Below are positions 1 through 64,000 of a stretch of DNA of 64,000 nucleotides, piece by piece; within the stretch, counting starts at the first letter, position 1; each line of letters opens with the position of its first letter. Below the pieces are notes generated by a model, which saw nothing but the letters and a program-made list of their open reading frames with translations, made no database searches and was not told the DNA's origin. A program made the position numbers and the translations under genes. The stretch comes from an uncultured Acidobacteriota bacterium. Lineage in GTDB: Bacteria > Acidobacteriota > Terriglobia > Terriglobales > Acidobacteriaceae. The stretch covers positions 58,167 through 122,166 of the forward strand of contig CAWDFM010000004.1 in the NCBI GenBank assembly GCA_963801615.1, given 5' to 3'.

Positions 1-387
1 GTTCGCCATGCCGCGCCGGCCCTCGGTAAAGTGGGTGCCGATGATGTTGCAATAGGAGGGAAACGCTACCGATTCGCCGAGCCCCAGAATGACGCGAATG
101 ACCATCAGCGCGGCAAATCCATGCAGGAGTCCGGTTACCGCGGTAGCGCTCGACCATAAAAAGAACCCGGCCGCGAAGACCCACTTCACGTCAAAGCGGT
201 CTGCCAGCCATCCGGCAGGAATTTGCATGCAGCCGTAGGTCCAGAAGAATGCCGATAACAGCGTGCCCAGCTGCAGATCGGAGAGGTGAAGTTCCCCTTT
301 GATGAGTTCAGCGGCGATGGAGAGATTGCTGCGGTCGATGTAGTTGATAAGAACAGAGAGGGCCAGCAGGAATAACACCCGGTTCAT
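1..387 (-). CDS. MFS transporter (ACS/hexuronate-like), N-terminal part only; 3' end lies beyond window start
   Basis: Manual translation of the minus strand from ATG at 387: MNRVLFLLALSVLINYIDRSNLSIAAELIKGELHLSDLQLGTLLSAFFWTYGCMQIPAGWLADRF...GLGESVAFP. This is the typical MFS TM1-TM4 pattern. Open-ended, so absent from the ORF track. Confidence 0.75.
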   Translation of the reverse strand, partial: MNRVLFLLALSVLINYIDRSNLSIAAELIKGELHLSDLQLGTLLSAFFWTYGCMQIPAGWLADRFDVKWVFAAGFFLWSSATAVTGLLHGFAALMVIRVILGLGESVAFPSYCNIIGTHFTEGRRGMAN

Positions 388-646
388 GGCAGAACTGTGG
401 CCGGCGGGCGGCGCCAGTGCCTGATCCGCCTGAATCGCTCCGACCGCGCCATTCGCCGGGAGGGTTACCATGGCAAAACTGAGCAATTGTACGCTCGTAT
501 CTCAAAATGCCAGAGCGATATTGCCTTCGGCCGAAGGGGATTTCGAGTGGAGGAGTTACTACCTGAAGAAGGTCTTTGAAGGGGAACAGGCAACTGGATG
601 ATCCGGCGCCCGTATTGCAAATCTAGACGATTACAACGTTTCGAAA

Positions 647-1669
647 TCAAGAGAAGGTTGGCAGCTTCACCAGGTCGTTCTTGGGTACGGACTCCAGTGG
701 CTTGCCGGCCTTGAGCCAGGCGTGCAGTCCGCCGACGATGATGAAGGCGTTGAATCCTCTTTCCCGCAGTAGATGCGCCACCCGGGCGCTGGTCGCTTCG
801 CGCGTTCAAGTACAGTACAGATAAATCTCTGTGTCCTTGGAAAGGTTCTTGATCTCCTCGTCGAGATTGTTCGGTTCAATGCGGATGGACCCGTGGATCC
901 GCTCGGCGCCGATATCGTAGTACCCATGACTGCGGACGTCGACGATCTGAATCTTGTCCCCAGCTCCGGCAGCGATCCGGGCCGCAAGCTCTGAAACCTG
1001 AATCCTTGGCACAACGTTATAAACCCTGTACTTGATAAAGTGCCTGACCCAGTAAGCGGCGTAAATGATGATGGCGATGGCCACCAGCACTTCCATCACG
1101 CGGCCTGCCGCATAGAAGCTTCGTAAGGTGGCTGCCAGGAAATCGCGGCTCACGTAGCCCACCAGGATGTAAACGGTGGTGTAGAGCAGCGCTCCGGCGG
1201 AATCCAGCAAAATGAATTGTCCGAAGCGCATTTTCATGCTGCCAGAAAGCGGCGCAGCCATGGTGTTGAGGCCGGGTACGAACTTGGCAATGACCAGCGT
1301 GGCTTTTCCGCGCTTGTAAAACGATTCCGCGGCGCGGAGCATACAAGTCTCAGGATTCATGGAAAGCCGGCATAGCACTCTCAGAAGCGCCCATCCCGTA
1401 TAACGCCCCAACCAGAACTGAATGATGTCGCCGGCGAGCAGCGCAACGACGGCGGCCAAAAAGACATTGGTAGCTACCAGTGTGTGCGCGGCGATCGCCG
1501 CTCCCGCGGCAATCATTGCGATCGATGCAGGCAGGGGAAGGCCCATGGCCTGCCCGAACAAAAAGGCAAATGTCAGGACATAACCGTGGCGGGCCACCGT
1601 TGCAACCAGGTCATTCATAACTGCTTCGCTTTGATTCCCCGAGGTCAGAGGAAGGTTCAGTATAAACAA
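647..1669 (-). CDS. DedA-family membrane protein fused to a C-terminal rhodanese domain; reading frame interrupted by in-frame TGA at 806..808 (Sec candidate or pseudogene)
   Basis: ORF 806..1669 has a DedA-like TM core followed by the start of a rhodanese domain (IQIVDVRSHGYYDIGAERIHGSIRIEP...EIYLYCT). The same frame continues after the TGA for 52 codons (TREATSARVAHLLRERGFNAFIIVGGLHAWLKAGKPLESVPKNDLVKLPTFS) to TGA 647..649, which completes the rhodanese fold. The likely true start is ATG 1618 (MNDLVATV). Confidence 0.7.
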
Positions 1670-1702
1670 AAGCCGGACGGATCTGTTGCGGATCCGCCCG
1701 GC
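1662..1702 (-). terminator. Rho-independent terminator-like hairpin plus U-tract (minus strand)
   Basis: Stem gccggacggatc / gatccgcccggc pairs at 11 of 12 positions around a 7-nt loop. On the minus strand it is followed by ttttgtttata. It lies about 45 nt upstream of the probable DedA start. Confidence 0.55.
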
Positions 1703-2117
1703 TCGACCGTCGGAGGAGCGAGTCTCTCAGGAGAACTTCCTCGACAGGATGAGCGAAACAGCGGCTTGCACTCGAAGTCTCTCCGGCCCTGTCGGGCCGG
1801 CGCGTCGAAAAACCTGGGCGCCTTTTCGTCACAGGCTTCGACTGAAGCCGCTGTCCCTATTGACGCATGGTCCGCCGCGGAGAAGACCCCCAGCGACTTG
1901 CCTTTCCCAAGTGCTAAGGGGAGAGGAGTGAGGTTGATCTTCTGCCTCACCGCATGCCAGTGCGTCTCGTTAGCTTTCCGCTCTGGTGGACACCCTCGTC
2001 AACTGCCCGCATTTTCCGACCAGTCCGGTGGAAAATCTGTACCCGCCATCACGGTTCGAGGTGACCCCGGTCAAGTAGGAGAGGGTTTCCAGTTTGTGCC
2101 CCAGGTCACAACGTGAA

Positions 2118-2228
2118 CATGTAGGGACAGCCGCCCTCGGCTGTCCGGCCCGGCGAAGCCGGGCAGAGGCGCCACTCAACAGTCGAGCTTCGCTCGACCG
2201 GACAGCCGAGGGCGGCTGTCCCTACATG
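2118..2228. repeat. REP-like nested palindromic element, full copy 1
   Basis: Sequence: catgtagggacagccgccctcggctgtccgg-cccggcgaagccggg-...-tcgagcttcgctcga-ccggacagccgagggcggctgtccctacatg. Outer arms are inverted repeats and each arm is itself a hairpin. Near-identical copies occur at 16718..16828 and 21064..21174. Confidence 0.8.
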
Positions 2229-2310
2229 CCTCTTGCATTAGGGGGTAGCCGCAGAGCAGAGCAGGAATTTTTCACAATTCAACTTGTGCCATGGGGAAAC
2301 GTTGGAACCA

Positions 2311-3408
2311 CTATTTTTCGCGCGCGACCACAAACTCTGGGGCCCAGAGCAGGGCGCGTTTTATCTCGGAATCGGGGAAGGTGCAGATGGCTTTCCTGGC
2401 AGACTCGGCGTATTGGACGGCGCGTTTGCCGGCGGCTTCCACCGAACCATAACGCTCCAGAATCTGCAGGATGTGCGCGTGCGTCACACCGTTGAAAGCT
2501 CGTTCCTGGAGAATGGTCTGAACCTTTTGACGTTCCTCGGAGGTGCAGCGTTCCAACGCGTGAATCACGGCCATGGTCGCCTTGCCCTCGCGCAGGTCGC
2601 TGGCCACCGGCTTTCCCAGCACGTCTGGCGAAGCCGTGAGATCCAGAACGTCGTCCACTATCTGAAACGCCATGCCCAGATCGTGCCCATATTTCCCCAG
2701 AGCGCCTTCTTGCTCCGGAGTCGCGCCGCCGAGAATCGCTCCCAGCCGCATGCACACGGAGAACAGGCAAGCCGTCTTACGAAAAATCAAATCGAAATAC
2801 TCTTCCTGGGTTATCAACTTCCCCAGCTTTTCAATCTGGAGCAGTTCGCCCTCCACCATCATCTGGGTGAGTTCGATCAGGGTGTCGAGGATGCGGAAGT
2901 TCCGTTCCTGCACCGCCATCTTGAACGCCTGCATGTAAAGCCAATCTCCGGCTAAAACGCACTTGGAATTTCCCCATTGGGTATTGGCTGCGGGACGGCC
3001 GCGCCGGGTCTTGGCTTCGTCAATGATGTCGTCGTGAACCAGGGTGGCCGTATGAATGATTTCGACCACCGCACCCAGGCGAACTGCTCCTCGGCCCTGG
3101 TAATTGAAGAGTTTCGACGAAAGCAGCAGAAGGGCAGGACGGATTCTCTTGCCCCCGCCGGCGCGCAGATATTCCCCGATCTCGGTGATGGCGCGAACGC
3201 TGGAGACGGTGTCCCGTCCAAATTCATCTTCCAAGGCGACGAGATCGTCTCGGAGAAGATCGAATACTTCCTTGCCATTAATCGTCGCGGGCGCGCTCAA
3301 GTCGGACCTCAGACCTCGCGCCGTCAACTTCAGCCTGCGCTGAAGCCTGACGCCTGAGGTCAGCCTTTCAGTTCGTTCTGTAGTTCGTAAATTGCAAGTC
3401 GATACCAA
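2311..3408 (-). CDS. trans-polyprenyl diphosphate synthase (IspB-like; chain length not determinable)
   Basis: Both Asp-rich motifs are present: LVHDDIIDE and FQIVDDVLD. The annotated start overlaps yajQ by 41 nt, so the true start is probably a downstream non-ATG codon. Confidence 0.85.
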   Translation of the reverse strand: MVSTCNLRTTERTERLTSGVRLQRRLKLTARGLRSDLSAPATINGKEVFDLLRDDLVALEDEFGRDTVSSVRAITEIGEYLRAGGGKRIRPALLLLSSKLFNYQGRGAVRLGAVVEIIHTATLVHDDIIDEAKTRRGRPAANTQWGNSKCVLAGDWLYMQAFKMAVQERNFRILDTLIELTQMMVEGELLQIEKLGKLITQEEYFDLIFRKTACLFSVCMRLGAILGGATPEQEGALGKYGHDLGMAFQIVDDVLDLTASPDVLGKPVASDLREGKATMAVIHALERCTSEERQKVQTILQERAFNGVTHAHILQILERYGSVEAAGKRAVQYAESARKAICTFPDSEIKRALLWAPEFVVAREK

Positions 3409-3862
3409 AATCGTGTTGCTTCAGCGTGGCAATGACGTCTTGCAAGGTGTCGCGATCCTTGCTGCTGATTCTGACCAGATCTCCCTGAATGGAAGCCTGT
3501 GCTTTCTTCTTCGAGTCTTTCACCAGCTTTACGATCTCCCGCGCTTTTTCAATGGCGATACCTTGCTGCATGGTGGCGCGACGCTTCGAGGTACCTCCGG
3601 CGGCGGGTTCCACCGGACCGTAGGTCAGCGCTTTCAGCGAAACGCCGCGCTTTACTAACTTCTGCTGCAGTACGTCATTGACCGCTTTCAGCTTGTATTC
3701 GTCGGCCGAGTGCAGAACGATCGCGTCCTTCTCCAATTCGATATTGGACTTGGAGTCCTTGAGGTCAAAGCGCGTGTGGACCTCCTTCAGCGCCTGCTGG
3801 ATGGCGTTCGAGACCTCCTGCAAATCGACCTTGCTGACGACGTCGAAGCTGTTATCGGGCAT
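3368..3862 (-). CDS. yajQ: YajQ-family nucleotide/c-di-GMP-binding protein (UPF0234)
   Basis: 164 aa. MPDNSFDVVSKVDLQEVSNAIQQALKEVHTRFDLKDSK... has the length and N-terminus typical of YajQ. Confidence 0.85.
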   Translation of the reverse strand: MPDNSFDVVSKVDLQEVSNAIQQALKEVHTRFDLKDSKSNIELEKDAIVLHSADEYKLKAVNDVLQQKLVKRGVSLKALTYGPVEPAAGGTSKRRATMQQGIAIEKAREIVKLVKDSKKKAQASIQGDLVRISSKDRDTLQDVIATLKQHDFGIDLQFTNYRTN

Positions 3863-3920
3863 ACATTTCTAATCTTTCTGAAATAAAAGTAAGCTGAGAT
3901 GAGGGTATCAGAATTGCGGA

Positions 3921-4745
3921 TTAACGTGCCGGAACTTTGCTTTCATCCATTTCAGATATTTTGAAAAAATTGTAGAAATTGCGGGCGGTGAGTTCTCCTA
4001 CTTCGTCCATCGTAAGGCCACGCAATTCGCCCAGCTTACCGGCGGTTTCTTTCAAGTACGCAGGTTCGTTGCGCTTGCCACGGTGAGGGAGGGGGGCCAG
4101 ATAGGGGCAATCGGTCTCGATCAAGATCCTGTCCAAGGGCACTTGCAGGGCCGCATCACGAATCTGCTGTGCTTTTGGAAATGTCAAATTTCCGGCGAAG
4201 GAAATCATGAATCCCATATCCAGCGCGCGTTGGGCATGGGTCCACGTTCCCGTAAAACAATGCAAGATGCCCCCGATGCTTTTGGGAGCCCATTGTTCCT
4301 GTATCAACTGCAGGCAGTCTTGCCATGCGTTCTCGCTGTTCTCCGATGGACGGCAATGGATCACGACGGGAAGCTTGGCCGTGCCCGCGAGTTCCATCTG
4401 GCGAACAAACACCTCTTTCTGTGTATCGCGCGGCGAGTGGTCGTAATAATAGTCGAGTCCGATCTCTCCCCATGCGATCACTTTAGGATGGCGCGCCAGT
4501 CGCTCCATTTCGGAGTACGCATGATCGGACGCCAGCCGGGCTTCGTGGGGATGGATCCCGATGGTGGCATAGAGGAAGGGATATTTGTCTGCAAGGCGCA
4601 CGCCGGCATCGAGTTGCGGGGGGCCATCGCCATTCCCGATCGTCACCATGGTTCGCACTCCAGCGTCCCGGGCGCGCGCAATCACCTGCTCGCGATCGGA
4701 GTCGAACTGCTTGCCGTCAAGATGTGCGTGCGAGTCGACGAACAC
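3921..4745 (-). CDS. TatD-family metal-dependent hydrolase
   Basis: MFVDSHAHLD start motif, IGLDYYY, HCF and ETDCPYL motifs. Confidence 0.85.
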   Translation of the reverse strand: MFVDSHAHLDGKQFDSDREQVIARARDAGVRTMVTIGNGDGPPQLDAGVRLADKYPFLYATIGIHPHEARLASDHAYSEMERLARHPKVIAWGEIGLDYYYDHSPRDTQKEVFVRQMELAGTAKLPVVIHCRPSENSENAWQDCLQLIQEQWAPKSIGGILHCFTGTWTHAQRALDMGFMISFAGNLTFPKAQQIRDAALQVPLDRILIETDCPYLAPLPHRGKRNEPAYLKETAGKLGELRGLTMDEVGELTARNFYNFFKISEMDESKVPAR

Positions 4746-4766
4746 GGTTCCTCTGAGTGAAACGGG

Positions 4767-6803
4767 CTATTTCAGTCGCGCCCCTACGGGCACTTCTTCC
4801 AAAAAGCTGGCCAGCACTGGCTTGCCGTCTTCGAGTGACGCGGCCACAATCATGCCGTTGGATTCGTAACCGCGCAGCTTGCGCGGTGCAAGATTCGCGA
4901 CAATGACGACTTTGCGCCCGACCAGGGTCTCGGGCGCGTAAGCTTCGGCGATGCCCGCCAGGACCTGCCGAACCTCTGTCCCTATGTCGACTTCCAGGCG
5001 CAATAACTTGTCGGACTTCGGAACACGTTCGGCGACCTTTACCAGTCCAACGCGCAATTCCACTTTCGCGAAATCATCGATGGAAATCTTGTTTCCGTCT
5101 TGCGAAACAGCTGCGGCCGTAGGAGCCGCCGTGCCTAGCGCAATGGCTGGGGGCGCTGCCACTGGCGGGGTGTTGGGCGTGGCCGCACTCTGCTTCGACT
5201 GTTCCACTTCCGGCCCTCTTTGCTGCTCTTCCATCTGCTGCATCCTTTCAATCGCGCTTTTATCCGCGCGAGGAAATACCGGACTCACCTTGCCCAGCTT
5301 GGTCCCGAGCGGCAGTTGACCCCAGCTGAGTTGAGTGAGATCGAGCTTCTTGATGTCTCCCAAACCGAGCTGCTCCCAGATTTTCGTCGTCGCCTCAGGG
5401 ATAACCGGGTGGGCGAGCGCCGTGGCAATGCGCAAAGCCTCCGCCGACGTGTAGAGCACGGTGGCCAAACGCGCGCGGCTCTCGTCATCCTGCTTTTCGC
5501 CCAGCGACCAGGGTTCGTTCTCGACGATGTATTTATCGACGGCCGCGACCAATCCCCAGGCAGTCTCCAGCGCGCGGGAAAACTGAAATTGATCAAAGAA
5601 CGTTCCAGATTCGCGAATGGTTTTTCGCCCAACCTCCGCGATGGCGTCGTCGGCCGGCGTCCGGGCCACGGCATGCGATGGATACGGCACTTCTCCCCTG
5701 AAGTAGCGATTGATCATCGTCAAGGTACGGCTCGCCAGATTGCCCAGCCCGTTGGCAAGATCAGAGTTATAGCGTTGCACCAGGGCGTCAAAGGAAAACG
5801 ATCCGTCCTGGCCGAAAACGACCTCGCGCAACAGGAAGTAGCGCAGCGCATCCGCGCCCAGCACGTCGAGAATGGTCTCGGTCCGCACGATGTTCCCACG
5901 CGACTTCGACATCTTGCTTTCTTCAAACAGCAGCCAGCCATGCGCCACGATGGCCTTCGGCAGTTCCAGACCCGCCGCCATTAAGAAAGCCGGCCAGTAG
6001 ACACAGTGGAAGCGCACAATCTCTTTGCCGATCATGTGCACGTCCGCTGGCCAGTATTTCTTGAATGCCTCCTGCGCCCCGGCATGCGAAGATCCGTAGC
6101 CGATCGCGGTGATGTAATTGGCCAGCGCATCCAGCCAGACGTAAATCACGTGCTTGGGATCGTCCGGCACCGGAATGCCCCACGAGAATGTCGAGCGACT
6201 GATCGAAAGATCGCGCAGTCCCGAGCGCACGAACGAGATCACTTCATTGCGCCGCGTCTCTGGACGAATGAAATCGGGATTCGCATAGATCTCCAGCAGC
6301 TTGTCCTGGAACGCCGACAGCTTGAAGAAGTAATTTTCTTCATGCACGGTTTCCGTGATGCGGCCGCAGTTCGGGCAGGGATCGCCCGGCTGGGCGCCGT
6401 CGACGTACATCTCGTCGGAGACGCAGTATTGACCGGTGTACGAGCCCTTATAGATGTAGCCGTTGTCACGAATGCGGCGGAATAGTTCCTGAACCCGCTT
6501 CTTATGGCGCTCTTCGGTGGTGCGGATGTAGTCGTCATTGGAGATGCCCATCCGCTTCCACAAGTTGCGGAACTCCGCCGAGATTTCGTCGGCATACTGC
6601 TGCGGAGTTTTTCCGGCGGCCTGGGCCGCGCGCTCTATCTTTTGTCCGTGCTCATCGGTGCCGGTCAGGAAGAAAGTGTCGGCGCCCAGAAGTCGCTGCC
6701 TGCGCGCAACCGTATCGCAGGCGATGGTCGTATACGCATGCCCAATGTGCGGGCGCGCATTCACGTAGTAAATCGGGGTTGTGATGTAGAACTTTCTGTT
6801 CAT
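4767..6803 (-). CDS. metG: methionine--tRNA ligase with C-terminal tRNA-binding (Trbp111-like) domain
   Basis: Motifs PIYYVNARPHIGHAYT (HIGH), KMSKS and a CPNCG zinc knuckle. C-terminal DFAKVELRVGLV... Confidence 0.95.
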   Translation of the reverse strand: MNRKFYITTPIYYVNARPHIGHAYTTIACDTVARRQRLLGADTFFLTGTDEHGQKIERAAQAAGKTPQQYADEISAEFRNLWKRMGISNDDYIRTTEERHKKRVQELFRRIRDNGYIYKGSYTGQYCVSDEMYVDGAQPGDPCPNCGRITETVHEENYFFKLSAFQDKLLEIYANPDFIRPETRRNEVISFVRSGLRDLSISRSTFSWGIPVPDDPKHVIYVWLDALANYITAIGYGSSHAGAQEAFKKYWPADVHMIGKEIVRFHCVYWPAFLMAAGLELPKAIVAHGWLLFEESKMSKSRGNIVRTETILDVLGADALRYFLLREVVFGQDGSFSFDALVQRYNSDLANGLGNLASRTLTMINRYFRGEVPYPSHAVARTPADDAIAEVGRKTIRESGTFFDQFQFSRALETAWGLVAAVDKYIVENEPWSLGEKQDDESRARLATVLYTSAEALRIATALAHPVIPEATTKIWEQLGLGDIKKLDLTQLSWGQLPLGTKLGKVSPVFPRADKSAIERMQQMEEQQRGPEVEQSKQSAATPNTPPVAAPPAIALGTAAPTAAAVSQDGNKISIDDFAKVELRVGLVKVAERVPKSDKLLRLEVDIGTEVRQVLAGIAEAYAPETLVGRKVVIVANLAPRKLRGYESNGMIVAASLEDGKPVLASFLEEVPVGARLK

Positions 6804-7456
6804 GAGATAACTTGTGGCTTGTGCGCAAAAATGTAAGCTCGGCGGCTTTGATACTCCACGTTCGGCGCATAAGGATCACGCTCGATCACTTCGTCGATCT
6901 CGAATCCGGCCTCGCGCATATATCCCATCACTGTACGCGCGCTAAAGAATGTGAACTCGAGAGAAACGCCGCATCCCCAAACGTCCTCTTCCAGTTGCGA
7001 GACATCTTCGCCCAGGTGAAAAGCGATCAGCAACTGTCCGCCGGGTTGCAGGACGCGTCGCATCTCTCGTAGGGCTTGAGCAACTTCTGCGCCCGGCAAG
7101 TTTACGATGGCATAGAATGCGGCAATACCCGCCCACGTATTCTCTGCAAACGGCAGCGCCCGCATGTCACCCCAATGAAAATCAATCCCCGAATTTAATT
7201 CTCTCGCCCGCTGGAGCATTCCGTCGGACAGATCAACGCCGCAGACCTGAATCCCTCTCCCTCGCAGGTATCGCGCAACCTGCCCCGGGCCGCATCCCAG
7301 ATCGCACGCCATCCCGCGATCGGCGACGCTGTCGGCAAAGCGATCGAGCAGTTCCCGATCCAGCGGTTTATGCCGCAGTTCATCATAGATACGGCGTGCA
7401 TATTCATCGGCGATCGAGTCGTAGCCGGATTGCACGTCGGGGATGCTCTGGGTCAT
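6800..7456 (-). CDS. class I SAM-dependent methyltransferase
   Basis: Motif I is ACDLGCGPGQVARYL. 218 aa. Its stop overlaps the metG start by 4 nt. Confidence 0.75.
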   Translation of the reverse strand: MTQSIPDVQSGYDSIADEYARRIYDELRHKPLDRELLDRFADSVADRGMACDLGCGPGQVARYLRGRGIQVCGVDLSDGMLQRARELNSGIDFHWGDMRALPFAENTWAGIAAFYAIVNLPGAEVAQALREMRRVLQPGGQLLIAFHLGEDVSQLEEDVWGCGVSLEFTFFSARTVMGYMREAGFEIDEVIERDPYAPNVEYQSRRAYIFAHKPQVIS

Positions 7457-7467
7457 GCGATGCCGAC

Positions 7468-8826
7468 CTATTTCTGCCCGCCGCTGGCATACGCTCGCGA
7501 TGCTTCCTGCATGACGGTCTTCAGCGGGACGTGGTGTTCGGTCGCGATCCGGCGGCAGTCTTCATATTCCGGCGCATAGTTGGTGACCGTTCCGTTCATG
7601 CTTGCGATCTTGATGCGGACCTCGCCCCACTGGGTGCGAACATTTTCCCATCGCCGCGCCAGAGTCTGGCGGACTTCATGCCGCTGGCGCACGCCCAGGG
7701 TGGTAGTTTCGGCGAAAATCAGCTGCGTCAGTTTGATCGCGTCGGCGGATTGGCAGAGCACGGTCAGCAACGTTCCCGGGCGATTCTTCTTCATCTGCAC
7801 CGGCATGCCGAAGACGTCGAGTGCGCCTTCCTGCAGCAGGCGATCCAATACGTACCCAAACACTTGCGGGTTGAGATCGTCGAGGTTCGCTTCCAACACG
7901 GAGATGGTTTCGGAATTCACTTTGTCCAGCGGCTTGGCGGCCTCGCCAATCACCAGTCGAACGACATTCGGATTGCGCTCGAAATCCCGCGATCCCGCCC
8001 CGTATCCGGCTCTTTCGACCTTCATCGGCGGAAAAGGTTCGAAGCGTTGCGCCAGAATCTTTACGATCGCCGCGCCCGTAGGAGTGACCAACTCACCTTG
8101 TACTCCGGAGGAATACACCGGGGCGTCCCGGAGAAGTTCCAGTGTGGCTGGCGCAGGAACCGGGAAAGTCCCATGAGCACAGTGGACTGTCCCTCCACCG
8201 ACATTTAAGGGCGAGCATACAAATTCATCGACTGCGAGTGCCTCTGCGCCCACCGCCGCACACACGATGTCCACGATCGCATCGACCGCCCCAACTTCGT
8301 GGAAGTGGATCTCTTCGATGGGCACGTCATGAATCTTTGCTTCGGCTGCGCCCAGCGCTTCGAAAACGGAAGTCGCAGTATTCTTTGCCTTGTCAGAGAT
8401 CTTCGCAGCCGAGATGATCTTTCGGATTTCGTTCAACCCACGATGCGTGTGCCGGTGTGTATGCGTATGTGGCGCCGGCGGGGTTTCGTGACTATGCGCG
8501 TGGTCGGGCGAGTGGGAGTGCCCATGTTCATGATGATGCTCTTGGCGCTCTTGGGCTTGAATCAGGGCGGGCGCGGCCGCGTGAGCCGCGTTCTGCTTCG
8601 CCCAATACTCCTCGCGAGGCATATCCTTCTCGCCCTCAACCCAGACGTCCACCTTGGTCGCCGAAATCCCGCTGCGCACTACCCGCGAAATCTCCAGCTT
8701 CGCTCCCAGGCCGAGCGCAGCAACTGTGTCCTCGAGGAGGCGCGGAGAGACTCCGGCATCTACCAGAGCGCCGAGGAACATATCGCCGCTGATTCCAGAA
8801 AAACACTCGAGATACGCGATTCTCAT
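7468..8826 (-). CDS. larC: LarC-family nickel insertion protein (nickel-pincer cofactor biosynthesis)
   Basis: N-terminus MRIAYLECFSGISGDMFLGALVDAGV and an internal His-rich tract HHHEHGHSHSPDHAHSH. About 450 aa. Confidence 0.85.
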   Translation of the reverse strand: MRIAYLECFSGISGDMFLGALVDAGVSPRLLEDTVAALGLGAKLEISRVVRSGISATKVDVWVEGEKDMPREEYWAKQNAAHAAAPALIQAQERQEHHHEHGHSHSPDHAHSHETPPAPHTHTHRHTHRGLNEIRKIISAAKISDKAKNTATSVFEALGAAEAKIHDVPIEEIHFHEVGAVDAIVDIVCAAVGAEALAVDEFVCSPLNVGGGTVHCAHGTFPVPAPATLELLRDAPVYSSGVQGELVTPTGAAIVKILAQRFEPFPPMKVERAGYGAGSRDFERNPNVVRLVIGEAAKPLDKVNSETISVLEANLDDLNPQVFGYVLDRLLQEGALDVFGMPVQMKKNRPGTLLTVLCQSADAIKLTQLIFAETTTLGVRQRHEVRQTLARRWENVRTQWGEVRIKIASMNGTVTNYAPEYEDCRRIATEHHVPLKTVMQEASRAYASGGQK

Positions 8827-8928
8827 GGCGGAGATCTCATCATAGGGAACCGTGCTATCAGCGTCAAACCTGTGCGCCGCGCCGACTCTGTTAAAATCAC
8901 TGTTTCTCCAACAGGTTAGAGGGCGTCC

Positions 8929-10911
8929 TTGTATCGCTATCTAGAGCATCTTCTTGCCCAGCGCGTGCTGGAGTGTCTTGAGCGGCGTCATCCCGGGGTT
9001 ACCCTGCCGCGCGTCGTAATCGAACAGCCACCGCGGGTCGAGCTTGGCGACTTCGCTATTCCCATGTTTCCTTTTGCCAAGCCTCTGCGCTCGGCTCCCC
9101 TGAAGATTGCCGAAGTCATTCGGGCGGAGATGGGAGGCATGGAGGGAATTGCGGAGATGACGGTAACGCCTCCGGGCTACCTCAATGTGAGAATCGATCG
9201 GCCGTGGATGGCTGCGGCTCTCGCTTCCGATCGCAAGGAGCCCGGCGAAATTCCAGCCGGCAAGATCCTGGTCGAGCACTCCAGCATCAATCCCAACAAG
9301 GCCGCGCACATCGGACATCTTCGTAACGCCGTTCTAGGGGACACGTTCGTGCGTCTGCTGCGCTTCGCGGGAAGGGAAGTCGACGTTCAGAACTATATCG
9401 ACAATACGGGCGTACAGGTGGCAGACGTGGTGGTCGGATTTACCCATCTGGAGAAGAAGTCGCCCGCCCAGGTTGAGGCGCTGACGCGACAGCCCCGCTT
9501 CGATTACTACTGCTGGGATCTCTATGCTCGGGTCTCGCAGTGGTACGAGGCCAACCCGCAGGACAAGCAAATCCGGCCGCAGACCTTGCATGCAATCGAA
9601 GATGCCGCCAGCGAGACCGCAGGAGTGGCGGAGGTGATCTCCAATGCCGTGCTGCGCCGCCATCTGGAGACGATGGACCGGCTGGACATCGAATACGATT
9701 TCCTTCCGAGGGAGAGCGAAATTCTGCACCTGCACTTCTGGGATGCGGCTTTTAGCAAGCTGAAGGAAACTGCCGTGCTCACCTTCGAGAGCGAAGGCAA
9801 GAACAAAGGCTGCTGGGTGATGCGCAGGGCCGGAACTGCAAAGGCAGGCTCAGCAGAACTGGAAGCGGGAGAGCAAGACAAAATCAGTGAAGAAGATCAG
9901 AAGGTGATCGTGCGCTCCAATGGCACCGTGGGCTACGTTGGCAAAGATATCGCGTATCACATGTGGAAGTTCGGCTTGCTGGGACGCGACTTCGGCTACC
10001 GCAAGTTCTACCGCTATCCCAACAACCACGACTGCTGGATTTCTACGACCGACGGAGAAAAGGATCACCCGCACTTCGGAGACGTTGCGGAAATCTACAA
10101 CGTGATCGATGCCCGCCAGTCGGAAGCGCAGAACACTGTGATTGAAGCGCTGCGCGGACTAGGCCATGACGAGGCCGCCGATCACTACACCCATTTTTCC
10201 TACGAGATGGTGGCGCTGACGCCGCGATGCGCTGCCGAACTCGGCTACACACTGAGCGACGAGGATAAATCGCGCCCCTACATCGAGGTTAGCGGGCGCA
10301 AAGGTTTCGGGGTGAAGGCGGATGATCTGCTCGATCGCTTGATCGCCTCCGCCAAGAACGAAGTCGACTCGCGGCATCCTCAGTTAAGCGAGCCGGAGCG
10401 GTTAAAGATCGCTACGCAAATTTCCGTTGGCGCCCTCCGCTACTTCATGTTGAAGTACACCAAGCAATCGGTTATCGCATTCGACTTCAAAGATGCTCTC
10501 AGCTTTGAAGGCGAGACCGGCCCGTACGCGCAATATGCGGTGGTGCGCGCCAGCAGCATATTCCGCAAAGCTGGTCTGGAGCCGGATGAGTTCTCGCTGA
10601 AACTGGCACAGCCGGAACTGGCGGCTTCTTTCTCCGGAGAGGACGCAGATGAGATATGGGAGCTTTGGCTTGCCTCCTCGAAGACTTCTTCGGTGGTTGA
10701 GCAATGTATCGCGACAACCGAACCAGCTTATCTGGCGAAGCACGTGTTCCAGTTAGCACAGCTCTTCAACACGTTCTACCATCGTCATCCGATTCTCAGC
10801 GAGGCCGATGACGAGCGAAAACAGTTCTTGCTCGCCACCGTAGCTATAGTCCGTCGGGAACTGATCCGTGCGCTGGCTGTAATGGGGATCACGGTTCCGC
10901 ATGTGATGTAG
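8929..10911 (+). CDS. argS: arginine--tRNA ligase (long form)
   Basis: HSSINPNKAAHIGHLRNAVLGD (HIGH region) and a C-terminal anticodon-binding region ending PHVM. Apparent TTG start. Confidence 0.9.
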   Translation: MYRYLEHLLAQRVLECLERRHPGVTLPRVVIEQPPRVELGDFAIPMFPFAKPLRSAPLKIAEVIRAEMGGMEGIAEMTVTPPGYLNVRIDRPWMAAALASDRKEPGEIPAGKILVEHSSINPNKAAHIGHLRNAVLGDTFVRLLRFAGREVDVQNYIDNTGVQVADVVVGFTHLEKKSPAQVEALTRQPRFDYYCWDLYARVSQWYEANPQDKQIRPQTLHAIEDAASETAGVAEVISNAVLRRHLETMDRLDIEYDFLPRESEILHLHFWDAAFSKLKETAVLTFESEGKNKGCWVMRRAGTAKAGSAELEAGEQDKISEEDQKVIVRSNGTVGYVGKDIAYHMWKFGLLGRDFGYRKFYRYPNNHDCWISTTDGEKDHPHFGDVAEIYNVIDARQSEAQNTVIEALRGLGHDEAADHYTHFSYEMVALTPRCAAELGYTLSDEDKSRPYIEVSGRKGFGVKADDLLDRLIASAKNEVDSRHPQLSEPERLKIATQISVGALRYFMLKYTKQSVIAFDFKDALSFEGETGPYAQYAVVRASSIFRKAGLEPDEFSLKLAQPELAASFSGEDADEIWELWLASSKTSSVVEQCIATTEPAYLAKHVFQLAQLFNTFYHRHPILSEADDERKQFLLATVAIVRRELIRALAVMGITVPHVM

Positions 10912-10997
10912 AATCCCTTGCCAGTATTGAGCGGCCTTGCTGCTCCTTCCAACGCTCGAAGTGCGACGGCATATCGGGCGAGCATGGCTCGGGCAAG

Positions 10998-11029
10998 ACG
11001 GAGCGGCCGTCCCTACATGCATTTTGCAC
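10998..11029. repeat. REP-like element, partial copy (right arm only)
   Basis: gacggagcggccgtccctacatgcattttgcac shares the ccctacatgcattttgcac end with the copy at 21064..21184. Confidence 0.5.
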
Positions 11030-11227
11030 TACGGGATCGCCGGCAGCACGCTCGTGCACCAGGAAAATTATCGCGCGAGTGAACCCATCGACCACGCCCC
11101 ACCGGTAAGTTCACCATGGAATGACAGAGGCACGAGAAATAAAGTAAAGAGGCTTTCTCCGTGCTTCCGTGTCTCTGTGGTGAAATGTTCTCAGCAGCGC
11201 GTTGCTTCCACAAGTCAGGAGCACAGG

Positions 11228-13471
11228 ATGGAATTTACTCACCGGAAGTTTTTCCTATGCGTCGCTCTCGTGAGCCTCTGCTTTCTCGCTTCGACAATTT
11301 GGGTGTCGGCTCAAGACGGCCCGGCGGAGGCTCAAGCGAATCGCGTTGCGAAGCGTGCACGAGTGGGCTTGGCTCTGAGCGGCGGCGGTGCGCTGGGTCT
11401 GGCCGAGGTCGGCGTCATCCAGTGGATGGAAGAAAACCATATCCCAGTTGACCGGATCGCAGGCACGAGTATGGGCGCGATCATCGGCGCCATGTATGCC
11501 ACGGGAATGTCAGCGCCAGAGATGGTGGATTTCGCCGAGAAGGTCAATTGGGACCAAGCCCTTGCTCCGGAACCGGCCTATTCCCAGATTTCGTACCGCC
11601 GCAAGCAAGACCGCGGCGATTTTCTGATCCATGCACCACTCGGCCTGAAACATGGTCTCGCTGGTCCCAACGGCTACAACGCTGGGCAAGGTGTCGGGCT
11701 TCTCCTCGATCGCATTGCCTTTCGGGAGTCTGGAATCTCCAGCTTTGACGACCTCGTCATTCCGTTTCGTTGCGTGGCGACCGACATGCAAACCGGGGAT
11801 GCGGTAATTCTCCACGACGGCCCGCTGGCGCAGGCGGTGCGCGCCTCCATGGCCATCCCAGGCATGTTCACTCCCGTGCAAATCCAGGGACGCATGCTGG
11901 CCGATGGCGGCATGGTGCAAAACATCCCCGTTGAAACGGTCCGCAGCATTGATGCGGATGTGGTGATCGCGATCGAGCTTCGCCTCCCGCCCGGCGACAT
12001 CAAGGAACTGAACACGCTGACCGGCGTTCTTTCGCGCGCGGTCGACGTGATGATCATTCAAAACGAGCATCGCTCGCTTGAGCACGCCGACAGCAGAATC
12101 AGCGTGGACATGAAGGGCTTCTTTGTCGACGATTACGGCCGCGTGAAGGACCTGATCGCACTGGGATACAAAACTGCCGCAGGCGAATCCGCCGAGTTGC
12201 TGAAGTATGCCATTCAGGATCCCGCAGAGTGGCAGCGCTATCTGGATGAGCGCAAGGCCCGCAAGCGCCCGCCCATCAAGCAAGTCGACGCAATCGTCGT
12301 CAGCGGCGCCGATCGCGACGCCGACGATACCATTCGACACCGCCTCAGCGAGGATCTGGGCAAGCCTCTCCATCTTCCTACGTTGGAGAAGCAACTGACG
12401 CAGATTGCCGGCGAAGGGCAGTTCGATCACCTGGGCTACGAAGGTTTCGTACAGAATGGCGTCCCCGCGCTGCGCATCACCGCACATGAGAAAGCGTACG
12501 GCCCGCCATTTGTGGATTTGGCGGTGAATGTGGAAGGTTCAGGTGTCGCCGCATTCGACTTCTCCGCCGGGGCCCGCATCACATTTATGGATGTCGCTCA
12601 TCGCGGCGGCGAGTGGCGCAATGATCTTCTATTCGGCTCCAGCAATTTAGGGGCGAGCGAATACTACCAGCCCATCGGCCGCTCGCGTTTCTTTGTGGCT
12701 CCGTATGCATTTGCTTCCAAGTACGGACGAAACTCATTCACCGGCCTGACCCGCATCGCGATCTTCGGCGACGAGCGCGCGGGCGGCGGTTTCGACCTGG
12801 GATTCGAACCTAACTTGCGCAGTGAGGTTCGTATCGGATATGAAATCTTCGATGGAAAACTCGCTCCTCTTGTGGGCGCCGCAGGACTGCCTATTCTTCA
12901 CGGCAGCACGGGGCTGTTCCGCGCGCGCTATGTTTGGGATGGTCAGGACAGCCCCTCGGTGCCGAGCAAGGGAAGTCGCGTGGTCGCGATGGTTTCACGA
13001 GTGTTGCAGACTCCGGGCGTTTCGCATTCCATCGATCAACTGGATGTGCGGAGCTCCAATTTTGTGCCGCTCGGCAACAAGACGTCGCTGTTCTTCGATG
13101 TTGCCGGCGGATCGACGTTCCGTGGGCCCGCCGGACCGTTCCAGGTTTTCGAGCTCGGCGGACCGTTCCGGCTGGGCGCGTATTTCCCGGATGAATTCCT
13201 GGGCAATCATTATGTCTACTCGTCGTTCGGCTTCCGCCGAGAGTTCTACCGGCTGCCGCAGCTGGCAGGGAACAAAGTTTACTGGGGAGGATGGTACGAG
13301 GCTGGCTCGGCTTTCGGTACGGCAAGGGATGACCCTGGGCCGGTGGTGATCCGTGGCACATTCAATATCGGAGTTATCGCCGACACGGTTATCGGCCCAA
13401 TCACGCTCGCAGGCAGCGTAAGCCCCACAGGCCAGAGCCGGGTCAACTTCTCTATAGGACGCGCATTTTGA
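11228..13471 (+). CDS. patatin-like phospholipase fused to C-terminal Omp85-type beta-barrel (PlpD-like, type Vd autotransporter architecture)
   Basis: Signal peptide MEFTHRKFFLCVALVSLCFLASTIWVSAQ with aggag upstream. Patatin motifs GLALSGGGALG and GTSMG (GxSxG), plus DGG. C-terminal beta-rich region ends in F. Confidence 0.8.
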   Translation: MEFTHRKFFLCVALVSLCFLASTIWVSAQDGPAEAQANRVAKRARVGLALSGGGALGLAEVGVIQWMEENHIPVDRIAGTSMGAIIGAMYATGMSAPEMVDFAEKVNWDQALAPEPAYSQISYRRKQDRGDFLIHAPLGLKHGLAGPNGYNAGQGVGLLLDRIAFRESGISSFDDLVIPFRCVATDMQTGDAVILHDGPLAQAVRASMAIPGMFTPVQIQGRMLADGGMVQNIPVETVRSIDADVVIAIELRLPPGDIKELNTLTGVLSRAVDVMIIQNEHRSLEHADSRISVDMKGFFVDDYGRVKDLIALGYKTAAGESAELLKYAIQDPAEWQRYLDERKARKRPPIKQVDAIVVSGADRDADDTIRHRLSEDLGKPLHLPTLEKQLTQIAGEGQFDHLGYEGFVQNGVPALRITAHEKAYGPPFVDLAVNVEGSGVAAFDFSAGARITFMDVAHRGGEWRNDLLFGSSNLGASEYYQPIGRSRFFVAPYAFASKYGRNSFTGLTRIAIFGDERAGGGFDLGFEPNLRSEVRIGYEIFDGKLAPLVGAAGLPILHGSTGLFRARYVWDGQDSPSVPSKGSRVVAMVSRVLQTPGVSHSIDQLDVRSSNFVPLGNKTSLFFDVAGGSTFRGPAGPFQVFELGGPFRLGAYFPDEFLGNHYVYSSFGFRREFYRLPQLAGNKVYWGGWYEAGSAFGTARDDPGPVVIRGTFNIGVIADTVIGPITLAGSVSPTGQSRVNFSIGRAF

Positions 13472-13550
13472 AGCTTAGTTGTGGAGCGGCGGAGGGCTCG
13501 TCCGCCGCCCCCCGGACGAGGCGTCCGGGGCTCCACGTTCCAGCAGGCAG

Positions 13551-13594
13551 TCGAGCTTCGCTCGACTGGACAGCCCGGGGGCTGTCCCTACGTG
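13551..13594. repeat. REP-like element, partial copy
   Basis: tcgagcttcgctcgactggacagcccgggggctgtccctacgtg lies between the convergent patatin and ADH genes. Confidence 0.6.
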
Positions 13595-13601
13595 ACCATT
13601 G

Positions 13602-14657
13602 CTAGCGCAACGAAGCCATATCAATCACAAAGCGGTAGCGCACGTCGCTCTTCAGAACCCGCTCGTAGGCTTCATTCACTTTCTGAATCGGGACCATCTC
13701 TATATCGCAAGCGATGTTGTGCTTGCTGCAGAAATCCAGCATCTCCTGGATTTCCCGAATGCCGCCGATCTGCGATCCGGCGATGCTGCGTCGACGACTA
13801 GTCAAGGAGAACACTCCCAGAGGAATGTCTTTTTCTGGAAGTCCGACGACCACCATGGTTCCGTCAAGCTTCAGCAGGTCCAGATACTGTGTCCAATCCA
13901 GGCGCGCCGAAACTGTGTTGATGATGAGATCGAACGTTCCGGCCAACTTCGTAAATGTCTCAGGATCAGAGGTGGCGTAGAAATGATCTGCTCCCAGGCG
14001 TTTGCCATCTGCCTGCTTCTTCAGAGACTGGCTTAGCACAGAAACCTCAGCGCCCATCGCATGCGACAGCTTTACTCCCATGTGCCCCAGGCCGCCTAGT
14101 CCCACGATGGCGACGTTCTTTCCCGGTCCCGCGTTCCAATGCCGCAGCGGCGAGTAGAGTGTGATGCCGGCGCAAAGCAGTGGCGCACATGCCTCAAGGG
14201 GAAGGTTCTCGGGCATTCGCAGCACGTAGTTCTCATTGACGGTGATCTGGTCGGAATAGCCGCCATAGGTCGGCGCGCCTTCTTTATCGCGACCGTTGTA
14301 AGTCCAGACGGTTTGTACTCTGCAGTACTGTTCCAGCCCGGCCTTGCATTCGGGACAACTGCGGCACGAATCCACATAACAACCCACCCCAACCTTGTCG
14401 CCCACTTTATATTTCGAAACCTTGCCGCCCACGGCGTTCACAATTCCGGCAATTTCATGGCCCGGCACCATGGGGAAAATGGCTTCGTCCTGATATTCGC
14501 TCCACTCGTCCCGCGTCTGGTGGATGTCCGAGTGGCAAATGCCGCAATACTTGATGTCAATGACGACGTCGTAGTCTCGCGTTTCGCGGCGCTCGAAAGA
14601 ATAGGGCTTTAACGGATCTTTCGCTTTCAAAGCAGCATATCCCTTGCACTTGCTCAT
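13602..14657 (-). CDS. zinc-dependent NAD(P) alcohol dehydrogenase (CAD/YahK-like)
   Basis: CGICHSDIH catalytic zinc motif, structural zinc cluster [15 protein letters not shown], and GLGGLGHMG Rossmann motif. Confidence 0.9.
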
Positions 14658-14823
14658 GCTCTTGTATTCCTTTCAATGAACGATGAATGCCCGGTTAGAT
14701 GATCCTCTGAACGAATCGCTTCTGCAAACTAGGTTTAAGAGGCTGATTTCCTGGAGTTCCTTCGCCTTTGCCCCCTGATATATACTTCGCCCTCGGTCAT
14801 CTCAAGCCAGGTAAAACGATATC

Positions 14824-16707
14824 GTGCGTTCTTCGAACTTGCTGGTTTTTCCTTTTCTTCTGCTTGTCGTCGCAGCCGCCCCACAGACACCCTCCCAAAG
14901 TCCCACTAAGCCGCCGTTCAAGCTGCAGGAAGTTATGATTCCGGTGCGCGATGGCGTCCGCCTGCAAACGGCAATTCTCACTCCCGTGGACCAGCAGGGT
15001 CCGTTGCCCATTCTCTTCCGCCGCACGCCTTACGGGGTTCCTGAGAAACCGCTGGAGCAAATGCCCGCCTCGCTCAAAGAACTTGCCCAGGATGGCTACA
15101 TCTTCGTCATCCAGAACCTGCGGGGACGCTTCAAATCCGAAGGCAAGTTCGATCTGACCTCCTGGGTCGATCTCAACGATCCTAAAGCCACAAACGAGAC
15201 TACCGACGCCTACGACTCGATCGAATGGCTGCTGAAAAATGTTCCCAACAACAACGGCAAAGTCGGGATGTACGGTGTTTCTTACGATGGCCTGACAACC
15301 GCTCTTACCCTTCTGCATCCGCACCCGGCGCTGAAGGCGATCAGTGAGCAGGCCTCGCCGGTTGATCAGTGGATGAATGACGACGACCATCGCTATGGCG
15401 CCCTGCGGGAAAGCTACGATTTCGAATACGCGGTGATGGAGCAGGCGGATAAAAACAAGAACACCCATTTCGACTTCGACCTTTACGACACCTACGAGTG
15501 GTACCTGGATCTGGGACCGCTGTCCAACATCAATGCAAAGTATCTGCACGGCTCGATTCCTTACTGGAATTCAAGTGTCGATCACCCTGACTACGACGAG
15601 TTCTGGAAAAGGGAAGCGTGGGTCCGTCAACTTCATGCCTCGACCGTTCCGAACCTCAATGTTGCCGGATTCTGGGACCAGGAAGATCCATGGGGACCGT
15701 GGCAGATTTTTCGTCATGCCGAAGAGAGCGACCCGCAACACACCAACTTCATCGTGGCGGGTCCGTGGTACCACGGTGAGTGGCAGGCGCCCAAGGGCGA
15801 CAGCATCGGGCTGATTCCTTTCGCCGGACACGAGACCTCGCGCGAATTCCGCGAGAACATCGAAGCGCCATTCTTCCGTTACTACCTGCATGACAAGGGC
15901 GAAAAGCCGCAGTGGCAGGCCAGCACATTTCAGAGCGGATCCAACACCTGGCATACCTATCCCGTATGGCCGCCCAAAGAGGCCAAGACTACGAATCTGT
16001 ATCTCTACGCGGATGGAACTTTGTCGTTTACGGCTCCGGACTCGACCTCAGGCAAGAAGTTTCGCCAGTACGTATCCGATCCGGCAAACCCCGTGCCCTA
16101 TCGCACTCGACCGATTTCCCCGACGTATCCGGGTGGCGATTGGCGCACGTGGGAAGTGGCAGACCAGCGCTTCGTGGATAATCGTCCTGATGTTCTCTCC
16201 TTCGTCAGCGCGCCGCTCGATCACGATCTGACCATCACGGGCCCACTCGCGGCCGATCTCTTCGCCTCGACCTCGGGCACGGACGGCGACTTCGTCGTGA
16301 AATTGATCGACGTGTATCCGCAGGACGTGCAGAAGAATGAATGGAATCCCGACGAAGGTCCTAAGCCTGGCCAGTACGCGCAGTCGCTGAATGGGTACGA
16401 GTTGCCCATTGCCATGGAAGTCCGCCGCGGCCGTTATCTGGAGAGCTTTGAGACGCCGCATCCGCTCACAGCCAATAAGCCCACGGAATGGAGTGTGCCC
16501 CTTCGAGATCATGACCACGTGTTTCTCAAAGGACATCGCATCATGGTGCAGGTCCAATCGACGTGGTTCCCGGTGATCGATCGCAACCCGCAGAAATACG
16601 TTCCCAACATCTACCAGGCGAAAGCCACTGATTTCGTCTCCGCCACCCAGCGGATTTATTGTTCGCCGGAAATGCCGTCGCACATTGTGCTGCCCGTGAT
16701 CCCCTAG
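14824..16707 (+). CDS. CocE/NonD-family (S15, X-Pro dipeptidyl-peptidase-like) serine hydrolase, secreted
   Basis: Signal peptide, GMYGVSYDG nucleophile elbow, 627 aa with a C-terminal jelly-roll-like region. Confidence 0.85.
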   Translation: MRSSNLLVFPFLLLVVAAAPQTPSQSPTKPPFKLQEVMIPVRDGVRLQTAILTPVDQQGPLPILFRRTPYGVPEKPLEQMPASLKELAQDGYIFVIQNLRGRFKSEGKFDLTSWVDLNDPKATNETTDAYDSIEWLLKNVPNNNGKVGMYGVSYDGLTTALTLLHPHPALKAISEQASPVDQWMNDDDHRYGALRESYDFEYAVMEQADKNKNTHFDFDLYDTYEWYLDLGPLSNINAKYLHGSIPYWNSSVDHPDYDEFWKREAWVRQLHASTVPNLNVAGFWDQEDPWGPWQIFRHAEESDPQHTNFIVAGPWYHGEWQAPKGDSIGLIPFAGHETSREFRENIEAPFFRYYLHDKGEKPQWQASTFQSGSNTWHTYPVWPPKEAKTTNLYLYADGTLSFTAPDSTSGKKFRQYVSDPANPVPYRTRPISPTYPGGDWRTWEVADQRFVDNRPDVLSFVSAPLDHDLTITGPLAADLFASTSGTDGDFVVKLIDVYPQDVQKNEWNPDEGPKPGQYAQSLNGYELPIAMEVRRGRYLESFETPHPLTANKPTEWSVPLRDHDHVFLKGHRIMVQVQSTWFPVIDRNPQKYVPNIYQAKATDFVSATQRIYCSPEMPSHIVLPVIP

Positions 16708-16717
16708 TTCAAAATGT

Positions 16718-16828
16718 GTGGGGACAGCCGCCTCGGCTGTCCGGCCCGGCGAAGCCGGGCAGGGGCGCCACTCAACACCATAGTCGAGCTTCGCTCGACC
16801 GGACAGCCGAGGCGGCTGTCCCTACATG
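16718..16828. repeat. REP-like nested palindromic element, full copy 2
   Basis: Near-identical to 2118..2228. Lies between the convergent S15 peptidase and M1 aminopeptidase genes. Confidence 0.8.
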
Positions 16829-16885
16829 TCACAACAAAACGGCCCGAGAAAAAATCCCGGGCCGTATTTTGTTAGCTTACGAAGG

Positions 16886-19510
16886 TTACTTTCCGCCAGC
16901 GTTTCCATGCTGTCCCAGCCACGAAGCCAGTTGCGGTTCCTGTTGCGATTTCAAATCTACACAGTTGTTGATGCGCTCAATCGACTGCTTATATGTGCGT
17001 TCGGCGGCGGCGACCTTATGCGCGGCGAAGAAATCCGTGACCTGGTCGCGCATCCCGGAGTCGCAAAAAACGCTGGTCGCTCCGACAATTTGTGCGCTGG
17101 CGAACGGACCTCCTGCTTTCTCCAACTCGGGCCAGTGCTGGCGAATAAAATCCCATGCCAGTTTTTCTCCCGCTGGATTAGCGAGTACTCCAGTGACCAG
17201 TTGCAGAGCATCCTGCGAGCGCACCTCAGGGGAAACTGAAAATTCCAGGGTGCGCTGCAGCAACTTCGGATCGGTGAACTGCGGCAATGTGAAGAAATAT
17301 GTGTAGTACTCCTCCGGCGACTTCGTGCTCTTCAGAGCTGTCATCACACGGTCGTAGAACGCTGCATCGCCATTCAATGCCGCCAGAGCAAATGCGCCAC
17401 CGGCCAGTTCCTGATCCACGGAGGAAGGGTCGGCCAGGGCTTTATCCGCTATCTTACGGGCTTCAGCCAGAGCTTCGGGATCGCGCGCGTCATAGCCCGC
17501 TGCGTTGAAGAGCCGCGCCCGCAGGGTCCGTTGTTCGTCGCTTTCTCCCGGTTTCGGCTCCCATCCCACTTCCCTCATCGCCGGGGTAAGAAATTGCCGT
17601 AACCATTCGCGGTAGGAACTTCGATCGTTGTCACTGACCAGATAGCGCTGGATGTAGTCGAGCCTTCCCAGCACATCCTCCAGAACCGCGCGGTTTCGAT
17701 CCGACTGCAGCCCCTGCGCGAATGCGAGGTAATCGCCAACCGGTTCGCGACCTACGCGCACCGAAGCCCAGATGTCATTCTGCACTGAGATCCGCTCTGC
17801 TGGAGTCAGCTTGGTCTCGGCATCGGCGGCCAGCGCCCGAACCGCGTCCGGCTGATAGCCGACGCGGTAATAGCCCGTGGCTCCCGCGTTGGCCAGAACC
17901 CAGTTTGAGCATCCGGGCAAGGTGAACGTGGATTCTTTCCTGGTGAGCAGCTCACACTTCGGGGCAGCCTGCGGATTTGCCGAGCCCTTGAGGCAAAGCG
18001 GAATTTGCCACATTTGATCGTTGGCAGCCTCGAACTTCGCTCGATCAAAGTAGTAGCGCTGCTGACTCAAGCTGACATTCGTGGAAGTGCCAGAACATTG
18101 CGCCTTCACATTGACAATGGGAGCGCCGGCCTGCTGCACCCAGGTAGGCATGATCTTATCGACCGGCTTCTTGGAGGTTTTGGCCTGCGCATCCCAGAAG
18201 TCCGCCGCGGTGGCATTGCCATACTCGTGCTGTTTCACATACGAGTTCACGCCTGCACGGAACGTTTCCTCGCCCAGATAGGCTTCCAGCATCCGCAAAA
18301 CAGCGGCGGCTTTGCCGTAAGCGATGCCGTCAAACAGCTCCTGGATCTGCGCCGGAGTATCGGCGTCCTGGTGGATGGGGCGGGTATTTTCCAGCGCGTC
18401 CACGTTCAAAGTTCCGCCAGTGCCGCTAACGTCGTCGAGATCGTAGTTCCACTCCGGCTTCCACTTGGCGACAGGCTTGCTCGACATCCAGGTGGCGAAT
18501 CCTTCGTTCAGCCAAACGTCATCCCACCATTTCATCGTGACCAGATCGCCAAACCACATGTGGGCGATCTCGTGCGAAGTCACCGAGGCGATCGCCTTTT
18601 TTAGATCGACCGATCCTTGTTTCTCGTCGATGAGCAGAATGACCTCACGGAAGGTGATGCAACCTACGTTCTCCATGGCGCCGGCCGAAAAATCCGGCAG
18701 CCCGATCAGATCCAGCTTGCCGTAGGGATACTTGATTCCGAAGTAGTTGTTGTAGTAGCTGACGATGTATTTCGCCGCCTCCAGCGCGAATCTGCCCATC
18801 TCCTTCTTGCCGGGAGTGCTGTACACGCGAATGGGAATTCCGTCTACTGAGCCTTCCACATATTCGAAATTGCCCACTACGAGCGCCGCGAGATAGGAGG
18901 ACATCTTTGCCGTGGTCGCGAACTTCACCGTGTGCTTTTCACCCGGACCGGGTGTATCGGAAAGGACTTTGTAGTTGGAGATTGCCACTTGACCCTTGTC
19001 CGCAACCGCGCGGATATCGAAGGTGGCCTTGTAATCCGGTTCATCGAAGGAGGGATACGCGCGTCGCGCGTCGGTGGCTTCGAACTGAGTAGCCGCATAC
19101 TTTCGGCCCTGATCGTCCTTGCCGAGATACAAGCCGCGCATCTCGCTGTTTAGAATCCCGGTGTAGGTGATGTGTATCTTCGCGGTGCCCGCGGGCAGCG
19201 GCTTTTCGACCGTCAGCACCACCATTTCTTTATCTTTCTCCGGCGTTACTTTTGCCTTGTGGGTGGTGGCGCCGCTGGTGATGGTGACATCGTGGAAATC
19301 GATGTCTACGGCATTCAGAGTGACTTCGGAGGTCGGCTTCAAGACCTGGACTGTGATGGTCTCATCACCTTGAAACTTCGCATTCGCCAGATCAGGAGTG
19401 AAAGTGAGATTGTAGTTTTCCGGCCGGGCGATGCCCTCGGGCAAACGTTGCGCGATTGCCCACGAGAAGGTCAGCATCACAAACGCCAGGACTGCCAAAA
19501 GTCGCTTCAT
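16886..19510 (-). CDS. pepN: M1-family aminopeptidase (aminopeptidase N-like), secreted
   Basis: GAMEN exopeptidase motif, HEIAHMWFGDLVTMKWWDDVWLNEGFA (HExxH-18-E), signal peptide, and an ERAP1-like C-terminal domain. Confidence 0.9.
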   Translation of the reverse strand: MKRLLAVLAFVMLTFSWAIAQRLPEGIARPENYNLTFTPDLANAKFQGDETITVQVLKPTSEVTLNAVDIDFHDVTITSGATTHKAKVTPEKDKEMVVLTVEKPLPAGTAKIHITYTGILNSEMRGLYLGKDDQGRKYAATQFEATDARRAYPSFDEPDYKATFDIRAVADKGQVAISNYKVLSDTPGPGEKHTVKFATTAKMSSYLAALVVGNFEYVEGSVDGIPIRVYSTPGKKEMGRFALEAAKYIVSYYNNYFGIKYPYGKLDLIGLPDFSAGAMENVGCITFREVILLIDEKQGSVDLKKAIASVTSHEIAHMWFGDLVTMKWWDDVWLNEGFATWMSSKPVAKWKPEWNYDLDDVSGTGGTLNVDALENTRPIHQDADTPAQIQELFDGIAYGKAAAVLRMLEAYLGEETFRAGVNSYVKQHEYGNATAADFWDAQAKTSKKPVDKIMPTWVQQAGAPIVNVKAQCSGTSTNVSLSQQRYYFDRAKFEAANDQMWQIPLCLKGSANPQAAPKCELLTRKESTFTLPGCSNWVLANAGATGYYRVGYQPDAVRALAADAETKLTPAERISVQNDIWASVRVGREPVGDYLAFAQGLQSDRNRAVLEDVLGRLDYIQRYLVSDNDRSSYREWLRQFLTPAMREVGWEPKPGESDEQRTLRARLFNAAGYDARDPEALAEARKIADKALADPSSVDQELAGGAFALAALNGDAAFYDRVMTALKSTKSPEEYYTYFFTLPQFTDPKLLQRTLEFSVSPEVRSQDALQLVTGVLANPAGEKLAWDFIRQHWPELEKAGGPFASAQIVGATSVFCDSGMRDQVTDFFAAHKVAAAERTYKQSIERINNCVDLKSQQEPQLASWLGQHGNAGGK

Positions 19511-19605
19511 GGATTTCCCTCAAGAATTTGAATCCGTTTTACAGATCAGCAGGGCTGCAGTCACACGGTGCTTCTGCTCAGTACGGATGAGCGCCTCGAA
19601 AAGTT

Positions 19606-20934
19606 TCAATCTTCAGATGCAAGTATCCCATTCAAGATGGTATGGCAGCAGTGGTTTGCTCCGAACCAGTAAGGAATCTCGCGGTAATCATTGACTGCAA
19701 AGACGGCTAAATCGGCGTCCTTACCAGATTCGATGCTCCCTTTGCGATCGGCGAGCCGGAGCGCCCAGGCTCCATTGATCGTCGCTGCCGCGATCGCTTC
19801 CGCGGGCGACATTTTCATGTGCGTGCACGCCAGCGACATCGCCATAGACATGCTGATCGTGGGCGAAGTGCCCGGGTTGTAATCGGTGGCTAAGGCAACT
19901 GGAACTCCCGCATCGATCAGGCGCCGCGCGTTGGGATAATCTTTCAGTCCCAGGAAGTAATTGGCTCCGGGCACAAGCGTGGCGACCGTGTCGTTCTTTG
20001 CAAGTTGCTGGACATCGCTATCGCTCACGTGGTCCATATGATCGAACGATGCCGGCTGGAAACGTAAAAAGGGAACCAAACTGGTCTCGGAAAGCTGTCC
20101 CATATGCGCGCGAACTGCGAGCCCGTTTGCTTCAGCCGCAGCAAAAATCTGCTCGGTCTCCGCGGGCGTGAAAGCTCCGTTATCGCAAAACACGTCCACG
20201 AACTGAGCAAGCTTCTGCCTCGCTGCCCGAGGAATCATCTCTGTACAGACGAGCTCGACGTATTTTTGTGAGCAGCCCTGAAACTCTTTGGGGATAACAT
20301 GCGCGCCGAGCAGGGTAGAGACCGCAGTTCCGGGCCAGGTAGAAGCCGCGTCGCGAATGGCGGCGAGCGATTTCAATTCGGATTCCAGCGTCAGTCCGTA
20401 CCCGGATTTGGCTTCCACCGTGGTGGTTCCGTGCGCAGCCATGTCGTGCAGCGCAGTCAAAATCTTCTCCACCAGTTGTTTCTTCGGGGCATTGCGAACC
20501 GCCTCGAGGCTCGAGCGAATTCCACCGCCCGCGGAGGCGATTTCTTCGTAAGAAGCGCCTTCGATCCGCTTCTCGAAGTCGATCAAGCGCGGACTTACAA
20601 AGACCGGATGAGTATGGGAATCGACAAAGCCGGGCAGGACAACTTTGCCGCCGCAATCGATCTCGGTGACCCTCTTTCGATTCTTCTTGAGCCAGGGATC
20701 GCGCAGCGCATCTTTGGTCGAGCCTACGGAAACAATCTTTCCGCCAACGCAGAGAATCGCACCATCGTTGAGGATGCCAAGTTCCTGAAGATCGGAGCCG
20801 CGTCGCGGACCAGTCGAACCAGAGCGCATGGTTAGAAGCTCGCCTATATTGGCCAGGAGCAGTGGAGAAACGAGGTTCGCTCTTGTTTTCCGGAGGAGCA
20901 CTTGCCGCAGTTTAGCAGTGGGCGGATCTTTCAT
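19606..20934 (-). CDS. hutI: imidazolonepropionase
   Basis: GFVDSHTHPVF metal-binding motif, and VTSGYGL-like and ATDYNPG motifs typical of HutI amidohydrolases. Sits next to hutU. Confidence 0.9.
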   Translation of the reverse strand: MKDPPTAKLRQVLLRKTRANLVSPLLLANIGELLTMRSGSTGPRRGSDLQELGILNDGAILCVGGKIVSVGSTKDALRDPWLKKNRKRVTEIDCGGKVVLPGFVDSHTHPVFVSPRLIDFEKRIEGASYEEIASAGGGIRSSLEAVRNAPKKQLVEKILTALHDMAAHGTTTVEAKSGYGLTLESELKSLAAIRDAASTWPGTAVSTLLGAHVIPKEFQGCSQKYVELVCTEMIPRAARQKLAQFVDVFCDNGAFTPAETEQIFAAAEANGLAVRAHMGQLSETSLVPFLRFQPASFDHMDHVSDSDVQQLAKNDTVATLVPGANYFLGLKDYPNARRLIDAGVPVALATDYNPGTSPTISMSMAMSLACTHMKMSPAEAIAAATINGAWALRLADRKGSIESGKDADLAVFAVNDYREIPYWFGANHCCHTILNGILASED

Positions 20935-21063
20935 GGTTAGCTATCGTAAAGCCATTGCGCGGAATCTCTCTCCCCGAGAAAGAAGCCCAGCAGGAACCGA
21001 ACCTGGCTTCGTGGCTCGGACAACACGGAGCCGCCGGCGGAAGGTAAGTTTCAAGTGAATACG

Positions 21064-21174
21064 TTGGGACAGCCGCCTCGGCTGTCCGGGTCGAGCGAAG
21101 CTCGAGTTTGGTGCTCAGTGATCCCTCCGCCCGGCTTCGCCGGGCCGGACAGCCGAGGCGGCTGTCCCTACATG
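21064..21174. repeat. REP-like nested palindromic element, full copy 3 (internal module inverted relative to copies 1 and 2)
   Basis: Same outer arms (gggacagccgcctcggctgtcc ... ggacagccgaggcggctgtccctacatg). The internal hairpins tcgagcgaagctcga and cccggcttcgccggg appear in reverse order. Confidence 0.8.
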
Positions 21175-21183
21175 CATTTTGCA

Positions 21184-22890
21184 CTAGCCCATGGGAATCT
21201 TCACCTGCGCTTTTTTGGCGAACTCATTCGCCTCGTCATACCCCGCGTCCACGTGGCGGATGATTCCCATGCCTGGATCGGTGGTCAGCACGCGCTCGAT
21301 GCGCTTGGCCATCATGTCGGAACCATCGGCGACCGTGACTTGGCCTGCGTGCAGCGAGTAGCCGATGCCGACGCCTCCTCCGTTGTGAATGGAAACCCAG
21401 GACGCGCCAGCGGCGGTGTTCAGCAGGGCGTTGAGCAGCGGCCAGTCGGCGACCGCATCGGAGCCATCTTTCATCGCTTCGGTTTCGCGGAAGGGGGAAG
21501 CGACCGAGCCGCAGTCGAGATGATCGCGGCCGATCACGATGGGAGCCTTTAACTTGCCTGTCTTCACCAGATCGTTCATGGCCAATCCGAATTGCGCGCG
21601 CTCCCCGTAGCCAAGCCAGCAGATGCGCGCCGGCAATCCCTGGAACTTGATGCGCTTGCGTGCGAGGTCTATCCAGCGGCGCAGAATGCGGTTGTCGGGG
21701 AACAGTTCGAGCACCAGTTCGTCCGTGACATGAATATCCGACGGCTCGCCGGAAAGCGCCACCCAGCGGAACGGGCCGCGTCCTTCGCAGAACAGGGGAC
21801 GGATGTATGCGGGAACGAAGCCGGGAAAGTCGTACGCGTTCTTCACGCCACGCTGGAAGGCGAAGGTGCGGATATTGTTTCCGTAGTCGAAGGTAACCGA
21901 ACCCATTTTCTGCAAGCGCAGCATGCCTTCGACATGGCGTGCCATGGAATCGAGCGACTTCTCCTGATAGGCCTGCGGATCGCGCTTGCGTAGCTCCAGG
22001 GCCTGCTCGAGTGTCATGCCATTCGGCACGTATCCGTTCAGAGGATCATGCGCCGATGTCTGGTCCGTCAGAATGTCGGGAACCACGCCGCGCTGGGCGA
22101 GTTCGGGAATGATGTCGGCGCAATTTCCGACGAGCCCGACAGAAACATTCTCCTTCTTGCGCACGGCGTTCTTCAGGATGCGCAATGCCTCATCGAGAGT
22201 GGAGACCATGAAGTCGCAGTACCCGGTCTTCAGGCGCTTCTTGATGCGTTCGGGATCGACGTCAATGCCGAGAAAAGCAGCGCCTGTCATGGTTGCGGCG
22301 AGCGGCTGAGCTCCGCCCATTCCGCCCATTCCACCGCTGACGATTAGCTTTCCCGCGAGATCTCCGCCGAAATGCTTTTCGCCTGCAGCGGAGAAGGTCT
22401 CGAATGTTCCTTGCACGATGCCCTGCGAGCCGATGTAGATCCACGAGCCTGCGGTCATTTGGCCGTACATCATCAGGCCAGCGCGCTCGAGTTCGTTGAA
22501 CTTCTCCCAGTTCGACCAATGACCGACCAGGTTGGAGTTGGCGATGAGCACGCGGGGGGCGTGATCATGGGTCTTGAAAACGCCTACCGGTTTGCCCGAC
22601 TGCACCAGCAGAGTTTCGTCGTTGTCCAGCTTCTTCAACGTTTCGACGATGGCGCGATAGGCTTCCCAACTGCGCGCAGCGCGTCCGGTTCCGCCATAGA
22701 CGACAAGATCCTTGGGCCGTTCGGCGACTTCCTCGTCGAGGTTGTTCATGAGCATGCGCATGGCGGCTTCCTGCTGCCAGCCTTTGCAGGTGATCTGGTT
22801 CCCGCGAGGCGCGCGAATCGACGGGGAAGATTGGGTCAAGCTTTCGACGGGCATGAATTCATGGTACTGGCTGCGCGATGGGCAAGACAA
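21184..22890 (-). CDS. hutU: urocanate hydratase
   Basis: [32 protein letters not shown] (NAD site), 568 aa. Confidence 0.95.
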
Positions 22891-23105
22891 ATTCCTTCTG
22901 AAGACGGGATCGAAACAAATCCGGAAGCCGCATTTCCCCAGACCAATTTTCGATCAGCTTTAAGTTGGAATCCGGGGACCCGGAGACGATCCCTTCGCTC
23001 TCCCGGTCTAATGGAACGATAGCGTCGGGGGGATTGCGAGCTAGTCCACAGCGCAAGGACTTGCGGGCAATGTCTTGAGCCTAAACTACTTCTTTGTGAT
23101 TTTCA

Positions 23106-23318
23106 TCAGTGAACTTCTGCCGTTACATTCGCAACCTGCGTTACGTGCTCATCGAGCAAGATCAGGTCGTACTTAAACTCGATCACGCCCGATTTCTCGG
23201 GAGTGAATGTGAAATCGTAAGTCTCCCCCGGCGCGATGGTGAATGAAGCGGGGGTTGCAACGGATGGCAGGGGCACGAGGTCCGCGCCATCTTTCGCGAT
23301 AAGCTTCACGGAGAACAC
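23106..23318 (-). CDS. small hypothetical ORF, possibly a cupredoxin-fold fragment
   Basis: The 70-aa sequence VKLIAKDGADLVPLP...TIAPGETYDFTFTP resembles a ligand-less MCO middle domain. No clear RBS. Confidence 0.25.
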   Translation of the reverse strand: MFSVKLIAKDGADLVPLPSVATPASFTIAPGETYDFTFTPEKSGVIEFKYDLILLDEHVTQVANVTAEVH

Positions 23319-23401
23319 GATTATTCCTCAGATTTACCCCACTTTGAACTTATTACCCGTGAATCGCGCGGGATTGATTACTTCAGCCTCGTGTTCACGG
23401 A

Positions 23402-24451
23402 CTAAGAGTTTCCCCTGATTAGGCGAGCGGCCTCATGCAGTGTGTTGACGGCTTCCTCAGGTAGTTGCCCGCTAGTGTCGGGAGAGAGATTCAGCAGTAG
23501 GTTAGCGTTCCGCGTGCGGCAGTCTGCATATTCGCCTGCGATCTTGTCCGCACTCTGAGTCGCAAATCCGGGACGCCAGAGCCAACTATTCATGGGAGGC
23601 ATAGGCTTGTACGGCGGGCCAGTCGGTAACCACGCCTCCATCGGCATATAGCAGGTTTTCCCCTCGAAGTTGATGTGCGGGTCGTGGCCTTCAGGCGGTG
23701 GCAACTCATCCTCCCCGTTGATGACGTCGGTTGGCCAGCTTTTTGGCTCGCATATGCGCCCCAGGTTGCGCTTGCTTTGATAGTAAGCCTGATTCATCAC
23801 CACCATTCCGTGCGGGCTGAATGTTTTGATCAACTCATACAGTTCCCAGCGCTGATCACTTGAGAGTTTCCAGGTAATATCGAGTAGTTGGTACAGGGTG
23901 TTGGGATATTTCGTGTGCAACTCCGTTAGTTGCTGTTTGATCAGCTTGTAATAGCCCTCCTGCACCGGAATGTCCCAGTCGAACTTGCCCTCATTGTGCG
24001 GATCGAGGATGCAGTAATAGAAGCCGTGCTGGAGTCCGTATTCTTTGCACGCAGCCACAAATGCCGCCACAACATCGGTCTTGTTTGGACTTGCGGCGAC
24101 GTCGTAGTCGTAGTCTTTGGCGTCCCAAAGGCAAAAGCCCGACATATGTTTCGCAGTGAGCACGGCGTAGCGCGCGCCCAGGTCACGAGCGACGCGAATC
24201 CATTGCCGCACGTCGAGATTCGTTGGATTGTATGTGCTCGCCGGGACTCCACCGGTTTCGTAATCGTTCCCAGTGAAGGTATTCATGCTGAAGTGGAACG
24301 AGGCGCCGAATTGCAATTTCTCAAATTGGCGCAACCCGTGGGTGCGGTGCGTAGCAGGTTCGATTCGGCACGAAGATCCTTCGGCAATGCGCGGCAACAG
24401 AAGAGCCGAGGACGAGACCGCCAAGGCTTTAGTAAACTCCCGACGATTCAT
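23402..24451 (-). CDS. GH29-like alpha-L-fucosidase, Tat/Sec-exported
   Basis: MNRREFTKALAVSSSALLL signal, LTAKHMSGFCLWD and related GH29-like motifs. Confidence 0.7.
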   Translation of the reverse strand: MNRREFTKALAVSSSALLLPRIAEGSSCRIEPATHRTHGLRQFEKLQFGASFHFSMNTFTGNDYETGGVPASTYNPTNLDVRQWIRVARDLGARYAVLTAKHMSGFCLWDAKDYDYDVAASPNKTDVVAAFVAACKEYGLQHGFYYCILDPHNEGKFDWDIPVQEGYYKLIKQQLTELHTKYPNTLYQLLDITWKLSSDQRWELYELIKTFSPHGMVVMNQAYYQSKRNLGRICEPKSWPTDVINGEDELPPPEGHDPHINFEGKTCYMPMEAWLPTGPPYKPMPPMNSWLWRPGFATQSADKIAGEYADCRTRNANLLLNLSPDTSGQLPEEAVNTLHEAARLIRGNS

Positions 24452-24669
24452 TCTGACCCTTTAAGGGCGAAAGCGACATCGTAAACACTTTCCGCAGTCT
24501 GCGACTGCGCCGGCAAGTCGTCCTGCCACACCACTAATATAACTTTTTCCTGTCGAGGCGCTACCTGAAACCCTAAAGGAATACGTTGAGAAAACGTTTC
24601 GCGACTGGCGTCTGCAACTCGCTGAATCCAAGTGGCCGGATGGGCCCGGAAAAGCTCGTGAGCTAACAA
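24448..24669 (-). CDS. hypothetical small protein
   Basis: Its stop overlaps the fucosidase ATG (ATGA overlap), which suggests translational coupling. The start is non-ATG only. Confidence 0.3.
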   Translation of the reverse strand: MLAHELFRAHPATWIQRVADASRETFSQRIPLGFQVAPRQEKVILVVWQDDLPAQSQTAESVYDVAFALKGSE

Positions 24670-24697
24670 TAGAATTCCGAACGTCTACGTGGGCAAA

Positions 24698-24895
24698 TTA
24701 GCGTAATGCCGCGCTCGCCGTGGCGGCCTTGGCACGCTTGCTGTCACGGACCTGCTCAGTACTAAACTCGCGCCCGCAGACGCTGCAACGCCAGCCAGGA
24801 GTTGCAGCTTGGGCGAATCCTGGCCCTGTTTGCTGATTGGCGTGCCTGGCTCTCACCAGTTCGCTACCGCAATGTGGACACTGTCGTTCAATCAT
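24698..24895 (-). CDS. small zinc-ribbon protein
   Basis: 65 aa with CPHCG ... CSVCG. Confidence 0.45.
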   Translation of the reverse strand: MIERQCPHCGSELVRARHANQQTGPGFAQAATPGWRCSVCGREFSTEQVRDSKRAKAATASAALR

Positions 24896-24936
24896 AAGCT
24901 CAAGCTGAAGAAACTTCCTCCACGCTCTCGGGAGAG

Positions 24937-25794
24937 TTAATTGGCTGGATGGATCGCACGAGTCTCCTCAAGTGTGAGTCGGGAAGGATCGCAATAGCCG
25001 TACCCTTTCAGACAAGCCGAGTAATTCCGCTTGTGTTCGGCGTCAACCAGCATCTTAGCTTCAGTGGGGGACAGCTTGGCATAGTCACAAGTTTCCTCGC
25101 CATCCCTGCAGGACGCTAGGTTGCGCTGTCTTTCAGAGTACGCAGTTTGTTTCGCTTCCTCGGGAGTCAGTTTGGAGTGGTCGCATTCGCCCCAGTCGCT
25201 AACACAATTCCGCGCGTTGCGCACGTGTTCCGCGGCATTCGCATCCCTGGCTTGCGTAGGAGTTAACTGGGCTTGATCGCAAGTGCCGGAGCCATGTTCA
25301 CAATCGGATGCATTCAGTTGTCGAAGGGCGATATCCACTTCCACAGTTTCCGAAGGACTCAGTTTGGAGCGATCGCAGGTGGCCGATCCATCCTTGCAGG
25401 CGGCGAGATTGCTCTGTCCCTTCGCTGTGTCCATTTCGCGAGCCTCAAGCGGAGTCAATTTTGAGCGGTCACAGGATTGCATCCCGTCATTGCAGTCGGA
25501 CAGATTCCGCTGGTGATTGGCTACGGCCAAGGCAATAGTCTCTGGTTCAGTAAGGTTGGCAAGATCACAGGAAGAATAGCCATTCCTGCAATTCACAACA
25601 TTACGTCCGTGAGCGGCGAAGGTCACGTCGGACAATTGTGCTGCATTCAACTGGGATGGATCACACGACGCGCTGCCGGATTTGCAGGCCTCCAGATTTC
25701 GCGAGAGGTCAGAGGGCTGACCGACCGCCAAGAGCGGCCAAAGACTTAACCAGAAGGCTTGGACGCAAAGACATCTCCGCAAATTACCTACCAT
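24937..25794 (-). CDS. secreted tandem-repeat protein: 8 copies of a ~32-aa C-x6-C-D-x-S-x-L-[ST]-x-x-E module
   Basis: Probable start MVGNLRRCLCVQAFWLSLWPLLAVGQ (signal peptide). The upstream part of the tracked ORF runs into a palindromic repeat. Example repeat units: LEACKSGSASCDPSQLNAAQ..., VVNCRNGYSSCDLANLTEPE..., LSDCNDGMQSCDRSKLTPLE... Confidence 0.7.
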   Translation of the reverse strand: MVGNLRRCLCVQAFWLSLWPLLAVGQPSDLSRNLEACKSGSASCDPSQLNAAQLSDVTFAAHGRNVVNCRNGYSSCDLANLTEPETIALAVANHQRNLSDCNDGMQSCDRSKLTPLEAREMDTAKGQSNLAACKDGSATCDRSKLSPSETVEVDIALRQLNASDCEHGSGTCDQAQLTPTQARDANAAEHVRNARNCVSDWGECDHSKLTPEEAKQTAYSERQRNLASCRDGEETCDYAKLSPTEAKMLVDAEHKRNYSACLKGYGYCDPSRLTLEETRAIHPAN

Positions 25795-25820
25795 AATTTT
25801 GCACCTTCGCCCTGCACTCC

Positions 25821-25883
25821 CGTAGAGACGCAGCTTGCTGCGTCTTTCCTGCCAAGCGAGACGTAGCAAGCTACGTCTCTACG
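25821..25883. repeat. nested palindromic element, variant family (gtagagacg...cgtctctac)
   Basis: cgtagagacgcagcttgctgcgtct ... agacgtagcaagctacgtctctacg has the same architecture as the gtagggac...gtccctac family, with outer inverted repeats and each arm self-pairing. Confidence 0.6.
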
Positions 25884-25892
25884 ATAAAATTT

Positions 25893-25924
25893 CTGGAGCC
25901 GATGACCAGGATTGAACTGGTGGC
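25893..25924 (-). other. orphan tRNA 3'-end fragment (T-arm, acceptor 3' strand, discriminator, CCA)
   Basis: Minus strand reads ggcc-ACCAG-TTCAATC-CTGGT-CATCGGC-T-CCA. That is a perfect 5-bp T-stem, a canonical T-loop, a 7-nt acceptor strand and CCA. No matching 5' acceptor, D-arm or anticodon arm follows. Confidence 0.6.
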
Positions 25925-26225
25925 CTTAGGATATTGCGCTGACCGGAGCCCATTTCAGGTTCCGGCCAGCCAAACATCCAGGCAGGTCCTGACGCAACCA
26001 TTCCTTGTCGCCTTTTGCTTCAGGTTCTACGAAACTCAGCGACCATTATGAGCGCACGATGCCGGGATAGCTGGTCTGTATTGCTCACCTGAAGGCTAGA
26101 GTCCCTCGATATCGAGTCTGGCGAAGAATCTCAGATGTCGTTTAAAGCGAGCAATCTTGCACAGAATTGAGAGGCGCGATGTGCCATGGTTGATCTTGCA
26201 GAGTTAGTACGCTGGAGTTTCAATT

Positions 26226-26426
26226 ATGTCCTTCGCCCCGCATCCGTTTCTTGCCAGTCTTCGTAGTCTGCTTGCTTTCTGGGCCGCATCCCTGCGGAAG
26301 CTCCTCAAGATCGAACCACATGCTGGCGACTTCGCCACACAGCGGATCTGCCCGTTTTGCGGACTCATCACACCTCGGCACGAATCATGTTGTTTGGAAT
26401 GTGGCGGGGCGTTCAAAGCAGCTTAA
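26226..26426 (+). CDS. small zinc-ribbon protein
   Basis: 66 aa with CPFCG ... CCLECG and ggag upstream. Confidence 0.35.
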   Translation: MSFAPHPFLASLRSLLAFWAASLRKLLKIEPHAGDFATQRICPFCGLITPRHESCCLECGGAFKAA

Positions 26427-26739
26427 AGTGAGGGGATAGTGCAGATTCTACGCGCTGGCTTCGTATCCACTGTTTGAACGGACGGTGCAATGACTATATC
26501 TGTTCGTACCTGGACAGAACTGGCATGGCACTTCAACAACTTGTCTTGATGGCAATCCCAGCGTTCGCGAGACTGGTGTCCACCGACTTCAAGCATATAC
26601 ATGGGAGAGCCAGTCTTTGCTTCTATTCACAATTGCTCATAATTTCTAAGGGGCACCGGGACTGAGCAATTGTGACCGGACACGAAGGCCGCTGATTTCC
26701 TACCATTTCCCTAAAGGGCGTTACCTTGAGTGAGGCACA

Positions 26740-27024
26740 ATGAAAAGACACTATCTCCATCTTTCGGTTTATCGCTGCGAAAAGTGCCAGGGTCCAGTCG
26801 TGACTGGTTCGGTTGCCGTGCGCCAAAACGAAATATCAAAAGAGACCGAGAAAAAAGAGATCGGGGCGGCCTGCCTCTCGTGCGGCTCCCGACAAAGCAC
26901 AGCGACCGAGGGAGCGGATGCCCGTCACTTGATGCCAATGGAGTGGCCGCCAGTCGATAGCATCAAGACTTCTAGTCTGACCACCGCTTTCGTGGAAGCA
27001 CTCAATCGCGCAGAACTGCTTTGA
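26740..27024 (+). CDS. small zinc-ribbon protein
   Basis: 94 aa with CEKCQG ... CLSCGS and gagg 5 nt upstream of the ATG. Confidence 0.4.
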   Translation: MKRHYLHLSVYRCEKCQGPVVTGSVAVRQNEISKETEKKEIGAACLSCGSRQSTATEGADARHLMPMEWPPVDSIKTSSLTTAFVEALNRAELL

Positions 27025-27075
27025 GGGTTAAAGGCCAAGACGCAGGGAGTGCTTACTGAAGACGACTTCAAGAGA

Positions 27076-27819
27076 TTAGGGACGGAGTCTTAAGTCTTGG
27101 GACATCTGAGTTTTCCGGTGACCCTTTTTGCCTCGAACTCTAGTCGTGGAGAAAACGACATTGAGCAGGGAACTGTGTACCTGCAGAGCGCCTTCCGAGC
27201 CGCCGGCGTAGTGAATGAAGCCCAGCTTGCGGAATCGATTCATGAAGAAGCTGACGCGCGAACGAGTGGTCCCCACCATCTCGGCCAGCGTTTCCTGGCT
27301 GATCTTGGGAACCACGGTTTCGGGGATGCCTTCCTTGCCGAAGCGAGCGAGCAGTAGCAGCACGCGGGCCAGACGCTTCTCGCTGGAGTTGAACAGTTGG
27401 TCAACCAGATCCTCTTCGTATCGGATATTGCGCGCCAGCAAATACGCTACAAACATTTCGGAAAGCGCAGGTTCGCGATGCAGGGCATCCATCATCGTCT
27501 TCTTTTCCACCCGAAGAATCTCGCAATCTGTCATGGCCGCTGCGGAGCCCATTCGTAACAGCTGACCAGCCAGTGATCCTTCCCCAAAAAAATTTCCCTG
27601 GTTCACGATCGCGATCGTGGCTTCTTTGCCGATCTTGGATACAACGGTGAGCCTCACTTTGCCTTTTTGCACATAGAAGATAGCGTCCGCCTCGTCGCCC
27701 TGCGCGAAAATCGCCTGCTTTTTGGCGACCGCCAGGATCTTCCTGCCATCGCCGATGGTGGCGAGGAAAGTGTCGGGGTCGAATCCGCCGTTCTTCTTGA
27801 GTGCGGTGGAAGGGGGCAT
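27076..27819 (-). CDS. Crp/Fnr-family transcriptional regulator
   Basis: cNMP-binding beta-roll (IFAQGDEADAIFYVQKGKVRLTV...FFGEGSL) and C-terminal HTH (ETLAEMVGTTRSRVSFFMNRFRKLGFI). Start taken at MPPSTALKK (248 aa) rather than the track start at 27987. Confidence 0.85.
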   Translation of the reverse strand: MPPSTALKKNGGFDPDTFLATIGDGRKILAVAKKQAIFAQGDEADAIFYVQKGKVRLTVVSKIGKEATIAIVNQGNFFGEGSLAGQLLRMGSAAAMTDCEILRVEKKTMMDALHREPALSEMFVAYLLARNIRYEEDLVDQLFNSSEKRLARVLLLLARFGKEGIPETVVPKISQETLAEMVGTTRSRVSFFMNRFRKLGFIHYAGGSEGALQVHSSLLNVVFSTTRVRGKKGHRKTQMSQDLRLRP

Positions 27820-27985
27820 CTTCTGCAAGTATAGTCTCCGTGAACTGAAGTCGCATAAATCGATTTCAGCCCCTGAGTCCGTAACCAGTGCAGGCGAGTG
27901 GCATCTGGCAGCAAGAGTGGTCACTTTTGAGCAGTTTTTGTTCTCCCGTAAGTCCAACATTACAGCAAATAGGAAACCCTTACTC

Positions 27986-28417
27986 ATGCCACCAACCGTT
28001 CAAGTCGGCGCGATTCTCATGAAGGACTGGCCTGGGATGAAGAAGCTGCTTGGGCTGGAGAGTGAGCCCTATTCAGGACAATGGACTCTGCTCAAGGCTT
28101 TAGACGTCTCTGCTCTAGATCGCAAAATCCATGCTGCCGGGTGGAATTTCTTTTTCATGGCGACCGAAGTCAAGACGATGTTCTTTGGCTCGCTTGGAGC
28201 AGCGAAGGTACAAAGTGCCTTGAAGCGGATTCTAGAGAAGGTGAAGCAGCAGCACTTCAATGGTCTTGAGGTTACCGCAATCGTTACCCGGCATTTCCTC
28301 GGAGTGCCGTACGTGACCGTGTCCGCGCATTCTCGCCATATGCAACAGAGTTGCTGCCTGGATACCGCGGTCGCGCGGCAATCGCTGCAACGCGATGCGG
28401 AATGGGCTCGAGGATGA
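27986..28417 (+). CDS. hypothetical protein (divergent from the Crp gene)
   Basis: 143 aa from MPPTVQV. No recognisable domain. Its stop overlaps the next ATG. Confidence 0.5.
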   Translation: MPPTVQVGAILMKDWPGMKKLLGLESEPYSGQWTLLKALDVSALDRKIHAAGWNFFFMATEVKTMFFGSLGAAKVQSALKRILEKVKQQHFNGLEVTAIVTRHFLGVPYVTVSAHSRHMQQSCCLDTAVARQSLQRDAEWARG

Positions 28418-28893
28418 GCGCAGATTCCGCTACAGAGAGTCGACTTATGAACCCTGATACGAATCAAAGTCTCGATCGAACGCTGGAGTCTGCAATTGTT
28501 GTGTCCTGGCTAGATCTCACGCATGGCGCCCAATCTGGCTTGATTCACGTCGAATACGGCTTTGCTCCAACTGGCACACTGGATTACCTGAAGGTCTGGT
28601 CGTCCATCGCACGAGGTCATTGGCTTCTGGCTTGTGAGTATTGGACCTCAGCGAACACCTTTCACAGCACCGGCGTGCGCTTCGATAACGGATACGAATC
28701 CGCAGGACTGGCTCACATTTTGGAGTTTGTGATGCAACACCAGAATTCGTTTGTGCTTCCCCCGAACCTGGGCCGGCAAGGGCTACTGCAGATTTCGACG
28801 CCAACGGTGGAAGAGAGCACAGCAGCCGCGGCACTGATAAATGAAGTCTTTCACCATCTCACTTCCACGTTTGCAGAACCCGCGGTCGCCTGA
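28414..28893 (+). CDS. hypothetical protein
   Basis: 159 aa from MSADSATE. ATGA overlap with the preceding ORF. Confidence 0.5.
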   Translation: MSADSATESRLMNPDTNQSLDRTLESAIVVSWLDLTHGAQSGLIHVEYGFAPTGTLDYLKVWSSIARGHWLLACEYWTSANTFHSTGVRFDNGYESAGLAHILEFVMQHQNSFVLPPNLGRQGLLQISTPTVEESTAAAALINEVFHHLTSTFAEPAVA

Positions 28894-28908
28894 AAGTCCC
28901 CGCAGCAC

Positions 28909-29049
28909 TCATTTCTCCGAGCCCACCAAACGGCGGTCGCGATGCGGATCCGTGCGGGGCAGCCCCGTGCTAAGCTCGCATTTTTCTCCAGGTTTTGCGC
29001 CACACGTCGGGCATCGAACCGATAACGCTTGTTTCTTTTTGGCCTTCAT
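28909..29049 (-). CDS. 46-aa zinc-finger protein (C-P-x-C-x-A-x-P-G-x-x-C type)
   Basis: Manual translation: MKAKKKQALSVRCPTCGAKPGEKCELSTGLPRTDPHRDRRLVGSEK. Too short for the ORF track. A paralogue lies at 56042..56266. Confidence 0.45.
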   Translation of the reverse strand: MKAKKKQALSVRCPTCGAKPGEKCELSTGLPRTDPHRDRRLVGSEK

Positions 29050-29080
29050 GGTTACACAATGCACCGTTGCTCGTGAATAA

Positions 29081-29100
29081 GATGGTCAATTGTGACCATC
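29081..29100. promoter_or_regulatory. operator-like palindrome gatGGTCAattgTGACCatc
   Basis: 8-bp perfect arms with a 4-nt spacer, between divergent ORFs (29049 minus, 29209 plus). A related site lies at 29788..29807. Confidence 0.4.
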
Positions 29101-29208
29101 GCGAAAGCCTCCGCGAGGCGCATCATTGTTCTATAGCAGCAAGGCAGCGGAAATTGTAGCCAGGGGGCTGCGTCCTTTCCCGTTGAAGCTTTGCTCAGGA
29201 GCGATGCC

Positions 29209-29427
29209 ATGTTCAATTTCTTAGCTACCGACGCAGGTAAGTCCTACGAGCCGCGACCGGCGCACCCCGGGCAACCAGAAGATTCCGACGGCGCCAAACA
29301 GCCACCGCTATCTGGAACTCCATATAGGCCTTACTCCGAGAAGCCTGCGCTGCCTGAGCTTCCTTACAAGCCCTACGCCGAGCCGCCTGCGCAAGAGGCT
29401 CCTTACGAGCCTTACAAAGGCATATAG
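29209..29427 (+). CDS. Pro/Tyr-rich small hypothetical protein
   Basis: MFNFLATDAGK... with repeated P-Y-x-P-Y units. aggag lies 8 nt upstream. Confidence 0.3.
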   Translation: MFNFLATDAGKSYEPRPAHPGQPEDSDGAKQPPLSGTPYRPYSEKPALPELPYKPYAEPPAQEAPYEPYKGI

Positions 29428-29518
29428 TCGCGGGACTCATATCCACTACTACGGTGAACGAAATGAGAAGGGGCTTTCTCGCTTCGATTGTTTCCACTAG
29501 AGGCAAACAGGAGAAATC

Positions 29519-29725
29519 ATGACCAACACGAAGTTTGTTGTAAGGGTGAGCCAGGGCACGCGCGCCCCTGCATACGTGCAGCGGTTCGATCGGCTGCCTG
29601 CCCAGATGACGACCAACCGCAAGCTGGCACTGATAATGGGAAAACTCACGGCGGAAGACGCGGCTAAAGCCATCGGAAATTCTCGGTGTGTTCCGGAGTT
29701 AGTCCCCGTACATGTCAATGCCTAG
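29519..29725 (+). CDS. hypothetical small protein
   Basis: 68 aa with a caggagaaatc RBS directly upstream of the ATG. Confidence 0.4.
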   Translation: MTNTKFVVRVSQGTRAPAYVQRFDRLPAQMTTNRKLALIMGKLTAEDAAKAIGNSRCVPELVPVHVNA

Positions 29726-29787
29726 AAGACGCCGACCCCGCGCCGCGGGCAGAAGCAGTCCTTCAATCTGCAGCGCGTTTAGGAGCA

Positions 29788-29807
29788 ACTGGTCAATTTT
29801 GACCAGT
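29788..29807. promoter_or_regulatory. operator-like palindrome acTGGTCAAttTTGACCAgt
   Basis: 9-bp perfect arms. It shares the GGTCAATTnnTGACC core with 29081..29100 and lies upstream of the GT4 fusion gene. Confidence 0.4.
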
Positions 29808-29983
29808 CCCACATACACTGTTGTTGAATACTGACGAGAGAAGAAGTCCACCGGTGGACGCAACACTAATGCCAAAAGCCGAACGCGGCGAGCCCAGCTA
29901 TCCGGGTCTTGACGCACGGCGATAGCTTGCACACGATCGGGAGAGCGACCGTTGTTGCTGTTTCTCACCAGGTTAGGAAGACA

Positions 29984-32392
29984 ATGTCGCTACCAAAAAC
30001 ACTGCTACCACCCAAGGCTCTCCTCACATTCGTCAGCCCAAGCCCGGTCGTAGGAGAAGGTGCTGCAGCACTTCGCTCACCACTAAAATCCCAGTCATCC
30101 CTGCCGAGCCGTATCGCCGTGATCGGGAATTATCTTCCACGACATTGCGGAATCGCGACGTTTACTACGGACCTGTGCAGCGCCATTTCCGCGGAGTACG
30201 GGACTGCTCGACTGTTGGCTCTCCCGGTCAACGATACCGAAGAAGGTTACGACTATCCGGCCCGGGTGCGATGGTCGCTCGCCCAGGACGATGTGAAATC
30301 GTATGAGGAAGCCGCCGCATTCCTGAACTTCAACAACATCGACATGGTATGCCTGCAGCACGAGTATGGAATTTTCGGCGGTCCAGCCGGAAGCCATATC
30401 TTGCATTTGCTGCGCGGTCTGAAAATGCCGGTCGTCACCACGCTGCACACGGTTTTGCGCGAGCCCAATCCTGACCAGTTGCTGGTGATGGAAGAGATCG
30501 CGGAACTCTCCGACCGGCTCATTGTGATGAGCCAACTCTCGTCCCAGTTTGTGCAGGAGGTTTTCAAGGTCCCTGGCAACAAGATTGATATGGTGCCGCA
30601 TGGAGTTCCAGACCTACCCTTCCTGGATCCAAATTTCTACAAAGACCGATTTGGCGTGGAAGGCAAGGCGGTGCTCCTCACGTTCGGACTGCTCTCCCCG
30701 AACAAGGGAGTCGAAAACGTGATTCAGGCACTGCCGCAGATTCTGTCCAAGCACAAGAATGTAACCTACATTGTCGCGGGTGCGACCCATCCTCACATCC
30801 TGCGCCGCGAGGGCGACAAGTATCGGGCCAGCCTGCAGGCCTTGGCGAAGGAAATCGGAGTGGAATCGAACGTGATCTTCCATAACCGTTTCGTCAGTCC
30901 TGAAGAAATGGTTGAGTTCATCGGTGCCGCCGACATTTACATTACCCCGTACCGCCATGAGGCGCAGGTGGTTTCCGGAACGCTCGCCTATGCGTTAGGT
31001 GCAGGCAAAGCGATCATTTCCACCCCGTACTGGCACGCGCTCGAGTTGTTGGACGATCGCAGAGGCGCGCTGGTTCCGTTCCAGAATCCCGATGCGATTG
31101 CGCATAAGACGATCGAACTTCTGGATACTCCCGCCATTCGTCACGCCATGCGCAAACGCGCTTACCTGTTCGCGCGGGAGATGGTGTGGAAGCGGGTGGC
31201 GCAAGGTTATATGGAAAGTTTTTCGCGCGTTCGAACCGATCGAATGGAGACTCCAAAAGTCCAGTTCTCCGCCCGCCTGACTGAAAAGTCGCCAGGTCGA
31301 TTGCCTCAGTTGAAACTGACTCACTTGCATCGTCTGACCGATGACACTGGAATGCTGCAGCACGCGATCTTCACGATCCCCAATCGTAAAGAGGGCTATA
31401 CCACCGATGACAATGCCCGGGCTCTGATCTTCTCACTGCTGCTGGAGCAAATAGAGAACGATGGACGACCAGAGGATCAGGCGGGAAGTGCCGATTCATC
31501 TGCCTCAGATTCCGCTGGGCTGTATCTCGCGTTTCTGGAACATGCGTTCAATTCCGCGAGGGGGAGGTTCAAGAACTTTCTCCGCTATGATCGCCGGTGG
31601 AACGAGGCTGTCGGATCCGAAGATTGTCATGGACGGGCATTGTGGGCGCTTGGAACAGTTCTAGGCCGATCGCAGAATCACGGACTGAGGGGCGCTGCCG
31701 GGCGTCTTTTTGAATTCTCTCTCCCTGCCGCGGTTGAATTCAGCAGCCCGCGTGCCTGGGCATATGCCTTGCTCGGCATTCAGGAATATCTCACCTCGTA
31801 CCCCGGAGATCGCGATGCACAGAAAGTACAATCTGCCCTCAGTCGCCGTCTTCTCGAAATGTATAAGTCAATCCGACAACCAGATTGGAAGTGGTTCGAG
31901 AGCGTTCTAGCTTACGGCAACGCCAGGCTATCGCAATCCATGCTGGTTGTAGGTTCAGCTTGCTCCGACGATGGGATGGTTTCCGTCGGCCTCGAATCTC
32001 TGGATTGGCTGCTGCAAATGCAACGCTGCGAAACCAACGGCCACTTTGTTCCGATTGGTTCGCAAGGGTTTTATCGCCAGAATGGCGAGAAGGCCCGCTT
32101 TGACCAGCAGCCACTTGAAGCCGCTGGCGCGGTTTCTGCTTGTTTGCAAGCATACCGGGTAACGGGGGACAGTCGCTGGCGCAAAGAAGCCTGGTCGGCT
32201 TTCAACTGGTTCCTCGGCGACAACGATCTACAACTGCCTCTTTATGATTCCGCGTCCGGCGGCTGTCGCGACGGCCTGCATCCCGACCGCGCCAACGAAA
32301 ACCAGGGAGCAGAATCAACGCTGTCTTTCCTGATGGCACTTCTCGAAATGCGCGCTCTGCAAGAGCCTGAACAAAAGGAAATCTTTTCATGA
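29984..32392 (+). CDS. GT4-family glycosyltransferase fused to a C-terminal alpha/alpha-barrel-like domain
   Basis: N-terminal IAVIGNYLPRHCGIATFTTDL and a GT-B fold with an E-x7-E-like region. C-terminal half has TDDNARALIF...HGRALWALG...AWAYALLG helix-repeat signatures. Start taken at MSLPKTLL. Confidence 0.8.
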   Translation: MSLPKTLLPPKALLTFVSPSPVVGEGAAALRSPLKSQSSLPSRIAVIGNYLPRHCGIATFTTDLCSAISAEYGTARLLALPVNDTEEGYDYPARVRWSLAQDDVKSYEEAAAFLNFNNIDMVCLQHEYGIFGGPAGSHILHLLRGLKMPVVTTLHTVLREPNPDQLLVMEEIAELSDRLIVMSQLSSQFVQEVFKVPGNKIDMVPHGVPDLPFLDPNFYKDRFGVEGKAVLLTFGLLSPNKGVENVIQALPQILSKHKNVTYIVAGATHPHILRREGDKYRASLQALAKEIGVESNVIFHNRFVSPEEMVEFIGAADIYITPYRHEAQVVSGTLAYALGAGKAIISTPYWHALELLDDRRGALVPFQNPDAIAHKTIELLDTPAIRHAMRKRAYLFAREMVWKRVAQGYMESFSRVRTDRMETPKVQFSARLTEKSPGRLPQLKLTHLHRLTDDTGMLQHAIFTIPNRKEGYTTDDNARALIFSLLLEQIENDGRPEDQAGSADSSASDSAGLYLAFLEHAFNSARGRFKNFLRYDRRWNEAVGSEDCHGRALWALGTVLGRSQNHGLRGAAGRLFEFSLPAAVEFSSPRAWAYALLGIQEYLTSYPGDRDAQKVQSALSRRLLEMYKSIRQPDWKWFESVLAYGNARLSQSMLVVGSACSDDGMVSVGLESLDWLLQMQRCETNGHFVPIGSQGFYRQNGEKARFDQQPLEAAGAVSACLQAYRVTGDSRWRKEAWSAFNWFLGDNDLQLPLYDSASGGCRDGLHPDRANENQGAESTLSFLMALLEMRALQEPEQKEIFS

Positions 32393-33396
32393 CCGTTCCC
32401 GTAGAAAAGCAGACCAGCCTGCTGAGCACACGCTTCGAGCCACTGCTTCATCGCCATCCTGCAAACCCCATTCTAACGAGTAAGGACTGGCCATATCCCA
32501 TCAACAGCGTCTTCAACGCAGGCGCAACGTTGCTCGCGGATGGCACGACCCTGTTGCTCTGCCGGGTGGAAGATCGCCGTGGTTTGTCACACTTCTGTGC
32601 CGCGCGTTCTCGCAACGGAGTCGATGCATGGCGGATCGATAGTCAGCCCACCTTGATGGCAGACCCGAAGAATTATCCTGAAGAGATCTGGGGTATTGAG
32701 GATCCTCGCATCACCTTCGTCCCCGAACTACAGCAATACGTTGTCACCTACACCTCCTATTCGCGCGGTGGGCCGGGCGTGTCGCTGGCCCTTACCAAAG
32801 ACTTCCGCACCTTCGAACGATATGGCGTGATTATGCCGCCCGACGACAAGGACTCCGCCCTTCTGCCTCGGAGAATCGACGGATGCTGGGCTCTGATTCA
32901 TCGTCCCATGACGACGCTCGGGTCCCACATGTGGATTTCTTACTCTCCCGACTTGCGCTATTGGGGCCGGCACAGGCTCATGCTGGAAGCTCGCCGCGGT
33001 GCCTGGTGGGATGCCAACAAGATCGGGCTGTCACCGCCACCCATCGAGACTTCCCGCGGATGGCTGGTGTTCTATCACGGCGTCCGGCACACGCCCGCCG
33101 GCTGTCTGTACCGATTGGGCTTGGCCCTCTTCGATCTGGAGCATCCGGAGAAATGCTTGTTACGAGGGGACTCGTGGATCTTTGGACCAGAGACGGAGTA
33201 CGAGCGTCGTGGCGACGTCGATGATGTCGTGTTTCCCTGTGGCTACACAATCGACGCCGATGGCGATGCGCTCAACATTTATTACGGGGCTGCGGATTGC
33301 GCGATTGCCCTGGCTCGTGCCAGTGTAAAATCGTTACTCGATTGGCTCGACGTTAACGGAAGTTGCGAACGTCGCCAGCGCGCGCAGGATCTATGA
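32389..33396 (+). CDS. GH130-family glycoside phosphorylase/hydrolase (beta-mannoside-type fold)
   Basis: NPILTSKDWPYPINSVFNAGA, WGIEDPRITF and YYGAADCAIALA motifs. Overlaps the upstream gene by 4 nt. Confidence 0.8.
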   Translation: MTVPVEKQTSLLSTRFEPLLHRHPANPILTSKDWPYPINSVFNAGATLLADGTTLLLCRVEDRRGLSHFCAARSRNGVDAWRIDSQPTLMADPKNYPEEIWGIEDPRITFVPELQQYVVTYTSYSRGGPGVSLALTKDFRTFERYGVIMPPDDKDSALLPRRIDGCWALIHRPMTTLGSHMWISYSPDLRYWGRHRLMLEARRGAWWDANKIGLSPPPIETSRGWLVFYHGVRHTPAGCLYRLGLALFDLEHPEKCLLRGDSWIFGPETEYERRGDVDDVVFPCGYTIDADGDALNIYYGAADCAIALARASVKSLLDWLDVNGSCERRQRAQDL

Positions 33397-33569
33397 AATC
33401 GCTTCTTTGGATTTTCCAGTTTTTCTTTGGCTGCCGACATCGTCATCAGAGCCGGGTGTTCACTATCAAACACCGTACATACAAGGTCTGCTTCGACTGT
33501 GGACGGGAATTCGACTTGCCCGATGCACGCGTGCCCGTGCAATCCAGATCCTCTCGGGCCGCTGCTTAG
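33393..33569 (+). CDS. small Cys/His protein (C-x-H ... C-x-x-C)
   Basis: MKSLLWIFQFFFGCRHRHQSRVFTIKHRTYKVCFDCGREFDLP. ATGA overlap with the GH130 stop. Confidence 0.5.
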   Translation: MKSLLWIFQFFFGCRHRHQSRVFTIKHRTYKVCFDCGREFDLPDARVPVQSRSSRAAA

Positions 33570-33837
33570 GCGCTGCTTAGGAACGGACTCTGAGCCTCGA
33601 CACTAAAGTTTCGTGTGTCGATCCAGTTCTTGCGTCGCAACGTTGATTTTACATGTGAGCTATCTTGCTCAGACGCTCCCGCCCACGTGTGTCATTCTTG
33701 ATTATCTCCTGACGTGTGTAGACGGAACCGCGAAGCTGAATCGCAGCTCCTTCCCGGATCTCGCAGGCGACCTGGGATATGCCACCATCAAGATTTCTAT
33801 CGCGCAATCGGCAGACATTCTGCCCTAAGGAGATATC

Positions 33838-35505
33838 GTGAAAACGAAGCTGATTCTGATAGCTGGAATGATCCTCAGTCTGGGCGCATGGGCGCAGACT
33901 AACTCGCAAACCACCGAAGCCGTCGAACCGTTAAGCCCTATGCCCACCTTCCATGTGACTGTCACTAGCAGGAGTGTGCAGGCGGTCAACTACAAGCACC
34001 GTGGCGGAGCCTCCAAACTCGATTTCGCGGGCACGGACCTAATGCCTGCGGCGAGTGGCCAAGCCAAAGTGGAAAGCAAGAAAGGCTACACCGAAATCGA
34101 AGTGGAGTTTGGCAATCTGCAAAAGCCCACGACTTTCGGCAATGAGTATCTGACCTACATCTTATGGGCAATATCGCCGGAAGGCCGCGCAGTCAATCTG
34201 GGCGAGGTTCTGGTCGGCGACAATCATCGCAGCAAACTGGACGTGACCACGGATCTCCAGGCTTTCGCGCTGATCGTTACCGCGGAGCCTTACTATGCCG
34301 TGCGCCAACCCAGCAATGTTGTCGTGATCGAGAATGTCGTTCGGGAAGACACCAAGGGAACAACGGAAACGGTTAATGCAAAATATGAACTGCTGGAGCG
34401 CGGCGGCTACATTCCCACCGGATACAAGTTTGACCGCGTAGTTTTGAATGCGAAGTTGCCACTGGAATTTTTTGAGGCGCGCAATGCGCTCCGCATCGCT
34501 CAATCTGAGGGAGCCGAACAGTACGCCGGCGACAGCTATCAACGCGCAGTGCAATTGATGGACAAGGCGGATGGCTATGCCATAGAAAAGAATGTTCCGA
34601 AAAAACAACTGATCGCAATTTCCCGCGAGGCCGTACAAACTGCGGAAGATGCCCGTGCGATTGCTGTTCAGAAGATGAATGATGTGCGCCTCGCTAACGA
34701 ACGCCAGGCTTCTGCGGATGCACAGGCGCAAACTCAGAGTCAGGCCGATGAGGCGACGCGGCGCAAGGAACAAGCCGAGTCCGACGCTGCAAAAGCTGAA
34801 GCTGCCAAAATTCAGGCCGAATCCGACACCGTGAATGCGCAAGCTGCCAAGGCTCAGGCTGAAGCAGATTCGGCGAAGGCACGGACTGACGCCACTGATG
34901 CACAGGCGGCAACGGCGAAGGCCCAATCAGACATGGCTGCTAACCAGGCTTTGTCCGCAACCGCACTTTCGGCCGCCCAGGCGGACGCAGACCAATCGCG
35001 GGCGGATACGCTGAAGGCGCAGCAATCCGCGCAACAGGCGGAAGCTGACAAGGCAGCCCTGCGCATGAAGCTGTCCGAGCAACTGAATTCTGTCCTTCAG
35101 ACTCGCGATACGGCGCGCGGCCTCATCGTCAGCATGTCCGAGGTCCTGTTTGATACTGGGAAGTATTCGCTGAAGCCGGGAGCACGCGAGAAGCTGGCGA
35201 AAGTGGCCGGAATCCTGCTGGCATACCCGGGGCTCAACATCGAAGTCGGCGGCTACACCGACAATGTCGGCGGCGATGCTATGAATCAGACGCTGTCGGA
35301 GAATCGTGCCGGTTCCGTGCGCGACTACCTGGTGCAGCAGGGCGTACCGACGAATTCGGTTTCATCCCGAGGTTTCGGCAACAGCCTGCCAGTGGCTTCC
35401 AACGCTAACTCCGCCGGGCGGCAGCAGAACCGCAGAGTCGAACTTCTGGTCTCCGGCGAAGCCATCGGCAACCCTGTGAACCCAACTACAGGAAGCTTGC
35501 GCTAG
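33838..35505 (+). CDS. OmpA-family protein with long Ala/Gln-rich coiled-coil linker
   Basis: GTG start with a signal peptide. C-terminal OmpA-like domain (FDTGKYSLKPGA...GYTDNVGGDAMNQTLSENRAGSVRDYL...NRRVELLV). Confidence 0.85.
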   Translation: MKTKLILIAGMILSLGAWAQTNSQTTEAVEPLSPMPTFHVTVTSRSVQAVNYKHRGGASKLDFAGTDLMPAASGQAKVESKKGYTEIEVEFGNLQKPTTFGNEYLTYILWAISPEGRAVNLGEVLVGDNHRSKLDVTTDLQAFALIVTAEPYYAVRQPSNVVVIENVVREDTKGTTETVNAKYELLERGGYIPTGYKFDRVVLNAKLPLEFFEARNALRIAQSEGAEQYAGDSYQRAVQLMDKADGYAIEKNVPKKQLIAISREAVQTAEDARAIAVQKMNDVRLANERQASADAQAQTQSQADEATRRKEQAESDAAKAEAAKIQAESDTVNAQAAKAQAEADSAKARTDATDAQAATAKAQSDMAANQALSATALSAAQADADQSRADTLKAQQSAQQAEADKAALRMKLSEQLNSVLQTRDTARGLIVSMSEVLFDTGKYSLKPGAREKLAKVAGILLAYPGLNIEVGGYTDNVGGDAMNQTLSENRAGSVRDYLVQQGVPTNSVSSRGFGNSLPVASNANSAGRQQNRRVELLVSGEAIGNPVNPTTGSLR

Positions 35506-35588
35506 AACAAATATTGGCAAAAAGGGGGCCAAGGCGGTGCAATCTCGGTGAGGCTGCACCGCCTCTTGAACAAAAAGAAAGTAAAGAC

Positions 35589-35744
35589 ATGCTGGGAACT
35601 ATCTTGATTGTGATTTTGATTTGCGCGCTTCTCGGCGCGCTACCGCGCTGGTGGCACAGTAAGGATTGGGGTTATGCCCCGACCCGTGGTTTAGGTATCG
35701 TGCTTGTTATCGTAGTGGTTCTACTGGTTGTGGGACGCATCTAG
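35589..35744 (+). CDS. DUF3309-like small membrane protein
   Basis: MLGTILIVILICALLGALPRWWHSKDWGYAPTRGLGIVLVIVVVLLVVGRI. Confidence 0.6.
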   Translation: MLGTILIVILICALLGALPRWWHSKDWGYAPTRGLGIVLVIVVVLLVVGRI

Positions 35745-37070
35745 ATGATCAGCCACACCGCGATCTTTATTCGCGCGAGCGCCCGCGGTTGGCGCCGCTT
35801 CGTTATCGCTGCCGCGGCAATTGTTCTCGCCGTCCTCATCTGCAGCGACGCCTCCTCCGCGTACTCCGTCCTGACCCACGAGGAAATCGTAGATCTGTTG
35901 TGGACTGCCGAGATCCGGCCCCTGCTCCTGCAACGTTATCCCGGACTGTCGGAGGAGCAGATCACCGAAGCCCATGCCTACGCCTACGGAGGCGCGGTCA
36001 TTCAGGATCTGGGCTATTACCCGTTCGGCAGCACAGGGTTCAGCGACCTGGTGCACTACGTTCGCAGCGGAGACTTTGTTCGCGAACTGCTGCTCGAAAG
36101 TGAGGATGTCGACGAGTACGCGTTCGCGCTGGGCGCACTGTCGCACTATGCCTCGGATATCGCGGGGCATCCGGCAGTCAACCAGGCAGTCGCCATCGAG
36201 TATCCCAAGCTACGCGCAAAATATGGTAAGTCCGTCCGCTATGCCCAGGATAGGACCGCTCACCTCAAAACGGAGTTCGGATTTGACACCGTGCAGGTTG
36301 CAAAGAATCGCTATGCGTCGCAGCAGTATCACGATTTCATTGGCTTCCAAGTGTCCAAATCTTTACTGGAACGGGTATTTCCTGTGGTCTATGGAATGCA
36401 GTTGAAAGACGTGCTGACCCATGAAGACTTGGCGATCGGCTCGTATCGGTTCGCGGTAAGCCGGATGATTCCTGAGATGACCCAGGTCGCGCTGCAAACA
36501 CATAAAAAGGAACTGGTGCGCGAGACTCCGAATTTCGCGAAGCGGAAGTTCCTCTATCGTCTATCGCGCTCCGATTACGAAAAGCAGTGGGGAAAAGACT
36601 ACAAAAAGCCCGGCGTGGGCACCCGCATCTTATCGACGCTCTTGCGATACATGCCGAAAGTCGGTCCCTTCAAAGGCTTGGCGTTCAATAATCCGACTCC
36701 CAAAACTGAGGATCTCTATTTCAAAAGCATCAATAGGACGGTCGACCAGTATCGGGTCTTTCTCGAGCAAGTGCGCAACGACAAACTTGTCCTTCCCAAC
36801 TGCGATCTCGACAGTGGGCTGCCGACCACGGCTGGGGAATACTCGCTCACGGACAGCGCGTACGCGAAGTTGCTGGTTCAATTGTCGGACCGAAAGTTCA
36901 ATCTCACATCGCCGGAACTGCGCGACAACATCCTGCAGTTCTACTCAGCGGCCTGGGCCGCGAGCGAAACGAAAAAAGATCCGGCTCATTGGCATAGTGT
37001 GCTGACGTCTCTGGATCAACTAGGATCCGCAGTGTTGATTTCGACGCGCCTCGGTGGTTCTAGCAAATAG
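35745..37070 (+). CDS. zinc-dependent phospholipase C-like protein
   Basis: Signal/anchor, then YSVLTHEEIVD and HYASDIAGHPAVN His/Asp motifs. Confidence 0.65.
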   Translation: MISHTAIFIRASARGWRRFVIAAAAIVLAVLICSDASSAYSVLTHEEIVDLLWTAEIRPLLLQRYPGLSEEQITEAHAYAYGGAVIQDLGYYPFGSTGFSDLVHYVRSGDFVRELLLESEDVDEYAFALGALSHYASDIAGHPAVNQAVAIEYPKLRAKYGKSVRYAQDRTAHLKTEFGFDTVQVAKNRYASQQYHDFIGFQVSKSLLERVFPVVYGMQLKDVLTHEDLAIGSYRFAVSRMIPEMTQVALQTHKKELVRETPNFAKRKFLYRLSRSDYEKQWGKDYKKPGVGTRILSTLLRYMPKVGPFKGLAFNNPTPKTEDLYFKSINRTVDQYRVFLEQVRNDKLVLPNCDLDSGLPTTAGEYSLTDSAYAKLLVQLSDRKFNLTSPELRDNILQFYSAAWAASETKKDPAHWHSVLTSLDQLGSAVLISTRLGGSSK

Positions 37071-37257
37071 AGTGTCGGAAGCGCAGCCCAGACGCGCGCC
37101 ATATTTGGCCGGCTGGAAAAGCACAAGGCGATTCATCCCAGTGCTGTGGAACGATGATGGCCAGGGAGGAGTTGAACCGCCGCCAGCCTTTTCAGGGCTG
37201 CGCACTAATGCCTACCATCCCTTCCGATGGAGTCTCTTGCCGAATGCAATTTGTTCT

Positions 37258-37533
37258 TTATCCCTTGCCATCTCGCTGTTTTGCAGATCGCGATAGTGTT
37301 GTTTCCAACTTCTTTAGGGTCGCCAGCGAGTGAGCCGCGGATTCGCGCTCCTGAATGTTACTCTTCAGCTGCAACAACTCACCCAGACGTCCCATGACAA
37401 CGGCCTTGGCTTCTTTTACCCGGTCTGGAAAGTCATCGGGCGGGATGTCTATCAGACCAGCTTCGAGAAGCGATGTCCAAACTCGTTGTTTCTCGGACTT
37501 CTCACCAGATGGGCACACGGCTCTAAACTCCAT
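37258..37533 (-). CDS. hypothetical protein
   Basis: 91-aa ORF in a minus-strand run of unknown genes. Confidence 0.35.
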   Translation of the reverse strand: MEFRAVCPSGEKSEKQRVWTSLLEAGLIDIPPDDFPDRVKEAKAVVMGRLGELLQLKSNIQERESAAHSLATLKKLETTLSRSAKQRDGKG

Positions 37534-37585
37534 TTCTATTGTGACCTAAGCGGCCATTGGAAGTGAAACGCCGGGTCACTCCGCG

Positions 37586-37969
37586 TCAGGCGCTTTTCTC
37601 CTGCGAATGCTTGAACCTGAGATAGGTGTAGGCCAGATACTGGTTCAGTTCGGCCCAGAAAGACTGCTCCTTATCGCGGGGATCCAATCCCGCTTCGGCC
37701 ATGGAAACCAGCCGGGTTTCCCAAGCTTCCCGTTCCGCCTGCGTGACCTCTTCAGCGTTGCGCCAAACTGGCGGTTCAGGGTGATCCAAGACCTTGTGCT
37801 CCGGAATCACTCGTCCATCGTCAAGAATGAAATCGCGCCACACCAACCCCCAGCGCACTTCTTTCACGACCCCAGTTCTTAAACTATCGGCCGATTCAAA
37901 CGTGACTATTTGGCCCTCTTGGGGAGGCCAACTCGTGGGGGAGGATGCTTGCTTCGCCGTGGGTCTCAT
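37586..37969 (-). CDS. hypothetical protein
   Basis: 127-aa ORF with no recognisable domain. Confidence 0.4.
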   Translation of the reverse strand: MRPTAKQASSPTSWPPQEGQIVTFESADSLRTGVVKEVRWGLVWRDFILDDGRVIPEHKVLDHPEPPVWRNAEEVTQAEREAWETRLVSMAEAGLDPRDKEQSFWAELNQYLAYTYLRFKHSQEKSA

Positions 37970-37994
37970 CCGTTGACACCTGCTGCAGCAACTC

Positions 37995-38861
37995 TCAATT
38001 GCGCTCTTCTCGTTGGGGTTTACGGCCGACGATTTGCGAGCGCTTTACAAACGGTTTAGGCCATGAGCCCCGAGATAAAACGCGATCTACAGCTCCCTCC
38101 ACCATTGAGAGAAATGCACTATCCCCACTTTGGATCGGCGCCGCTAACGCGACATTCAGAATGTCCATCCGTGGGGCCACTTCGAGCACAGGTATCGATT
38201 CGGTGGAACGGCTCAGGTACATAACCCAAAGAAGAGTAACGCCGTTATATGCAGCACTCTTGATGAGACTAATGACCGCAGCGCCTCGATCACCAAAGTA
38301 CATCACAATGCTGACCAGCGTCAGTTCGATGGTTGCGAAGAGCCCGAATCCGAGCGCGATTCCGAATACGTGTTGGCGCCAGCAATTTCTGAGAAGCCGG
38401 CAAAGGATCAGCAAGAGGAAGAAGAGCCCACATTGCATTACGCGTACGCTGCGGTCGAAGGCCAAAACGACCGAGATCACCCTGTCGGAACTGGTCTGTT
38501 GCGTCGAGAAAGCATTCACGATTGAAAGCACAAGCAATAGTCCACAGGACCATCTGAATATAAGGGACGTTAGCCTTTGAATACCTCCATAGCCCTTAAG
38601 TAGATTGTGCAAAATTTCATCCATCACGGTGACGGACAACAGTACGCTGATAGCGTTGCCGGTCCAGTATGCATCAAAGTAGTTTTCTTGATAGCCGCGG
38701 TAGATTCCGAAAAGAACTCCTGATTTCACAACTTGAAAAACGATGTAGGAGAAAAATCGCGGAAGGACCACGTGCAATCTGCGCTGGGTCATGAAGATCA
38801 GAAGCGTGATCTGGAGCACCGGACCCACGAGCCAAATCACGTACATCGTTATCCCATTCAT
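37995..38861 (-). CDS. polytopic membrane protein, unknown function
   Basis: 288 aa with about 7 or more hydrophobic segments. Confidence 0.6.
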   Translation of the reverse strand: MNGITMYVIWLVGPVLQITLLIFMTQRRLHVVLPRFFSYIVFQVVKSGVLFGIYRGYQENYFDAYWTGNAISVLLSVTVMDEILHNLLKGYGGIQRLTSLIFRWSCGLLLVLSIVNAFSTQQTSSDRVISVVLAFDRSVRVMQCGLFFLLLILCRLLRNCWRQHVFGIALGFGLFATIELTLVSIVMYFGDRGAAVISLIKSAAYNGVTLLWVMYLSRSTESIPVLEVAPRMDILNVALAAPIQSGDSAFLSMVEGAVDRVLSRGSWPKPFVKRSQIVGRKPQREERN

Positions 38862-38959
38862 GCCTTTTGTCCCCCAGAGCCGAAAAGCATACTTCTCCCC
38901 CGGCAGCTCCGCAAGACTTTTATCGAGGCCGCCCTCTTCTATTCAGTTGTCCGGGAACC

Positions 38960-39133
38960 TTACTTGCAGGCCTTCCCGCGGCACAAGGGCATCGGGTCGC
39001 TACCGTCAGCCACTAGTACGATTTGTTCTGCTCCCAGGCGAGGCTTAACGGCCCGGTCAGCGCTTTGTGAGATTCCGCAATAAATACCGGCCAAGGCCAA
39101 CACCATCAGCAACATCTCGACTCTTTTCTTCAT
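38960..39133 (-). CDS. 57-aa secreted/anchored small protein
   Basis: Manual translation: MKKRVEMLLMVLALAGIYCGISQSADRAVKPRLGAEQIVLVADGSDPMPLCRGKACK. aggaga RBS upstream. Confidence 0.35.
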   Translation of the reverse strand: MKKRVEMLLMVLALAGIYCGISQSADRAVKPRLGAEQIVLVADGSDPMPLCRGKACK

Positions 39134-39825
39134 GGGGGAGTTCTCCTGGCGCAGAGTTCACGCCGGGCGAAGTATATGCCTCCCCGAGGCACGTATGCGC
39201 CCGGGAGCTGTGGATAACTTCTGATTTCTCGAACAGCTTCAGGAAAGGGCGACGCCGAGATGAGAAAGTGCACGCCTATTTTGCTCGCGCGCGTGCGGGA
39301 ACTCGTAAATGGAGGATCTTCGGGGCGACGGCCGGGCACATTGTGGCTATGTCCGGGAGGTAGAGCACGAACAACCTCGCCTCTGCAGACCACTTCACCC
39401 GTCGACAAGCCTGTGATTTCCGGTGGCAGCACGAGATTAATTTCAAGCTGCTACGGCCGCAGCACCGTCCGCTGTTTCGAGCACTGTGTAACCTCGGTTC
39501 TGCAGGTAGTGGCGAGACAGGTACATACACCTTCCAGACGAGCATTGGTTTGTGATTCAGCTCACACCCACTGGTGATCAACTGCAAAAGAAAGCTCTTC
39601 ATTCACTGGCTTTCGAATCCTGTGCACAGCACAATTCTATTTTCCATTCGGCAGCTTACCAAGAATACTGAAGACGCTGATCGACGAACCAAACTCGGCT
39701 AAATCTCGCGAAAACATACACATGGAATCGGCAGGTATTTTTCTCCGCATCCTGATGCAGGGCAGAGTTCGCCGAGCGCCGTTATGGTGCTCTCCCGGAA
39801 CAGCTATTCGCACCACTTTTGAAAT

Positions 39826-39856
39826 AGTGATTGAAATCACATTCAAGTGTGATTTC
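39826..39856. promoter_or_regulatory. two overlapping palindromes, one CRP/FNR-type (aGTGA-N6-TCACa)
   Basis: aGTGAttgaaaTCACa at 39826..39841 overlaps gaaatcaca-ttcaag-tgtgatttc at 39833..39856. They lie about 105 to 135 nt upstream of the Cyc2-like gene. Confidence 0.4.
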
Positions 39857-39961
39857 TGACCCGGCGCAGCGTCCACCAGGACCTGCTAGTATCGCTTTCA
39901 CCTTGGGAACTGGACTAGAGGCCAATATACCTCTCGAAATCATGGTCAGGAGACGATTTAC

Positions 39962-41317
39962 ATGAGGAAACTGGGGATATTCCTGCTTACGGTCATTCCG
40001 GTTGTGATTCTGTTGTCGGTGGCGGCTCTGAACCCGCCGAAGGTGGAGGCGGTTCCGAGTTATGCGCGGCAAACCGGATTAGCTTGCAGTGGCTGCCATT
40101 ACACTCCTCCGGAGCTAAATCCGGCGGGACGCAGATTCAAGTTGTTGGGATATGTAGACAAAGCGGATGAGACGAAGGTGGTGAAAGCCGATCCGGGGAA
40201 AAAGCGAGCGCCGCTCGATCTGCTGTCCTCATTACCCCTTTCCGCCTGGCTGGAGACTTCGTTCACTTCCACGAAATCAACCGTGCCCGGAACACAGAAT
40301 GGCAGCATTGAAATTCCCCAAGATGTATCCTTATTCATCTCCGGCGCCTGGACCACTCACGTGGGCAGTTTCATGCAAATGACTTACGACACGCAGGACG
40401 ATCACTTCAGTATGGATAACACAGACGTCCGCTACGCGAATAAGACCACGGTTGGGGGTAAGGAACTCGTATTCGGTCTGAACCTCAACAACAATCCCAC
40501 CATAGAAGATCTTTGGAATAGCACACCGGGATGGGGTTATCCGTTCGTGGCCGATGATTTTGCTCCGACTCCCACGGCTGCGCCCATCGTTGCCAGTTTG
40601 GGCCAGGATGTCGCGGGTTTCGGTGGCTATGCCATGTGGAACAACCACTTGTATGCCGACGCGACGTTCTACCGGTCCGCACACGTCGGAGGAACTCAGC
40701 CGACGGACGGAGTCGATTTTGGCTACAACATCCGCGGCCTGGCTCCGTACTGGCGAGTGGCATGGCAGCAGTTGACGGGAAAGACGCAGTACGAGTTCGG
40801 CACTTACGGCATGCACATGCGTTCCAGCCCGGGGGCCATTACCGGCCTGGAAGATAACTACACCGACTGGGCGATCGACACTCAGATCGATCGGACCTTG
40901 TTCAGAACCGACGTGCTTTCGCTGCGTGGCTCGTACATCCGCGAAAATTCGAATCTCGTCGCCAGCACCGCCTTGGGTGCGGCATCGGCGGGCAGTCATC
41001 ATTTGAATACTCTTTTCGCCAACGCCGAATACCATTTTGGCAATCGCGCGTCGGGCGCTTTGGGTTGGTTCGACACGAGCGGCACGGTTGACCCCCTCCT
41101 CTTTACTCAGGCGGCGGTGAGCGGAAGCGCCAATGGGGATCCGAGGGGCTCGGGTTACATCGCGAACTTCTCGTACTGGCCGTGGCAGAACCTGCAACTC
41201 TCGGCGCAGTACACCGGATACACCCGCTTCAATGGCGGCAGCACGAACTACGATGCCGCCGGCCGCAATGCAAGCGGGAACAACACCGTCTACCTGGTAG
41301 CAAGATTCATTTTCTGA
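39962..41317 (+). CDS. fused monoheme cytochrome c / outer-membrane beta-barrel protein (Cyc2-like architecture)
   Basis: Signal/anchor, then PSYARQTGLACSGCH with a single CxxCH at 40084..40098. This is followed by about 400 aa of an alternating beta-strand-like sequence ending ...VYLVARFIF (C-terminal aromatic residue). Confidence 0.75.
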   Translation: MRKLGIFLLTVIPVVILLSVAALNPPKVEAVPSYARQTGLACSGCHYTPPELNPAGRRFKLLGYVDKADETKVVKADPGKKRAPLDLLSSLPLSAWLETSFTSTKSTVPGTQNGSIEIPQDVSLFISGAWTTHVGSFMQMTYDTQDDHFSMDNTDVRYANKTTVGGKELVFGLNLNNNPTIEDLWNSTPGWGYPFVADDFAPTPTAAPIVASLGQDVAGFGGYAMWNNHLYADATFYRSAHVGGTQPTDGVDFGYNIRGLAPYWRVAWQQLTGKTQYEFGTYGMHMRSSPGAITGLEDNYTDWAIDTQIDRTLFRTDVLSLRGSYIRENSNLVASTALGAASAGSHHLNTLFANAEYHFGNRASGALGWFDTSGTVDPLLFTQAAVSGSANGDPRGSGYIANFSYWPWQNLQLSAQYTGYTRFNGGSTNYDAAGRNASGNNTVYLVARFIF

Positions 41318-41365
41318 TGCAGACACAGATATTCCACTAGGCAAATGCAAAAGGAGAACAAGGCC

Positions 41366-41947
41366 ATGAGATGCAAAGGATTCGTACTGATGCTGGTGGT
41401 GAGTGCGTTGGGCGTGGCAGCTTCGGCGGGCGATATCGAGGGTAAGGTCAGCGGCATGAAAGGGAAGTCGGTAGTTTATGTCGATGCCATTGCAGGCAAG
41501 ACATTTCCCGCTCCCAAGGATCATCCAGTGATGGATCAAAAGGGACTGATGTTTGTCCCGCACATTATGCCGGTTCAGCAGGGGACCACGGTGGAGTTCC
41601 TGAACAGCGACACGGTACAGCATAACGTGTTCTGGACCGCGATCGGCTCAGATAAGAAGGCCGGACACAATCTTGGAACGTGGCCGAAGGGCGAGAAGCG
41701 CCCCTACACGTTCGACAAGCCTGGTGTCGTGCCGGTGCTCTGCAATGTTCATCCGGAGATGGCGGGATACGTCGTTGTCAGCCCTACCCCGTACTTCGCC
41801 GAAACGGATGACAGCGGAAGCTACAAGATCAAAGACGTTCCCGACGGCAGCTACACGGTCACAGTTTTTCATGAAGGTGCGAAGAACCAATCCAAGCCCG
41901 TGACGGTTGCTGGCGGCGGCAAGGCGGATTTCACCCTGACCAAGTAA
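41366..41947 (+). CDS. periplasmic type-1 copper protein (amicyanin-type cupredoxin) with C-terminal CarboxypepD_reg-like domain
   Basis: Signal peptide MRCKGFVLMLVVSALGVAASAG. Ligands are QHNV (His) and C-N-V-H-P-E-M (C-x2-H-x2-M). C-terminal DDSGSYKIKDVPDGSYTVTV. aaggag RBS. Confidence 0.8.
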   Translation: MRCKGFVLMLVVSALGVAASAGDIEGKVSGMKGKSVVYVDAIAGKTFPAPKDHPVMDQKGLMFVPHIMPVQQGTTVEFLNSDTVQHNVFWTAIGSDKKAGHNLGTWPKGEKRPYTFDKPGVVPVLCNVHPEMAGYVVVSPTPYFAETDDSGSYKIKDVPDGSYTVTVFHEGAKNQSKPVTVAGGGKADFTLTK

Positions 41948-41957
41948 GTAGAACAGG

Positions 41958-41996
41958 TGCGGGGAGTGTGACCGCCGCTCCCCGCATTTGGTTTTA
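41958..41996 (+). terminator. intrinsic terminator/attenuator-like hairpin inside the cluster
   Basis: 9-bp stem tgcggggag/ctccccgca, 11-nt loop, followed by tttggtttta. Confidence 0.5.
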
Positions 41997-42043
41997 CGCA
42001 TTTTGGGACGTGTCGACGTGCAGGCAAAGGGACAGAAACCGCG

Positions 42044-43999
42044 ATGCTGAAGCGCTTCAAGAACAAGAAGGTCGACGCCGATTGGCTGCACACGAATTTC
42101 CCCTGCATGATGGCCTGTCCGGCGCACACCAATGCCGGGCGCTATGTAGGCCTGATTGCCGAGGGACGGTTCGAAGAAGCCTACCGGCTGGCGCGTGATC
42201 CGAATCCGCTGGCCAGCATTTGCGGGAGAGTCTGTGCGCATCCTTGCGAAACGGCGTGCAGGCGCGGCGAGATCGACCGGCCAATTTCCATTCGCGCCCT
42301 GAAGAGGTTTCTCACCGAGCAGTACGGGCCCGAATCGAAACGCCCTCTCAACATCAACGAAGGGCGCGCTCAGAAAAAACTTCCTTACAAAGTAGCGGTA
42401 GTCGGCGGCGGGCCAGTAGGGCTCTCCGCAGCCCATGATCTGGCGCTCATGGGATATGCGGTCACTATTTTCGAAGCTGCGCCCGTCGCGGGGGGAATGC
42501 TGTACCTGGGCATTCCGGAATACCGTTTACCCCGCGACGTGGTCGAAGCGCAGGTGCGAGAGATCCTCGAAACTGGAGACATCACCCTCAAGTTGAACCA
42601 GGCGGCCGGACGCGACTTCAAGATTTCTGATCTGCGGCAGCAAGGGTTCGATGCGCTGCTGGTCGCCGTTGGTGCGCACCGCAGCCGGGACTTGAGCATC
42701 CCGGGCGTCGATCTCGATGGCGTTCACAAGGGGATCGATTTTCTTCTGAACGTAAATCTTGGCTACAAGTTCACGATCGGTAAGAAGGTGATTGTGATTG
42801 GCGGCGGCAATGTCGCCATGGATGTGGCTCGTTCGGCAGCGCGCGAAGTTGTGAAACAGCATGCGGGCGGAGTCGAAGACGTCGAGCCCTCGGCCGAGAA
42901 TGTCTCCGCCGTTGCCACAAAGGAAATGGTCGATATCTCTCTGTCCGCATTGCGCATGGGCGCGCAAGAAGTCAACCTCGTCTGCCTGGAGCGGCGCTAT
43001 GAGATGCCGGCGGCTTTGGAAGAGATTGAAGAGGCCGAGGAAGAGGGCATTCGAATTCATCCCGGCTTCGGGCCCAAGCGGGTTGTCGGAAAAGACGGGA
43101 AGGTAGCGGCTCTCGAGGTGCTCAAGACCAAGTGGGTCTTTGATCAGAACGGTCGCTTCAATCCTGCGTTCTACGAGAACAGCGAGAGCCAGATCGAGTG
43201 CGACACCATCATCATGGCGATCGGGCAGGCGCCCCGGCTCGACTTTCTAACTCCGGAAGATAAGGTTGAGATTTCGCCTCGCGGCCTGATTGCGGTGAAC
43301 CCGCAGACGCTGATGACTTCCGCAGCGGGAATTTTTGCCGGAGGCGATTGCGTGTTTGGACCGCGGTTGATTATCGACAGCGTCGGTGACGGGAAGCGCG
43401 CAGCCGTTGGGATTGATGAATTCCTGCGGGGCGGAAAGCACCCTGAGCCGATCATTGAGGTCGAAATTCTCAAGCGGCATGCCATGCCGTTGGGCTATTT
43501 AGATATCGATCGGCAGCCCGTACCCATGCTTCCTCTCGAACGGCGCACGGGCGTGACCGAGGTTGAGATCGGTTACAACGCAACCTCGGCCATGGTCGAG
43601 GCCCAGCGCTGCCTGCACTGCTGGACGAACACAATCTTCGAAGGCACTCCGGAAGACGGAAGCATGTGCATCCTCTGCGGCGGCTGCGTCGATGTTTGTC
43701 CAGAGAATTGCCTGGAACTGGTGTCGCTTGATCGCATCGGCTTCGAACCGGAAGCGGTGCAGCACATTCGTGAGAACCAGGAATGTTTTGGAGTGGAGTT
43801 CGACGAAGTGGCGGCTGATGAACTTGGAGTAGTGATGGGGGCAGCCATGTTGAAGGACGAAACTCGGTGTATCCGTTGTGGCCTATGCGCCATGCGGTGT
43901 CCGGTGGGGACGATCACGATGGAATCGTACAACCTGGTTCCGGCGGAGCCGACGGGATTGATCTCAGTGGCCGCAATTGGGGCCGGATTGCAGAGGTAG
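42044..43999 (+). CDS. GltD-like FAD/NAD(P)-binding oxidoreductase with N-terminal FeS region and C-terminal 2x[4Fe-4S] ferredoxin domain
   Basis: CMMACPAH...CGRVCAHPCETAC, then the dinucleotide motifs VAVVGGGPVGLSAAHDL and VIVIGGGNVAMD. C-terminal CILCGGCVDVCP and CIRCGLCAMRCP. Confidence 0.85.
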   Translation: MLKRFKNKKVDADWLHTNFPCMMACPAHTNAGRYVGLIAEGRFEEAYRLARDPNPLASICGRVCAHPCETACRRGEIDRPISIRALKRFLTEQYGPESKRPLNINEGRAQKKLPYKVAVVGGGPVGLSAAHDLALMGYAVTIFEAAPVAGGMLYLGIPEYRLPRDVVEAQVREILETGDITLKLNQAAGRDFKISDLRQQGFDALLVAVGAHRSRDLSIPGVDLDGVHKGIDFLLNVNLGYKFTIGKKVIVIGGGNVAMDVARSAAREVVKQHAGGVEDVEPSAENVSAVATKEMVDISLSALRMGAQEVNLVCLERRYEMPAALEEIEEAEEEGIRIHPGFGPKRVVGKDGKVAALEVLKTKWVFDQNGRFNPAFYENSESQIECDTIIMAIGQAPRLDFLTPEDKVEISPRGLIAVNPQTLMTSAAGIFAGGDCVFGPRLIIDSVGDGKRAAVGIDEFLRGGKHPEPIIEVEILKRHAMPLGYLDIDRQPVPMLPLERRTGVTEVEIGYNATSAMVEAQRCLHCWTNTIFEGTPEDGSMCILCGGCVDVCPENCLELVSLDRIGFEPEAVQHIRENQECFGVEFDEVAADELGVVMGAAMLKDETRCIRCGLCAMRCPVGTITMESYNLVPAEPTGLISVAAIGAGLQR

Positions 44000-44011
44000 C
44001 TCGGGGCACTT

Positions 44012-44503
44012 ATGGAAGAAGAGAAGAAAGTGGAGTTGGAGAGTGATCTAAATCGGCGGCAGTTTTTCCTGAAGATGGGCCTGGGCTCGCTCACTATTGC
44101 GGCTGCGGGAACCGCAGCATTTGCGTATCAATATTTGGAACCCAACGTGTTATTCGAGCCCTCTCCGGTTGTGAATGCCGGGAAGCCTGATCGATATCCG
44201 CTCGATTCCGTGACCCTGGATGTGAATTCCGGGATTTACATCATTCACACGCAAGAGGGCTATTTCTCTCTCAGCGCGGTGTGCACGCACCTGGGATGTC
44301 TCACGGCATGGAAGCCGGAACTCAACATGATTGCCTGTCCGTGTCATGGCAGCAAGTTCGCGCAGAGCGGGAAGAAGATTGAAGGCCCGGCTCCTAAGCC
44401 GCTTCCGTGGAAGCGGATCTGGCTCAATGACGATGGCGACCTGCTGGTGGATCGTTCGACCGATGTCCCGCCGCTGGCGCGGGATTCCTTTGTGAGGGTC
44501 TGA
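44012..44503 (+). CDS. Rieske [2Fe-2S] subunit, Tat-exported
   Basis: [10 protein letters not shown] Tat motif. Cluster boxes CTHLGC and CPCHGS. Confidence 0.9.
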
Positions 44504-44504
44504 A

Positions 44505-45347
44505 ATGGCGAAAACGGTAGACCAGTATTTTGACGGCTTGCGCGAGACGCGTGTTTGGCGGTCCATTTTCCGCAGCGGGACGGGGTCGAGCACGCTGAAG
44601 CGGGCGCTGGCCATTCAGCAAAACGTGTTCCTGCACCTGTTCTCGACCAAAGTGCGCACGCGCATGTTGAGCTTCAGCGCCACCTGGTATCTAGGGACAC
44701 TGACGCTCGGCACATTTCTGATTCTGGTTGCGACCGGTATTCCCCTGATGCTTTATTACCATCCCTCGGCGCCGCAGGCGTACGCGGACACGAAAGATCT
44801 TCAGTTCGTGGTTTCTTCCGGATTATTTCTGCGCAACCTTCACCGCTGGTCTGCGCACGCGATGGTGTTTCTCGTCTTCGCGCACATGTTCAAAGTGTTT
44901 TATCGCGGCGCCTATCGCCCTCCGAGGGAATTCAACTGGGTGATCGGCATTGTTCTTCTCCTTATCACTCTGCTGCTCAGCTACACCGGATATCTGCTGC
45001 CGTGGGATCAATTAGCGTATTGGGCCATCACGGTGGGATCGAACATCGCATCCGCGGTTCCGGTAATCGGAGACAAGATTCACTTCCTTCTGCTCGGCGG
45101 GAACGCCGTCAATGCAAATGCACTGCTTCGGTTCTACGTGCTGCACTGCATGATTCTGCCGCTGGTAGCGATGTTCTTTGTCGCGATTCATTTCTGGCGC
45201 ATTCGCAAAGATGGCGGACTTTACGCTCATTCCAGTGAGCCTGCGGTTCTGCGAGGAAAGGCCAACAACACTGGGAGCGAGATTCCCACTTCTCGCAAAG
45301 GCAGCGAGAAGTGGGGCACCCAGGCGGAAGCCACGGAGGCGAAATAG
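44505..45347 (+). CDS. cytochrome b, N-terminal four-helix part (b6-like)
   Basis: Helix B has [18 protein letters not shown] (His pair 14 positions apart). Helix D has [18 protein letters not shown] (His pair 15 positions apart). [10 protein letters not shown] motif present. Confidence 0.9.
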
Positions 45348-45349
45348 CT

Positions 45350-46057
45350 ATGGCCGAAAGCAAAGACTTCATCGCCGGCGTGGATTCGAATGCCAAGAAG
45401 TCTCCGCGCCGCATTGTGTTCATCACACGGCGTACTTCTGCGCAGGTGAAGGTAGAGACGGAAGATCAGGTGCAAACCTTCCCAGAGGTCTTGTTTCGCG
45501 CGGCCGTTGCGATTCAGTTGCTGGCTATCGTCCTGGTGTGGACCGCGCTGCTGTTCAATGCGCCTCTGGAAGGACTGGCCGATCCCTCGCACACTCCGAA
45601 TCCCGCGAAGGCACCGTGGTACTTTCTGGGGCTGCAGGAGATGCTGCATTATTTCCCGCCAGTGGTCGCGGGGGTCCTGGTCCCCGGCTTAGTCGTGATG
45701 GCGCTGATCGTCATTCCATATTTCAAGGTCAACATCGAGGCTGACGGATTCTTTCTGAGGGACCGGCAGAAGCGGCTGATGATCTTCTACGCGGTGACTG
45801 CGTTACTCGTCATTTTCCTCGGGTTGTTCCACGTGCTCGTGGGATTGATACCGACGCTGATCATGGCCGGGTTGATGCTACTGGCTGCGCAGAGTTCTCC
45901 CCAGTCTCCATCCGCGTTCCGGCGGTATCTAGCAGAACGGCCGCTTTCCTATTGGGTGATGACCTGGTTCTTATTCGAACTGGTGGTGCTTACGGCCATC
46001 GGTACGTTCTTCCGCGGTCCAGGGTGGTCGTTTATCTGGCCGTGGCAAGGTTCATAA
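45350..46057 (+). CDS. cytochrome b C-terminal part (subunit IV-like)
   Basis: NPAKAPWYFLGLQEMLHYFPP (PEWY-equivalent region) plus additional TM helices. Confidence 0.8.
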   Translation: MAESKDFIAGVDSNAKKSPRRIVFITRRTSAQVKVETEDQVQTFPEVLFRAAVAIQLLAIVLVWTALLFNAPLEGLADPSHTPNPAKAPWYFLGLQEMLHYFPPVVAGVLVPGLVVMALIVIPYFKVNIEADGFFLRDRQKRLMIFYAVTALLVIFLGLFHVLVGLIPTLIMAGLMLLAAQSSPQSPSAFRRYLAERPLSYWVMTWFLFELVVLTAIGTFFRGPGWSFIWPWQGS

Positions 46058-46070
46058 GGGTGCGGCGATC

Positions 46071-48155
46071 ATGAAACGAAAAATTACGTCGCTGTGGCAG
46101 AAGTTGTTTGGAGACAGCGTGCGGGCGTTTGGCGTCGTCAGCCTGATTTTCCTGGCGTCCATGGCGGTGGCCCCCTCCAAGAATTTCTTCAGCGAGTGGA
46201 GACATTATCAGCGGGGTTATCTGAGGATGATTCGCAATCGCAGCGAAGCCAACACGCTGCGGCGGCATTTCCAGGGTGGGATCCAGCAGATCTGGCTGCC
46301 CGAGTTGGGCGAGGTGGATCGTTGCACGAGCTGCCACGTGGGATTGAAAGAAGGCGCGCTGGCCGATGTCGCCACTCAGCCCTACCGCCCACATCCTGCC
46401 ATTCCACACAAAGGGGAGCAGTTCGGATGCACCGTCTGTCATCGGGGACAAGGCGCGGCCACCACGGTGGAAGAGGCACACAACAGCACGCTGGCCTGGG
46501 AGCAGCCAATTCTGCCCGCGAAATACATCGAGTCTTCCTGCGGTGAGTGCCATCGCGGCCCATTGCCGGGCACCCCTCAACTAAATCAGGGCCGAAATCT
46601 GCTGTCTCGGGAAGGATGCGTACACTGCCACACCGTCAAGCTGCCCGACGGCAGCACGATGAAAGCCACGGATAATCCCCCGTCGCTCTCGCATGTTGCC
46701 GATAAGACTACGCGCGAATGGATTTTTGCCTGGCTGAAGGATCCGCAGTCTTATGCCTCGACAGCCACGATGCCGAACTTCAAGCTAAAGGACGAGGACG
46801 CGCGAGATATCTCTGCATTCCTCATCGCGAACAGCACCCCAGTGCAGGGGGACGCCCTTACGCTCGGGGCGAAAGCGTCGTCTGACCCGAGCGCTGGAGC
46901 AAGTCTCTATGGAGAATCTTTCTGCGCAACCTGTCATGCGGTGCAGAATGCCGCCGGCAACATGGTGGGTGGAGACGTTGGACCAGAGTTGACGCGCGTG
47001 GGCAGCAAAGTGAAGGCCGAGTGGGTGCAGGGCTGGCTGAAGAATCCGCGCGTCTACAATCCGGCCACCGCGATGTCGCATTACCGCTTCACGGATGCGC
47101 AGATTGCGACGCTATCTGGATTCCTGCTGGGCAAAGCGGATTCCGATCTCCTGGCAAATGTGCACCTCGAAGCGGCAACACCCGAGCAGATCACGCACGG
47201 CAAACGGCTGGTATCAGATTACGGCTGCGACGCATGCCATGAAATCGCGGGCATCAAGAAGCCGGAGAACTTTGCGCCGGAACTCAGCCGGATTGGCGGC
47301 AAGCCCGTTACGCAACTGATCTTCTTGCCCGGCATGCCGCACACGCTCCCAGATTACATCGCGGGCAAGATTAAACAGCCACGGGCGTTTGCTCCCGGGC
47401 TGAAGATGCCGCAATACACGTTCACTGCGGCACAGATTGACTCGCTTACAACCGCTCTGCTGTCGTTGAATGAACGCTCGTATACGCTGCCGCCGTCACT
47501 CGCGGTGGCGGCCAAGCCGGAATCCGATTACCAGCCGGCGGGCAAGCCCGGAAAGCTGATGACTGATCTGGCCTGTTTCAGCTGCCACCGCATCAACGGT
47601 CACGGGTCCGAGATGGCTCCCGACCTGACTTGGGAAGGCAGCTCGGTACAGCGGGAGTGGCTGGTGCAGTTCCTGAAAAATCCTGGGACGCTGCGTCCGG
47701 CGTTGATTCGCCGCATGCCGCGCTTCAACTTTACGGATGCCGAAATCAATGAGCTCACTGACTACATCATGACCGTGTATCAGAGTCCGGCCGTGGATCG
47801 CGATTCCATGCCTCTGAGCGGATATCCGCAGGGGCAAATCGAACTCGGCAAGCAACTGTTTTACGGCAAGTATGCGTGCCAGGGATGCCACATTGTCGAT
47901 AGCAAAACCGACAAGGGCTACATCGGACCCACGCTGTCGCATGTTGGGTCGCGGCTTACTGCGGCTTGGATCTATCAATGGCTGAAGAATCCGCAAGCCC
48001 TCCGGCCGGGAACGCTGGAGCCGAATCGCGCCATGAGCGACGAGGATGCGCGGGCGCTGACCGCGTTCTTGATTTCGCAAAAAGGGGAGAAGTTGCCCGG
48101 TGCCGCAAAGGCCGCGAGAAGCGGGGCCGCCAAGCCGGAGGTCGCAAAGAGATGA
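46071..48155 (+). CDS. membrane-anchored octaheme cytochrome c
   Basis: N-terminal TM helix. Eight CxxCH motifs counted by hand: CTSCH, CTVCH, CGECH, CVHCH, CATCH, CDACH, CFSCH, CQGCH. The last four sit in class-I-like repeats (W..WLKNP). Confidence 0.85.
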   Translation: MKRKITSLWQKLFGDSVRAFGVVSLIFLASMAVAPSKNFFSEWRHYQRGYLRMIRNRSEANTLRRHFQGGIQQIWLPELGEVDRCTSCHVGLKEGALADVATQPYRPHPAIPHKGEQFGCTVCHRGQGAATTVEEAHNSTLAWEQPILPAKYIESSCGECHRGPLPGTPQLNQGRNLLSREGCVHCHTVKLPDGSTMKATDNPPSLSHVADKTTREWIFAWLKDPQSYASTATMPNFKLKDEDARDISAFLIANSTPVQGDALTLGAKASSDPSAGASLYGESFCATCHAVQNAAGNMVGGDVGPELTRVGSKVKAEWVQGWLKNPRVYNPATAMSHYRFTDAQIATLSGFLLGKADSDLLANVHLEAATPEQITHGKRLVSDYGCDACHEIAGIKKPENFAPELSRIGGKPVTQLIFLPGMPHTLPDYIAGKIKQPRAFAPGLKMPQYTFTAAQIDSLTTALLSLNERSYTLPPSLAVAAKPESDYQPAGKPGKLMTDLACFSCHRINGHGSEMAPDLTWEGSSVQREWLVQFLKNPGTLRPALIRRMPRFNFTDAEINELTDYIMTVYQSPAVDRDSMPLSGYPQGQIELGKQLFYGKYACQGCHIVDSKTDKGYIGPTLSHVGSRLTAAWIYQWLKNPQALRPGTLEPNRAMSDEDARALTAFLISQKGEKLPGAAKAARSGAAKPEVAKR

Positions 48156-48886
48156 AGCACTTTGCTTCGGAAGTAACAATTCTGAGTATGGCTTTGCTGG
48201 CTACTTCCTGTTCGCACAAATCCGTGTCGACGCCGGTTATTAAGCCTACAGCGTTCGGCGCCGCGATCGTTGAGTCCAGCGGAGGCAAGCAGCTGGCACA
48301 GACGGGTGCGTTGTTGGCGCAACCCGTGGTCGTGCTGGTCAACGACGCGCAGGGAACGGGCGTTTCTGGCGCGCTCGTCGATTTCGAGGCCGCGCCTGGA
48401 GTGACATTTGATCCTGCCAGCGCGCTGACCGATTCCAGTGGCCAAGTCACCACCAACGTATCCCTTGGCGGGATGGCTGGCCGCTACCAGATCACGGCTT
48501 CTACCTTCGACAAGTCGCACAGAAAAGTGGAATTGAAAATCGAAGAGATCGCGCTTGGTTATCAGCAGGCGCTGGGCAGGCATCTCAACGATCAGTACTG
48601 CGATCGCTGCCACAACGCCGAATCCACTGTCGAACGCGTTTCCAATTACGACAACCTGGAGGTCAAGCCGCATCCGTTCACCGAAGGGTCTACGCTGAAC
48701 AAGATGAGCGACGCAGATCTCACAGCTATCATCATTTATGGAGGACCAGCCCTTAGCAAGTCAGCGCTGATGCCGGGCTGGGGGAACACGCTCAGCAGCG
48801 CCGATGTGCAGGCGCTCATTTCCTATATCCGGGCGATTTCCGATCCTCCATCCCGAAGCGCTGGCCCGGTTTACGCGAAGAATTAG
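48152..48886 (+). CDS. lipoprotein with Ig-like (Big_1-type) domain and C-terminal monoheme cytochrome c
   Basis: Lipobox LLATSC, VVVLVNDAQGTGVSGALVDF...SSGQVTTNV, then CDRCH ... MPGWG. ATGA overlap with the octaheme gene. Confidence 0.8.
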   Translation: MKHFASEVTILSMALLATSCSHKSVSTPVIKPTAFGAAIVESSGGKQLAQTGALLAQPVVVLVNDAQGTGVSGALVDFEAAPGVTFDPASALTDSSGQVTTNVSLGGMAGRYQITASTFDKSHRKVELKIEEIALGYQQALGRHLNDQYCDRCHNAESTVERVSNYDNLEVKPHPFTEGSTLNKMSDADLTAIIIYGGPALSKSALMPGWGNTLSSADVQALISYIRAISDPPSRSAGPVYAKN

Positions 48887-48993
48887 TTCTGTTCGCGTTC
48901 CATTGTTCGGGTGCTTTGATTCGACCGTCGCTCCCCTCATTTCTTTGCCGCTGCGGTGGCGTCAGTGTGGTTCAGCACGGCGATCCGCTCCTC

Positions 48994-51900
48994 TTATGCT
49001 GCGGGTGCAGATTCCTGTCGCGACAGATCTCTTTCTCGCAGCCAAGTGAAGATCACCGGAGTCACAATCAGAACATGCAGTAGGGAGCTGACCATGCCTC
49101 CGAGCACAGGGGTTGCGAGTGGCTTCATCACTTCAGCGCCGGTGCGGGTAGACCACATAATCGGTAAGAGCCCTGCTACAACCGTGGATACGGTCATGAT
49201 CTTGGGACGTAAACGCAACAAGGCGCCTTCCATAACCGCTTCACGCAATCCCTGTACCGTCAGTCCGCCCATCGCGGCTCGCTTTCGCTCCACCGCCTCT
49301 TCCAAATAGATAACCATCACTACACCGGTCTGCACCGCGGTGCCGAACAGGGCGATGAAGCCGACCCAAACGGCAACGGAGAAGTTGTACCCAAGCAGCT
49401 TCAGGAGAAACACTCCGCCGCTCAATGCAAAAGGTACGGCGAGGATCACGTGCGAGGCCTCTTTGAACGAGTTGTAGGTTTTGTAGAGCAGAAGAAAGAT
49501 GATCAGGAATACGACTGGAATGACGAGTTCAAGCCTTTTTTTGGCACTAATCTGGTTCTCGTACTGGCCACTCCACTCGATGTAGTAGCCTGGCGGCATT
49601 TTCACTTCGCGGGCGACAGCATGCTGCGCCTCGTCCACGAACCGGCCAACGTCGCGGCCGCGCACGTTCATCAGCACACTTCCTCGCAGCAAACCGTTTT
49701 CGCTGCTGATCATGGATGGCCCCATCACCACGCCAAGGTCTGCTACTTCTCCAAGAGGAATCTGAGCGCCGTTGCTGGCCGTGACCAGTACGTTGTTTCG
49801 CAACTGTTCGGGATTTTCGCGGAAATCAGGGGAGTAACGAACTCTGACGGGTAGACGTTGGCGACCGTCAATTGCGGTGGTAAGGTTCTTGCCGCCAATC
49901 GCGGTCTCGATCACGTCCTGCACGTCGCCGACGTTTATACCGTAGCGCGCGGCGGCTTCGCGATTCACCTTGATTTCCAGGTACGGAGCGCCGGTGATGC
50001 GCTCGGCATAGAGGTCAGCGACACCAGGAACCGGCCGCAGAGCCCGTTCGATTTCAGTCTCCTTCTGTTCGATGGTCGCGAGGTCGTTGCCAAAGACCTT
50101 TACTCCGACCTGCGTGCGAATGCCGGTCGAGAGCATGTCGATGCGGTTGCGGATGGGCTGGGTCCAGATGTTGGTCACACCCGGCAGACGGAGCTTCTCG
50201 TCCAGCCTTTGCAGGATCGTTTCTTTGGTGGCGCCAGCGGGCCATTTGTCCTTAGGCTTGAAGTTGATGACGGTTTCAGTCATGTTCACTGGCGCGGGAT
50301 CGATGGCGCTTTCTGCGCGACCGATTTTGCCAACGACGCTATCGACCAGCGGATCTTGCGCAATGATTTTGTCCTGCCACCGAAGAATCTCGGTTGCCTT
50401 GGTGAGCGAAATGCTCGGGTCGGTAATCGGCATGAACAGCGCAGTCTCTTCGTCGAGTGGCGGCATGAACTCCGAGCCGATCGTGGTGGCCAGCCAGAGC
50501 GCCGAGGCAAAGATTGCAACTGCCGCACTCAAAGTCACAATCCTGTGCTTTAAAGCCCAGCGCAGTACGGGTTTGTAGATCATTCCCAAGGCGTGCATCA
50601 CGGGATTCGCGTCCTCGCGGTGCAGCTTTCCACGGATCAGGAAGGTGCAAAGCACCGGGACCAAGGTGACCGCGATGAACGTAGAGCACACCATGGCGAA
50701 AGTTTTGGTAAAGGCCAGAGGGTGAAACATCTTGCCTTCCATCCCAGTCAGTGCAAACACGGGTACGAATGCCAAAATGATGATGGTCATGGCGAAGAAA
50801 ATCGGTCGACCGACTAATTTGGCTGCTTCGAGCGTGATCTGGCTAATCGCTGACTTGTATTCGCCATGTTCTTCGTAATAACGCTCTGCGTGCCGCAGCA
50901 CGTTTTCAGTCATCACGATGCCAGCATCGACCAACACTCCAATCGCAATGGCGATCCCTCCGAGTGACATGATGTTGGAAGAGATGTCCGCGTAGTGCAT
51001 GAAAAGAAATGATCCAAGTACCGCAAGCGGCAATGGCAGAGTCACAATGAGGATGCTGCGGAAGTGCCACAGGAAGATCACGTGCGCGAGCGTGACCAGA
51101 GCGATCTCTTCGAACAGCGCCGACTTTAGCGTGTTCACAGCATGAACGATCAAAGTACTGCGGTCGTAAAAAGGAACGATGTGGACACCTTTAGGTAGCC
51201 CTGGCTCGAGCGCTGCAAGTTTCGTTTTGATCCCGCTAATAACCTCCTGCGCGTTCGCCCCGTTGCGGATGACGACCACTCCGCCCACAACATCCTTGCC
51301 GTCCTTGTCGAGAACGCCGCGGCGGAATTCCGGTCCCAAATGGACGTTGGCAACGTTGCGGATGTAGACCGGTGTGCCACCCGTGGCGGTGAGGACGATA
51401 TTCTCAAGGTCGGCCGGCGAGCCAATCAAGCCAATCCCGCGGACTGCCATCTCCTGGTCGCTTGCTTCAATCACTTTTGCGCCAACATTGGTGTTACTGC
51501 GCTGGACGCCGTCGATTATGGTGCGCAAAGGAATGTTGTAGGCGCGCAGTTTGATAGGATCAACGTCGATCTGATATTGGCGTACCCAACCGCCAATGCT
51601 GGCCACTTCTGCCACGCCGGAAACAGAATTCAGCTGGTACTTGATGAACCAGTCCTGAAGGGAGTGCAGGGTTCCGCCGTCGTAGGGGCCCTCGACCGTG
51701 TACCAGAAAACTTGGCCCACGCCGGTTGCATCCGGACCTAGAACAGGTACGACTCCTTCCGGCAGGAAAGCCGATGCCAGGTTCAGCCGCTCCAAGACCC
51801 GTGTGCGCGCAAAATAGGGGTCAATCTTGTCCTGGAAAATGATGTTGATCATTGAGAAACCCAAGGCCGAGGAGGAGCGCACGTCTCTCACTCCCGCCAG

Positions 51901-52125
51901 ACCTTGCAAGTTCACAGTCAACGGATACGTGATCTGGTCTTCCACTTCCTGAGGACTGCGGCCTGCCCAGTCGGTGTAGACAATCACTTGGTTCTCGCTG
52001 AGATCAGGAATGGCGTCGATTGGCGTCCTTAGGAGTGCCCAGTAACCCCAAACAGCCAGCAGCGCGTAAGCCAGCAAAATGAGGCCGCGGTTCTTGAGCG
52101 AAAATTCAATGAGCCGATTGATCAT
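48994..52125 (-). CDS. CusA/CzcA-family heavy-metal efflux RND transporter
   Basis: 1043 aa. [24 protein letters not shown]-terminus and 12-TM HME-RND organisation. Confidence 0.95.
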
Positions 52126-52137
52126 AATTTCTCCTCA

Positions 52138-53727
52138 TCACTGCGCATTCAGCCGGGCGCGGTAGCTGCCTAGAAGTTGCCCGTTGCGGCTGGCATTAAC
52201 TTCGACATTCCAAGAGCCTGCCGACGGGACCTTGATGGTGCCCACGTACTCTGAGCCCTTCCATGTGAGGGCGGTCGAAGCACGCATCTCGGCCATTCCC
52301 ATTGCTGGCATCGCCGGCATAATCAGCGTGACCTTTATTTCCGCATCACTCACGGGCCTTCCGGAAGCCTCGAGCGCGGTCACGTGCAACGTGGCGTCGG
52401 AATTGCCACGTGGTGTTTGCGGATCGCAACGGAAGGTCAGCTTCATCTGAGATACAACCGGGGCTTGCGCCTGACCTTGGTCCGCCTGACCATGATCGAA
52501 TTCTTTCGATCCACCATAGAGTCCAGTCATGCCGCCGCTGATCCTGGTTTGTGAATCGATCAGGAAATTACCCTGACTGACAATGCGTTCGCCTTCTTTG
52601 ACTCCAGAGAGCACTGGGTAGTAGTCGTTGCCAGGCATTCCGAGTTGCACCTCTCGGCCTTCGAATTCCCCATTGCCTTTAGCTACGTAAACGATCTTGC
52701 GCATACCCGTATCGAGAACAGCCGAGCGGGGTATGGCCAGGACGTCGCGTGCTGCCGGTGCAGCAAACTTGACTTGCACGAACATGCCGGGACGCAATCG
52801 CATGTTGGGATTCGGAACCTGGATTCGAGCCGAGGCAGTGCGGGTCTGAGGGTTGATGGAAGTATCGAGAAATCCCACTCGCCCATGCAGGGTAGCGCCG
52901 GGTAGTGAGTCCGAAGTGATCTCAACGTTCTGGCCGGTATGCACAGCGGGCAAATCGGGCTGGTACACGTCGGCCTTTACCCAAATCGTGCTCAAGTCGA
53001 CCACGGTAAAAAGGACTTCGCCTGCGTTTACGTATTGCCCTTGGGTAACCTTGCGTTCGCTCACGATGCCGCTCACGGAGGCATAAATGGGGAGTTCGAT
53101 CTGCGGTTTCTCCGACGATGCGATCTCATCAAGCTGCGGTGGAGTGAGTCCCCAAAGTTCGAGCCGGCGGCGGCTGGCGGTTACGAGATCTTCGGCCCCT
53201 GCGACTGCAAGGGGCTCGGCGCTTTTGGCCAGACGCCTTTGGTTCTCGATCGCGAGCCTGTACTCTTCAGCGGCGGAAAACACTTCCGGACTGTAAAGCG
53301 ATGCGATGATCTGACCACGACGCACTTGCTGGCCCGTGAAATCCAGGTTGAGTTTGTCGATGCGGCCACCGATGCGGGCACTGATCGAAGCCAGTTGGGT
53401 TTCCGGTTCGTCTACTTTGGCGACAGTCATCAGAGCGCGTTGAAGGTTACGTCGCCTGACTTCGACCGTTTCGACACCAATGTCCTTCTGTTCTTTCTGG
53501 TCGAGTTGAATACTGGAAACCGAGGAGTCAGCCTGGGCTTGCTCATGTTCTGCTCTTCGAGACGTGGTTTGGTCTAACGGTGTCTCGTACTCGGGAATCT
53601 GGCCTTCTTGAGTCTGGGCAGCGCTACGCTCGGGTTGCCAAAGGCGAGTCGCGCCGTACACGACGAAGGCCAGCACCAGCCCGAGAGCGAGTCCTGTGCC
53701 AAGAAGTTTCTTTTCATGATGTGTCAT
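52138..53727 (-). CDS. efflux RND periplasmic adaptor (CusB-like) with extra C-terminal Met-rich YtkA/FixH-like domain
   Basis: The adaptor core (barrel-sandwich/lipoyl motifs) is followed by ...LTFRCDPQTPRG...IMPAMPAMGMAEMRAS...GSWNVEVNA. Confidence 0.9.
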   Translation of the reverse strand: MTHHEKKLLGTGLALGLVLAFVVYGATRLWQPERSAAQTQEGQIPEYETPLDQTTSRRAEHEQAQADSSVSSIQLDQKEQKDIGVETVEVRRRNLQRALMTVAKVDEPETQLASISARIGGRIDKLNLDFTGQQVRRGQIIASLYSPEVFSAAEEYRLAIENQRRLAKSAEPLAVAGAEDLVTASRRRLELWGLTPPQLDEIASSEKPQIELPIYASVSGIVSERKVTQGQYVNAGEVLFTVVDLSTIWVKADVYQPDLPAVHTGQNVEITSDSLPGATLHGRVGFLDTSINPQTRTASARIQVPNPNMRLRPGMFVQVKFAAPAARDVLAIPRSAVLDTGMRKIVYVAKGNGEFEGREVQLGMPGNDYYPVLSGVKEGERIVSQGNFLIDSQTRISGGMTGLYGGSKEFDHGQADQGQAQAPVVSQMKLTFRCDPQTPRGNSDATLHVTALEASGRPVSDAEIKVTLIMPAMPAMGMAEMRASTALTWKGSEYVGTIKVPSAGSWNVEVNASRNGQLLGSYRARLNAQ

Positions 53728-55124
53728 CAGCGCACCTCCGGAGTGATCTGAGGAAGAGAAGCTTGAGGGCCGGTTGTGTTCGATTCGTGTCCGTCCCGTG
53801 GCAGGGAAGTTCCCACCGCACGTTCGAGATCGGCGATTCGCGATTCCAGTTCGGATGCGGAGCGGTAGTAATCGAGTTCAACTTCGAGGGCCGTGTTCTG
53901 GCTGTCGAGCAAGTTGAGGAAGTCGGTGCGGTCGACCTGATAAGCAGCAACCGTTGACTTTAATGTTGCCTGTGCCTGGGGACGAAGCGTCTGGTTGTAA
54001 AGATCAACGAGGCGCTTCGCAGACTGCGCGCGAATCAGAGCATCCTGGATTTCCTGGAAGACGATCGCCCGTTGGTTTTCGTACTCTGCTCTTTCAGCCG
54101 AGACCTCCGCTTGGGCTTCGGCGATCTCCGCGTCGTGGCGCCCTCGATTCAGCCAGGGCAACGTGACAGCGACCTCCGCCATATAGGTGTTGCGATAACG
54201 GGCGCCGTCCGGCATGAGCATATAGCCAGCGCTCAGGTTGTAGTCAGGCGTGTAGGATTTCTCGGCCAGTTTGGTGCGGGCCTCACCTTGCCGCACGCCT
54301 GAAGATGCCATCGCCAACTCGGGCCGATTCTCCAAAGCGGTCTTTTCCAGGTCTAAGAGTGCGGGGAGCTTTTGCGGCGGCGAATAATCGCCCTGAAGTT
54401 CCAGTGGAGATGCGGGGTCTCGTCCCAGGAGTGTATTCAGTCGGGCGCGCGCGAGACCGCCGTCCTGTTCGAGCATCACCAGGTGCTCGACAAGTTTAGT
54501 AAGTGCAATCTGCGCTTTCAGCACGTCCTGCTGCGGAACGCGACCGACAACATACTTGATCCGCGCCGACTCGGAGGACTCGCGAGCCAGCGCCGCCTGC
54601 TCGTCATGCAGCAGGAGTTCGTCTTGATTGCGGAGGAGGTCATAGAATGTCTTCCGAACTTCAGCCGTGACATCGCGCTTTTTGGCGTCCAGTTCCGCTT
54701 TGACCTGCTCCACTCCCTCCGAGGCGAGTTGAGTGCGCAGGGCCCGCTTACCCGGACCGGGCAGTGACTGATTGAACATGAACATGTGCTGCGTCTGGTT
54801 CAGATCCCATGGCCTGGCGAGTGGTGTGCCCCAACCGCGATACATGAATTCGGGGTCGCTCAACGACCCAGCGCTGCGCACCCGTGTCTCGGCGATTGCG
54901 ACGCGACGCATAGCTACCCGGATTTCGAAATTGTTTGCCAACGCAGCTGCTTCGAGTTCGTTAAGACTCATGGGCGGCGTGGACGACCGAGGGTGCTGAT
55001 GCTCCTGCGCCAGAAGGCCAGTCACACCAGACAGGGGATCGACATTGGCGGGGGGCTCATTGGCAAAGCCCACGGCACCGCTGAAGGCAATCAGCAGGCA
55101 AATACTTACACGTAGAACTTTCAT
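53727..55124 (-). CDS. TolC/CusC-family outer-membrane efflux protein
   Basis: Start taken at MKVLRVSICLLIAFSGAVGFA, with ggagg RBS. Two OEP repeats. Confidence 0.85.
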   Translation of the reverse strand: MKVLRVSICLLIAFSGAVGFANEPPANVDPLSGVTGLLAQEHQHPRSSTPPMSLNELEAAALANNFEIRVAMRRVAIAETRVRSAGSLSDPEFMYRGWGTPLARPWDLNQTQHMFMFNQSLPGPGKRALRTQLASEGVEQVKAELDAKKRDVTAEVRKTFYDLLRNQDELLLHDEQAALARESSESARIKYVVGRVPQQDVLKAQIALTKLVEHLVMLEQDGGLARARLNTLLGRDPASPLELQGDYSPPQKLPALLDLEKTALENRPELAMASSGVRQGEARTKLAEKSYTPDYNLSAGYMLMPDGARYRNTYMAEVAVTLPWLNRGRHDAEIAEAQAEVSAERAEYENQRAIVFQEIQDALIRAQSAKRLVDLYNQTLRPQAQATLKSTVAAYQVDRTDFLNLLDSQNTALEVELDYYRSASELESRIADLERAVGTSLPRDGHESNTTGPQASLPQITPEVR

Positions 55125-55234
55125 TGCTCCTCCGTAAACAGTTAACGAGTCGAGGGATAGGAGGCATGTTGCTGCCAGCCGCACCAAAGGCGCAGCAAGG
55201 CAGGGCACGACTTCATCCGGGCAATGAAAGTTGT

Positions 55235-55612
55235 CTAGATTCTCAAAACAGAATTACAGCCGGGGGACAGTTCCGGTGGTGGAGCGTGAAGAAATGAGAG
55301 GTGGGCGCGCACGGTTACAGCGGGCAATGCTCCTGAGGAGGCGACTGGTGGTAACACAGCAATTGTGAGGGGACGAACCGGTCCGGCAGCCTGCGCCTGG
55401 GGAAGAACAGTGTTCGTCGGTGCCTGAGCCTTGCAGCACGAGTGACTGGCCGGCATCATGGAACTTCCACACTGCTCCGCCATGTGGTGGCAGCACTCCC
55501 GTTCCGCGGGAGTCATCGTCGCACCTGGCAGAACACACGCCATGGCTGGCGTGATGGCCCACAGAAGGGCAATCGTCAGCAGGGCGCATGCTCGAGTTCT
55601 AGTCACTCTCAT
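55235..55612 (-). CDS. secreted Cys/His/Met-rich small protein upstream of the efflux operon
   Basis: Signal peptide, then ERECCHHMAEQCGSSMMPASHSCC. Confidence 0.5.
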   Translation of the reverse strand: MRVTRTRACALLTIALLWAITPAMACVLPGATMTPAERECCHHMAEQCGSSMMPASHSCCKAQAPTNTVLPQAQAAGPVRPLTIAVLPPVASSGALPAVTVRAHLSFLHAPPPELSPGCNSVLRI

Positions 55613-55694
55613 AAGTGTACTGCGTTTTCTGACGGCTATGGATGAGTTCTCGCTTCAAACAAAATAATGTTACGTCGAGCTGGACGACAACTGC

Positions 55695-55710
55695 TGTGAC
55701 GGAAATCACA
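55695..55710. promoter_or_regulatory. perfect CRP-type palindrome TGTGA-N6-TCACA
   Basis: tgtgacggaaatcaca lies 83 nt upstream of the 55612 start codon and directly before the Crp-like gene remnant. Confidence 0.5.
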
Positions 55711-55767
55711 GCCCAAGGAAGGGTGTGGCGAGGAATCGCCAATCTTGTCGTCAATCTTTAATAGAGT

Positions 55768-55897
55768 CTGTTGCTATCCGGCGCTCGGCCATTTTTGGAT
55801 CAGCCGTTCAATTCGAGCGAGAAGAGGCTGGACCGGATCCTTTTGCTACACGCTCGTTTGGCAAGGAGGCACGCCCGAGACGGTCGTCCCCAAGATC
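55768..55897 (+). pseudogene. decayed fragment of a Crp/Fnr-family regulator gene
   Basis: Three frames in succession read LDQPFNSSEKRLDRILLLHAR / FGKEA / PETVVPKI. These match DQLFNSSEKRLARVLLLLARFGKEGIPETVVPKI of the intact regulator at 27076..27819. Frameshifts are present and both the beta-roll and the HTH are missing. Confidence 0.55.
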
Positions 55898-56041
55898 TTT
55901 TGGAATGTCCAAGTCACATTCGCAAACCGACCGTCATAAAACAAAACATGCAACCTGTTCGAGCCTGCCTCGGTAGGCGCCGCTCATATCTACGCCAGCA
56001 GTTCTCGGCTCGCGCTAATCGGTCGGCAATCAGGCTATCCG

Positions 56042-56266
56042 CTACGACCGCAGAGTGACGGGTGTTGCTGCCGCCATGCATAGCTCTCGGTAGCGGATTT
56101 TGCGAACCGTGTGTGTAATCCCCAAAAAGCCGGGGGCCATAAAGCATGTCCGTCCAGCGGGCGAATGACATTGCGGGCAATCGACGGTCAGTTCAGGATG
56201 TCCCTTGCGGATACCTTTTCTTGCTTGCTTTGCGTTGGGCCACAGTTGTACGCCAGGCGTCGCCAT
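56042..56266 (-). CDS. small zinc-finger protein, paralogue of 28909..29049 (possibly decaying)
   Basis: MATPGVQLWPNAKQARKGIRKGHPELTVDCPQCHSPAGRTCFMAPGFLGITHTVRKIR... shares the C-P-x-C-x-[AS]-x-[PA]-G-x-x-C ... H..R pattern. Confidence 0.35.
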   Translation of the reverse strand: MATPGVQLWPNAKQARKGIRKGHPELTVDCPQCHSPAGRTCFMAPGFLGITHTVRKIRYRELCMAAATPVTLRS

Positions 56267-57019
56267 GCACATCCTCCAGATACTTTGCATTATTAGTTCA
56301 GTAAGGTAGTTGCGATGTACGCTCATTCGTCGTCTGAGTAACGTGAGACGTACGCACGGCCCCTACGTCGTGCCCCCTGGGGAGGGAAGTGGGTTACGCG
56401 AGAATAACAGTGGTGGAGTGGAAGATAGACATGTAGCAGCGCGAATTTGCACTCAAATTACAAACTTAACAATCGGCAATGAAGAGTACTTCACTATTCG
56501 ACTACGCATAATAGCGCTCGACCATTACATGACTTCATTCCCATGCCAACTGTATCCAGTAGCGACGGATAGTCGAATGCGCCTGCCCATACCAACGCTG
56601 TAGTCGCACGTATTTAACATTTATTACTTGTATAGACATAGTGTTAAGTTTGTTAAACCTTCGCAAAATCAGCGTGCGGAGCTTAGATATTTGCTGTTGA
56701 ACAAAATCGGTAACCGCAAGCCCGCATAAGCTCAGCTCACTTCACGACTGAAGTTGCGACTCGTGAGTGTAGCAGCGGCATTCGGCGCTCCCCCCAAGTG
56801 CTAAGTCGGCCGCTGACTGAAGTAGTGGGGATCCATAACAAAGCATCATGAACGGTAATTAGAGCTGGATGCGGCGGCTCAACGCAGGCACATCTAGCTA
56901 TCGCTGAATGTCTGTGCACGGTTACAGCTCGCAAAGTGTCCGGTACCGTGCACCGCAAACAGCACTTATCGTCCCGAGCGCGGTGTGCGCCCGCAAGTAA
57001 GCCAGGAGGCTACACGGTC

Positions 57020-58621
57020 ATGAGGAAGATGTCATCAATCTATCTCTCCCTAGTTCTGGTCGTGGTTGCGACCGTCGCCGCAAGCGGCCAGTCGTTCCAG
57101 GTCCAGTGTCCAACCAGCACGATCACCCACCCGTCGGCACTCCACGACAACAATTCGGAACCTGCCTATACCGCTCCGACGACTCTTGCCACAGGCGCCG
57201 CTGGATATCTGGCGCCGACAGCGAACGTGAACGGCGCGATCAAGTGCCAGCAGATTTCGGGCGGCGACGGTTTCGCGTCGATGGGCGACGGCACCCAGAC
57301 GTATCTGTTTGCCTTCGGTCCTCTGTCGGGATTGGCAGACATGTCGAAAGGGCTGCCCGGCACACAGTTCCCGGACGTATTCAATACGGTCGCGCCTCCG
57401 TTGTTGCCCGGTGATCCGGCCACGTCTGACGGCGCACGTCAGTCCCCGTATTCCTTCGGTGACCCCTCGTTGTTCACTTATAACGGCGCCGTCGGACTGG
57501 CTCCTGACTTGGACGCCATCGCGGCTGGTTCTTGCACCGCTCCATGCCTCGATGGGCACGTCGATCCGCGGCCGATCATGGATGTTGGCGTCATGAATGG
57601 CAACATACCGGCGCCTCTGATGGCGATTGATGAAGATGACGAGTTCTTCCTTACTCTGTCGAACGTCGGCCAAGTTATGCGCCCGGACCTGTTCGAGCAG
57701 CACACGGTTCACTTTCATGGCTATCCCAATGCTTCCGCCTTCTATGACGGCGTGCCGGACGCTTCGGTCGCCATTAACATCGGGGGCAGCTTCACCTATT
57801 ACTATCTGGCGCCCGATGCGGGCACGTACTTCTGGCACTGCCACATCACGCCCCCAGAGCACTTACAGATGGGCATGGTGGGCCAGCTTTATGTGCGGCC
57901 GCGTCAGAATCGAGTCCCAGGCACTACGAGGCTTTATGCCGCACTCCAGCAACAGCAACTGGATCCGCGCACGAAATGCGATTCCACTGACATCCTCTGC
58001 AGCAATCCACTGCCGGCGGTGGATACAGGTGCGACAGGGGGGGCCAAGTACGCCTACAACGATGGCGACGGCACGACCAGATACGACGTCGAGTATCCCC
58101 TCCAGATCCACGGCTTCGATCCAAATTTCCACTTTGTCGGCATGACTTTCAATCCGGAAGGCTTTACGGAGATGAAGGACAAGTACTTCTTGCTGAACGG
58201 CCGCAGTTATCCCGACACCGTGCATGAAGGGCCGCTGGCGACGCAGACGACGGATGGCTCCTTGCATTACGCGCAGCCGATGTCTGCGATCATCAACATT
58301 CCGGCCGGTGGAAGGGCGCTCCTGCGCATTGCGGACCTGGACGTCACGGAATATCAGACGCTGGCCTCGCTGGGCATCCCGATGCAGGTAATCGCGCTCA
58401 ATGCCAAGCTGCTGCGCGACCAGTCGGGAAACAACCTCTATTACAACACCAACTCGATCACGTTGGCGGGCGGCGAATCACTCGACGTGATTCTGGATGC
58501 CAGCGACAAAGACAAGTATCCCTCCGGTAGCGTGTTTTATCTCTACACCCCCAATCTTGACCACTTGTCGAACGATGCCGAGAACTTCGGTGGCCTGATG
58601 ACCGAAGTCCGGATCAATTAG
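57020..58621 (+). CDS. multicopper-oxidase-like subunit A: T1 site plus half of the trinuclear-cluster ligands in its first cupredoxin domain
   Basis: Signal peptide MRKMSSIYLSLVLVVVATVAASGQ. Motifs HTVHFHG (H-x-x-H-x-H) and WHCHITPPEHLQMGM (H-C-H...H...M). The second cupredoxin domain has no ligand motifs. aggagg RBS. Confidence 0.85.
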   Translation: MRKMSSIYLSLVLVVVATVAASGQSFQVQCPTSTITHPSALHDNNSEPAYTAPTTLATGAAGYLAPTANVNGAIKCQQISGGDGFASMGDGTQTYLFAFGPLSGLADMSKGLPGTQFPDVFNTVAPPLLPGDPATSDGARQSPYSFGDPSLFTYNGAVGLAPDLDAIAAGSCTAPCLDGHVDPRPIMDVGVMNGNIPAPLMAIDEDDEFFLTLSNVGQVMRPDLFEQHTVHFHGYPNASAFYDGVPDASVAINIGGSFTYYYLAPDAGTYFWHCHITPPEHLQMGMVGQLYVRPRQNRVPGTTRLYAALQQQQLDPRTKCDSTDILCSNPLPAVDTGATGGAKYAYNDGDGTTRYDVEYPLQIHGFDPNFHFVGMTFNPEGFTEMKDKYFLLNGRSYPDTVHEGPLATQTTDGSLHYAQPMSAIINIPAGGRALLRIADLDVTEYQTLASLGIPMQVIALNAKLLRDQSGNNLYYNTNSITLAGGESLDVILDASDKDKYPSGSVFYLYTPNLDHLSNDAENFGGLMTEVRIN

Positions 58622-58631
58622 GAGCGCAGCA

Positions 58632-60194
58632 ATGAGGGCGATGAACATGAAAAAAGCGATCTCGAAAACACAAGTGCTTCTGGCAACGATGGTGGCAGTG
58701 ACTTGGTTGTTTACTGCCATGGCCCATGCTGCGGTTCCCGGGATAACCGGCCCGACGTTCAACCTGACGGCGCGGCCGGCTTACATCAGCCAGCCCGACG
58801 GATCAGCTGTTTATTCCTGGGGATACGGCTGCAGTGTCGCGCCGAGCGGTTTTGCTCCGGCTCTCACCGGCGCCACGTGCCCAACCATGCAAGTTCCCGG
58901 GCCTACGCTGATCGTCACGCAAGGAGCGACGGTCATCGTAAAGCTCACGAATAATCTGCCCGATGCAGCCGGGAACACATCAATTCTGTTCCCCGGATTT
59001 CAGGTGACCGCAACCGACGGTGTAAATGGGCTGCTGACGCGAGAGGCGGGCCGCGCGACGTCAAACGATACGGTGACCTACACCTTCGTTGCCTCGACTC
59101 CGGGCACACACGCCTACTACAGCGGAACTCAAGGCGACCTGCAGGTCGAGATGGGCTTATATGGGGCAATCATTGTCCTCCCCTCGAGTACCCCGGCCGC
59201 CTGCGATTCGGGAGTGCATGCTTCCAACGGGATGGCGCAGAGCCGCTGGGGCGAAACCGATTTCCGGCTCGCCCACGCAGCGTACAACCACCCGGGAGCT
59301 TGCTACGACCGGGAATACCTCTTCCAGTACTCCGAAATGGATCCCAGGATTCACCGACAAGCCGAAGAGCAGTCCACCAGGGGCTGTACTGGTTGCATGA
59401 ACGTTGCCACCGAGCCTTATGTTCCAGCCTATTTCATGATCAACGGGCGCTCGATGCCGGACCTCATGGATCCAAACTATGCCAGGGAATATCCGCACCA
59501 ACCTTACAACGGCAATCCGCACATGCATCCGGGTGAGTTGACGCTGCTGCGCATCATCGGCACCGGGCGTTGGCAACACCCCTTCCACGAGCACGGCAAC
59601 CACGTACGCATTCTGGCGCGCGATGGCAATTTGATTCTCAGCGCGACCGACGCTAACAGTCTCGCCGGACCTCTGCTGTTCACCACGACTACGACTCCCG
59701 GCCTCACGATGGACGGAATTTACTACTGGACCGGCAAAGGTCTGAACTGGGATCCGTATGGTCACAACGCAGTCTCCGGATCCACCCTGCCTTGCACCCC
59801 GGACGCTAATGGCTACAACACGAGTGCTTACAATGCGATCAATTACTTCGAGTGGTGCCAGGATCACAACAAGCCTTTGCAGACTCATCCGTTCGGCGAC
59901 GTCGCAGGCGGCGGTCCGGCGACTCTGCCTGATCCCAACATCTTGGCGAACGGTCCCTGGTTCGGCGGCAGTCCCTATCTGGGGCCGGAGGCAACGGTGC
60001 GCGCTGTCGGCAACACCGGCACCACGCCGCCGTCCGGCACGGTGGCGAATGCACCTGATGCAGAAGCTGGCTTTGCCTTCATGTGGCACTCGCACAATGA
60101 GCGCGAAATCACCACCAACAACATTTTCCCGGGCGGAATGCTGATGATGATGCTGGTCGATTCCCGGGAATTTGTCATCGACGAGTCCAACTAA
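58632..60194 (+). CDS. multicopper-oxidase-like subunit B: ligand-less first domain; last domain carries H-x-x-H-x-H and H-S-H (no T1 Cys)
   Basis: Signal peptide. The first domain has FPGF and AYYSG where HxHG and WYHSH would be expected. The C-terminal domain has QHPFHEHGNH and FMWHSHNEREI. aggag RBS. Confidence 0.85.
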   Translation: MRAMNMKKAISKTQVLLATMVAVTWLFTAMAHAAVPGITGPTFNLTARPAYISQPDGSAVYSWGYGCSVAPSGFAPALTGATCPTMQVPGPTLIVTQGATVIVKLTNNLPDAAGNTSILFPGFQVTATDGVNGLLTREAGRATSNDTVTYTFVASTPGTHAYYSGTQGDLQVEMGLYGAIIVLPSSTPAACDSGVHASNGMAQSRWGETDFRLAHAAYNHPGACYDREYLFQYSEMDPRIHRQAEEQSTRGCTGCMNVATEPYVPAYFMINGRSMPDLMDPNYAREYPHQPYNGNPHMHPGELTLLRIIGTGRWQHPFHEHGNHVRILARDGNLILSATDANSLAGPLLFTTTTTPGLTMDGIYYWTGKGLNWDPYGHNAVSGSTLPCTPDANGYNTSAYNAINYFEWCQDHNKPLQTHPFGDVAGGGPATLPDPNILANGPWFGGSPYLGPEATVRAVGNTGTTPPSGTVANAPDAEAGFAFMWHSHNEREITTNNIFPGGMLMMMLVDSREFVIDESN

Positions 60195-60219
60195 CTACTG
60201 AGGAACTGAGGAGAGAGCG

Positions 60220-63200
60220 ATGCGATTCAACTGTCCCAAAGCGACTATAAGAACAACGGTACTGGCGGTATTGGTTCTCCTCCTTGGAGCGAGTTGGGCC
60301 GTCGCCCAGCAGCAGATCAATCTGACCGCGGGACCGACCAGCATTACCTTGCCCGATGGCTCGGTGGTCTCGATGTGGGGCTACAGCTGCGGCGCGGTCG
60401 TGACAGGTTCACTTGCGACGTGCGCCAAGTCGAACCCCACGGCGGCCGGCTGGTCGCCCGTGGTGATTACGGTGCCCACGGGGGAGACCCTGCAGGTTAA
60501 ACTCACGAACAGCCTGACGTTCGGCGCCAACGGTGTACCTACTTCGTTGACCATCGTAGGTCAGTTGGGCGGCGGCCTCGGAGCAACGCCGATCCGCACA
60601 GCGAGTCCCGATCACGCTGTGCAAGGCGCCACATGGCCGGTCGCGGACCCCACCACAACGAATACTCCGCCACCCCAGGAGCAACGCGTGCAGTCGTTCT
60701 CCACGGAAGTGGCAGCGGGAGCGACGACCAGTCTGACGTGGACAACGCCTCGCGCTGGCACGTACCTGCTGGAGTCGGGCACGCACCCCTCCATTCAGGG
60801 TCCCATGGGCCTGTACGGCATGGTGGTGGTGACCGACGCCACCACCGGTACTGCGTACCCAGCAGCCGGGACGACACCAGCCGTGACTTACAACGCGGAT
60901 GCATCATTCCTGTTCAGTGAAATCGACCCGGTCCAAAACAACGCGGTCAATACCGCGGTCAATACGGATGGTTTCAGCGAAACCATGGTGTGGTCGGGGC
61001 AAGCAGGCGGTTGCGGCAATCCGAGTTCAGCTACCTATCATCAATGCTATCCGCCGGCCGTGAACTATACGCCGGTCTATTACCTCATCAACGGAGTCGC
61101 TTTCGACAGGACCCATGCTACGACTTCGCTGTTCCCGACCACGCCCGCAACTGGAGTTGCTGGAACCGTGTTGGTGCGCTTGGTGAATGCGGGTTTGCGG
61201 ATGCACATCCCGTCGATTGTTGGCGCGCAAACTGGGACCCCCGCAGTCTCAGGCCTCGGATTGATTGCGGAAGACGGCAACCCCCTCCCCGGCGTTCGCC
61301 GCGTACAAAATGAAGTATTCATGGCCGCGGGCAAGACCTACGATGTGATTTTGAACGTACCGGCCGCCGCCGCGACCGCCCTCCCAATTTTCGATCGGGA
61401 AGGCAGTTTGTCGGGCAACAAGACTGAGCGTGATGCTGGCATGCTGGCCTACATCAGCGTCAACGGCGCGGGACTTCCGGATGGAGTTCCTGGACTCGGG
61501 GCTGTTGCGGAAGCCAATCCGGATACTTATAACGCCTTGCTTTCGGGCAAGACCCTGACGGTATCGGATCCAGCCAAAGGCTTGATTGCGAATGACGTCA
61601 ATGTTTATGGCGTCCATGTCTCAGGCACGGCGCCAGCCGGGCTGGTTCTCAACACGGACGGGACCTTTGCCTATACCGGCCCCACGACTAGCTTTACGTA
61701 TTGCGCGAACAACTCAACAACTGCGTGCGCTCTGGTGACACTGGGCGCGGCGGAGATGGAAGGAGCGTCGGGCATTACCTGCACCGTCCCCACACCTACG
61801 TACACATCGAATGTGGCAACGACTTTGAGCATCAAGCCCCCAGGCGTCCTCGCCTTCTGTAAGGACGCGGCGGGCTATCCTCTGACCGTCGCCGCGTCCC
61901 CCGCTCCCGTTCTTGTTGGCGGATCGGTTGTCATGGACGCGAATGGTGGGTTCAACGCGACCGTTGCTGCCTCGGGCTCGCACGACTTAACTTTTACGCC
62001 CCAGAACTCTCAGGGGACCAATGGGAGCCTAGCGACGGCCACGCTCGTCTTCCCGACGGCCAGTGGTCTTCAGGTAACGCTGGTTGATGGACAAACCAAG
62101 GCTCCACTTTCTTCTCAGGACTACCGTTGGATTATTGAGGAAGACCGCACCTTCTATGTCGACCCCAATTGCCAAACGAACCCCGCGCCAGCGAACTGCT
62201 CTCGAACTCCCCAGGGAACCCCCGCCATATTTGGGACGAACTTCCACACCAGCTACATGCCAGTCGTAGCGCAGGGCTGCATAGGGACGATTTCCTGCGA
62301 AACCGGCCAGACCGTCCTCGGATCGCCCGCGGTGTGCGACATTGGCAACGGCATTTGCCATCCTGGATCAACCAAGGCCGCGCTGGATCCCAGCCAGGTC
62401 GTTCTAGATCCGGCCAAGCACTACTACATCTCCGTCCTGCCGGGCGATGCTATGGACCCGGGACATGCTATGGGCGGCGCTCAGATCGCGAACGCCTGCA
62501 CCCCGGCGCCGCCAGCAACCACGTGCACCGGCACTTTCGCACCCGTAACAGTTCTGGTCGAGCCTGAGAACCAGCCACCAGCTAAGGTCTCGGCGTTCGT
62601 GTTCGAAGACGATCATCCACTCAACGGCGAGCATGATGCCAGCGGCGGAATCGACACCTTGGCGCCCAACGAGCCCGGCCTGGGAGGGTTCAACATCACC
62701 ATCGTGGACCTGGTGGGCATGTCGGGCGACTCTGCCGGACAGATAACCTACGACGAGTTCGGCCAGCCTTTGTCGAACGCGCTGGCGGGAAGCATCGACC
62801 CGGTCACGAAGCTGGACGCGTGCCCGATCACGGCAAATCCGAACACAGGATTTGACGGCGCCACCAGCGATACCGGCATCACCGGCGTAGTCCCGGTCTG
62901 CCCGAAGTACGAGGCGGATGGCGTCACTCTGTCGCCACTGGCGGGGCAGGCAATCGTCGCGAACATGCCCCCCGGGAGGTACGGCATCATAGCCACACCC
63001 GCAGCTGACCGAATTGCGGCCGGCGAGGAATGGCTGCAAACCAACACTCTGGACGGTGGCAAGGATCACGAAGCTTTCATCAAGGCAGGTGAGCCTGCGT
63101 ACTTCCAGGAGTTCGGTCCGGGATCATTCCACGTCTCCATCGGCTTTGCCAATCCGCAGTTCATCAAAGATCAAGGAACTGCGCTTTGCAACGGCCTCGG

Positions 63201-64000
63201 CGCGCCAGCGTGTACCCAGTCTGTGACCGGGGTGGTAACGGGCGCACGCATGAGTCGCCCGTCGGACGAGAGACTGTACGGCAGCGGTTCGCGCGATACC
63301 TTTGGTTACACCCAGTGCTATGCCAGCTTAGGTAGCCCGGATGGCGCTGATATCTCGTTCGCCAAGTGCGATCCTGTCAGCGGGGCGTTTACGTTGAACG
63401 GAGTGCCGGCCGGGGACTGGAGACTTACCATCTTCGACCAGTGGAACGATCAGATCGTCGACGGGATTTCGACCCCGGTCCGCGTGGGCGGCGGCACTAA
63501 CACCACTTTGTGCCACGGGTCGAGTTCCAGTGGCACGACCTGCGACTTGGGAGAAATCGGAGTTCACGGGTGGAAGAACAACCTCTCTACCCGCACATTC
63601 TTTGACCTCAACGGGGATGGCGTATCTCAGGACAGCGAACAGGGTCTGTCACTGGTACCGACCAACATACGGTACCGTGACGGCAGCATCTCCAACCTCA
63701 ACAGCACCGATCTGGAAGGCTTCGCCGGCTTCAACGAAGTCTTTCCAATCTTCAATTGGTACGTGATGGAAACGGATTCGACCCGCTATAAGAACACGGG
63801 GACGCACGTAATCAACGATGCGGGCGGTCCGGTTGACGGTTCCACCGGCCCCTATGGGTGCGGACAAAACGGCTACCCGGCGTGCGGGATTGCCACCTCA
63901 ATGCTGAACATGGCCAGGACCGCTGAGGATTTCTCTGTGCCTTTGGCCCTCCGGGTTCCGGGCGCAAGGTATTGCGCCAATGCAGATTGTCCTACTGGCG
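60220..64000 (+). CDS. very large secreted protein (over 1260 aa, 3' end beyond window): two ligand-less MCO-like cupredoxin domains plus long extension with SdrD-B/Cna-B-like segments
   Basis: Manual translation from ATG 60220 (gaggagagag RBS) stays open to the window end. The N-terminus is paralogous to subunit B (ITLPDGSVVSMWGYSC..., GTYLLESGTHPSIQGPMGLYGMVVV, YYLINGVAFD), with MHIPSIVG in place of HPFHEHG. Later segments read FEDDHPLNGEHDA and FFDLNGDGVSQDSEQG. Confidence 0.8.
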   Translation, partial: MRFNCPKATIRTTVLAVLVLLLGASWAVAQQQINLTAGPTSITLPDGSVVSMWGYSCGAVVTGSLATCAKSNPTAAGWSPVVITVPTGETLQVKLTNSLTFGANGVPTSLTIVGQLGGGLGATPIRTASPDHAVQGATWPVADPTTTNTPPPQEQRVQSFSTEVAAGATTSLTWTTPRAGTYLLESGTHPSIQGPMGLYGMVVVTDATTGTAYPAAGTTPAVTYNADASFLFSEIDPVQNNAVNTAVNTDGFSETMVWSGQAGGCGNPSSATYHQCYPPAVNYTPVYYLINGVAFDRTHATTSLFPTTPATGVAGTVLVRLVNAGLRMHIPSIVGAQTGTPAVSGLGLIAEDGNPLPGVRRVQNEVFMAAGKTYDVILNVPAAAATALPIFDREGSLSGNKTERDAGMLAYISVNGAGLPDGVPGLGAVAEANPDTYNALLSGKTLTVSDPAKGLIANDVNVYGVHVSGTAPAGLVLNTDGTFAYTGPTTSFTYCANNSTTACALVTLGAAEMEGASGITCTVPTPTYTSNVATTLSIKPPGVLAFCKDAAGYPLTVAASPAPVLVGGSVVMDANGGFNATVAASGSHDLTFTPQNSQGTNGSLATATLVFPTASGLQVTLVDGQTKAPLSSQDYRWIIEEDRTFYVDPNCQTNPAPANCSRTPQGTPAIFGTNFHTSYMPVVAQGCIGTISCETGQTVLGSPAVCDIGNGICHPGSTKAALDPSQVVLDPAKHYYISVLPGDAMDPGHAMGGAQIANACTPAPPATTCTGTFAPVTVLVEPENQPPAKVSAFVFEDDHPLNGEHDASGGIDTLAPNEPGLGGFNITIVDLVGMSGDSAGQITYDEFGQPLSNALAGSIDPVTKLDACPITANPNTGFDGATSDTGITGVVPVCPKYEADGVTLSPLAGQAIVANMPPGRYGIIATPAADRIAAGEEWLQTNTLDGGKDHEAFIKAGEPAYFQEFGPGSFHVSIGFANPQFIKDQGTALCNGLGAPACTQSVTGVVTGARMSRPSDERLYGSGSRDTFGYTQCYASLGSPDGADISFAKCDPVSGAFTLNGVPAGDWRLTIFDQWNDQIVDGISTPVRVGGGTNTTLCHGSSSSGTTCDLGEIGVHGWKNNLSTRTFFDLNGDGVSQDSEQGLSLVPTNIRYRDGSISNLNSTDLEGFAGFNEVFPIFNWYVMETDSTRYKNTGTHVINDAGGPVDGSTGPYGCGQNGYPACGIATSMLNMARTAEDFSVPLALRVPGARYCANADCPTG

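Follow-up and report, generated by a model that had tools for sequence, protein, structure and literature searches.

The DedA-rhodanese gene that lies on the minus strand of the window (the whole stretch of 64,000 nucleotides analysed here) is very probably a selenoprotein gene, whose in-frame UGA at 808..806 would be read as selenocysteine (Sec). The preliminary description had hesitated between Sec and a fresh nonsense mutation. The Sec reading was supported over the latter by the conservation of the TGA, by the constraint on the frame beyond it, by the existence of Cys orthologues and by a hairpin specific to the Sec forms.

The minus-strand ORF halted after ...EIYLYCT at TGA 808..806, and the same frame continued past this codon, reading TREATSARVAHLLRERGFNAFIIVGGLHAWLKAGKPLESVPKNDLVKLPTFS up to a second TGA at 649..647; both sequence and coordinates were as first described. 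The mechanical ORF start was TTG 1669, as opposed to the N-terminus of homologues (MNDL), which corresponds to ATG 1619..1617. TTG 1669 is thus probably not the real start. Starting at ATG 1619..1617 gives 270 codons ahead of the TGA and 323 in total. The recoded gene would then span 647..1619 (minus strand) with 323 sense codons, the putative Sec-UGA as codon 271 and TGA 649..647 as terminator, and Cys orthologues of 323 aa aligned with it end to end. A single polypeptide was found to carry an N-terminal PF09335 followed by a C-terminal PF00581. The first is a DedA/VTT membrane domain at residues 29-155 (1155..1535, minus strand; Pfam PF09335, E 5e-12, 46.8 bits against a cut-off of 33.9). 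The last transmembrane helix, at residues ~172-190 (1050..1106, minus strand), was located from the sequence and by alignment with the C-terminal helix of YqjA; together with the basic RHFIKYR that follows, it connects the membrane module to the rhodanese domain. The latter occupies residues 210-303 (711..992, minus strand; Pfam PF00581, E 4e-11, with matches to PDB rhodaneses) and runs across the TGA. Comparison of the Sec/Cys column placed this TGA (806..808, minus strand) at residue 271, within the motif L-Y-C-T-U. The two codons before it, Cys269 (TGT) and Thr270 (ACT), lie at 809..814 on the same strand, with ACT directly 5' of the UGA.

The TGA was strongly conserved. In the best 80 Terriglobia species genomes, of at least 583 genomes encoding a relative, the column held TGA in 75, TGC in 4 and TGT in 1, and TGA was present in 85/85 soil and peat metagenome contigs. 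The true terminator varied (TAG 46, TAA 17, TGA 16) and the internal TGA was never altered. Over the 52 codons after the TGA, dN/dS was 0.096 as compared with 0.11 before it, and pN/pS was 0.15 (pS 0.56) from codon +12 to the end; synonymous sites were saturated among the species compared (pS 0.64). TGA ends 11 of the 32 long ORFs in the window, indicating that the genetic code is not reassigned. The gene therefore has an in-frame UGA with conserved coding sequence in the same frame on either side of it. Comparison shows UGA 808..806 behaving as a conserved sense codon, with the next 52 codons apparently translated in the same frame.

A possibility was that the gene had recently been inactivated by a nonsense mutation, in which case the product, if any were made, would be a DedA protein cut short at 270 aa. 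Gene callers and NCBI do annotate a 270-aa "VTT domain-containing protein". Yet such a pseudogene is extremely improbable, since the same TGA recurs, at protein identities of 67-99%, across 75 species-level genomes and 85 metagenome contigs, the frame beyond it is unbroken and has a dN/dS of ~0.1, and a stop here would sever the rhodanese domain midway through its active-site loop. A sequencing or assembly error at 806..808 is more improbable still, the identical codon having been obtained in independent assemblies from many projects (short-read and long-read MAGs, JGI metagenomes).

Aligning the orthologues, as had been proposed, showed Cys forms carrying TGC or TGT at the TGA column. Of the 120 database proteins closest to the query, 93 cover its first 84% (~270 residues) and end at the TGA column, 8/8 of the short ones that we fetched finishing in ...YCT; the other 27 are full length and have Cys there. 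Sec and Cys forms make a pair, the motif YCTCAR[DE]ATSA being found in these 27 proteins and in five genomes. The consensus Y-C-x-C-P-x-E-A-[ST]-S, given in the preliminary description for related rhodaneses, proved right in placing a Cys or Sec exactly at the TGA column and only partly right otherwise, the direct Cys orthologues reading YCTCAR[DE]ATSA. It does fit the stand-alone CxU rhodanese selenoproteins (LYCAUPNE[AY]TSA). The statement that rhodanese-type selenoproteins exist was also borne out, a predicted family with Sec at this very column being on record (CxU, "LYCAU", NF041203). The Thr270 codon was ACT in 73/73 Sec-form sequences and in 84/85 metagenome contigs; Cys forms used ACA, ACC or ACT.

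The hairpin GCGCC/CGGGU/GGCGC reported downstream of the UGA was found at 789..775, its first base being the 17th nucleotide after the UGA. A stem of 5 bp pairs 789..785 with 779..775 and closes an apical loop of 5 nt, CGGGU (784..780). The UGA is separated from the stem by a spacer of 16 nt and from the apical loop by 21 nt. Codons +6 to +10 (AGC GCC CGG GTG GCG) were unvarying in 74 Sec-form genes. Codon columns with zero variation numbered 7 out of 188 comparable ones, and five of these were consecutive and coincided with the hairpin (permutation p < 1e-5). The hairpin 15-mer was counted 76 times over 1.7 Mb, all accounted for by a single copy in each Sec-form gene, and the sole stem change seen in the metagenomes was C to U, which retains a G-U pair. 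A RNAalifold consensus over 66 distinct sequences contained the hairpin 775..789 and no other structure (-9.1 kcal/mol). The published model of bacterial SECIS elements asks for a loop of 3-9 nt with G in position 1-2 followed by G/U, a stem of 4-16 bp, 16-37 nt between UGA and loop, and at most -7.5 kcal/mol (PMC13188914). The hairpin lies within all four limits, with its CGGGU loop, 5-bp stem, 21 nt and -9.1 kcal/mol. As the only consensus structure, unchanging among Sec forms but not among Cys forms, it upholds the SECIS-like character first suspected. We infer that the invariant 17-mer AGCGCCCGGGUGGCGCA (774..790, minus strand), as judged from conservation, RNAalifold and the bSECIS model, is a SECIS element. 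The minimum-energy fold of the 67 nt round the UGA adopted another pairing, which did not exceed shuffled sequences in stability (z = 0.65) and was broken by third-position variants at codons +4/+5; it was discarded in favour of the RNAalifold consensus. No SECIS-type match was returned by Rfam, whether the whole window was scanned at gathering thresholds or 640..900 at E <= 10; as no general model of bacterial SECIS matched, this negative is uninformative.

The hairpin might owe its conservation to something unconnected with SECIS function (codon bias, the stability of the mRNA or a site for protein binding, for instance), with read-through independent of any SECIS. The stem has just 5 bp, and its pairs gave no true covariation, as expected from a short, essentially invariant helix with one G-U variant; moreover, one Cys-form gene (L016) retains it. 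We regard this alternative as improbable, because the invariance is limited to Sec forms, the same codons +6 to +10 being variable in Cys forms, while Ala, Val and Arg codons elsewhere in the same genes have a codon entropy of 1.0-1.8 bits. In addition, 4/5 Cys forms (all except L016) have lost stem pairs and 5/5 have lost the CGG loop codon, and both geometry and loop sequence match the bSECIS model. By comparison, constraint at the nucleotide level is shown to be confined to UGA-bearing genes, in keeping with a SECIS role of the hairpin.

Another possibility was that the UGA is recoded to a residue other than Sec, either to Cys by a tRNA(Sec)-like tRNA-Cys acting with SelB, or to some other residue by near-cognate or suppressor read-through. 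Unusual tRNAs do occur in Acidobacteria, which speaks for such a scheme. Besides, the inserted residue cannot be told from sequence alone, and a SelB-dependent UGA-to-Cys system has been described in some bacteria (a reference listed in PMC13582414). Against this, the codon occupies a classic Sec/Cys position common to a recognised selenoprotein family, canonical selenoproteins exist in Terriglobia, and a TGC or TGT would provide Cys at no cost, yet the TGA and the hairpin are invariant. This leaves non-Sec recoding with a slim chance, and Sec as the residue by far the most probable. Selenoproteins are on record for Acidobacteria. Occallatibacter riparius, which we take to belong to Terriglobia, is listed under Acidobacteriota. 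It is known from the literature as a Sec user.

We searched for the Sec machinery around the gene. Neither ARAGORN on the window nor NCBIfam/Pfam on 26 of its larger ORFs and on two neighbours from locus L001 detected any. ARAGORN and tblastn, with two SelD and three Occallatibacter selenoproteins as queries, gave no hits in 80 genome loci (~21 kb each) and 120 metagenome loci. The failure to find selA, selB, selD or tRNA-Sec in the 64-kb window and these loci is uninformative either way, as for each genome it covers only some tens of kb. A scan of the window for TGA-split ORFs yielded no convincing second selenoprotein, and clustering of TGA-interrupted ORFs across loci was abandoned because it was swamped by off-frame shadows, the genomes being GC-rich.

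The neighbours of the gene are polyprenyl synthase, YajQ, TatD, MetG and ArgS, which are housekeeping genes, and an MFS transporter. Gene order is conserved round Cys forms too, so that the neighbours say nothing specific on function. Directly upstream of the gene, we noticed an unannotated structured RNA of ~350 nt. A riboswitch-like leader of the DedA-rhodanese gene is an unlikely identity for it, since it was missing from 17/81 sequences searched, including L011 with an intact DedA gene, and stood ahead of other genes in a few contigs. A conserved TATACTGAAC motif (1656..1665, minus strand; 90-100% conserved) lies ~40 nt 5' of the start codon. It was present in L011, from which the upstream RNA is absent, as well as in contigs where another gene follows, and is a candidate -10 promoter element or 5' UTR element of the DedA-rhodanese gene.

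By analogy with the bacterial mechanism, SelB-GTP carrying Sec-tRNA(Sec) would bind the hairpin while the ribosome arrives at the UGA. Selenocysteine would then be inserted as residue 271, giving a 323-aa protein in place of the 270-aa database product. This protein would comprise a divergent DedA membrane module (~residues 1-190), whose last helix would leave the membrane on the cytoplasmic side bearing the rhodanese domain. Published cysteine-accessibility mapping of YqjA found the C-terminal G217C reachable only from the cytoplasm, and the rhodanese domain of the fusion is probably cytoplasmic. The active-site loop would read C269-T-U271-T-R-E-A-T-S, with Sec271 standing in for a Cys still used by the 323-aa orthologues. 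At the cytoplasmic face of the membrane, Cys269 and Sec271 would most likely form a redox or transfer pair, through a selenenylsulfide or as a persulfide/perselenide carrier. The preliminary description had placed the stop two residues beyond the conserved Cys of the loop. Alignments to PDB structures differed as to which residue is catalytic: in one, which has an insertion of 2 residues in the loop, C269 matched the catalytic Cys, and in another, ungapped, residue 271 did. In the AlphaFold model of the Cys orthologue P0120, a strand (264-269) leads into a loop (270-275) and a helix (276-286), and a long helix covers 158-202.

Sec at the loop position, along with the lost charge residues of flippases (see below), favours redox or chalcogen-transfer chemistry over the flipping of undecaprenyl phosphate. 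It is conceivable, albeit rather unlikely, that the protein is the first selenoprotein of the DedA superfamily and a membrane-tethered chalcogen relay, in which a DedA without its phosphate- and proton-binding residues would move or present S/Se species (selenite, thiosulfate, a lipid-linked thiol), and Cys269-x-Sec271 would capture or reduce what is delivered to it on the cytoplasmic side. In that case a single mechanism would underlie both the unexplained DedA-rhodanese fusions and the genetic connection of DedA with selenite known from older work, and dominant Acidobacteria of peat and soil would depend on selenium for the relay. Whatever the chemistry, the Sec form is the majority form (75/80 best-matching of at least 583 genomes), found in Terriglobia and Ca. 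Sulfotelmatobacter from peat and acidic soils. This would imply that both a need for selenium and the ability to decode Sec are widespread in a group that does not usually feature in discussions of selenium use. The database record lacks half of the catalytic domain, active site included, entries named by NCBI being "VTT domain-containing protein", and the gene scores too low for the NCBIfam model that would flag it. For fusions that are known and unexplained, Sec271 offers a specific residue to mutate. The 17-nt invariant mini-SECIS would likewise offer a small, naturally occurring element with which to study recognition by SelB in Acidobacteriota.

Compared with the bacterial SECIS elements of the E. 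coli fdhF/fdnG type, on the pattern of the bSECISearch model, the hairpin shares its place as a stem-loop within the coding region, a short way 3' of the UGA. It differs in being a minimal helix, without the conserved lower stem or bulge, and its sequence is unrelated to those of the E. coli elements.

The VTT domain is common to the window protein and to YqjA/YghB of E. coli and UptA of B. subtilis (COG0586), which are undecaprenyl-phosphate flippases driven by the proton motive force. Both re-entrant-helix motifs of the YqjA type, G-x-P-x-P and F-x-P-G-x-x-T, are present, and the membrane module as a whole is ~23-26% identical to that of YqjA. In contrast, the charged residues E39, D51, R130 and R136, essential in YqjA/YghB, are replaced. 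E39 and D51 correspond to Q23 and S32 (in most relatives the first of these sites is E and the second A or S), and R130 and R136 to K112, a conservative change, and N118; K112 and N118 were invariant in 45 homologues. The window protein also scored far under the NCBIfam cut-offs for DedA proteins of the YqjA/YghB/UptA type, and it has an additional C-terminal catalytic domain. DedA-rhodanese fusions have been noted before, with their link to undecaprenyl phosphate called "unclear" (PMC10127716, PMC12893004), and no Sec form of the architecture appeared in the selenoprotein catalogues and literature that we searched. The nearest fusions are Cys orthologues from Terriglobia (such as P0009 and P0120, 323 aa), with the same PF09335 and PF00581, a full-length match at 61-73% identity and the same neighbourhood (polyprenyl synthase upstream, MFS transporter downstream). 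They read YCTCAR[DE]ATSA[KR], without a constrained hairpin, where the window protein would have Sec. PA1209 of P. aeruginosa is a more distant Cys fusion of the same two domains.

On the selenoprotein side, the best NCBIfam match of the window protein was NF041203 (rhodanese_LYCAU), at 77.9 bits, below the cut-off of 115 bits. The motif itself agreed, with LYCTU here and LYCAU in the family and Sec at that column. BLASTP against two published CxU members gave an alignment ungapped over the motif, with U on the TGA column, at 32-34% identity. Both have the PF00581 fold and the motif L-Y-C-x-U-x-x-E-[AY]-T-S-A in common, with P-N or P-S after the U in NF041203 and T-R in the window protein. The three published members that we examined, from Desulfosediminicola and Desulfomicrobium (Desulfobacterota) and TKB26178.1, are stand-alone proteins of ~126-150 aa (not a stated definition of the family). 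Their N-termini read as signal peptides, suggesting that they are probably exported. In contrast, the corresponding domain of the window protein (residues ~195-323) is the C-terminal, probably cytoplasmic part of a 323-aa DedA membrane protein in Terriglobia. Judged from these likenesses, the Sec DedA-rhodanese is a variant of the CxU rhodanese selenoproteins already on record, in which the rhodanese domain is joined to a DedA module of divergent sequence.

The ORF called mechanically on the minus strand (806..1669) ends in ...EIYLYCT and is followed by a TGA at 808..806. Past this codon, the same frame encodes TREATSARVAHLLRERGFNAFIIVGGLHAWLKAGKPLESVPKNDLVKLPTFS, up to a second TGA at 649..647. 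On re-reading, these coordinates were as the preliminary description had stated, as was the end of the gene at 647. Its start at 1669 is probably not the real one: since the homologues begin with MNDL, the sequence most likely places the true start at the ATG 1619..1617, giving 270 codons up to the TGA and 323 in total. On the read-through protein, Pfam placed a VTT/DedA domain at residues 29-155; residues 210-303 formed a rhodanese domain, inside which the TGA falls as codon 271.

The 120 best matches from a search of 5.8 billion proteins fell into two groups. In ninety-three of them, coverage was limited to the first 84% of the query (~270 residues), with 70-99% identity, and the eight fetched from this group all ended in ...YCT. 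Most of the closest database entries inspected thus record the protein in truncated form, which matters for annotation. The remaining 27 were full length, mostly 313-334 aa, with 61-73% identity; nearly all those fetched read YCTCAR[DE]ATSA, that is, with a Cys at the TGA column, and one homologue had a Ser there. We then considered the best 80 genomic loci, one per GTDB species, whose titles were Ca. Sulfotelmatobacter, Terriglobia, Acidobacteriaceae, and uncultured Acidobacteriota MAGs, with a few other labels. The TGA and an intact 52-codon frame behind it (hereafter, the Sec form) were found in 75 of the 80, and TGC or TGT (the Cys form) in the other five. The earlier surmise that Cys may occupy this column in relatives was thus borne out. 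A further 85 contigs from soil and peat metagenomes, gathered independently via an unrelated upstream motif, all had the TGA.

Among Sec-form genes, synonymous sites upstream of the TGA were saturated (pS 0.64), and dN/dS was 0.096 downstream of the TGA versus 0.11 upstream. Such purifying selection beyond the TGA, with synonymous sites saturated, indicated that the tail is translated in that frame. A fresh nonsense mutation, initially held as an alternative, or a pseudogene is therefore excluded, the TGA being kept across species ahead of a selected, intact frame. A sequencing error is likewise excluded by the recurrence of the TGA in both the genomic and the metagenomic sets. The terminal stop of the gene drifts (TAG 46, TAA 17, TGA 16); the internal TGA is never TAA or TAG. 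The code itself is not reassigned, since 11 of the window's 32 long ORFs end in TGA.

Downstream of the UGA, after a spacer of 16 nt, lies a hairpin, GCGCC/CGGGU/GGCGC (789..775, minus strand), which the preliminary description had likened to a SECIS element. The published consensus model for bacterial SECIS elements (PMC13188914) combines four features: a loop of 3-9 nt closed by a 4-16-bp stem; a G at loop position 1 or 2, with G or U usually next; a UGA-to-loop distance of 16-37 nt; and an energy of -7.5 kcal/mol or lower. The hairpin fits this model on all four counts, with its 5-nt loop CGGGU, 5-bp stem, distance of 21 nt, and -9.1 kcal/mol. The latter value came from RNAalifold on 66 distinct Sec-form sequences, which yielded this hairpin alone. 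No Sec-form gene departed from the 17 nt AGCGCCCGGGTGGCGCA, which cover codons +6 to +10 and one further base and include four-fold and six-fold degenerate positions; the adjoining Ala, Thr, His, Leu, and Gly codons varied freely. Among the 188 degenerate codon columns whose amino acid is conserved, zero variation was confined to seven; five of these were the consecutive hairpin codons (permutation p < 1e-5), and another was the ACT directly 5' of the UGA. In contrast, the five Cys-form genes varied at exactly the hairpin codons, for example, AGT GCC AAG GTG GCC, and most of them had lost stem pairs. In 1.7 Mb of sequence, the 15-mer was confined to Sec-form genes, which carried it once each, 76 copies in all. 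In metagenome variants, the loop was sometimes CGUGU, and the sole stem change was a C to U that retained a G-U pair. On the weaker side, the helix is minimal at 5 bp, with no true covariation; the fold of a single 67-nt sequence favours a different pairing, and no Rfam model matched the hairpin.

The top NCBIfam match of the read-through protein was NF041203, 'rhodanese_LYCAU, rhodanese-related (seleno)protein', with 77.9 bits (E 5e-22), under the cut-off of 115. Published members of this CxU family read ...IVLYCAUPNEYTSARLAQKL... and have hydrophobic N-termini resembling signal peptides. Two of them were aligned by BLASTP with the rhodanese domain (32-34% identity); no gap crossed the motif, and the U of both stood opposite the TGA, so the Sec site is already known. 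Rhodanese-type selenoproteins, mentioned in the preliminary description, are on record. Collectively, we regard the TGA 808..806 as very probably a selenocysteine codon.

As to decoding, ARAGORN detected no tRNA gene in the window, and SelA, SelB, and SelD were not among its larger ORFs, the window being a small part of the genome. Neither tRNA-Sec nor SelD was found in the genome and metagenome loci, each again a small part of its genome. We take Occallatibacter riparius to belong to Terriglobia. This bacterium, listed under Acidobacteriota, has three recognised selenoproteins, and selenoproteins of Acidobacteria were already counted in 2006; the Sec trait thus exists in the group. A SelB-dependent system could also decode the UGA as Cys; such a system has been described for some bacteria in a work that PMC13582414 lists among its references. 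Sequence alone does not tell Cys from Sec insertion; we give this alternative only a slim chance and retain selenocysteine.

The window holds another TGA-split pair, at 39962..41947 on the plus strand: two in-frame ORFs of 475 and 209 codons separated by a single TGA (41315..41317). The first had no Pfam or NCBIfam match, and the second carried plastocyanin-like and CarboxypepD_reg-like domains. Because the residues around this TGA are unlike a Sec site, these are probably merely adjacent genes.

The membrane module (1155..1535, minus strand) was aligned with YqjA, taken from the E. coli K-12 genome, and retained the re-entrant-helix motifs. E39, D51, R130, and R136 of YqjA are described as essential for flipping (PMC10127716). 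Their counterparts were Q23 (E in most relatives), S32 or A, K112, and N118, the last two invariant in 45 homologues. Unlike flippases of the YqjA/YghB type, this module thus lacks the four essential charged residues, and we did not file it as an undecaprenyl-phosphate flippase; it is a divergent DedA, and the replacements suggest a subgroup that acts on another substrate or is not proton-coupled. The last transmembrane helix aligned with that of YqjA, whose C-terminal end (G217C) was reachable only from the cytoplasm in published cysteine-accessibility mapping, and is followed by RHFIKYR. By analogy, the rhodanese domain would be cytoplasmic.

Alignments with PDB structures differed on the active site. 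The 6mxv alignment matched C269 to the catalytic Cys and needed an insertion of two residues in the loop; with 3iwh, the alignment was ungapped, residue 271 took the catalytic position, and the helix-capping Ser lay six residues further, as in standard rhodaneses. An AlphaFold model of a 323-aa Cys orthologue (mean pLDDT 75) placed a strand at 264-269, a loop at 270-275, where confidence was lowest, and a helix at 276-286. It favoured neither C269 nor residue 271 as the canonical catalytic position. Our best guess at a mechanism is that, on the inner side of the membrane, Cys269 and Sec271 might form a selenenylsulfide or act as a persulfide/perselenide relay.

No clue to function came from the gene neighbourhood. 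Upstream are the genes for polyprenyl synthase, YajQ, TatD, MetG, and ArgS, in an order conserved around Cys forms too. About 95 nt downstream, on the same strand, starts an MFS transporter gene cut by the window edge (1..552, minus strand), whose closest NCBIfam subfamily is the D-galactonate transporter (TIGR00893); 68 of the 80 loci share this arrangement, whether Sec or Cys form.

Directly upstream of the gene, after that for polyprenyl synthase, we found an unannotated structured RNA of ~350 nt (about 2016..1662, minus strand), ending in a 14-bp intrinsic-terminator-like hairpin (1704..1670, minus strand). The region showed 70-93% nucleotide identity in most loci and no codon periodicity. 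An alignment of 49 sequences supported 12 helices, with compensatory changes in 34 of 78 pairs versus 13.6 +/- 2.2 in shuffles (0/500 reached the observed value), and 95.8% of cells paired versus ~40% with partners slid. Nothing in Rfam 15 matched, even at E <= 10, and no tmRNA was detected by ARAGORN. A covariance model of the central domain gave a single match, on the strand of the gene in every case, in 64 of the 81 sources searched. At least 120 soil and peat metagenome contigs carried the RNA, with few exceptions in this syntenic setting: the DedA-rhodanese gene followed it in 90 of 95, and polyprenyl synthase preceded it in 83 of 86. A role as leader of the selenoprotein gene is unlikely: the Sec-form locus L011 has an intact DedA gene but lacks the RNA, and in four contigs (L095, L135, L164, and L168) the RNA is followed by other genes. 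We therefore read it as an independent RNA gene.

Three further elements surround it. Past the terminator, TTTGTTTATACTGAAC (1656..1668, minus strand) was 90-100% conserved and is retained in L011, despite the missing RNA, and where another gene lies downstream; it may be a -10 element (TATACT) or a 5' UTR signal of the gene that follows. Just upstream of the RNA, a conserved inverted repeat, GTCAC-N8-9-GTGA(C/T) (2049..2066, minus strand), followed by a conserved ACAGAnTTT, keeps its arms among species while its centre varies, and resembles an operator or promoter region serving the RNA. Lastly, 2129..2217 forms a near-perfect palindromic hairpin of ~89 nt, whose sole Rfam matches, found on either strand, were below-threshold ones to microRNA-precursor families. 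In many related loci, its two arms are found again at a different intergenic site (around position 6900), which suggests a REP-like or MITE-like repeated palindrome.

Cys-type DedA-rhodanese fusions are known, for example, PA1209 of Pseudomonas aeruginosa, and their connection with undecaprenyl phosphate has been called 'unclear' (PMC10127716, PMC12893004). A DedA-fused Sec form was found neither in the selenoprotein catalogues of reviews, nor in the deep-Sep main text and supplementary files, nor by a full-text search combining DedA, rhodanese, and selenocysteine. It is thus the context, the DedA fusion, rather than the Sec site, that is undescribed in the literature searched. The gene offers a lead on these unexplained fusions and should be of use in studying selenium in the ecology of Acidobacteria from peat and soil. 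It encodes an acidobacterial, DedA-fused, and probably cytoplasmic form of a known kind of selenoprotein, under the family cut-off: the published CxU proteins compared here are stand-alone and apparently exported, whereas here the rhodanese domain is tethered to a DedA module and would face the cytoplasm.

Follow-up and report, generated by a model that had tools for sequence, protein, structure and literature searches.

An eight-gene operon of a Terriglobia acidobacterium headed by a Cyc2-like cytochrome-porin, a candidate iron-facing end of a trans-envelope electron chain

The window, by which is meant the whole stretch of 64,000 nucleotides analysed here, carries an operon of eight genes that opens with the gene for a Cyc2-like protein (Table 1). 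Within Terriglobia, its source lies closest to Ca. Sulfotelmatobacter. The intergenic gaps along the operon are 27, 96, 12, 1, 2, 13 and -4 nt, the last being an overlap between the octaheme stop and the start of the 244-aa cytochrome that recurs with the same 4 nt in the orthologs. The subunit IV gene probably starts at the ATG at 45350; a GTG at 45311 is also open, and the orthologs are called at 235 aa. An earlier note on this DNA had stopped at the second gene, and the operon headed by the Cyc2-like gene is the more interesting part of the locus.

Table 1. Features of the Cyc2-like gene, its upstream region and its operon (positions in the window)
Feature	Position	Strand	Basis and details
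Candidate operator, overlapping palindromes AGTGA-TTGAAA-TCACA-TTCAAG-TGTGA	39826..39852	.	sequence reading
Cyc2-family fused monoheme cytochrome-porin	39962..41317	+	ORF, 451 aa, ATG start
Signal peptide, residues 1-30	39962..40051	+	hydrophobic 19-mer 1-19, predicted cleavage after VEA
Cytochrome signature A30-V-P-S-Y-A-R-Q-T-GLA-C42SGCH46-YTP-P50EL52	40049..40117	+	Keffer 2021 motif, Y for F
Predicted 16-strand beta-barrel, residues 93-450, aromatic C-terminal signal ...ARFIF	40238..41311	+	DSSP strands, AlphaFold2 model
Type-1 cupredoxin, periplasmic, 200 aa	41345..41947	+	Pfam Copper-bind and C-terminal CarboxypepD_reg Ig-like domain
NAD(P)/FAD iron-sulfur flavoprotein, cytoplasmic, 651 aa	42044..43999	+	Pfam Fer4_20, Pyr_redox_2, Fer4
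Rieske [2Fe-2S] subunit, 163 aa	44012..44503	+	Pfam Rieske, TAT signal NRRQFF, CTH...CPCH motif
b6-type (short) cytochrome b, 280 aa	44505..45347	+	Pfam Cytochrome_B, E 1e-44
Subunit-IV-like membrane subunit (cytochrome b C-terminal part)	45350..46057	+	Pfam Cytochrom_B_C
Membrane-anchored octaheme cytochrome c, 694 aa	46071..48155	+	eight CXXCH, N-terminal hydrophobic anchor, Pfam cytochrome c families
Big_1 (Ig-like) and monoheme cytochrome c, 244 aa	48152..48886	+	Pfam Big_1, Cytochrome_CBB3; one CXXCH

The signal peptide of the Cyc2-like protein, MRKLGIFLLTVIPVVILLSVAALNPPKVEA, combines a hydrophobic core with a cleavage-type site between VEA and V, where, judging from the AXA pattern, processing would occur. 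In the AlphaFold2 model, residues 2-23 form a helix and residues 25-31 a low-confidence linker. Approximately 11 residues past the predicted mature N-terminus lies the single CXXCH heme motif (CSGCH, residues 42-46), whose pair of cysteines are the sole two of the whole 451 aa. Cyc2 proteins have been delimited by Keffer et al. (2021) through a length of at least 365 aa, an N-terminal signal peptide, a CXXCH, the motif AXPXFAR[Q/K][T/Y] upstream of it and a PXL motif downstream. The length of 451 aa, the hydrophobic N-terminus and the VEA cleavage-type site agree with this description, as does a PXL motif four residues past the CXXCH (H46-YTP-P50-E-L52). The upstream stretch A-V-P-S-Y-A-R-Q-T agrees at eight of nine positions with correct spacing, Tyr replacing Phe, and because of this Tyr a strict PXFAR[Q/K][T/Y] screen as used by Keffer et al. 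would drop the protein. Pfam and NCBIfam gave no family match for the protein, nor did Pfam for any of its 81 aligned relatives, and a PDB search with the family profile yielded nothing beyond a resemblance of 37 N-terminal residues to a multiheme cytochrome (E 0.02). A Met read as near-invariant from the relatives' alignment was considered as a possible distal heme ligand and dropped; the window protein has Trp at this column, which varies between Met, Trp, Leu and Phe.

The remainder of the polypeptide is modelled by AlphaFold2 with 16 long beta-strands (mean pLDDT 87.8, pTM 0.83) and closes with ...VYLVARFIF, the last residue being Phe. The best PDB folds found by Foldseek are the 16-strand porins OmpT, OmpU, Omp32 and OmpF together with OprP (2o4v), the latter giving the top query TM-score of 0.49. 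To our knowledge, no Cyc2 structure has been solved. On the strength of the model, the protein would possess the C-terminal porin of approximately 16 strands, with an OprO/OprP-like fold, that belongs to the published description of Cyc2. The earlier note had read from the letters a signal sequence, a single heme motif near the mature N-terminus, about 400 aa of beta-barrel-like sequence and a C-terminal ...ARFIF, and had likened this architecture to Cyc2. Each of these readings is borne out by the cleavage-type site and modelled helix, the position of CSGCH, the 16 strands between residues 93 and 450 in the structure prediction that it had proposed as a check, the terminal Phe, and the agreement of signature, heme site, barrel model and homology. 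The P-x-F-A-R signature, which it had also named for that family, is real and forms part of the definition of Keffer et al. (2021), together with the CXXCH and PXL motifs.

The family of the Cyc2-like protein is very large, with more than 5,359 clusters of homologs at 90% identity, or 2,370 representatives when the threshold is 50%. Among those that share 31-61% identity with it (E 1e-53 to 1e-168), the majority read A[VIL]PSFARQTG...CXXCH, the alignment consensus being AVPSFARQTG, and every representative of at least 400 aa has exactly one CXXCH in the same context, down to approximately 31% identity. The 80 closest relatives, returned by a scan of genome contigs that did not reach as far as known iron oxidisers, define 80 species-level loci, nearly all from Terriglobia. 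P32, R36, Q37, C42, C45, H46 and L52 are invariant in all 80, and P50 is kept in 77. As all 80 loci come from MAGs, no phenotype is attached to them. The N-terminal cytochrome segment is the most conserved part of the family. It is also the only part recovered in a profile-profile alignment with the barrel-divergent Cyc2-type genes that occupy the same operon slot at two loci (L088 and L089), their barrel not being recovered. On these alignments, the conservation of the heme motif and its flanks is not chance. Further homologs were found by tblastn (E 1e-40 to 1e-64, at least 89% of length) in Ralstonia, Caballeronia, Paraburkholderia, Acidiphilium, including Acidiphilium cryptum JF-5, and a plasmid of Acidithiobacillus ferrooxidans. 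These groups are tied by the literature to the Cyc2 set of Keffer et al. (2021), in which Ralstonia and Burkholderia are named, or to the A. ferrooxidans Cyc2 similarity network. Measured against the working criteria in the literature, sequence motif, predicted fold and homology together support placing the protein among the Cyc2 fused cytochrome-porins.

The second gene had been called a periplasmic cupredoxin in the earlier note, in agreement with its Pfam Copper-bind match (30.3 bits, cut-off 21.2). The product has a signal peptide and a CNVHPEM motif with an amicyanin-like C-x2-H-x2-M loop, its PDB sequence matches are plastocyanin, amicyanin and the cupredoxin domains of nitrite reductases, and the ligands H93, C133, H136 and M139 are kept in 36-37 of 37 orthologs. 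The flavoprotein that follows is without a signal peptide and contains 21 cysteines, two CxxCxxCxxxC motifs, a GltD/NfnB-like core and a C-terminal 2x[4Fe-4S] ferredoxin domain (NCBIfam PRK12771, 454 bits). A protein search returned only close orthologs with generic names, and its best PDB relatives are the NfnABC structures 9bov and 9bp5 (E 1.7e-91); NfnABC is the fold neighbour reported for Kuste4570 of Kuenenia. The Rieske subunit is likewise closest to Kuenenia proteins, as Kuste4569 (9rk4, E 4e-23) and Kustd1480 (9rk3, E 2e-18) outrank all b6f and bc1 Rieske proteins in the PDB search, and it carries the same Ser/Phe tuning pair as Kustd1480. The cytochrome b scores 257 bits with the NCBIfam model for ExtP (cut-off 290) and 189 bits with that for cytochrome b6, subunit IV, which has five hydrophobic segments, 62 bits with ExtQ (cut-off 150), and the octaheme cytochrome 94 bits with ExtS (cut-off 100). 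With all three scores below the equivalog cut-offs, these subunits are by sequence related to the Ext proteins and not equivalogs of them. In the octaheme protein four c3/c7-like heme sites precede four class-I cytochrome c domains, and all eight sites are kept in 35-37 of 37 orthologs. The 244-aa Big_1 cytochrome is a probable lipoprotein, to judge by its lipobox-like LLATSC.

Linkage of the Cyc2-like gene to this module is found in 39 of the 80 loci, in three gene orders; 38 have the full module including the flavoprotein and one more is without the flavoprotein only. Three loci are cut by contig ends, and 13 further ones adjoin another Rieske/cytochrome b pair and 15 another cupredoxin. In at least five of the 10 loci left over, the gene just upstream encodes a small monoheme cytochrome c. 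Ahead of the operon, approximately 110-135 nt upstream of the start codon, lies a CRP-type TGTGA-N6-TCACA with a third half-site, which from its sequence would function as an operator. Of 29 orthologous operons in which the Cyc2-like gene comes first, 24 have a GTGA-N6-TCAC in the 400 nt ahead of that gene, the background frequency being 0.057 per 400 nt. Upstream of the Cyc2-like gene no canonical FNR (TTGAT-N4-ATCAA) or E. coli-type Fur box was found, scans for sigma-70 promoters and terminators gave nothing informative, and Rfam had no match in the window. Downstream of the operon, the window holds a CusCBA-type efflux system and two multicopper-oxidase-like genes. These neighbours were considered as parts of the system and rejected, the flanks being different at the orthologous loci L001, L002 and L087-L089. 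No oxidase or carbon-fixation genes were found in the window.

On this sequence evidence, the Cyc2-like protein most likely forms the outer-membrane terminus, facing iron, of an electron chain that spans the envelope. The basis of the wiring is family membership (by motif, fold and homology), conservation of cofactor sites in every subunit, compartment signals and conserved linkage. From these we infer that electrons pass physically from one part to the next, that the substrate is iron, and which way the flow runs. One c-type heme would be carried in the N-terminal ~60 residues, at or in the periplasmic mouth of the 16-strand barrel, where, following the pore argument of Keffer et al. (2021), only small soluble species (iron ions, small iron chelates) could reach it. 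The chain would connect the flavoprotein, the complex of b6-type cytochrome b, subunit IV and Rieske protein, the octaheme and lipoprotein cytochromes c, the cupredoxin, the Cyc2 heme and, finally, iron in the pore. By analogy with the proposal for Cyc2 and rusticyanin in A. ferrooxidans, it is probably reversible. Running outward, the Rieske/cytochrome b complex would oxidise menaquinol and reduce the cupredoxin, as b6f reduces plastocyanin. In acidic soil or peat that is poor in oxygen, Fe(III), either soluble or held in organic complexes, would then re-oxidise the cupredoxin via Cyc2 and thereby offer a heterotroph a high-potential sink. If the bifurcation hypothesis put forward for Kuenenia holds, the second quinol electron would reduce NAD(P)+.

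Outward flow to soluble Fe(III) is the reading that we tentatively prefer, and it is slightly favoured over Fe(II) oxidation on several grounds. Such complexes oxidise quinol in their forward reaction, a step that needs a high-potential acceptor, and the reverse reaction is uphill by ~120 mV (by arithmetic from published standard potentials). Within the operon, no gene product other than Cyc2 is a candidate for oxidising the cupredoxin, and a quinol-oxidising complex with no oxidase in its operon fits the export of electrons at least as well as their import. The near-cut-off scores with ExtP and ExtS, that with ExtQ being weaker, likewise point to a cluster that is Fe(III)-induced and holds an OprP-like porin. 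Heterotrophic Fe(III) reducers whose machinery is unknown include the cultured Terriglobia Acidicapsa and Acidobacterium capsulatum as well as Acidiphilium cryptum JF-5, and a path from bc1 through cytochrome c and rusticyanin to Cyc2 has been proposed as the Fe(III) reduction route of A. ferrooxidans. Against outward flow, the case for Fe(III) reduction by any Cyc2 consists of proteomic inference in A. ferrooxidans only. A terminal oxidase encoded elsewhere in the genome could draw on the cupredoxin, which would make Cyc2 equally an input. At pH 4-5, moreover, much of the Fe(III) is present as colloids or attached to large organic matter, and in these forms it may be shut out of the narrow pore, whereas Fe2+ would enter. 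A bolder form of outward flow, in which the eight genes make up one self-contained cytoplasm-to-surface machine bifurcating menaquinol electrons, we regard as rather unlikely. One electron would then pass through the octaheme cytochrome, the cupredoxin and Cyc2 to soluble Fe(III), and the other would be driven uphill over the b hemes and the iron-sulfur flavoprotein to NAD(P)H.

The classical role of Cyc2 is a serious contender, if a little less probable than the preferred outward flow. Here dissolved Fe(II) would be oxidised at the outer membrane and electrons passed inward to the cupredoxin, from there to a terminal oxidase encoded elsewhere for energy, and uphill through the Rieske/cytochrome b complex when reducing power is needed. 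All three characterised members of the family (A. ferrooxidans Cyc2, Cyt572 and Cyc2 PV-1) oxidise Fe(II), a lone heme at the back of a narrow pore is well matched to soluble Fe2+, the cupredoxin takes a place parallel to that of rusticyanin, and the closest solved Rieske homologs, with midpoint potentials of +303 and +335 mV, suit a high-potential chain. FeGenie-based surveys, moreover, already count Acidobacteriota MAGs as cyc2-positive putative iron oxidisers, and a proteobacterial relative adjoins a Crp/Fnr-type regulator, a cytochrome bd oxidase and HemN, the kind of low-oxygen setting in which microaerophilic iron oxidation is typically found. However, an oxidase is absent from both operon and window, unlike the rus operon of A. 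ferrooxidans, and the linked complex oxidises quinol, its reverse operation being thermodynamically unfavourable; a heterotroph would also have small need of uphill electron flow. We know of no cultured Terriglobia that oxidise Fe(II) lithotrophically. A review of acidophilic iron reducers lists cultured Terriglobia as Fe(III) reducers only, and Keffer et al. advise against carrying a function over to distant branches, regarding it as uncertain away from the characterised clades. The role of iron oxidase, which the earlier note had put forward as a candidate, is not established for this branch.

Rather less probable than either direction of iron flow, and somewhat less so than the bifurcating machine, is the use of the same hardware with a non-iron partner, such as Mn, Cu, small quinone or phenolic humic shuttles or reactive oxygen or nitrogen species, or for redox sensing or valve-like protection of the periplasmic high-potential pool. 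Many members occur in organisms without known iron metabolism (Ralstonia, Caballeronia, Methylocystis, Ideonella), additional functions are allowed for by Keffer et al., and ExtI of Geobacter, an OprP-like porin in a comparable cluster, is linked to selenite and tellurite reduction. The copper-efflux and multicopper-oxidase-like genes after the operon would fit such a role too, but this neighbourhood is not conserved at the differently flanked loci named above. The signature motif is strictly conserved with proven iron oxidases, and experimental precedent for a non-iron Cyc2 substrate was not found in the literature searched. Very unlikely, to a degree that sets it apart from all of these, is an ordinary diffusion porin with an incidental CXXCH, no heme and coincidental redox neighbours. 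Its barrel is most like general porins and OprP, and no curated family model recognises the cytochrome domain, but the two lone cysteines form a CXXCH that is invariant, along with flanking positions, in all 80 relatives. Exactly one such motif persists in each representative of at least 400 aa to the limit of ~31% identity, the N-terminal segment is both the most conserved and the only part alignable to the divergent gene in the operon slot, and the linkage to periplasmic electron carriers outlasts three operon rearrangements.

The gene class is known, and the wiring of the operon appears to be undescribed. Terriglobia are among the most abundant bacteria of peat and acidic soils, environments in which the storage of carbon, the binding of nutrients and the production of methane are under the control of iron redox cycling, and they are without a recognised iron-respiration machinery. 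An operon conserved across dozens of species, with a conserved candidate operator ahead of it, offers a testable candidate for an acidobacterial iron pathway in either direction. It also carries complexes of the Kuenenia type, whose discussion has so far centred on anammox bacteria, over to common soil bacteria, and cautions that a cyc2 match in a metagenome need not mean iron oxidation. Should the bifurcating machine prove true, it would be the Fe(III) reductase that has long been sought in acidophilic heterotrophs (Terriglobia, Acidiphilium) and would supply a physiological 'favourable branch' for the enigmatic Kuenenia-type Rieske/cytochrome b complexes; Cyc2 could then act as a reductase, and metagenome calls that equate cyc2 with an iron oxidiser would be unsafe. 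Should the classical role be correct, abundant soil Terriglobia would be facultative (mixotrophic) iron oxidisers.

Among known systems, the window protein shares most with the Cyc2 family itself (A. ferrooxidans Cyc2, Mariprofundus Cyc2 PV-1, Leptospirillum Cyt572; Keffer et al. 2021, McAllister et al. 2020). Common to both are a signal peptide, a length of ~450 aa, a single N-terminal CXXCH with AXPX[F]AR[Q/K][T/Y] before and PXL after it, a 16-strand OprP-like barrel and a gene for a periplasmic one-electron carrier next door. The differences lie in the Tyr that replaces the Phe of the motif, in the host, a heterotrophic Terriglobia acidobacterium and not a known iron oxidiser, and in the linkage to a Rieske/cytochrome b complex instead of an oxidase or a Cyc1-type cytochrome. 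The rus/petI system of A. ferrooxidans, in which electrons pass from Cyc2 and rusticyanin to Cyc1/CycA1 and either the aa3 oxidase or bc1 and NDH-1, also has an outer-membrane Cyc2, a periplasmic cupredoxin and a Rieske/cytochrome b complex from which electrons can reach NAD(P), and has been proposed to work both ways, in Fe(II) oxidation and in anaerobic Fe(III) reduction. In contrast to rus/petI, the window system lies all in one operon without an oxidase, and its complex is b6-type with an octaheme c and has an NAD(P)/FAD iron-sulfur subunit of its own, with no reliance on NDH-1. Its cupredoxin, which carries an additional Ig-like domain, resembles amicyanin and plastocyanin and is not a rusticyanin.

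The Rieske/cytochrome b complexes of Kuenenia (PMC12954380) resemble the window complex in their b6-like cytochrome b with four helices, in their subunit IV, in a c-type cytochrome of six or eight hemes that replaces cytochrome f or c1, and in a cytoplasmic Nfn/GltD-like NAD(P) oxidoreductase. The operon genes display this same set, with split cytochrome b and subunit IV, a Rieske protein related to Kuste4569 and Kustd1480, an octaheme cytochrome and an Nfn/GltD-like gene. Quinol-driven NAD(P)+ reduction by complexes of this type is itself still a hypothesis. Unlike its Kuenenia counterparts, the window complex belongs to an aerobic or facultative soil acidobacterium without an anammoxosome, is devoid of an HAO-like subunit and is genetically coupled to an outer-membrane cytochrome-porin and a cupredoxin, a coupling that suggests an extracellular partner for the high-potential branch. 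The extHIJKLMNOPQS cluster of Geobacter sulfurreducens likewise unites an OprP-like outer-membrane porin, c-type cytochromes and a Rieske/cytochrome b core, the latter made up of the Rieske protein ExtO, cytochrome b ExtP, membrane protein ExtQ and lipoprotein cytochrome ExtS. However, ExtI is without heme and the Ext system relies on separate multiheme cytochromes; the cupredoxin and NAD(P) flavoprotein are absent from the Ext cluster, and its rhodanese and selenoprotein cytochrome are absent from the window operon. With MtrCAB, MtoAB and PioAB the window protein shares the principle of an outer-membrane barrel and c-type heme carrying electrons for iron redox chemistry. In those conduits, a 26-strand barrel surrounds a separate decaheme protein and can touch solids, whereas the window protein departs from the porin-decaheme design in combining 16 strands and one heme in a single polypeptide, which suggests that it would serve soluble substrates only.

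On its sequence, the protein encoded by the first gene of the operon is a new member of the known Cyc2 family. The open reading frame described in the earlier note is present, and its 451-aa product has the Cyc2 architecture proposed there: a signal sequence (a hydrophobic N-terminus ending VEA/V), a sole CXXCH motif (CSGCH, residues 42-46) holding both of the protein's only two cysteines, a modelled 16-strand barrel and an aromatic C-terminus (...VYLVARFIF). The N-terminal signature given in the note corresponds to a motif that is unique to Cyc2 according to Keffer et al. 2021 and comprises AXPXFAR[Q/K][T/Y] ahead of CXXCH and PXL four residues past it. The window protein reads AVPSYARQT-GLA-CSGCH-YTP-PEL, with a conservative Tyr for Phe as the sole mismatch, and the literal pattern screen of Keffer et al. 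would therefore have discarded it.

The AlphaFold2 model, for which 131 sequences with identities of 38-93% were used, has high confidence (pTM 0.83, mean pLDDT 87.8) and bears out the suspected β-barrel, with 16 long strands spanning residues 93-450 after a short helical N-terminal segment. Foldseek matches of this model in the PDB are 16-strand general porins, OprP (2o4v) giving the top query-normalised TM-score (0.49); OprP/OprO is also the reported structural neighbour of Cyc2, for which 16 strands were predicted (Keffer et al.). The PDB holds no Cyc2 structure, and a PDB sequence search found no solved structure related to the window protein. Likewise, no Pfam or NCBIfam model matches it or any of 81 aligned relatives.

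The family exceeds 5,359 clusters at 90% identity, none with a label other than 'hypothetical' or 'cytochrome C', and its 50%-identity representatives include 2,370 with E <= 1e-3, 402 of them with E <= 1e-30. Representatives of at least 400 aa, down to ~31% identity, all share a single CXXCH with A-[VIL]-P-S-[FY]-A-R-Q-T-G on its N-terminal side and (F)P-x-L on its C-terminal side, and nearly all have an aromatic C-terminal residue. Residues P32, R36, Q37, C42, C45, H46 and L52 are invariant across the 80 closest species-level genomes. The 80 related loci are MAG-derived throughout; the most similar MAGs are those of Terriglobia, many of them recovered in projects on peat, bog, palsa and soil. 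Ca. Sulfotelmatobacter comes first (79% identity), then Acidobacteriaceae, Terriglobales, Ca. Acidiferrales and Bryobacteraceae, and a few relatives belong to Binatia and other phyla. The tie to recognised Cyc2 proteins is indirect. Searching plasmids and megaplasmids with tblastn gave full-length matches in Ralstonia, Caballeronia, Paraburkholderia, Ideonella, Methylocystis, Acidiphilium cryptum JF-5 and an A. ferrooxidans plasmid, at E 1e-40 to 1e-64 with 30-35% identity and >=89% coverage. The Cyc2 set of Keffer et al. includes the genera Ralstonia and Burkholderia, and in a similarity-network study homologs from Burkholderiales and Acidiphilium connect to A. ferrooxidans Cyc2, and homologs from Acidobacteria to Cyt572. 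As FeGenie-based metagenomic surveys have already scored Acidobacteriota MAGs as cyc2-positive, the gene class is not new to the phylum.

Two variants were seen within the family. The 641-aa protein P0212, labelled 'cytochrome b561' by JGI, has an N-terminal extension of ~200 residues and its CXXCH at residue 228, and may represent a membrane b-type cytochrome fused to a Cyc2-type protein. A subfamily (P0165, P0182, P0187, P0191, P0195, P0208, P0226, P0233, P0246, P0254, P0262, P0263 and P0267) reads V/I-G-[GA]-F-G-P-[QRA]-L-T after CXCH where others read T-x-F-P-E-L-T, displacing PXL by two residues, which suggests a different heme environment.

The operon comprises eight tightly packed genes, separated by 27, 96, 12, 1, 2, 13 and -4 nt. 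The cupredoxin that had been noticed next to the Cyc2-like gene is recognised by Pfam Copper-bind (30.3 bits versus a cut-off of 21.2), matches plastocyanin and amicyanin in PDB sequence searches and has an amicyanin-like loop, C133-x2-H136-x2-M139. Every copper, [2Fe-2S] and heme ligand that was checked is kept in 35-39 orthologs. By their compartment signals, the flavoprotein is predicted to be cytoplasmic, the Rieske protein, octaheme cytochrome and cupredoxin periplasmic, and Cyc2 an outer-membrane protein.

Features of the operon, its surroundings and two related loci (window coordinates unless a locus is named)
Feature	Position	Strand	Remarks
Upstream region, ~1.1 kb	38862-39961		short overlapping ORFs only
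Overlapping palindromes	39826-39852		AGTGA-TTGAAA-TCACA-TTCAAG-TGTGA
Gene 1, Cyc2-like	39962-41317	+	
Gene 2, cupredoxin	41345-41947	+	signal peptide; starts 27 nt past gene 1
Gene 3, NAD(P)/FAD iron-sulfur flavoprotein		+	651 aa; cytoplasmic; Fer4_20 + Pyr_redox_2 + 2x[4Fe-4S]; no signal peptide
Gene 4, Rieske protein		+	twin-arginine signal NRRQFF
Gene 5, short b6-type cytochrome b		+	
Gene 6, subunit-IV-like protein		+	
Gene 7, octaheme cytochrome c		+	membrane-anchored
Gene 8, Big_1 + monoheme cytochrome c		+	probably a lipoprotein
CusCBA-type heavy-metal efflux system	48994-55208	-	AcrB-family pump, HlyD/CusB-type adaptor with YtkA-like domain, outer-membrane factor
Small secreted Cys/His/Met-rich protein	55235-55612	-	CCHHMAEQCGSSMMPASHSCC
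Two multicopper-oxidase-like ORFs	56936-60194	+	561 and 520 aa; adjacent
Slot-mate Cyc2-type genes	L088:7741-9315, L089:7710-9026		AIPAFSRQYGTSCSTCH...FPKL
Extra ~435-aa ORF	L088:16770-18074, L089:16802-18109		overlaps end of Big_1-cytochrome gene

The full module including the flavoprotein is found at 38 of the 80 species-level loci, where the Cyc2-like gene heads the module in 27 and ends it in 10, while one locus, from Binatia, has a variant order; only the flavoprotein is missing at one further locus, and three are cut by contig ends. Elsewhere the Cyc2-like gene adjoins a different Rieske/cytochrome b pair (13/80; 27-48% identity) or a divergent cupredoxin (15/80), and at 10 of the 80 none of these partners lies beside it, a 122-aa monoheme cytochrome c standing directly upstream in at least five of those 10. 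Two of these contexts occur within one Terriglobales MAG (DATMQI01), which carries two paralogs (L013 and L048), one as part of the complete operon with the NAD(P) flavoprotein and the other beside a different Rieske/cytochrome b pair (36-37% identity). When the flavoprotein was taken as the starting point, the operon was seen on all three long contigs. At two of these (L088 and L089) the flavoprotein is 86-87% identical to that of the window and the head slot holds a different Cyc2-type protein, of which only the first 50-70 residues, and not the barrel, align with the window protein (blastp ~3e-8; hhalign probability 97.7% over 52 columns); by these alignments, the head gene is a swap of distant family branches within one operon slot. 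A linkage that outlasts both rearrangement and the exchange of a paralog points to a functional unit. These comparisons show a predicted Cyc2-type heme-porin whose operon genes are co-inherited and conserved. The extra ORF of the two swapped operons, missing from that of the window, has no Pfam match and no CXXCH.

Some 110-135 nt upstream of the Cyc2-like gene, near the 3' end of an upstream region that lacks any convincing gene or Rfam match, lie overlapping palindromes of the CRP type (TGTGA-N6-TCACA plus a third half-site). Among 29 orthologous operons led by the Cyc2-like gene, 24 have GTGA-N6-TCAC upstream (expected ~0.06 per 400 nt), and the palindromes constitute an operator-like, candidate regulatory site. 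Canonical FNR and Fur boxes were not found upstream of the operon. In a proteobacterial relative (L085; P0316, 44% identical), from a group in which the named members carry the label Gammaproteobacteria, the Cyc2-like gene is followed by a 208-aa cytochrome c, and directly upstream of it stands a gene for a regulator of the Crp/Fnr family, next to HemN and cytochrome bd oxidase genes; this is a low-oxygen gene context.

Directly downstream of the operon is the efflux system, an adjacency not kept in orthologous loci. Adjoining the efflux genes is the gene for the small secreted protein, after which come the multicopper-oxidase-like ORFs, and together these genes look like a copper-handling island.

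The cupredoxin and the Cyc2 heme would carry electrons between the Rieske/cytochrome b complex and the outside of the cell, where soluble iron is the putative partner. Rieske/cytochrome b complexes normally oxidise quinol and reduce a soluble carrier, plastocyanin in the case of b6f. Partly on this ground, electron export to soluble Fe(III), probably reversible, is tentatively favoured, at somewhat less than an even chance. The same direction is indicated by the scheme proposed for the Kuenenia-type complex (a Rieske/cytochrome b complex with an NAD(P) oxidoreductase; PMC12954380), which requires a high-potential sink and whose reversal would be uphill by ~120 mV, by our arithmetic from published potentials. 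Neither does the operon encode an oxidase, nor does the 64-kb window contain oxidase or carbon-fixation genes. Export is further favoured by the relatives, as cultured Terriglobia (Fe(III)-reducing isolates include Acidicapsa ferrireducens, A. acidiphila and Acidobacterium capsulatum) and Acidiphilium JF-5, the latter carrying a homolog of the window protein, are heterotrophs that reduce Fe(III) with no reductase known, and by A. ferrooxidans, in which Cyc2 and rusticyanin downstream of bc1 form a proposed anaerobic Fe(III)-reducing route.

The classical direction, import by oxidation of Fe(II) at Cyc2, is the reaction of all characterised Cyc2 proteins (Keffer et al.), and Fe2+ suits the narrow pore; weighed against the arguments for export, it comes out only slightly less likely. 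An external partner other than iron is unlikely, and a porin devoid of heme, in a family whose longer representatives all carry CXXCH, is highly improbable. In either direction, the operon would join a Cyc2-type gate and a cupredoxin to a Kuenenia-type NAD(P)-linked complex in one regulated unit. This combination, which by gene content is widespread in Terriglobia, appears to be a variant for which no description was found; a search of open-access papers and preprints for cyc2 combined with Rieske, cupredoxin or Terriglobia yielded nothing relevant.

The inner-membrane part of the operon resembles two known systems. Among solved structures, those closest to the Rieske protein are Kuste4569 (9rk4, E 4e-23) and Kustd1480 (9rk3, E 2e-18), both from Kuenenia stuttgartiensis; all b6f and bc1 Rieske proteins rank behind them. 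They belong to two unusual complexes, in which a b6-like cytochrome b with four helices is combined with subunit IV, a cytochrome c with six or eight hemes and an NAD(P) oxidoreductase on the cytoplasmic side; in the proposed mechanism, quinol electrons are shared out between NAD(P)+ and an acceptor of high potential. The six window genes from the flavoprotein onward have the same composition. The best solved relative of the flavoprotein is NfnABC (9bov/9bp5, E 1.7e-91), also the reported fold neighbour of Kuste4570, and in its Ser/Phe tuning pair the Rieske protein matches Kustd1480, for which a potential of +335 mV was measured. The second system is the conserved, Fe(III)-induced Ext cluster of Geobacter, which also holds an OprP-like porin, ExtI: the window's cytochrome b and octaheme subunit fall just under the NCBIfam cut-offs for ExtP (257 versus 290) and ExtS (94 versus 100), whilst its subunit IV matches ExtQ more weakly (62 versus 150).

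Follow-up and report, generated by a model that had tools for sequence, protein, structure and literature searches.

An eight-gene cluster joining a Cyc2-family cytochrome-porin to a flavoprotein-bearing Rieske/split-cytochrome b complex in Terriglobia

Introduction

Eight co-directional genes at positions 39962-48886 of the window (the whole 64,000-nucleotide stretch of acidobacterial DNA that was analyzed) encode an outer-membrane cytochrome-porin, a copper protein, a Rieske/split-cytochrome b complex with its own NAD(P) flavoprotein, and two further c-type cytochromes. In our reading, they form a single redox module that spans the cell envelope in Terriglobia (Acidobacteriota). No published account of the combination of Cyc2, a cupredoxin and a flavoprotein-bearing Rieske/cytochrome b complex was found in the literature searched. 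The cluster encodes a possible electron path between the outer-membrane cytochrome-porin and the quinol-oxidizing complex with its flavoprotein, by way of the copper protein and nine hemes; it is widespread across many soil Acidobacteria and merits experimental work.

Organization of the cluster

The features of the region are as follows.

39551..39566, no strand assigned: a further palindrome of the CRP type, TGTGATTCAGCTCACA, imperfect and some 400 nt ahead of gene 1
39826..39841, no strand assigned: operator of the CRP type, AGTGATTGAAATCACA (consensus TGTGA-N6-TCACA), lying 136 nt before the ATG of gene 1
39962..41317, plus strand: gene 1, member of the Cyc2 family in which a monoheme cytochrome is joined to a 16-strand outer-membrane porin, 451 aa
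41345..41947, plus strand: gene 2, secreted copper protein of type 1 that ends in a CarboxypepD_reg beta-sandwich, 200 aa
41948..41997, plus strand: terminator- or attenuator-like GC-rich hairpin with a U-rich tail, directly 3′ of the gene 2 stop
42044..43999, plus strand: gene 3, cytoplasmic NfnB/GltD-like FAD/NAD(P)H flavoprotein, 651 aa, no transmembrane segment
44012..44503, plus strand: gene 4, Tat-exported Rieske [2Fe-2S] protein, 163 aa
44505..45347, plus strand: gene 5, cytochrome b6-like subunit of four helices, extended at both termini, 280 aa
45350..46057, plus strand: gene 6, subunit-IV-like membrane protein with the Qo motif APWY, 235 aa, four to five hydrophobic segments
46071..48155, plus strand: gene 7, membrane-anchored octaheme cytochrome c, 694 aa
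48152..48886, plus strand: gene 8, probable lipoprotein that carries a single c-type heme in addition to a Big_1 Ig-like domain, 244 aa

The open reading frames, the Pfam and NCBIfam domains and the cofactor motifs all agree with the eight co-directional genes and the domain assignments first proposed. The successive gaps from gene 1 to gene 8 are 27, 96, 12, 1, 2, 13 and −4 nt. Two starts are better placed inside the longest open reading frame, namely that of gene 6 at ATG 45350 (2 nt past the gene 5 stop) and that of gene 8 at ATG 48152 (an ATGA overlap with gene 7). Antisense open reading frames in the region (e.g., 40331-41623 on the minus strand) were rejected as shadows of the high-GC coding strand.

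The domain search returned no Pfam match for gene 1. Its product, which has a signal-peptide-like N-terminus and a C-terminal Phe, contains a single CxxCH (CSGCH) at residue 42 within the motif AVPSYARQT-GLA-CSGCH-YTP-PEL, in agreement with the published Cyc2 consensus (Keffer, 2021; PMC8406198), in which AxPx[F/Y]ARQT precedes CxxCH and PxL follows it. An AlphaFold2 model (pLDDT 85, pTM 0.82) comprises 16 strands, and its top PDB folds are 16-strand general porins. In motif, length, single heme and strand number, gene 1 matches the published sequence and architecture of the Cyc2 family, and the Cyc2-like assignment stands. Gene 2 carries Copper-bind and CarboxypepD_reg domains (Pfam) and matches amicyanin and plastocyanin weakly, far under the equivalog cut-offs. 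Its copper motif is C-x2-H-x2-M with an upstream His, spaced as in amicyanin, and the ligands His93, Cys133, His136 and Met139 (HCHM) are invariant in all 61 homologs.

Genes 3-7 encode a Rieske/split-cytochrome b complex of the “APWY”/anammox type. The flavoprotein of gene 3 contains Fer4_20, Pyr_redox_2 and two Fer4 domains (PRK12771, 454 bits), with two N-terminal and two C-terminal Cys motifs of the [4Fe-4S] type; 18 of its 21 Cys residues are invariant in 49/49 orthologs. Its nearest solved structures are NfnB-like modules (9bov, 9n5u, 8oh5_C, 4ylf_B and 5jca_L), followed by GltD. The Rieske protein of gene 4 has an RRQFF Tat motif, a Rieske domain (Pfam) and the boxes CTHLGC and CPCHGSKF. 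Gene 5 belongs to the Pfam Cytochrome_B/b6 family (NCBIfam ExtP, 257 bits) and aligns all four heme-ligand His residues with b6; going by b6 topology, its extensions lie on the cytoplasmic side. Gene 6 matches Cytochrom_B_C (Pfam) and ExtQ (62 bits), and its APWY motif, which defines a clade of its own (PMC4122944), is invariant in 56/56 loci. Together with the S-F of Rieske box II, this motif assigns the complex to class “Mid+” (about 260 mV) in the scheme of PMC4122944.

Gene 7, recognized by multiple cytochrome c domains in Pfam and NCBIfam, has an N-terminal hydrophobic anchor and eight CxxCH motifs (residues 85, 120, 157, 183, 285, 386, 502 and 603), arranged as four closely spaced hemes and then four class-I-type domains. 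Each of these motifs is invariant wherever aligned (54-57 loci). Gene 8 combines a lipobox-like ...TSC with Big_1 and Cytochrome_CBB3 domains (Pfam), and its single heme motif, CDRCH, is conserved in 56 loci.

Conservation among related loci

The cluster was compared with the 80 closest species-representative loci, in which ligands were counted only where the alignment covers the position. The Cyc2-like gene is linked to the Rieske/cytochrome b complex in 55 of them. The canonical order is found in 44 loci, with all eight genes detected in 43 and the remaining locus (L045) ending at a contig edge; nine are permuted, with the Cyc2 gene at the 3′ end (six complete, three cut by a contig end); and two (L032 and L033) carry the cluster without gene 3. 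The flank comparison of these loci identified no conserved gene, oxidases included, beside the cluster. Because the same genes recur in the same order among unrelated flanks, the arrangement is not due to chance. Many of the source samples are peat and other soils.

The failure of gene 3 to co-vary with the Rieske/cytochrome b genes had been named beforehand as an outcome that would overturn the original prediction. The prediction stands on this point, since the divergence of gene 3 tracks that of genes 4-8 (rho 0.64-0.88). The N-terminal 43 residues of gene 5 are kept in every locus bearing gene 3 and are unrelated in both loci lacking it, and gene 3 would dock on this b subunit. Given the two loci without gene 3, the remaining genes of the cluster can do without the NAD(P) module.

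Other arrangements of Cyc2-like genes were also observed. Gene 1-2 pairs stand alone in L005, L006, L019 and L025, and paralogous Cyc2-like genes are linked to a different Rieske/cytochrome b complex. In L083, a Cyc2-like gene and a cytochrome c gene adjoin a Crp/Fnr-family regulator and a cytochrome bd oxidase; in L084, a distant Cyc2-like gene occurs with cytochromes c, two Rieske/cytochrome b-c complexes and a caa3 oxidase.

Operator and hairpin

A CRP-type operator precedes the first cluster gene in about 85% of the loci. The palindrome occurs in 45 related loci, upstream of gene 1 in the canonical order or of gene 2 in the permuted one, and conservation extends to flanking bases on which the search placed no constraint (G-1 in 46/46, C+12 in 45/46). 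As a control, the regions ahead of internal genes yielded 0/53 (gene 3), 2/66 and 0/58. The second palindrome, TGTGATTCAGCTCACA, departs from TGTGAY-N4-RTCACA at one position; four such sites occur in the window against 0.43 expected, a number reached in none of 100 shuffles. A CRP/FNR-family regulator appears to set transcription from the conserved operator.

The hairpin after gene 2 has a minimum free energy of −46.3 kcal/mol over 111 nt (z = −3.4). Nearly all canonical loci have a hairpin of like form but different sequence in the gene 2-3 gap, whereas four of the six permuted loci that are complete have a weak one or none. Given this conservation, genes 1-2 and genes 3-8 may be expressed in unequal amounts, and the hairpin may tune their ratio. 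It could also be a true terminator, which would count against a single module.

Direction of electron flow

We tentatively favor, at somewhat less than an even chance, a module that runs forward, passing electrons from quinol to a high-potential acceptor and exchanging the second electron with NAD(P). Menaquinol would be oxidized at the Qo site. The first electron would leave the Rieske cluster by way of the c hemes and then the copper protein and so arrive at Cyc2, the lipoprotein cytochrome of gene 8 and the blue copper protein of gene 2 bridging the complex to the outer membrane. Cyc2 would then reduce a soluble extracellular high-potential acceptor, for which Fe(III) complexes of acidic soil are the most plausible candidate, or the first electron may instead reach an oxidase encoded elsewhere. 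A corresponding path from quinol through bc1, c4, rusticyanin and Cyc2 to Fe(III) has been proposed for anaerobic Acidithiobacillus ferrooxidans, and acidophilic Acidobacteria reduce Fe(III) (PMC8790237). The second electron would pass through the two b hemes and the flavoprotein to NAD(P)+, as in the bifurcation that has been put forward for the anammox homologs of the complex; NAD(P)H may instead feed the b hemes and the n-side quinone site. We infer the direction and the thresholds: with menaquinone, NAD(P)+ reduction would need an acceptor at more than about +0.17 V, a limit that rises to about +0.35 V when the proton-motive force is maintained as well. The chain would be reversible in principle.

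By our inference from the Q-cycle as summarized in PMC12954380, an uphill route that leads from Fe(II) to NAD(P)H within the cluster alone, originally offered as one option, contradicts the logic of that cycle. Electrons entering via the Rieske protein would reverse the Qo reaction and draw an electron from the b hemes, so that the flavoprotein must donate, oxidizing NAD(P)H; for NAD(P)+ to be reduced, the periplasmic chain must act as a sink.

Several points run counter to the forward reading. PMC8406198 names three tested members of the Cyc2 family, all of them Fe(II) oxidases, which points to inward flow; Kao and Hunte tie the APWY clade to reverse operation; the gene set of L084 fits Fe(II) input to an oxygen-respiring chain; two loci do without gene 3; the heme cn of the anammox complexes is lacking; and a heterotroph has no obvious need for quinol-derived NAD(P)H. 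Also weighed, though we consider it rather unlikely, is a role as an Fe(II)-input hub in microaerobic mixotrophy, in which Cyc2 would oxidize dissolved Fe(II) and deliver electrons through the copper protein and c hemes to an oxidase elsewhere, with oxygen as the sink, while the forward Rieske/cytochrome b complex would add quinol electrons to this periplasmic pool, whether or not NAD(P)+ is reduced. Besides the activity of the characterized proteins, this role is favored by FeGenie-based surveys, which already count Acidobacteriota MAGs as cyc2 iron oxidizers, by the caa3 and bd oxidases near Cyc2-like genes in L084 and L083, and by the peat and soil origin of many samples. Fe(II) and low oxygen are expected together in waterlogged soils. 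However, no conserved oxidase adjoins the eight-gene cluster, no cultured member of Terriglobia is, to our knowledge, an Fe(II) oxidizer, and the linkage of Cyc2 to a quinol-oxidizing complex rather than to an oxidase is left unexplained.

A reverse, confurcating mode appears improbable. Electrons from a periplasmic donor, Fe(II) or other, would enter via the Rieske protein and join NAD(P)H electrons from the b hemes to reduce menaquinone at Qo, assisted by the membrane potential. Such a mode has been proposed for the APWY clade, for example for the p-cresol methylhydroxylase cluster of Geobacter metallireducens (PMC4122944), and would be the only Q-cycle-compatible fate of electrons entering at the Rieske protein. 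Nevertheless, it would spend NAD(P)H on lifting high-potential electrons into the quinone pool with little or no energetic gain over a cytochrome oxidase, and with menaquinone could work only if the potential of the donor lay under roughly +0.17 to +0.3 V.

Finally, it is very improbable that genes 1-2 and 3-8 are independent neighbors, or that gene 3 encodes a soluble enzyme unrelated to the membrane complex: the terminator-like hairpin, the solitary gene 1-2 pairs and the clusters lacking gene 3 would suit such a separation, but adjacency is kept in 55/80 loci (including the nine with gene 1 relocated and differing flanks), the operator lies upstream of the first gene and never of gene 3, gene 3 diverges in step with genes 4-8, its presence goes together with the conserved N-terminus of the b subunit, and paralogous Cyc2-like genes are tied to another Rieske/cytochrome b complex too.

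Comparison with known systems

In the forward-running module that we favor, the octaheme cytochrome of gene 7 replaces cytochrome c1 or f as the periplasmic partner. The suggested likeness to the anammox complexes holds as kinship: the top PDB matches of the Rieske protein are 9rk4 (Kuste4569, E 4e-23) and 9rk3 (Kustd1480), both from Kuenenia. For those complexes, bifurcation has been proposed, with Rieske potentials above +300 mV and a modeled FeS wire (PMC12954380). The likeness does not extend to identity, because the cysteine for heme cn is absent: in the alignment with b6, gene 5 has Tyr62 at the position of b6 Cys35. The anammox complexes contain heme cn whereas the present one has no site for it, and its n-side electron path may therefore differ from theirs.

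Gene content and organization of the cluster

ORF calling places eight plus-strand ORFs at 39962-48886, with successive gaps of 27, 96, 12, 1, 2, 13, and −4 nt from gene 1 to gene 8. The starts of two genes were set from homologous loci and the sequence itself: gene 6 begins at ATG 45350, 2 nt past the gene 5 stop, and gene 8 at ATG 48152, in an ATGA overlap with gene 7.

Genes of the cluster (39962-48886, plus strand)
Gene 1, plus strand: 451 aa, no Pfam match, signal-peptide-like N-terminus, single CxxCH at residue 42, C-terminal Phe
Gene 2, plus strand: secreted cupredoxin with a CarboxypepD_reg beta-sandwich and amicyanin-like Cys-x2-His-x2-Met spacing
Gene 3, plus strand: Fer4_20 and Pyr_redox_2 domains with two Fer4 motifs, 21 Cys, without a membrane segment
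Gene 4, plus strand: Rieske protein with Tat motif RRQFF
Gene 5, plus strand: cytochrome b6-like protein
Gene 6, plus strand: subunit-IV-like protein
Gene 7, plus strand: N-terminal anchor and eight CxxCH
Gene 8, plus strand: lipobox-like ...TSC, Big_1 domain, one CxxCH

Pfam, NCBIfam, and motif counts bear out each of the gene-by-gene assignments of the original prediction, and all cofactor ligands of the cluster are invariant between species in the alignment of orthologues. Large antisense ORFs also occur here, as shadows of the GC-rich coding strand. The GC content and skew of the cluster equal those of the remainder of the window, and base composition, compared in this way, gives no support for horizontal transfer as an island. 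The tRNA and Rfam scans of the whole window detected nothing, and an exact-sequence look-up of gene 3 returned no identical record.

Gene 1 as a Cyc2-type protein

Cyc2 proteins are recognized by a signal peptide, one CXXCH only, a minimum of 365 aa, and a 16-strand porin (Keffer et al. 2021, PMC8406198), together with the motifs AXPXFAR[Q/K][T/Y] just ahead of the heme site and PXL about four residues after it (PMC8406198). In gene 1, residues 4-22 at the N-terminus are hydrophobic, the only CxxCH lies at residue 42, and the whole protein contains two Cys; its motif reads AVPSYARQT-GLA-CSGCH-YTP-PEL, with Tyr for the Phe of the published motif and Phe in some orthologues. An exhaustive search gathered a family of 2,370 related clusters among 50%-identity representatives, across which the consensus is AVPSFARQTG..C..CHT.FPELT.FGR, and a profile built from the distant relatives picks up proteins whose names assign them to Acidiferrobacteraceae and other Gammaproteobacteria. 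The AlphaFold2 model (36 diverse sequences; pLDDT 85, pTM 0.82) has exactly 16 strands in a barrel preceded by a small helical heme domain, and Foldseek matches it to 16-strand general porins at E about 1e-9. With signal peptide, CXXCH, motifs, length, and strand number all present, as had been anticipated in calling it Cyc2-like, gene 1 is, in sequence and predicted architecture, a member of the Cyc2 family.

A predicted Rieske/cytochrome b complex with a built-in flavoprotein

The two best PDB matches of the gene 4 Rieske protein, 9rk4 (Kuste4569, E 4e-23) and 9rk3 (Kustd1480, E 2e-18), come from the two Kuenenia complexes that bear an NAD(P) oxidoreductase. Gene 5, aligned to cytochrome b6, has four of the four heme-ligand His, and Tyr62 occupies the position of b6 Cys35, the heme cn ligand; this region reads W-Y-L-G-T in 48 of 57 gene 5 orthologues and has Cys in none. 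His44 of gene 5 (NVFLH), a position placed among these orthologues and not against the Kuenenia sequences, is kept in all orthologues that the alignment covers. In the anammox complexes, an N-terminal His has been proposed as the ligand of an extra interfacial heme b (Kartal 2013; Hauser 2025). Gene 6 (235 aa) comprises a Cytochrom_B_C domain with 4-5 hydrophobic segments, and the Qo motif in gene 6 is APWY in 56 of 56 loci. Box II of the Rieske protein is CPCHGS[K/R/H]F; an “S-F” box is “Mid+”, about 260 mV, in the scheme of Kao and Hunte 2014 (PMC4122944). The APWY clade was drawn from Deltaproteobacteria, Chloroflexi, Nitrospirales, Planctomycetes, and Actinobacteria, a list from which Acidobacteria are absent (PMC4122944). 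The present complex bears the Qo motif by which that clade is recognized, and a mid-to-high-potential Rieske signature. Gene 7 has eight conserved CxxCH and a single N-terminal anchor, and the Pfam and NCBIfam scans of the cluster found no homologue of cytochrome c1 or cytochrome f. Lacking such a homologue and having APWY instead of PEWY or PDWY at the Qo site, the complex is not a canonical bc1 or b6f, in keeping with the original prediction.

The best relatives of gene 3 are NfnB-like NADPH/FAD modules, with GltD next. An added C-terminal two-cluster ferredoxin domain brings its FeS motifs to four, as many as make up the modelled electron wire of the anammox subunits. The identification of gene 3 as an ordinary GltD or as the beta subunit of a formate dehydrogenase, labels given to it in some sources, was rejected: its surroundings lack a catalytic partner subunit, and the co-divergence of gene 3 with the membrane complex contradicts that identity as well. 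According to Dibrova et al. (PMC5600118), such oxidoreductases are frequent companions of the short cytochromes b of this subfamily, and Lücker et al. (PMC3578206) reported a Rieske/b6/subunit IV/octaheme operon from Nitrospina, Kuenenia, and Methylomirabilis.

Distribution and linkage of the eight genes

Genes 1 and 3 have thousands of homologues each, of which the best 120 are 80-99% (gene 1) and 85-93% (gene 3) identical; named sources among these best 120 are Terriglobia, Acidobacteriia, and Candidatus Sulfotelmatobacter MAGs from soil and peat. On these matches, the window is assigned to an uncultured bacterium of the class Terriglobia (Acidobacteriota). Soil and peat metagenomes hold thousands of copies of both genes at 80-93% identity, and one gene 3 cluster at 90% identity contains 1,485 sequences. 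In a species-level scan with the gene 1 profile (one genome per species), at least 592 stretches in species-representative genomes were found to carry the Cyc2 motif and encode a gene 1 relative. The best 80 of these at least 592 stretches are 56-84% identical to gene 1 and nearly all from Terriglobia; the taxa represented are Acidobacteriaceae, Ca. Sulfotelmatobacter, Terracidiphilus, Granulicella, and Bryobacterales. Close relatives of the cluster all come from MAGs. The arrangement of the 80 loci was assigned by tblastn with all eight proteins.

Arrangement of the 80 closest species-level loci (L numbers are handles for related loci)
Canonical, gene 1 to gene 8: 44 loci (all eight detected in 43; L045 ends at a contig edge)
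Permuted, genes 2-3-4-5-6-7-8-1: 9 loci (6 complete, 3 ending at a contig edge)
Without gene 3: 2 loci
Gene 1-gene 2 pair only: 4 loci (L005, L006, L019, L025)
Gene 1 beside a different complex: 9 loci
Gene 1 without a detectable partner: 7 loci
Too short or ambiguous: 5 loci

The grouping of the eight families in the original prediction thus recurs, in the canonical order, in 44 of the 80 closest loci. The synteny persists where single subunits have fallen to 35-53% identity (L063, L070), and the linkage of gene 1 to the complex is real and old. When every ORF of 150 aa or more in the window and in 82 loci was clustered, with the eight genes and their antisense shadows left out of the count, no flanking accessory gene (oxidase, regulator, heme lyase) was recurrent and no family occurred in more than about 10 loci. 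Within the cluster, the identity of gene 3 to the window copy follows that of genes 4, 5, 6, 7, and 8, with Spearman rho of 0.80, 0.64, 0.81, 0.88, and 0.80, respectively; the corresponding correlation for gene 1 is weaker (rho 0.30-0.48). This co-divergence with genes 4-8 (rho 0.64-0.88) upholds the earlier proposal that the GltD-like gene 3 belongs with the Rieske/cytochrome b genes.

The first ~43 residues of gene 5 are kept in every locus bearing gene 3, even at 57% overall identity. Gene 3 is absent from L032 and L033 (e.g., L033 9974-16759), where the N-terminal segment of the cytochrome b is unrelated to these ~43 residues. By analogy with b6 topology, this N-terminal extension should face the cytoplasm. 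Its sequence pattern is only suggestive of a docking site for gene 3, because the loss of gene 3 and the changed N-terminus represent one evolutionary event.

The Cyc2-like and cupredoxin genes stand alone as a pair in four loci (L005, L006, L019, L025), and a CRP-type palindrome is absent within 400 nt upstream in 4 of 4; the two genes may together form a mobile module. In L065, a contig assigned by binning to Verrucomicrobiia, a 59%-identical Cyc2-like gene occurs with none of the other seven genes, for which horizontal transfer and misbinning are possible explanations.

Other Cyc2-like contexts

A paralogous Cyc2-like gene, 56-62% identical to gene 1, is associated with a different partner complex in L066-L069, L071-L073, L077, and L081. 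Directly downstream of it lie genes for a monoheme cytochrome c, a Rieske protein, and a cytochrome b-cytochrome c fusion (e.g., L072 9932-14064), followed in L072 by ETF and ETF-QO genes. These loci constitute a second, independent linkage of Cyc2 to Rieske/cytochrome b in Acidobacteria, and one MAG, SMAG_U12924, holds both linkage types (L026 and L071). Distant Cyc2-like genes occur in further settings. In L084 (7101-19141), cytochromes c, a distant Cyc2-like gene, a Rieske protein, and a cytochrome b-diheme c fusion adjoin a second Rieske/cytochrome b-c pair and a caa3 oxidase. In L083 (3634-11122), a Crp/Fnr-family regulator lies immediately upstream of a distant Cyc2-like gene and a cytochrome c, with cytochrome bd oxidase genes alongside. 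A PQQ-dependent dehydrogenase with a cytochrome c domain is encoded a few kb upstream of the cluster in two related genomes only (L001/L002 1-3024), and this enzyme might supply electrons to the same carriers from the periplasm.

Regulation and neighbourhood

A 16-bp palindrome, TGTGA(T/C)-N4-(A/G)TCACA, which corresponds to the classical CRP-type TGTGA-N6-TCACA, was found in 45 related loci, in most of them 108-245 nt 5′ of the first gene, namely gene 1 in canonical loci and gene 2 in permuted loci. Bases flanking the search pattern are also conserved, though the search left them free. Upstream of internal genes, the pattern occurs in 0 of 53, 2 of 66, and 0 of 58 cases (background 0.063 per 400 nt).

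Features in and around the cluster
29909-37070, upstream: large group-1 glycosyltransferase, GH130 mannoside phosphorylase, OmpA-domain protein, and zinc-dependent phospholipase C homologue
39551-39566: weaker second CRP-type site
39826-39841: CRP-type site
41948-41997: GC-rich hairpin and U-rich tail directly 3′ of the gene 2 stop, z = −3.4
48994-52125, minus strand: 1043-aa ORF of the convergent operon, putative RND pump by position and size alone
Same operon, minus strand: outer-membrane efflux protein and CusB-like adaptor with a YtkA domain
55235-55612, minus strand: small Cys/His/Met-rich protein of the same operon
55695-55710: perfect copy of the CRP-type palindrome, TGTGACGGAAATCACA
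56936-60194: two adjacent multicopper-oxidase genes (561 and 520 aa)

Hairpins of the same form and different sequence occupy the gap between genes 2 and 3 in nearly all canonical loci, and are weak or absent in 4 of 6 complete permuted loci. Taken together, the operator and the hairpin suggest that a single regulated promoter serves the cluster, with a point of attenuation or mRNA stability following genes 1-2; transcription could also stop altogether at the hairpin. No significant structure was found downstream of gene 8. The scan for sigma-70 promoter and terminator consensus was uninformative, yielding 1 promoter-like site against 4.1 expected and missing the gene 2 hairpin. The CRP-type operator and the hairpin offer concrete entry points to work on regulation.

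The palindrome at 55695-55710 lies ~85 nt upstream of the minus-strand efflux operon that converges on the cluster, and its sequence suggests that one regulator may control both in this genome. The multicopper-oxidase genes just past that operon place the cupredoxin-containing cluster in a copper-related neighbourhood in this genome, a setting that is not kept in related loci. The genes at 29909-37070 appear unrelated to the cluster.

Mechanism and direction of electron flow

From the parts list and its conservation, which are observed, we infer the following mechanism. The redox centres would run unbroken from the cell surface to the cytoplasm, beginning with the Cyc2 heme in the outer membrane, type-1 copper, and one plus eight c hemes, and continuing inward through the Rieske cluster, the Qo site, two b hemes, four FeS clusters, and FAD to NAD(P). 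In the forward direction, electrons would exit via the Rieske protein while the b hemes would carry the second electron inward and gene 3 would reduce NAD(P)+, a scheme that corresponds to the bifurcation proposed for the anammox complexes (PMC12954380). If electrons entered via the Rieske protein, the b hemes would have to supply the Qo site, so that gene 3 could only oxidise NAD(P)H. Because of this constraint, an uphill path from Fe(II) to NAD(P)H within a single complex would not be available, and the self-contained uphill flow that the original prediction had held out as one option would be ruled out by Q-cycle chemistry.

The quinone of Terriglobia is mainly MK-8, and the menaquinone potential is about −74 mV. 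Forward NAD(P)+ reduction with menaquinone would require an acceptor above 2(−0.074) − (−0.320) = +0.17 V, and one of about +0.35 V if a membrane potential is also to be maintained. A Rieske protein of mid-to-high potential, a blue copper protein, and Fe(III) complexes under acidic conditions would all suit this range. For anaerobic Acidithiobacillus ferrooxidans, electron flow from the quinol pool through bc1, c4, rusticyanin, and Cyc2 to Fe(III) has been proposed, and Fe(III) reducers are known among acidophilic Acidobacteria (PMC8790237). Forward operation with an external or periplasmic sink is the reading that we tentatively prefer. A more specific version, unlikely as it stands, is that abundant soil Acidobacteria own a respiratory bifurcase that splits menaquinol electrons between NAD(P)+, supplied via the NfnB-like flavoprotein, and an extracellular acceptor of high potential, reached via the copper protein and Cyc2. 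The flavoprotein may then itself be a second bifurcation-capable site, and the direction of flow might switch with the ambient Fe(III)/Fe(II) potential. Were this so, the intracellular NADPH supply would be directly coupled to cell-surface iron redox chemistry.

Against outward flow stand the Cyc2 proteins so far characterised, which are Fe(II) oxidisers (PMC8406198), and the link drawn between reverse operation and the APWY clade (PMC4122944). The clustering of the distant Cyc2-like gene of L084 with bc complexes and a caa3 oxidase likewise speaks against it, and suits Fe(II) input to an oxygen-respiring chain. A role of the present cluster as a hub for Fe(II) input, with oxygen as the sink, is somewhat doubtful but deserves consideration beside forward operation. 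A confurcating reverse mode, in a complex whose gene 3 could only oxidise NAD(P)H when electrons enter via the Rieske protein, is quite improbable. That the cluster consists of independent units is the least probable reading, set beside its conserved order and the co-divergence of its subunits.

Significance

Full-text literature searches turned up no description of the acidobacterial operon, and what they yielded on cyc2 in Acidobacteriota MAGs was limited to mentions as a marker gene; an Antarctic iron chemolithotroph described in a 2026 paper is unrelated to the cluster. The cluster is of interest because it is abundant in soil and provides a second lineage for the bifurcation hypothesis. 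Terriglobia, in which it is common, rank with the most abundant bacteria of soil. Should extracellular iron be the electron partner of the module, the bacteria that carry it would form a large overlooked guild in the iron cycling of acidic soil and peat, and marker-gene surveys of Acidobacteriota that equate cyc2 with an iron oxidiser would need reinterpretation. The independent lineage also allows quinol bifurcation to NAD(P)+ by a Rieske/cytochrome b complex with a built-in NAD(P) oxidoreductase, an unproven hypothesis, to be tested outside anammox bacteria, and the need for heme cn in bifurcation to be asked.

Comparison with known systems

The Kuenenia complexes Kuste4569-4574 and Kustd1480-1485 (anammox R/b-2 and R/b-3) provide the top two structure matches of gene 4 and contain a related Rieske protein; this is the one subunit compared by sequence, and the others are likened by description. 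Like the present cluster, they have a split b6-like cytochrome b, an enlarged subunit IV with extra helices, a hexa- or octaheme c in place of cytochrome f or c1, and an operon-encoded NAD(P) oxidoreductase with an FeS chain (PMC12954380). By contrast, the heme cn of Kuenenia (CxGG cysteine, helix A) has no counterpart here, where Tyr62 replaces b6 Cys35, and the HAO-like subunit of the Kuenenia complexes is missing. The cluster adds a Cyc2-like porin-cytochrome, a cupredoxin, and a lipoprotein cytochrome c, and its host, unlike Kuenenia, is an acidobacterium of soil that has an ordinary outer membrane and no anammoxosome. The suggested kinship with anammox gene sets holds for the Rieske match, the split cytochrome b, the octaheme protein, and the NAD(P) flavoprotein, and fails at the heme cn site; the cluster appears to share most of the defining features of the anammox complexes, minus heme cn.

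The porin-type outer-membrane conduit of Geobacter sulfurreducens (extHIJKLMNOPQS) is encoded together with the Rieske protein ExtO, the short cytochrome b ExtP, the membrane partner ExtQ, and the lipoprotein cytochrome c ExtS (PMC5877670). The nearest named NCBIfam models of genes 5, 6, and 7 are ExtP, ExtQ, and ExtS, with scores that all fall below the equivalog cut-offs (257 against 290, 62 against 150, and 94 against 100, respectively). The ext cluster is without an NAD(P) flavoprotein, a cupredoxin, or a Cyc2-type fused porin, its porin ExtI being separate from its multiheme cytochromes; judged by these scores, the acidobacterial cluster is not an Ext equivalog. Nitrospina gracilis and Candidatus Methylomirabilis oxyfera have operons that combine b6 and subunit IV with a Rieske protein and an octaheme cytochrome c of atypical type; the relevant passages of PMC3578206 mention no Cyc2 or cupredoxin partner in them. 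NfnB, the NADPH-binding subunit of the NfnAB transhydrogenase, and GltD, the small subunit of glutamate synthase, share with gene 3 the N-terminal two-cluster domain and the FAD/NAD(P) fold. Gene 3 differs from both in its extra C-terminal 2x[4Fe-4S] ferredoxin domain, in having no NfnA or GltB partner, and in its place inside a membrane-complex operon, and its NCBIfam scores all stay under the cut-offs (best PRK12771, 454 against 516).

The Cyc2-rusticyanin-CycA1-bc1 chain of A. ferrooxidans (rus and petI operons) follows the same logic as the cluster, from an outer-membrane Cyc2 through a periplasmic blue copper protein and a c-type cytochrome to a Rieske/cytochrome b complex. It serves Fe(II) oxidation with an uphill branch, and its reversal has been proposed for anaerobic Fe(III) reduction (PMC8790237). 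In A. ferrooxidans, however, the genes lie in separate operons, complex I makes the NADH separately, and the bc1, with PPWY, belongs to the canonical proteobacterial type, whereas the cluster unites a split b6-type cytochrome b with APWY and a built-in NAD(P) flavoprotein at a single locus. The copper proteins differ as well, rusticyanin standing against the amicyanin-like gene 2, which scores far below every NCBIfam equivalog cut-off. By analogy with these systems, the module would work like a fusion of the Acidithiobacillus Cyc2-rusticyanin-cytochrome-bc1 chain with the NAD(P)-linked Rieske/cytochrome b complex of anammox bacteria.
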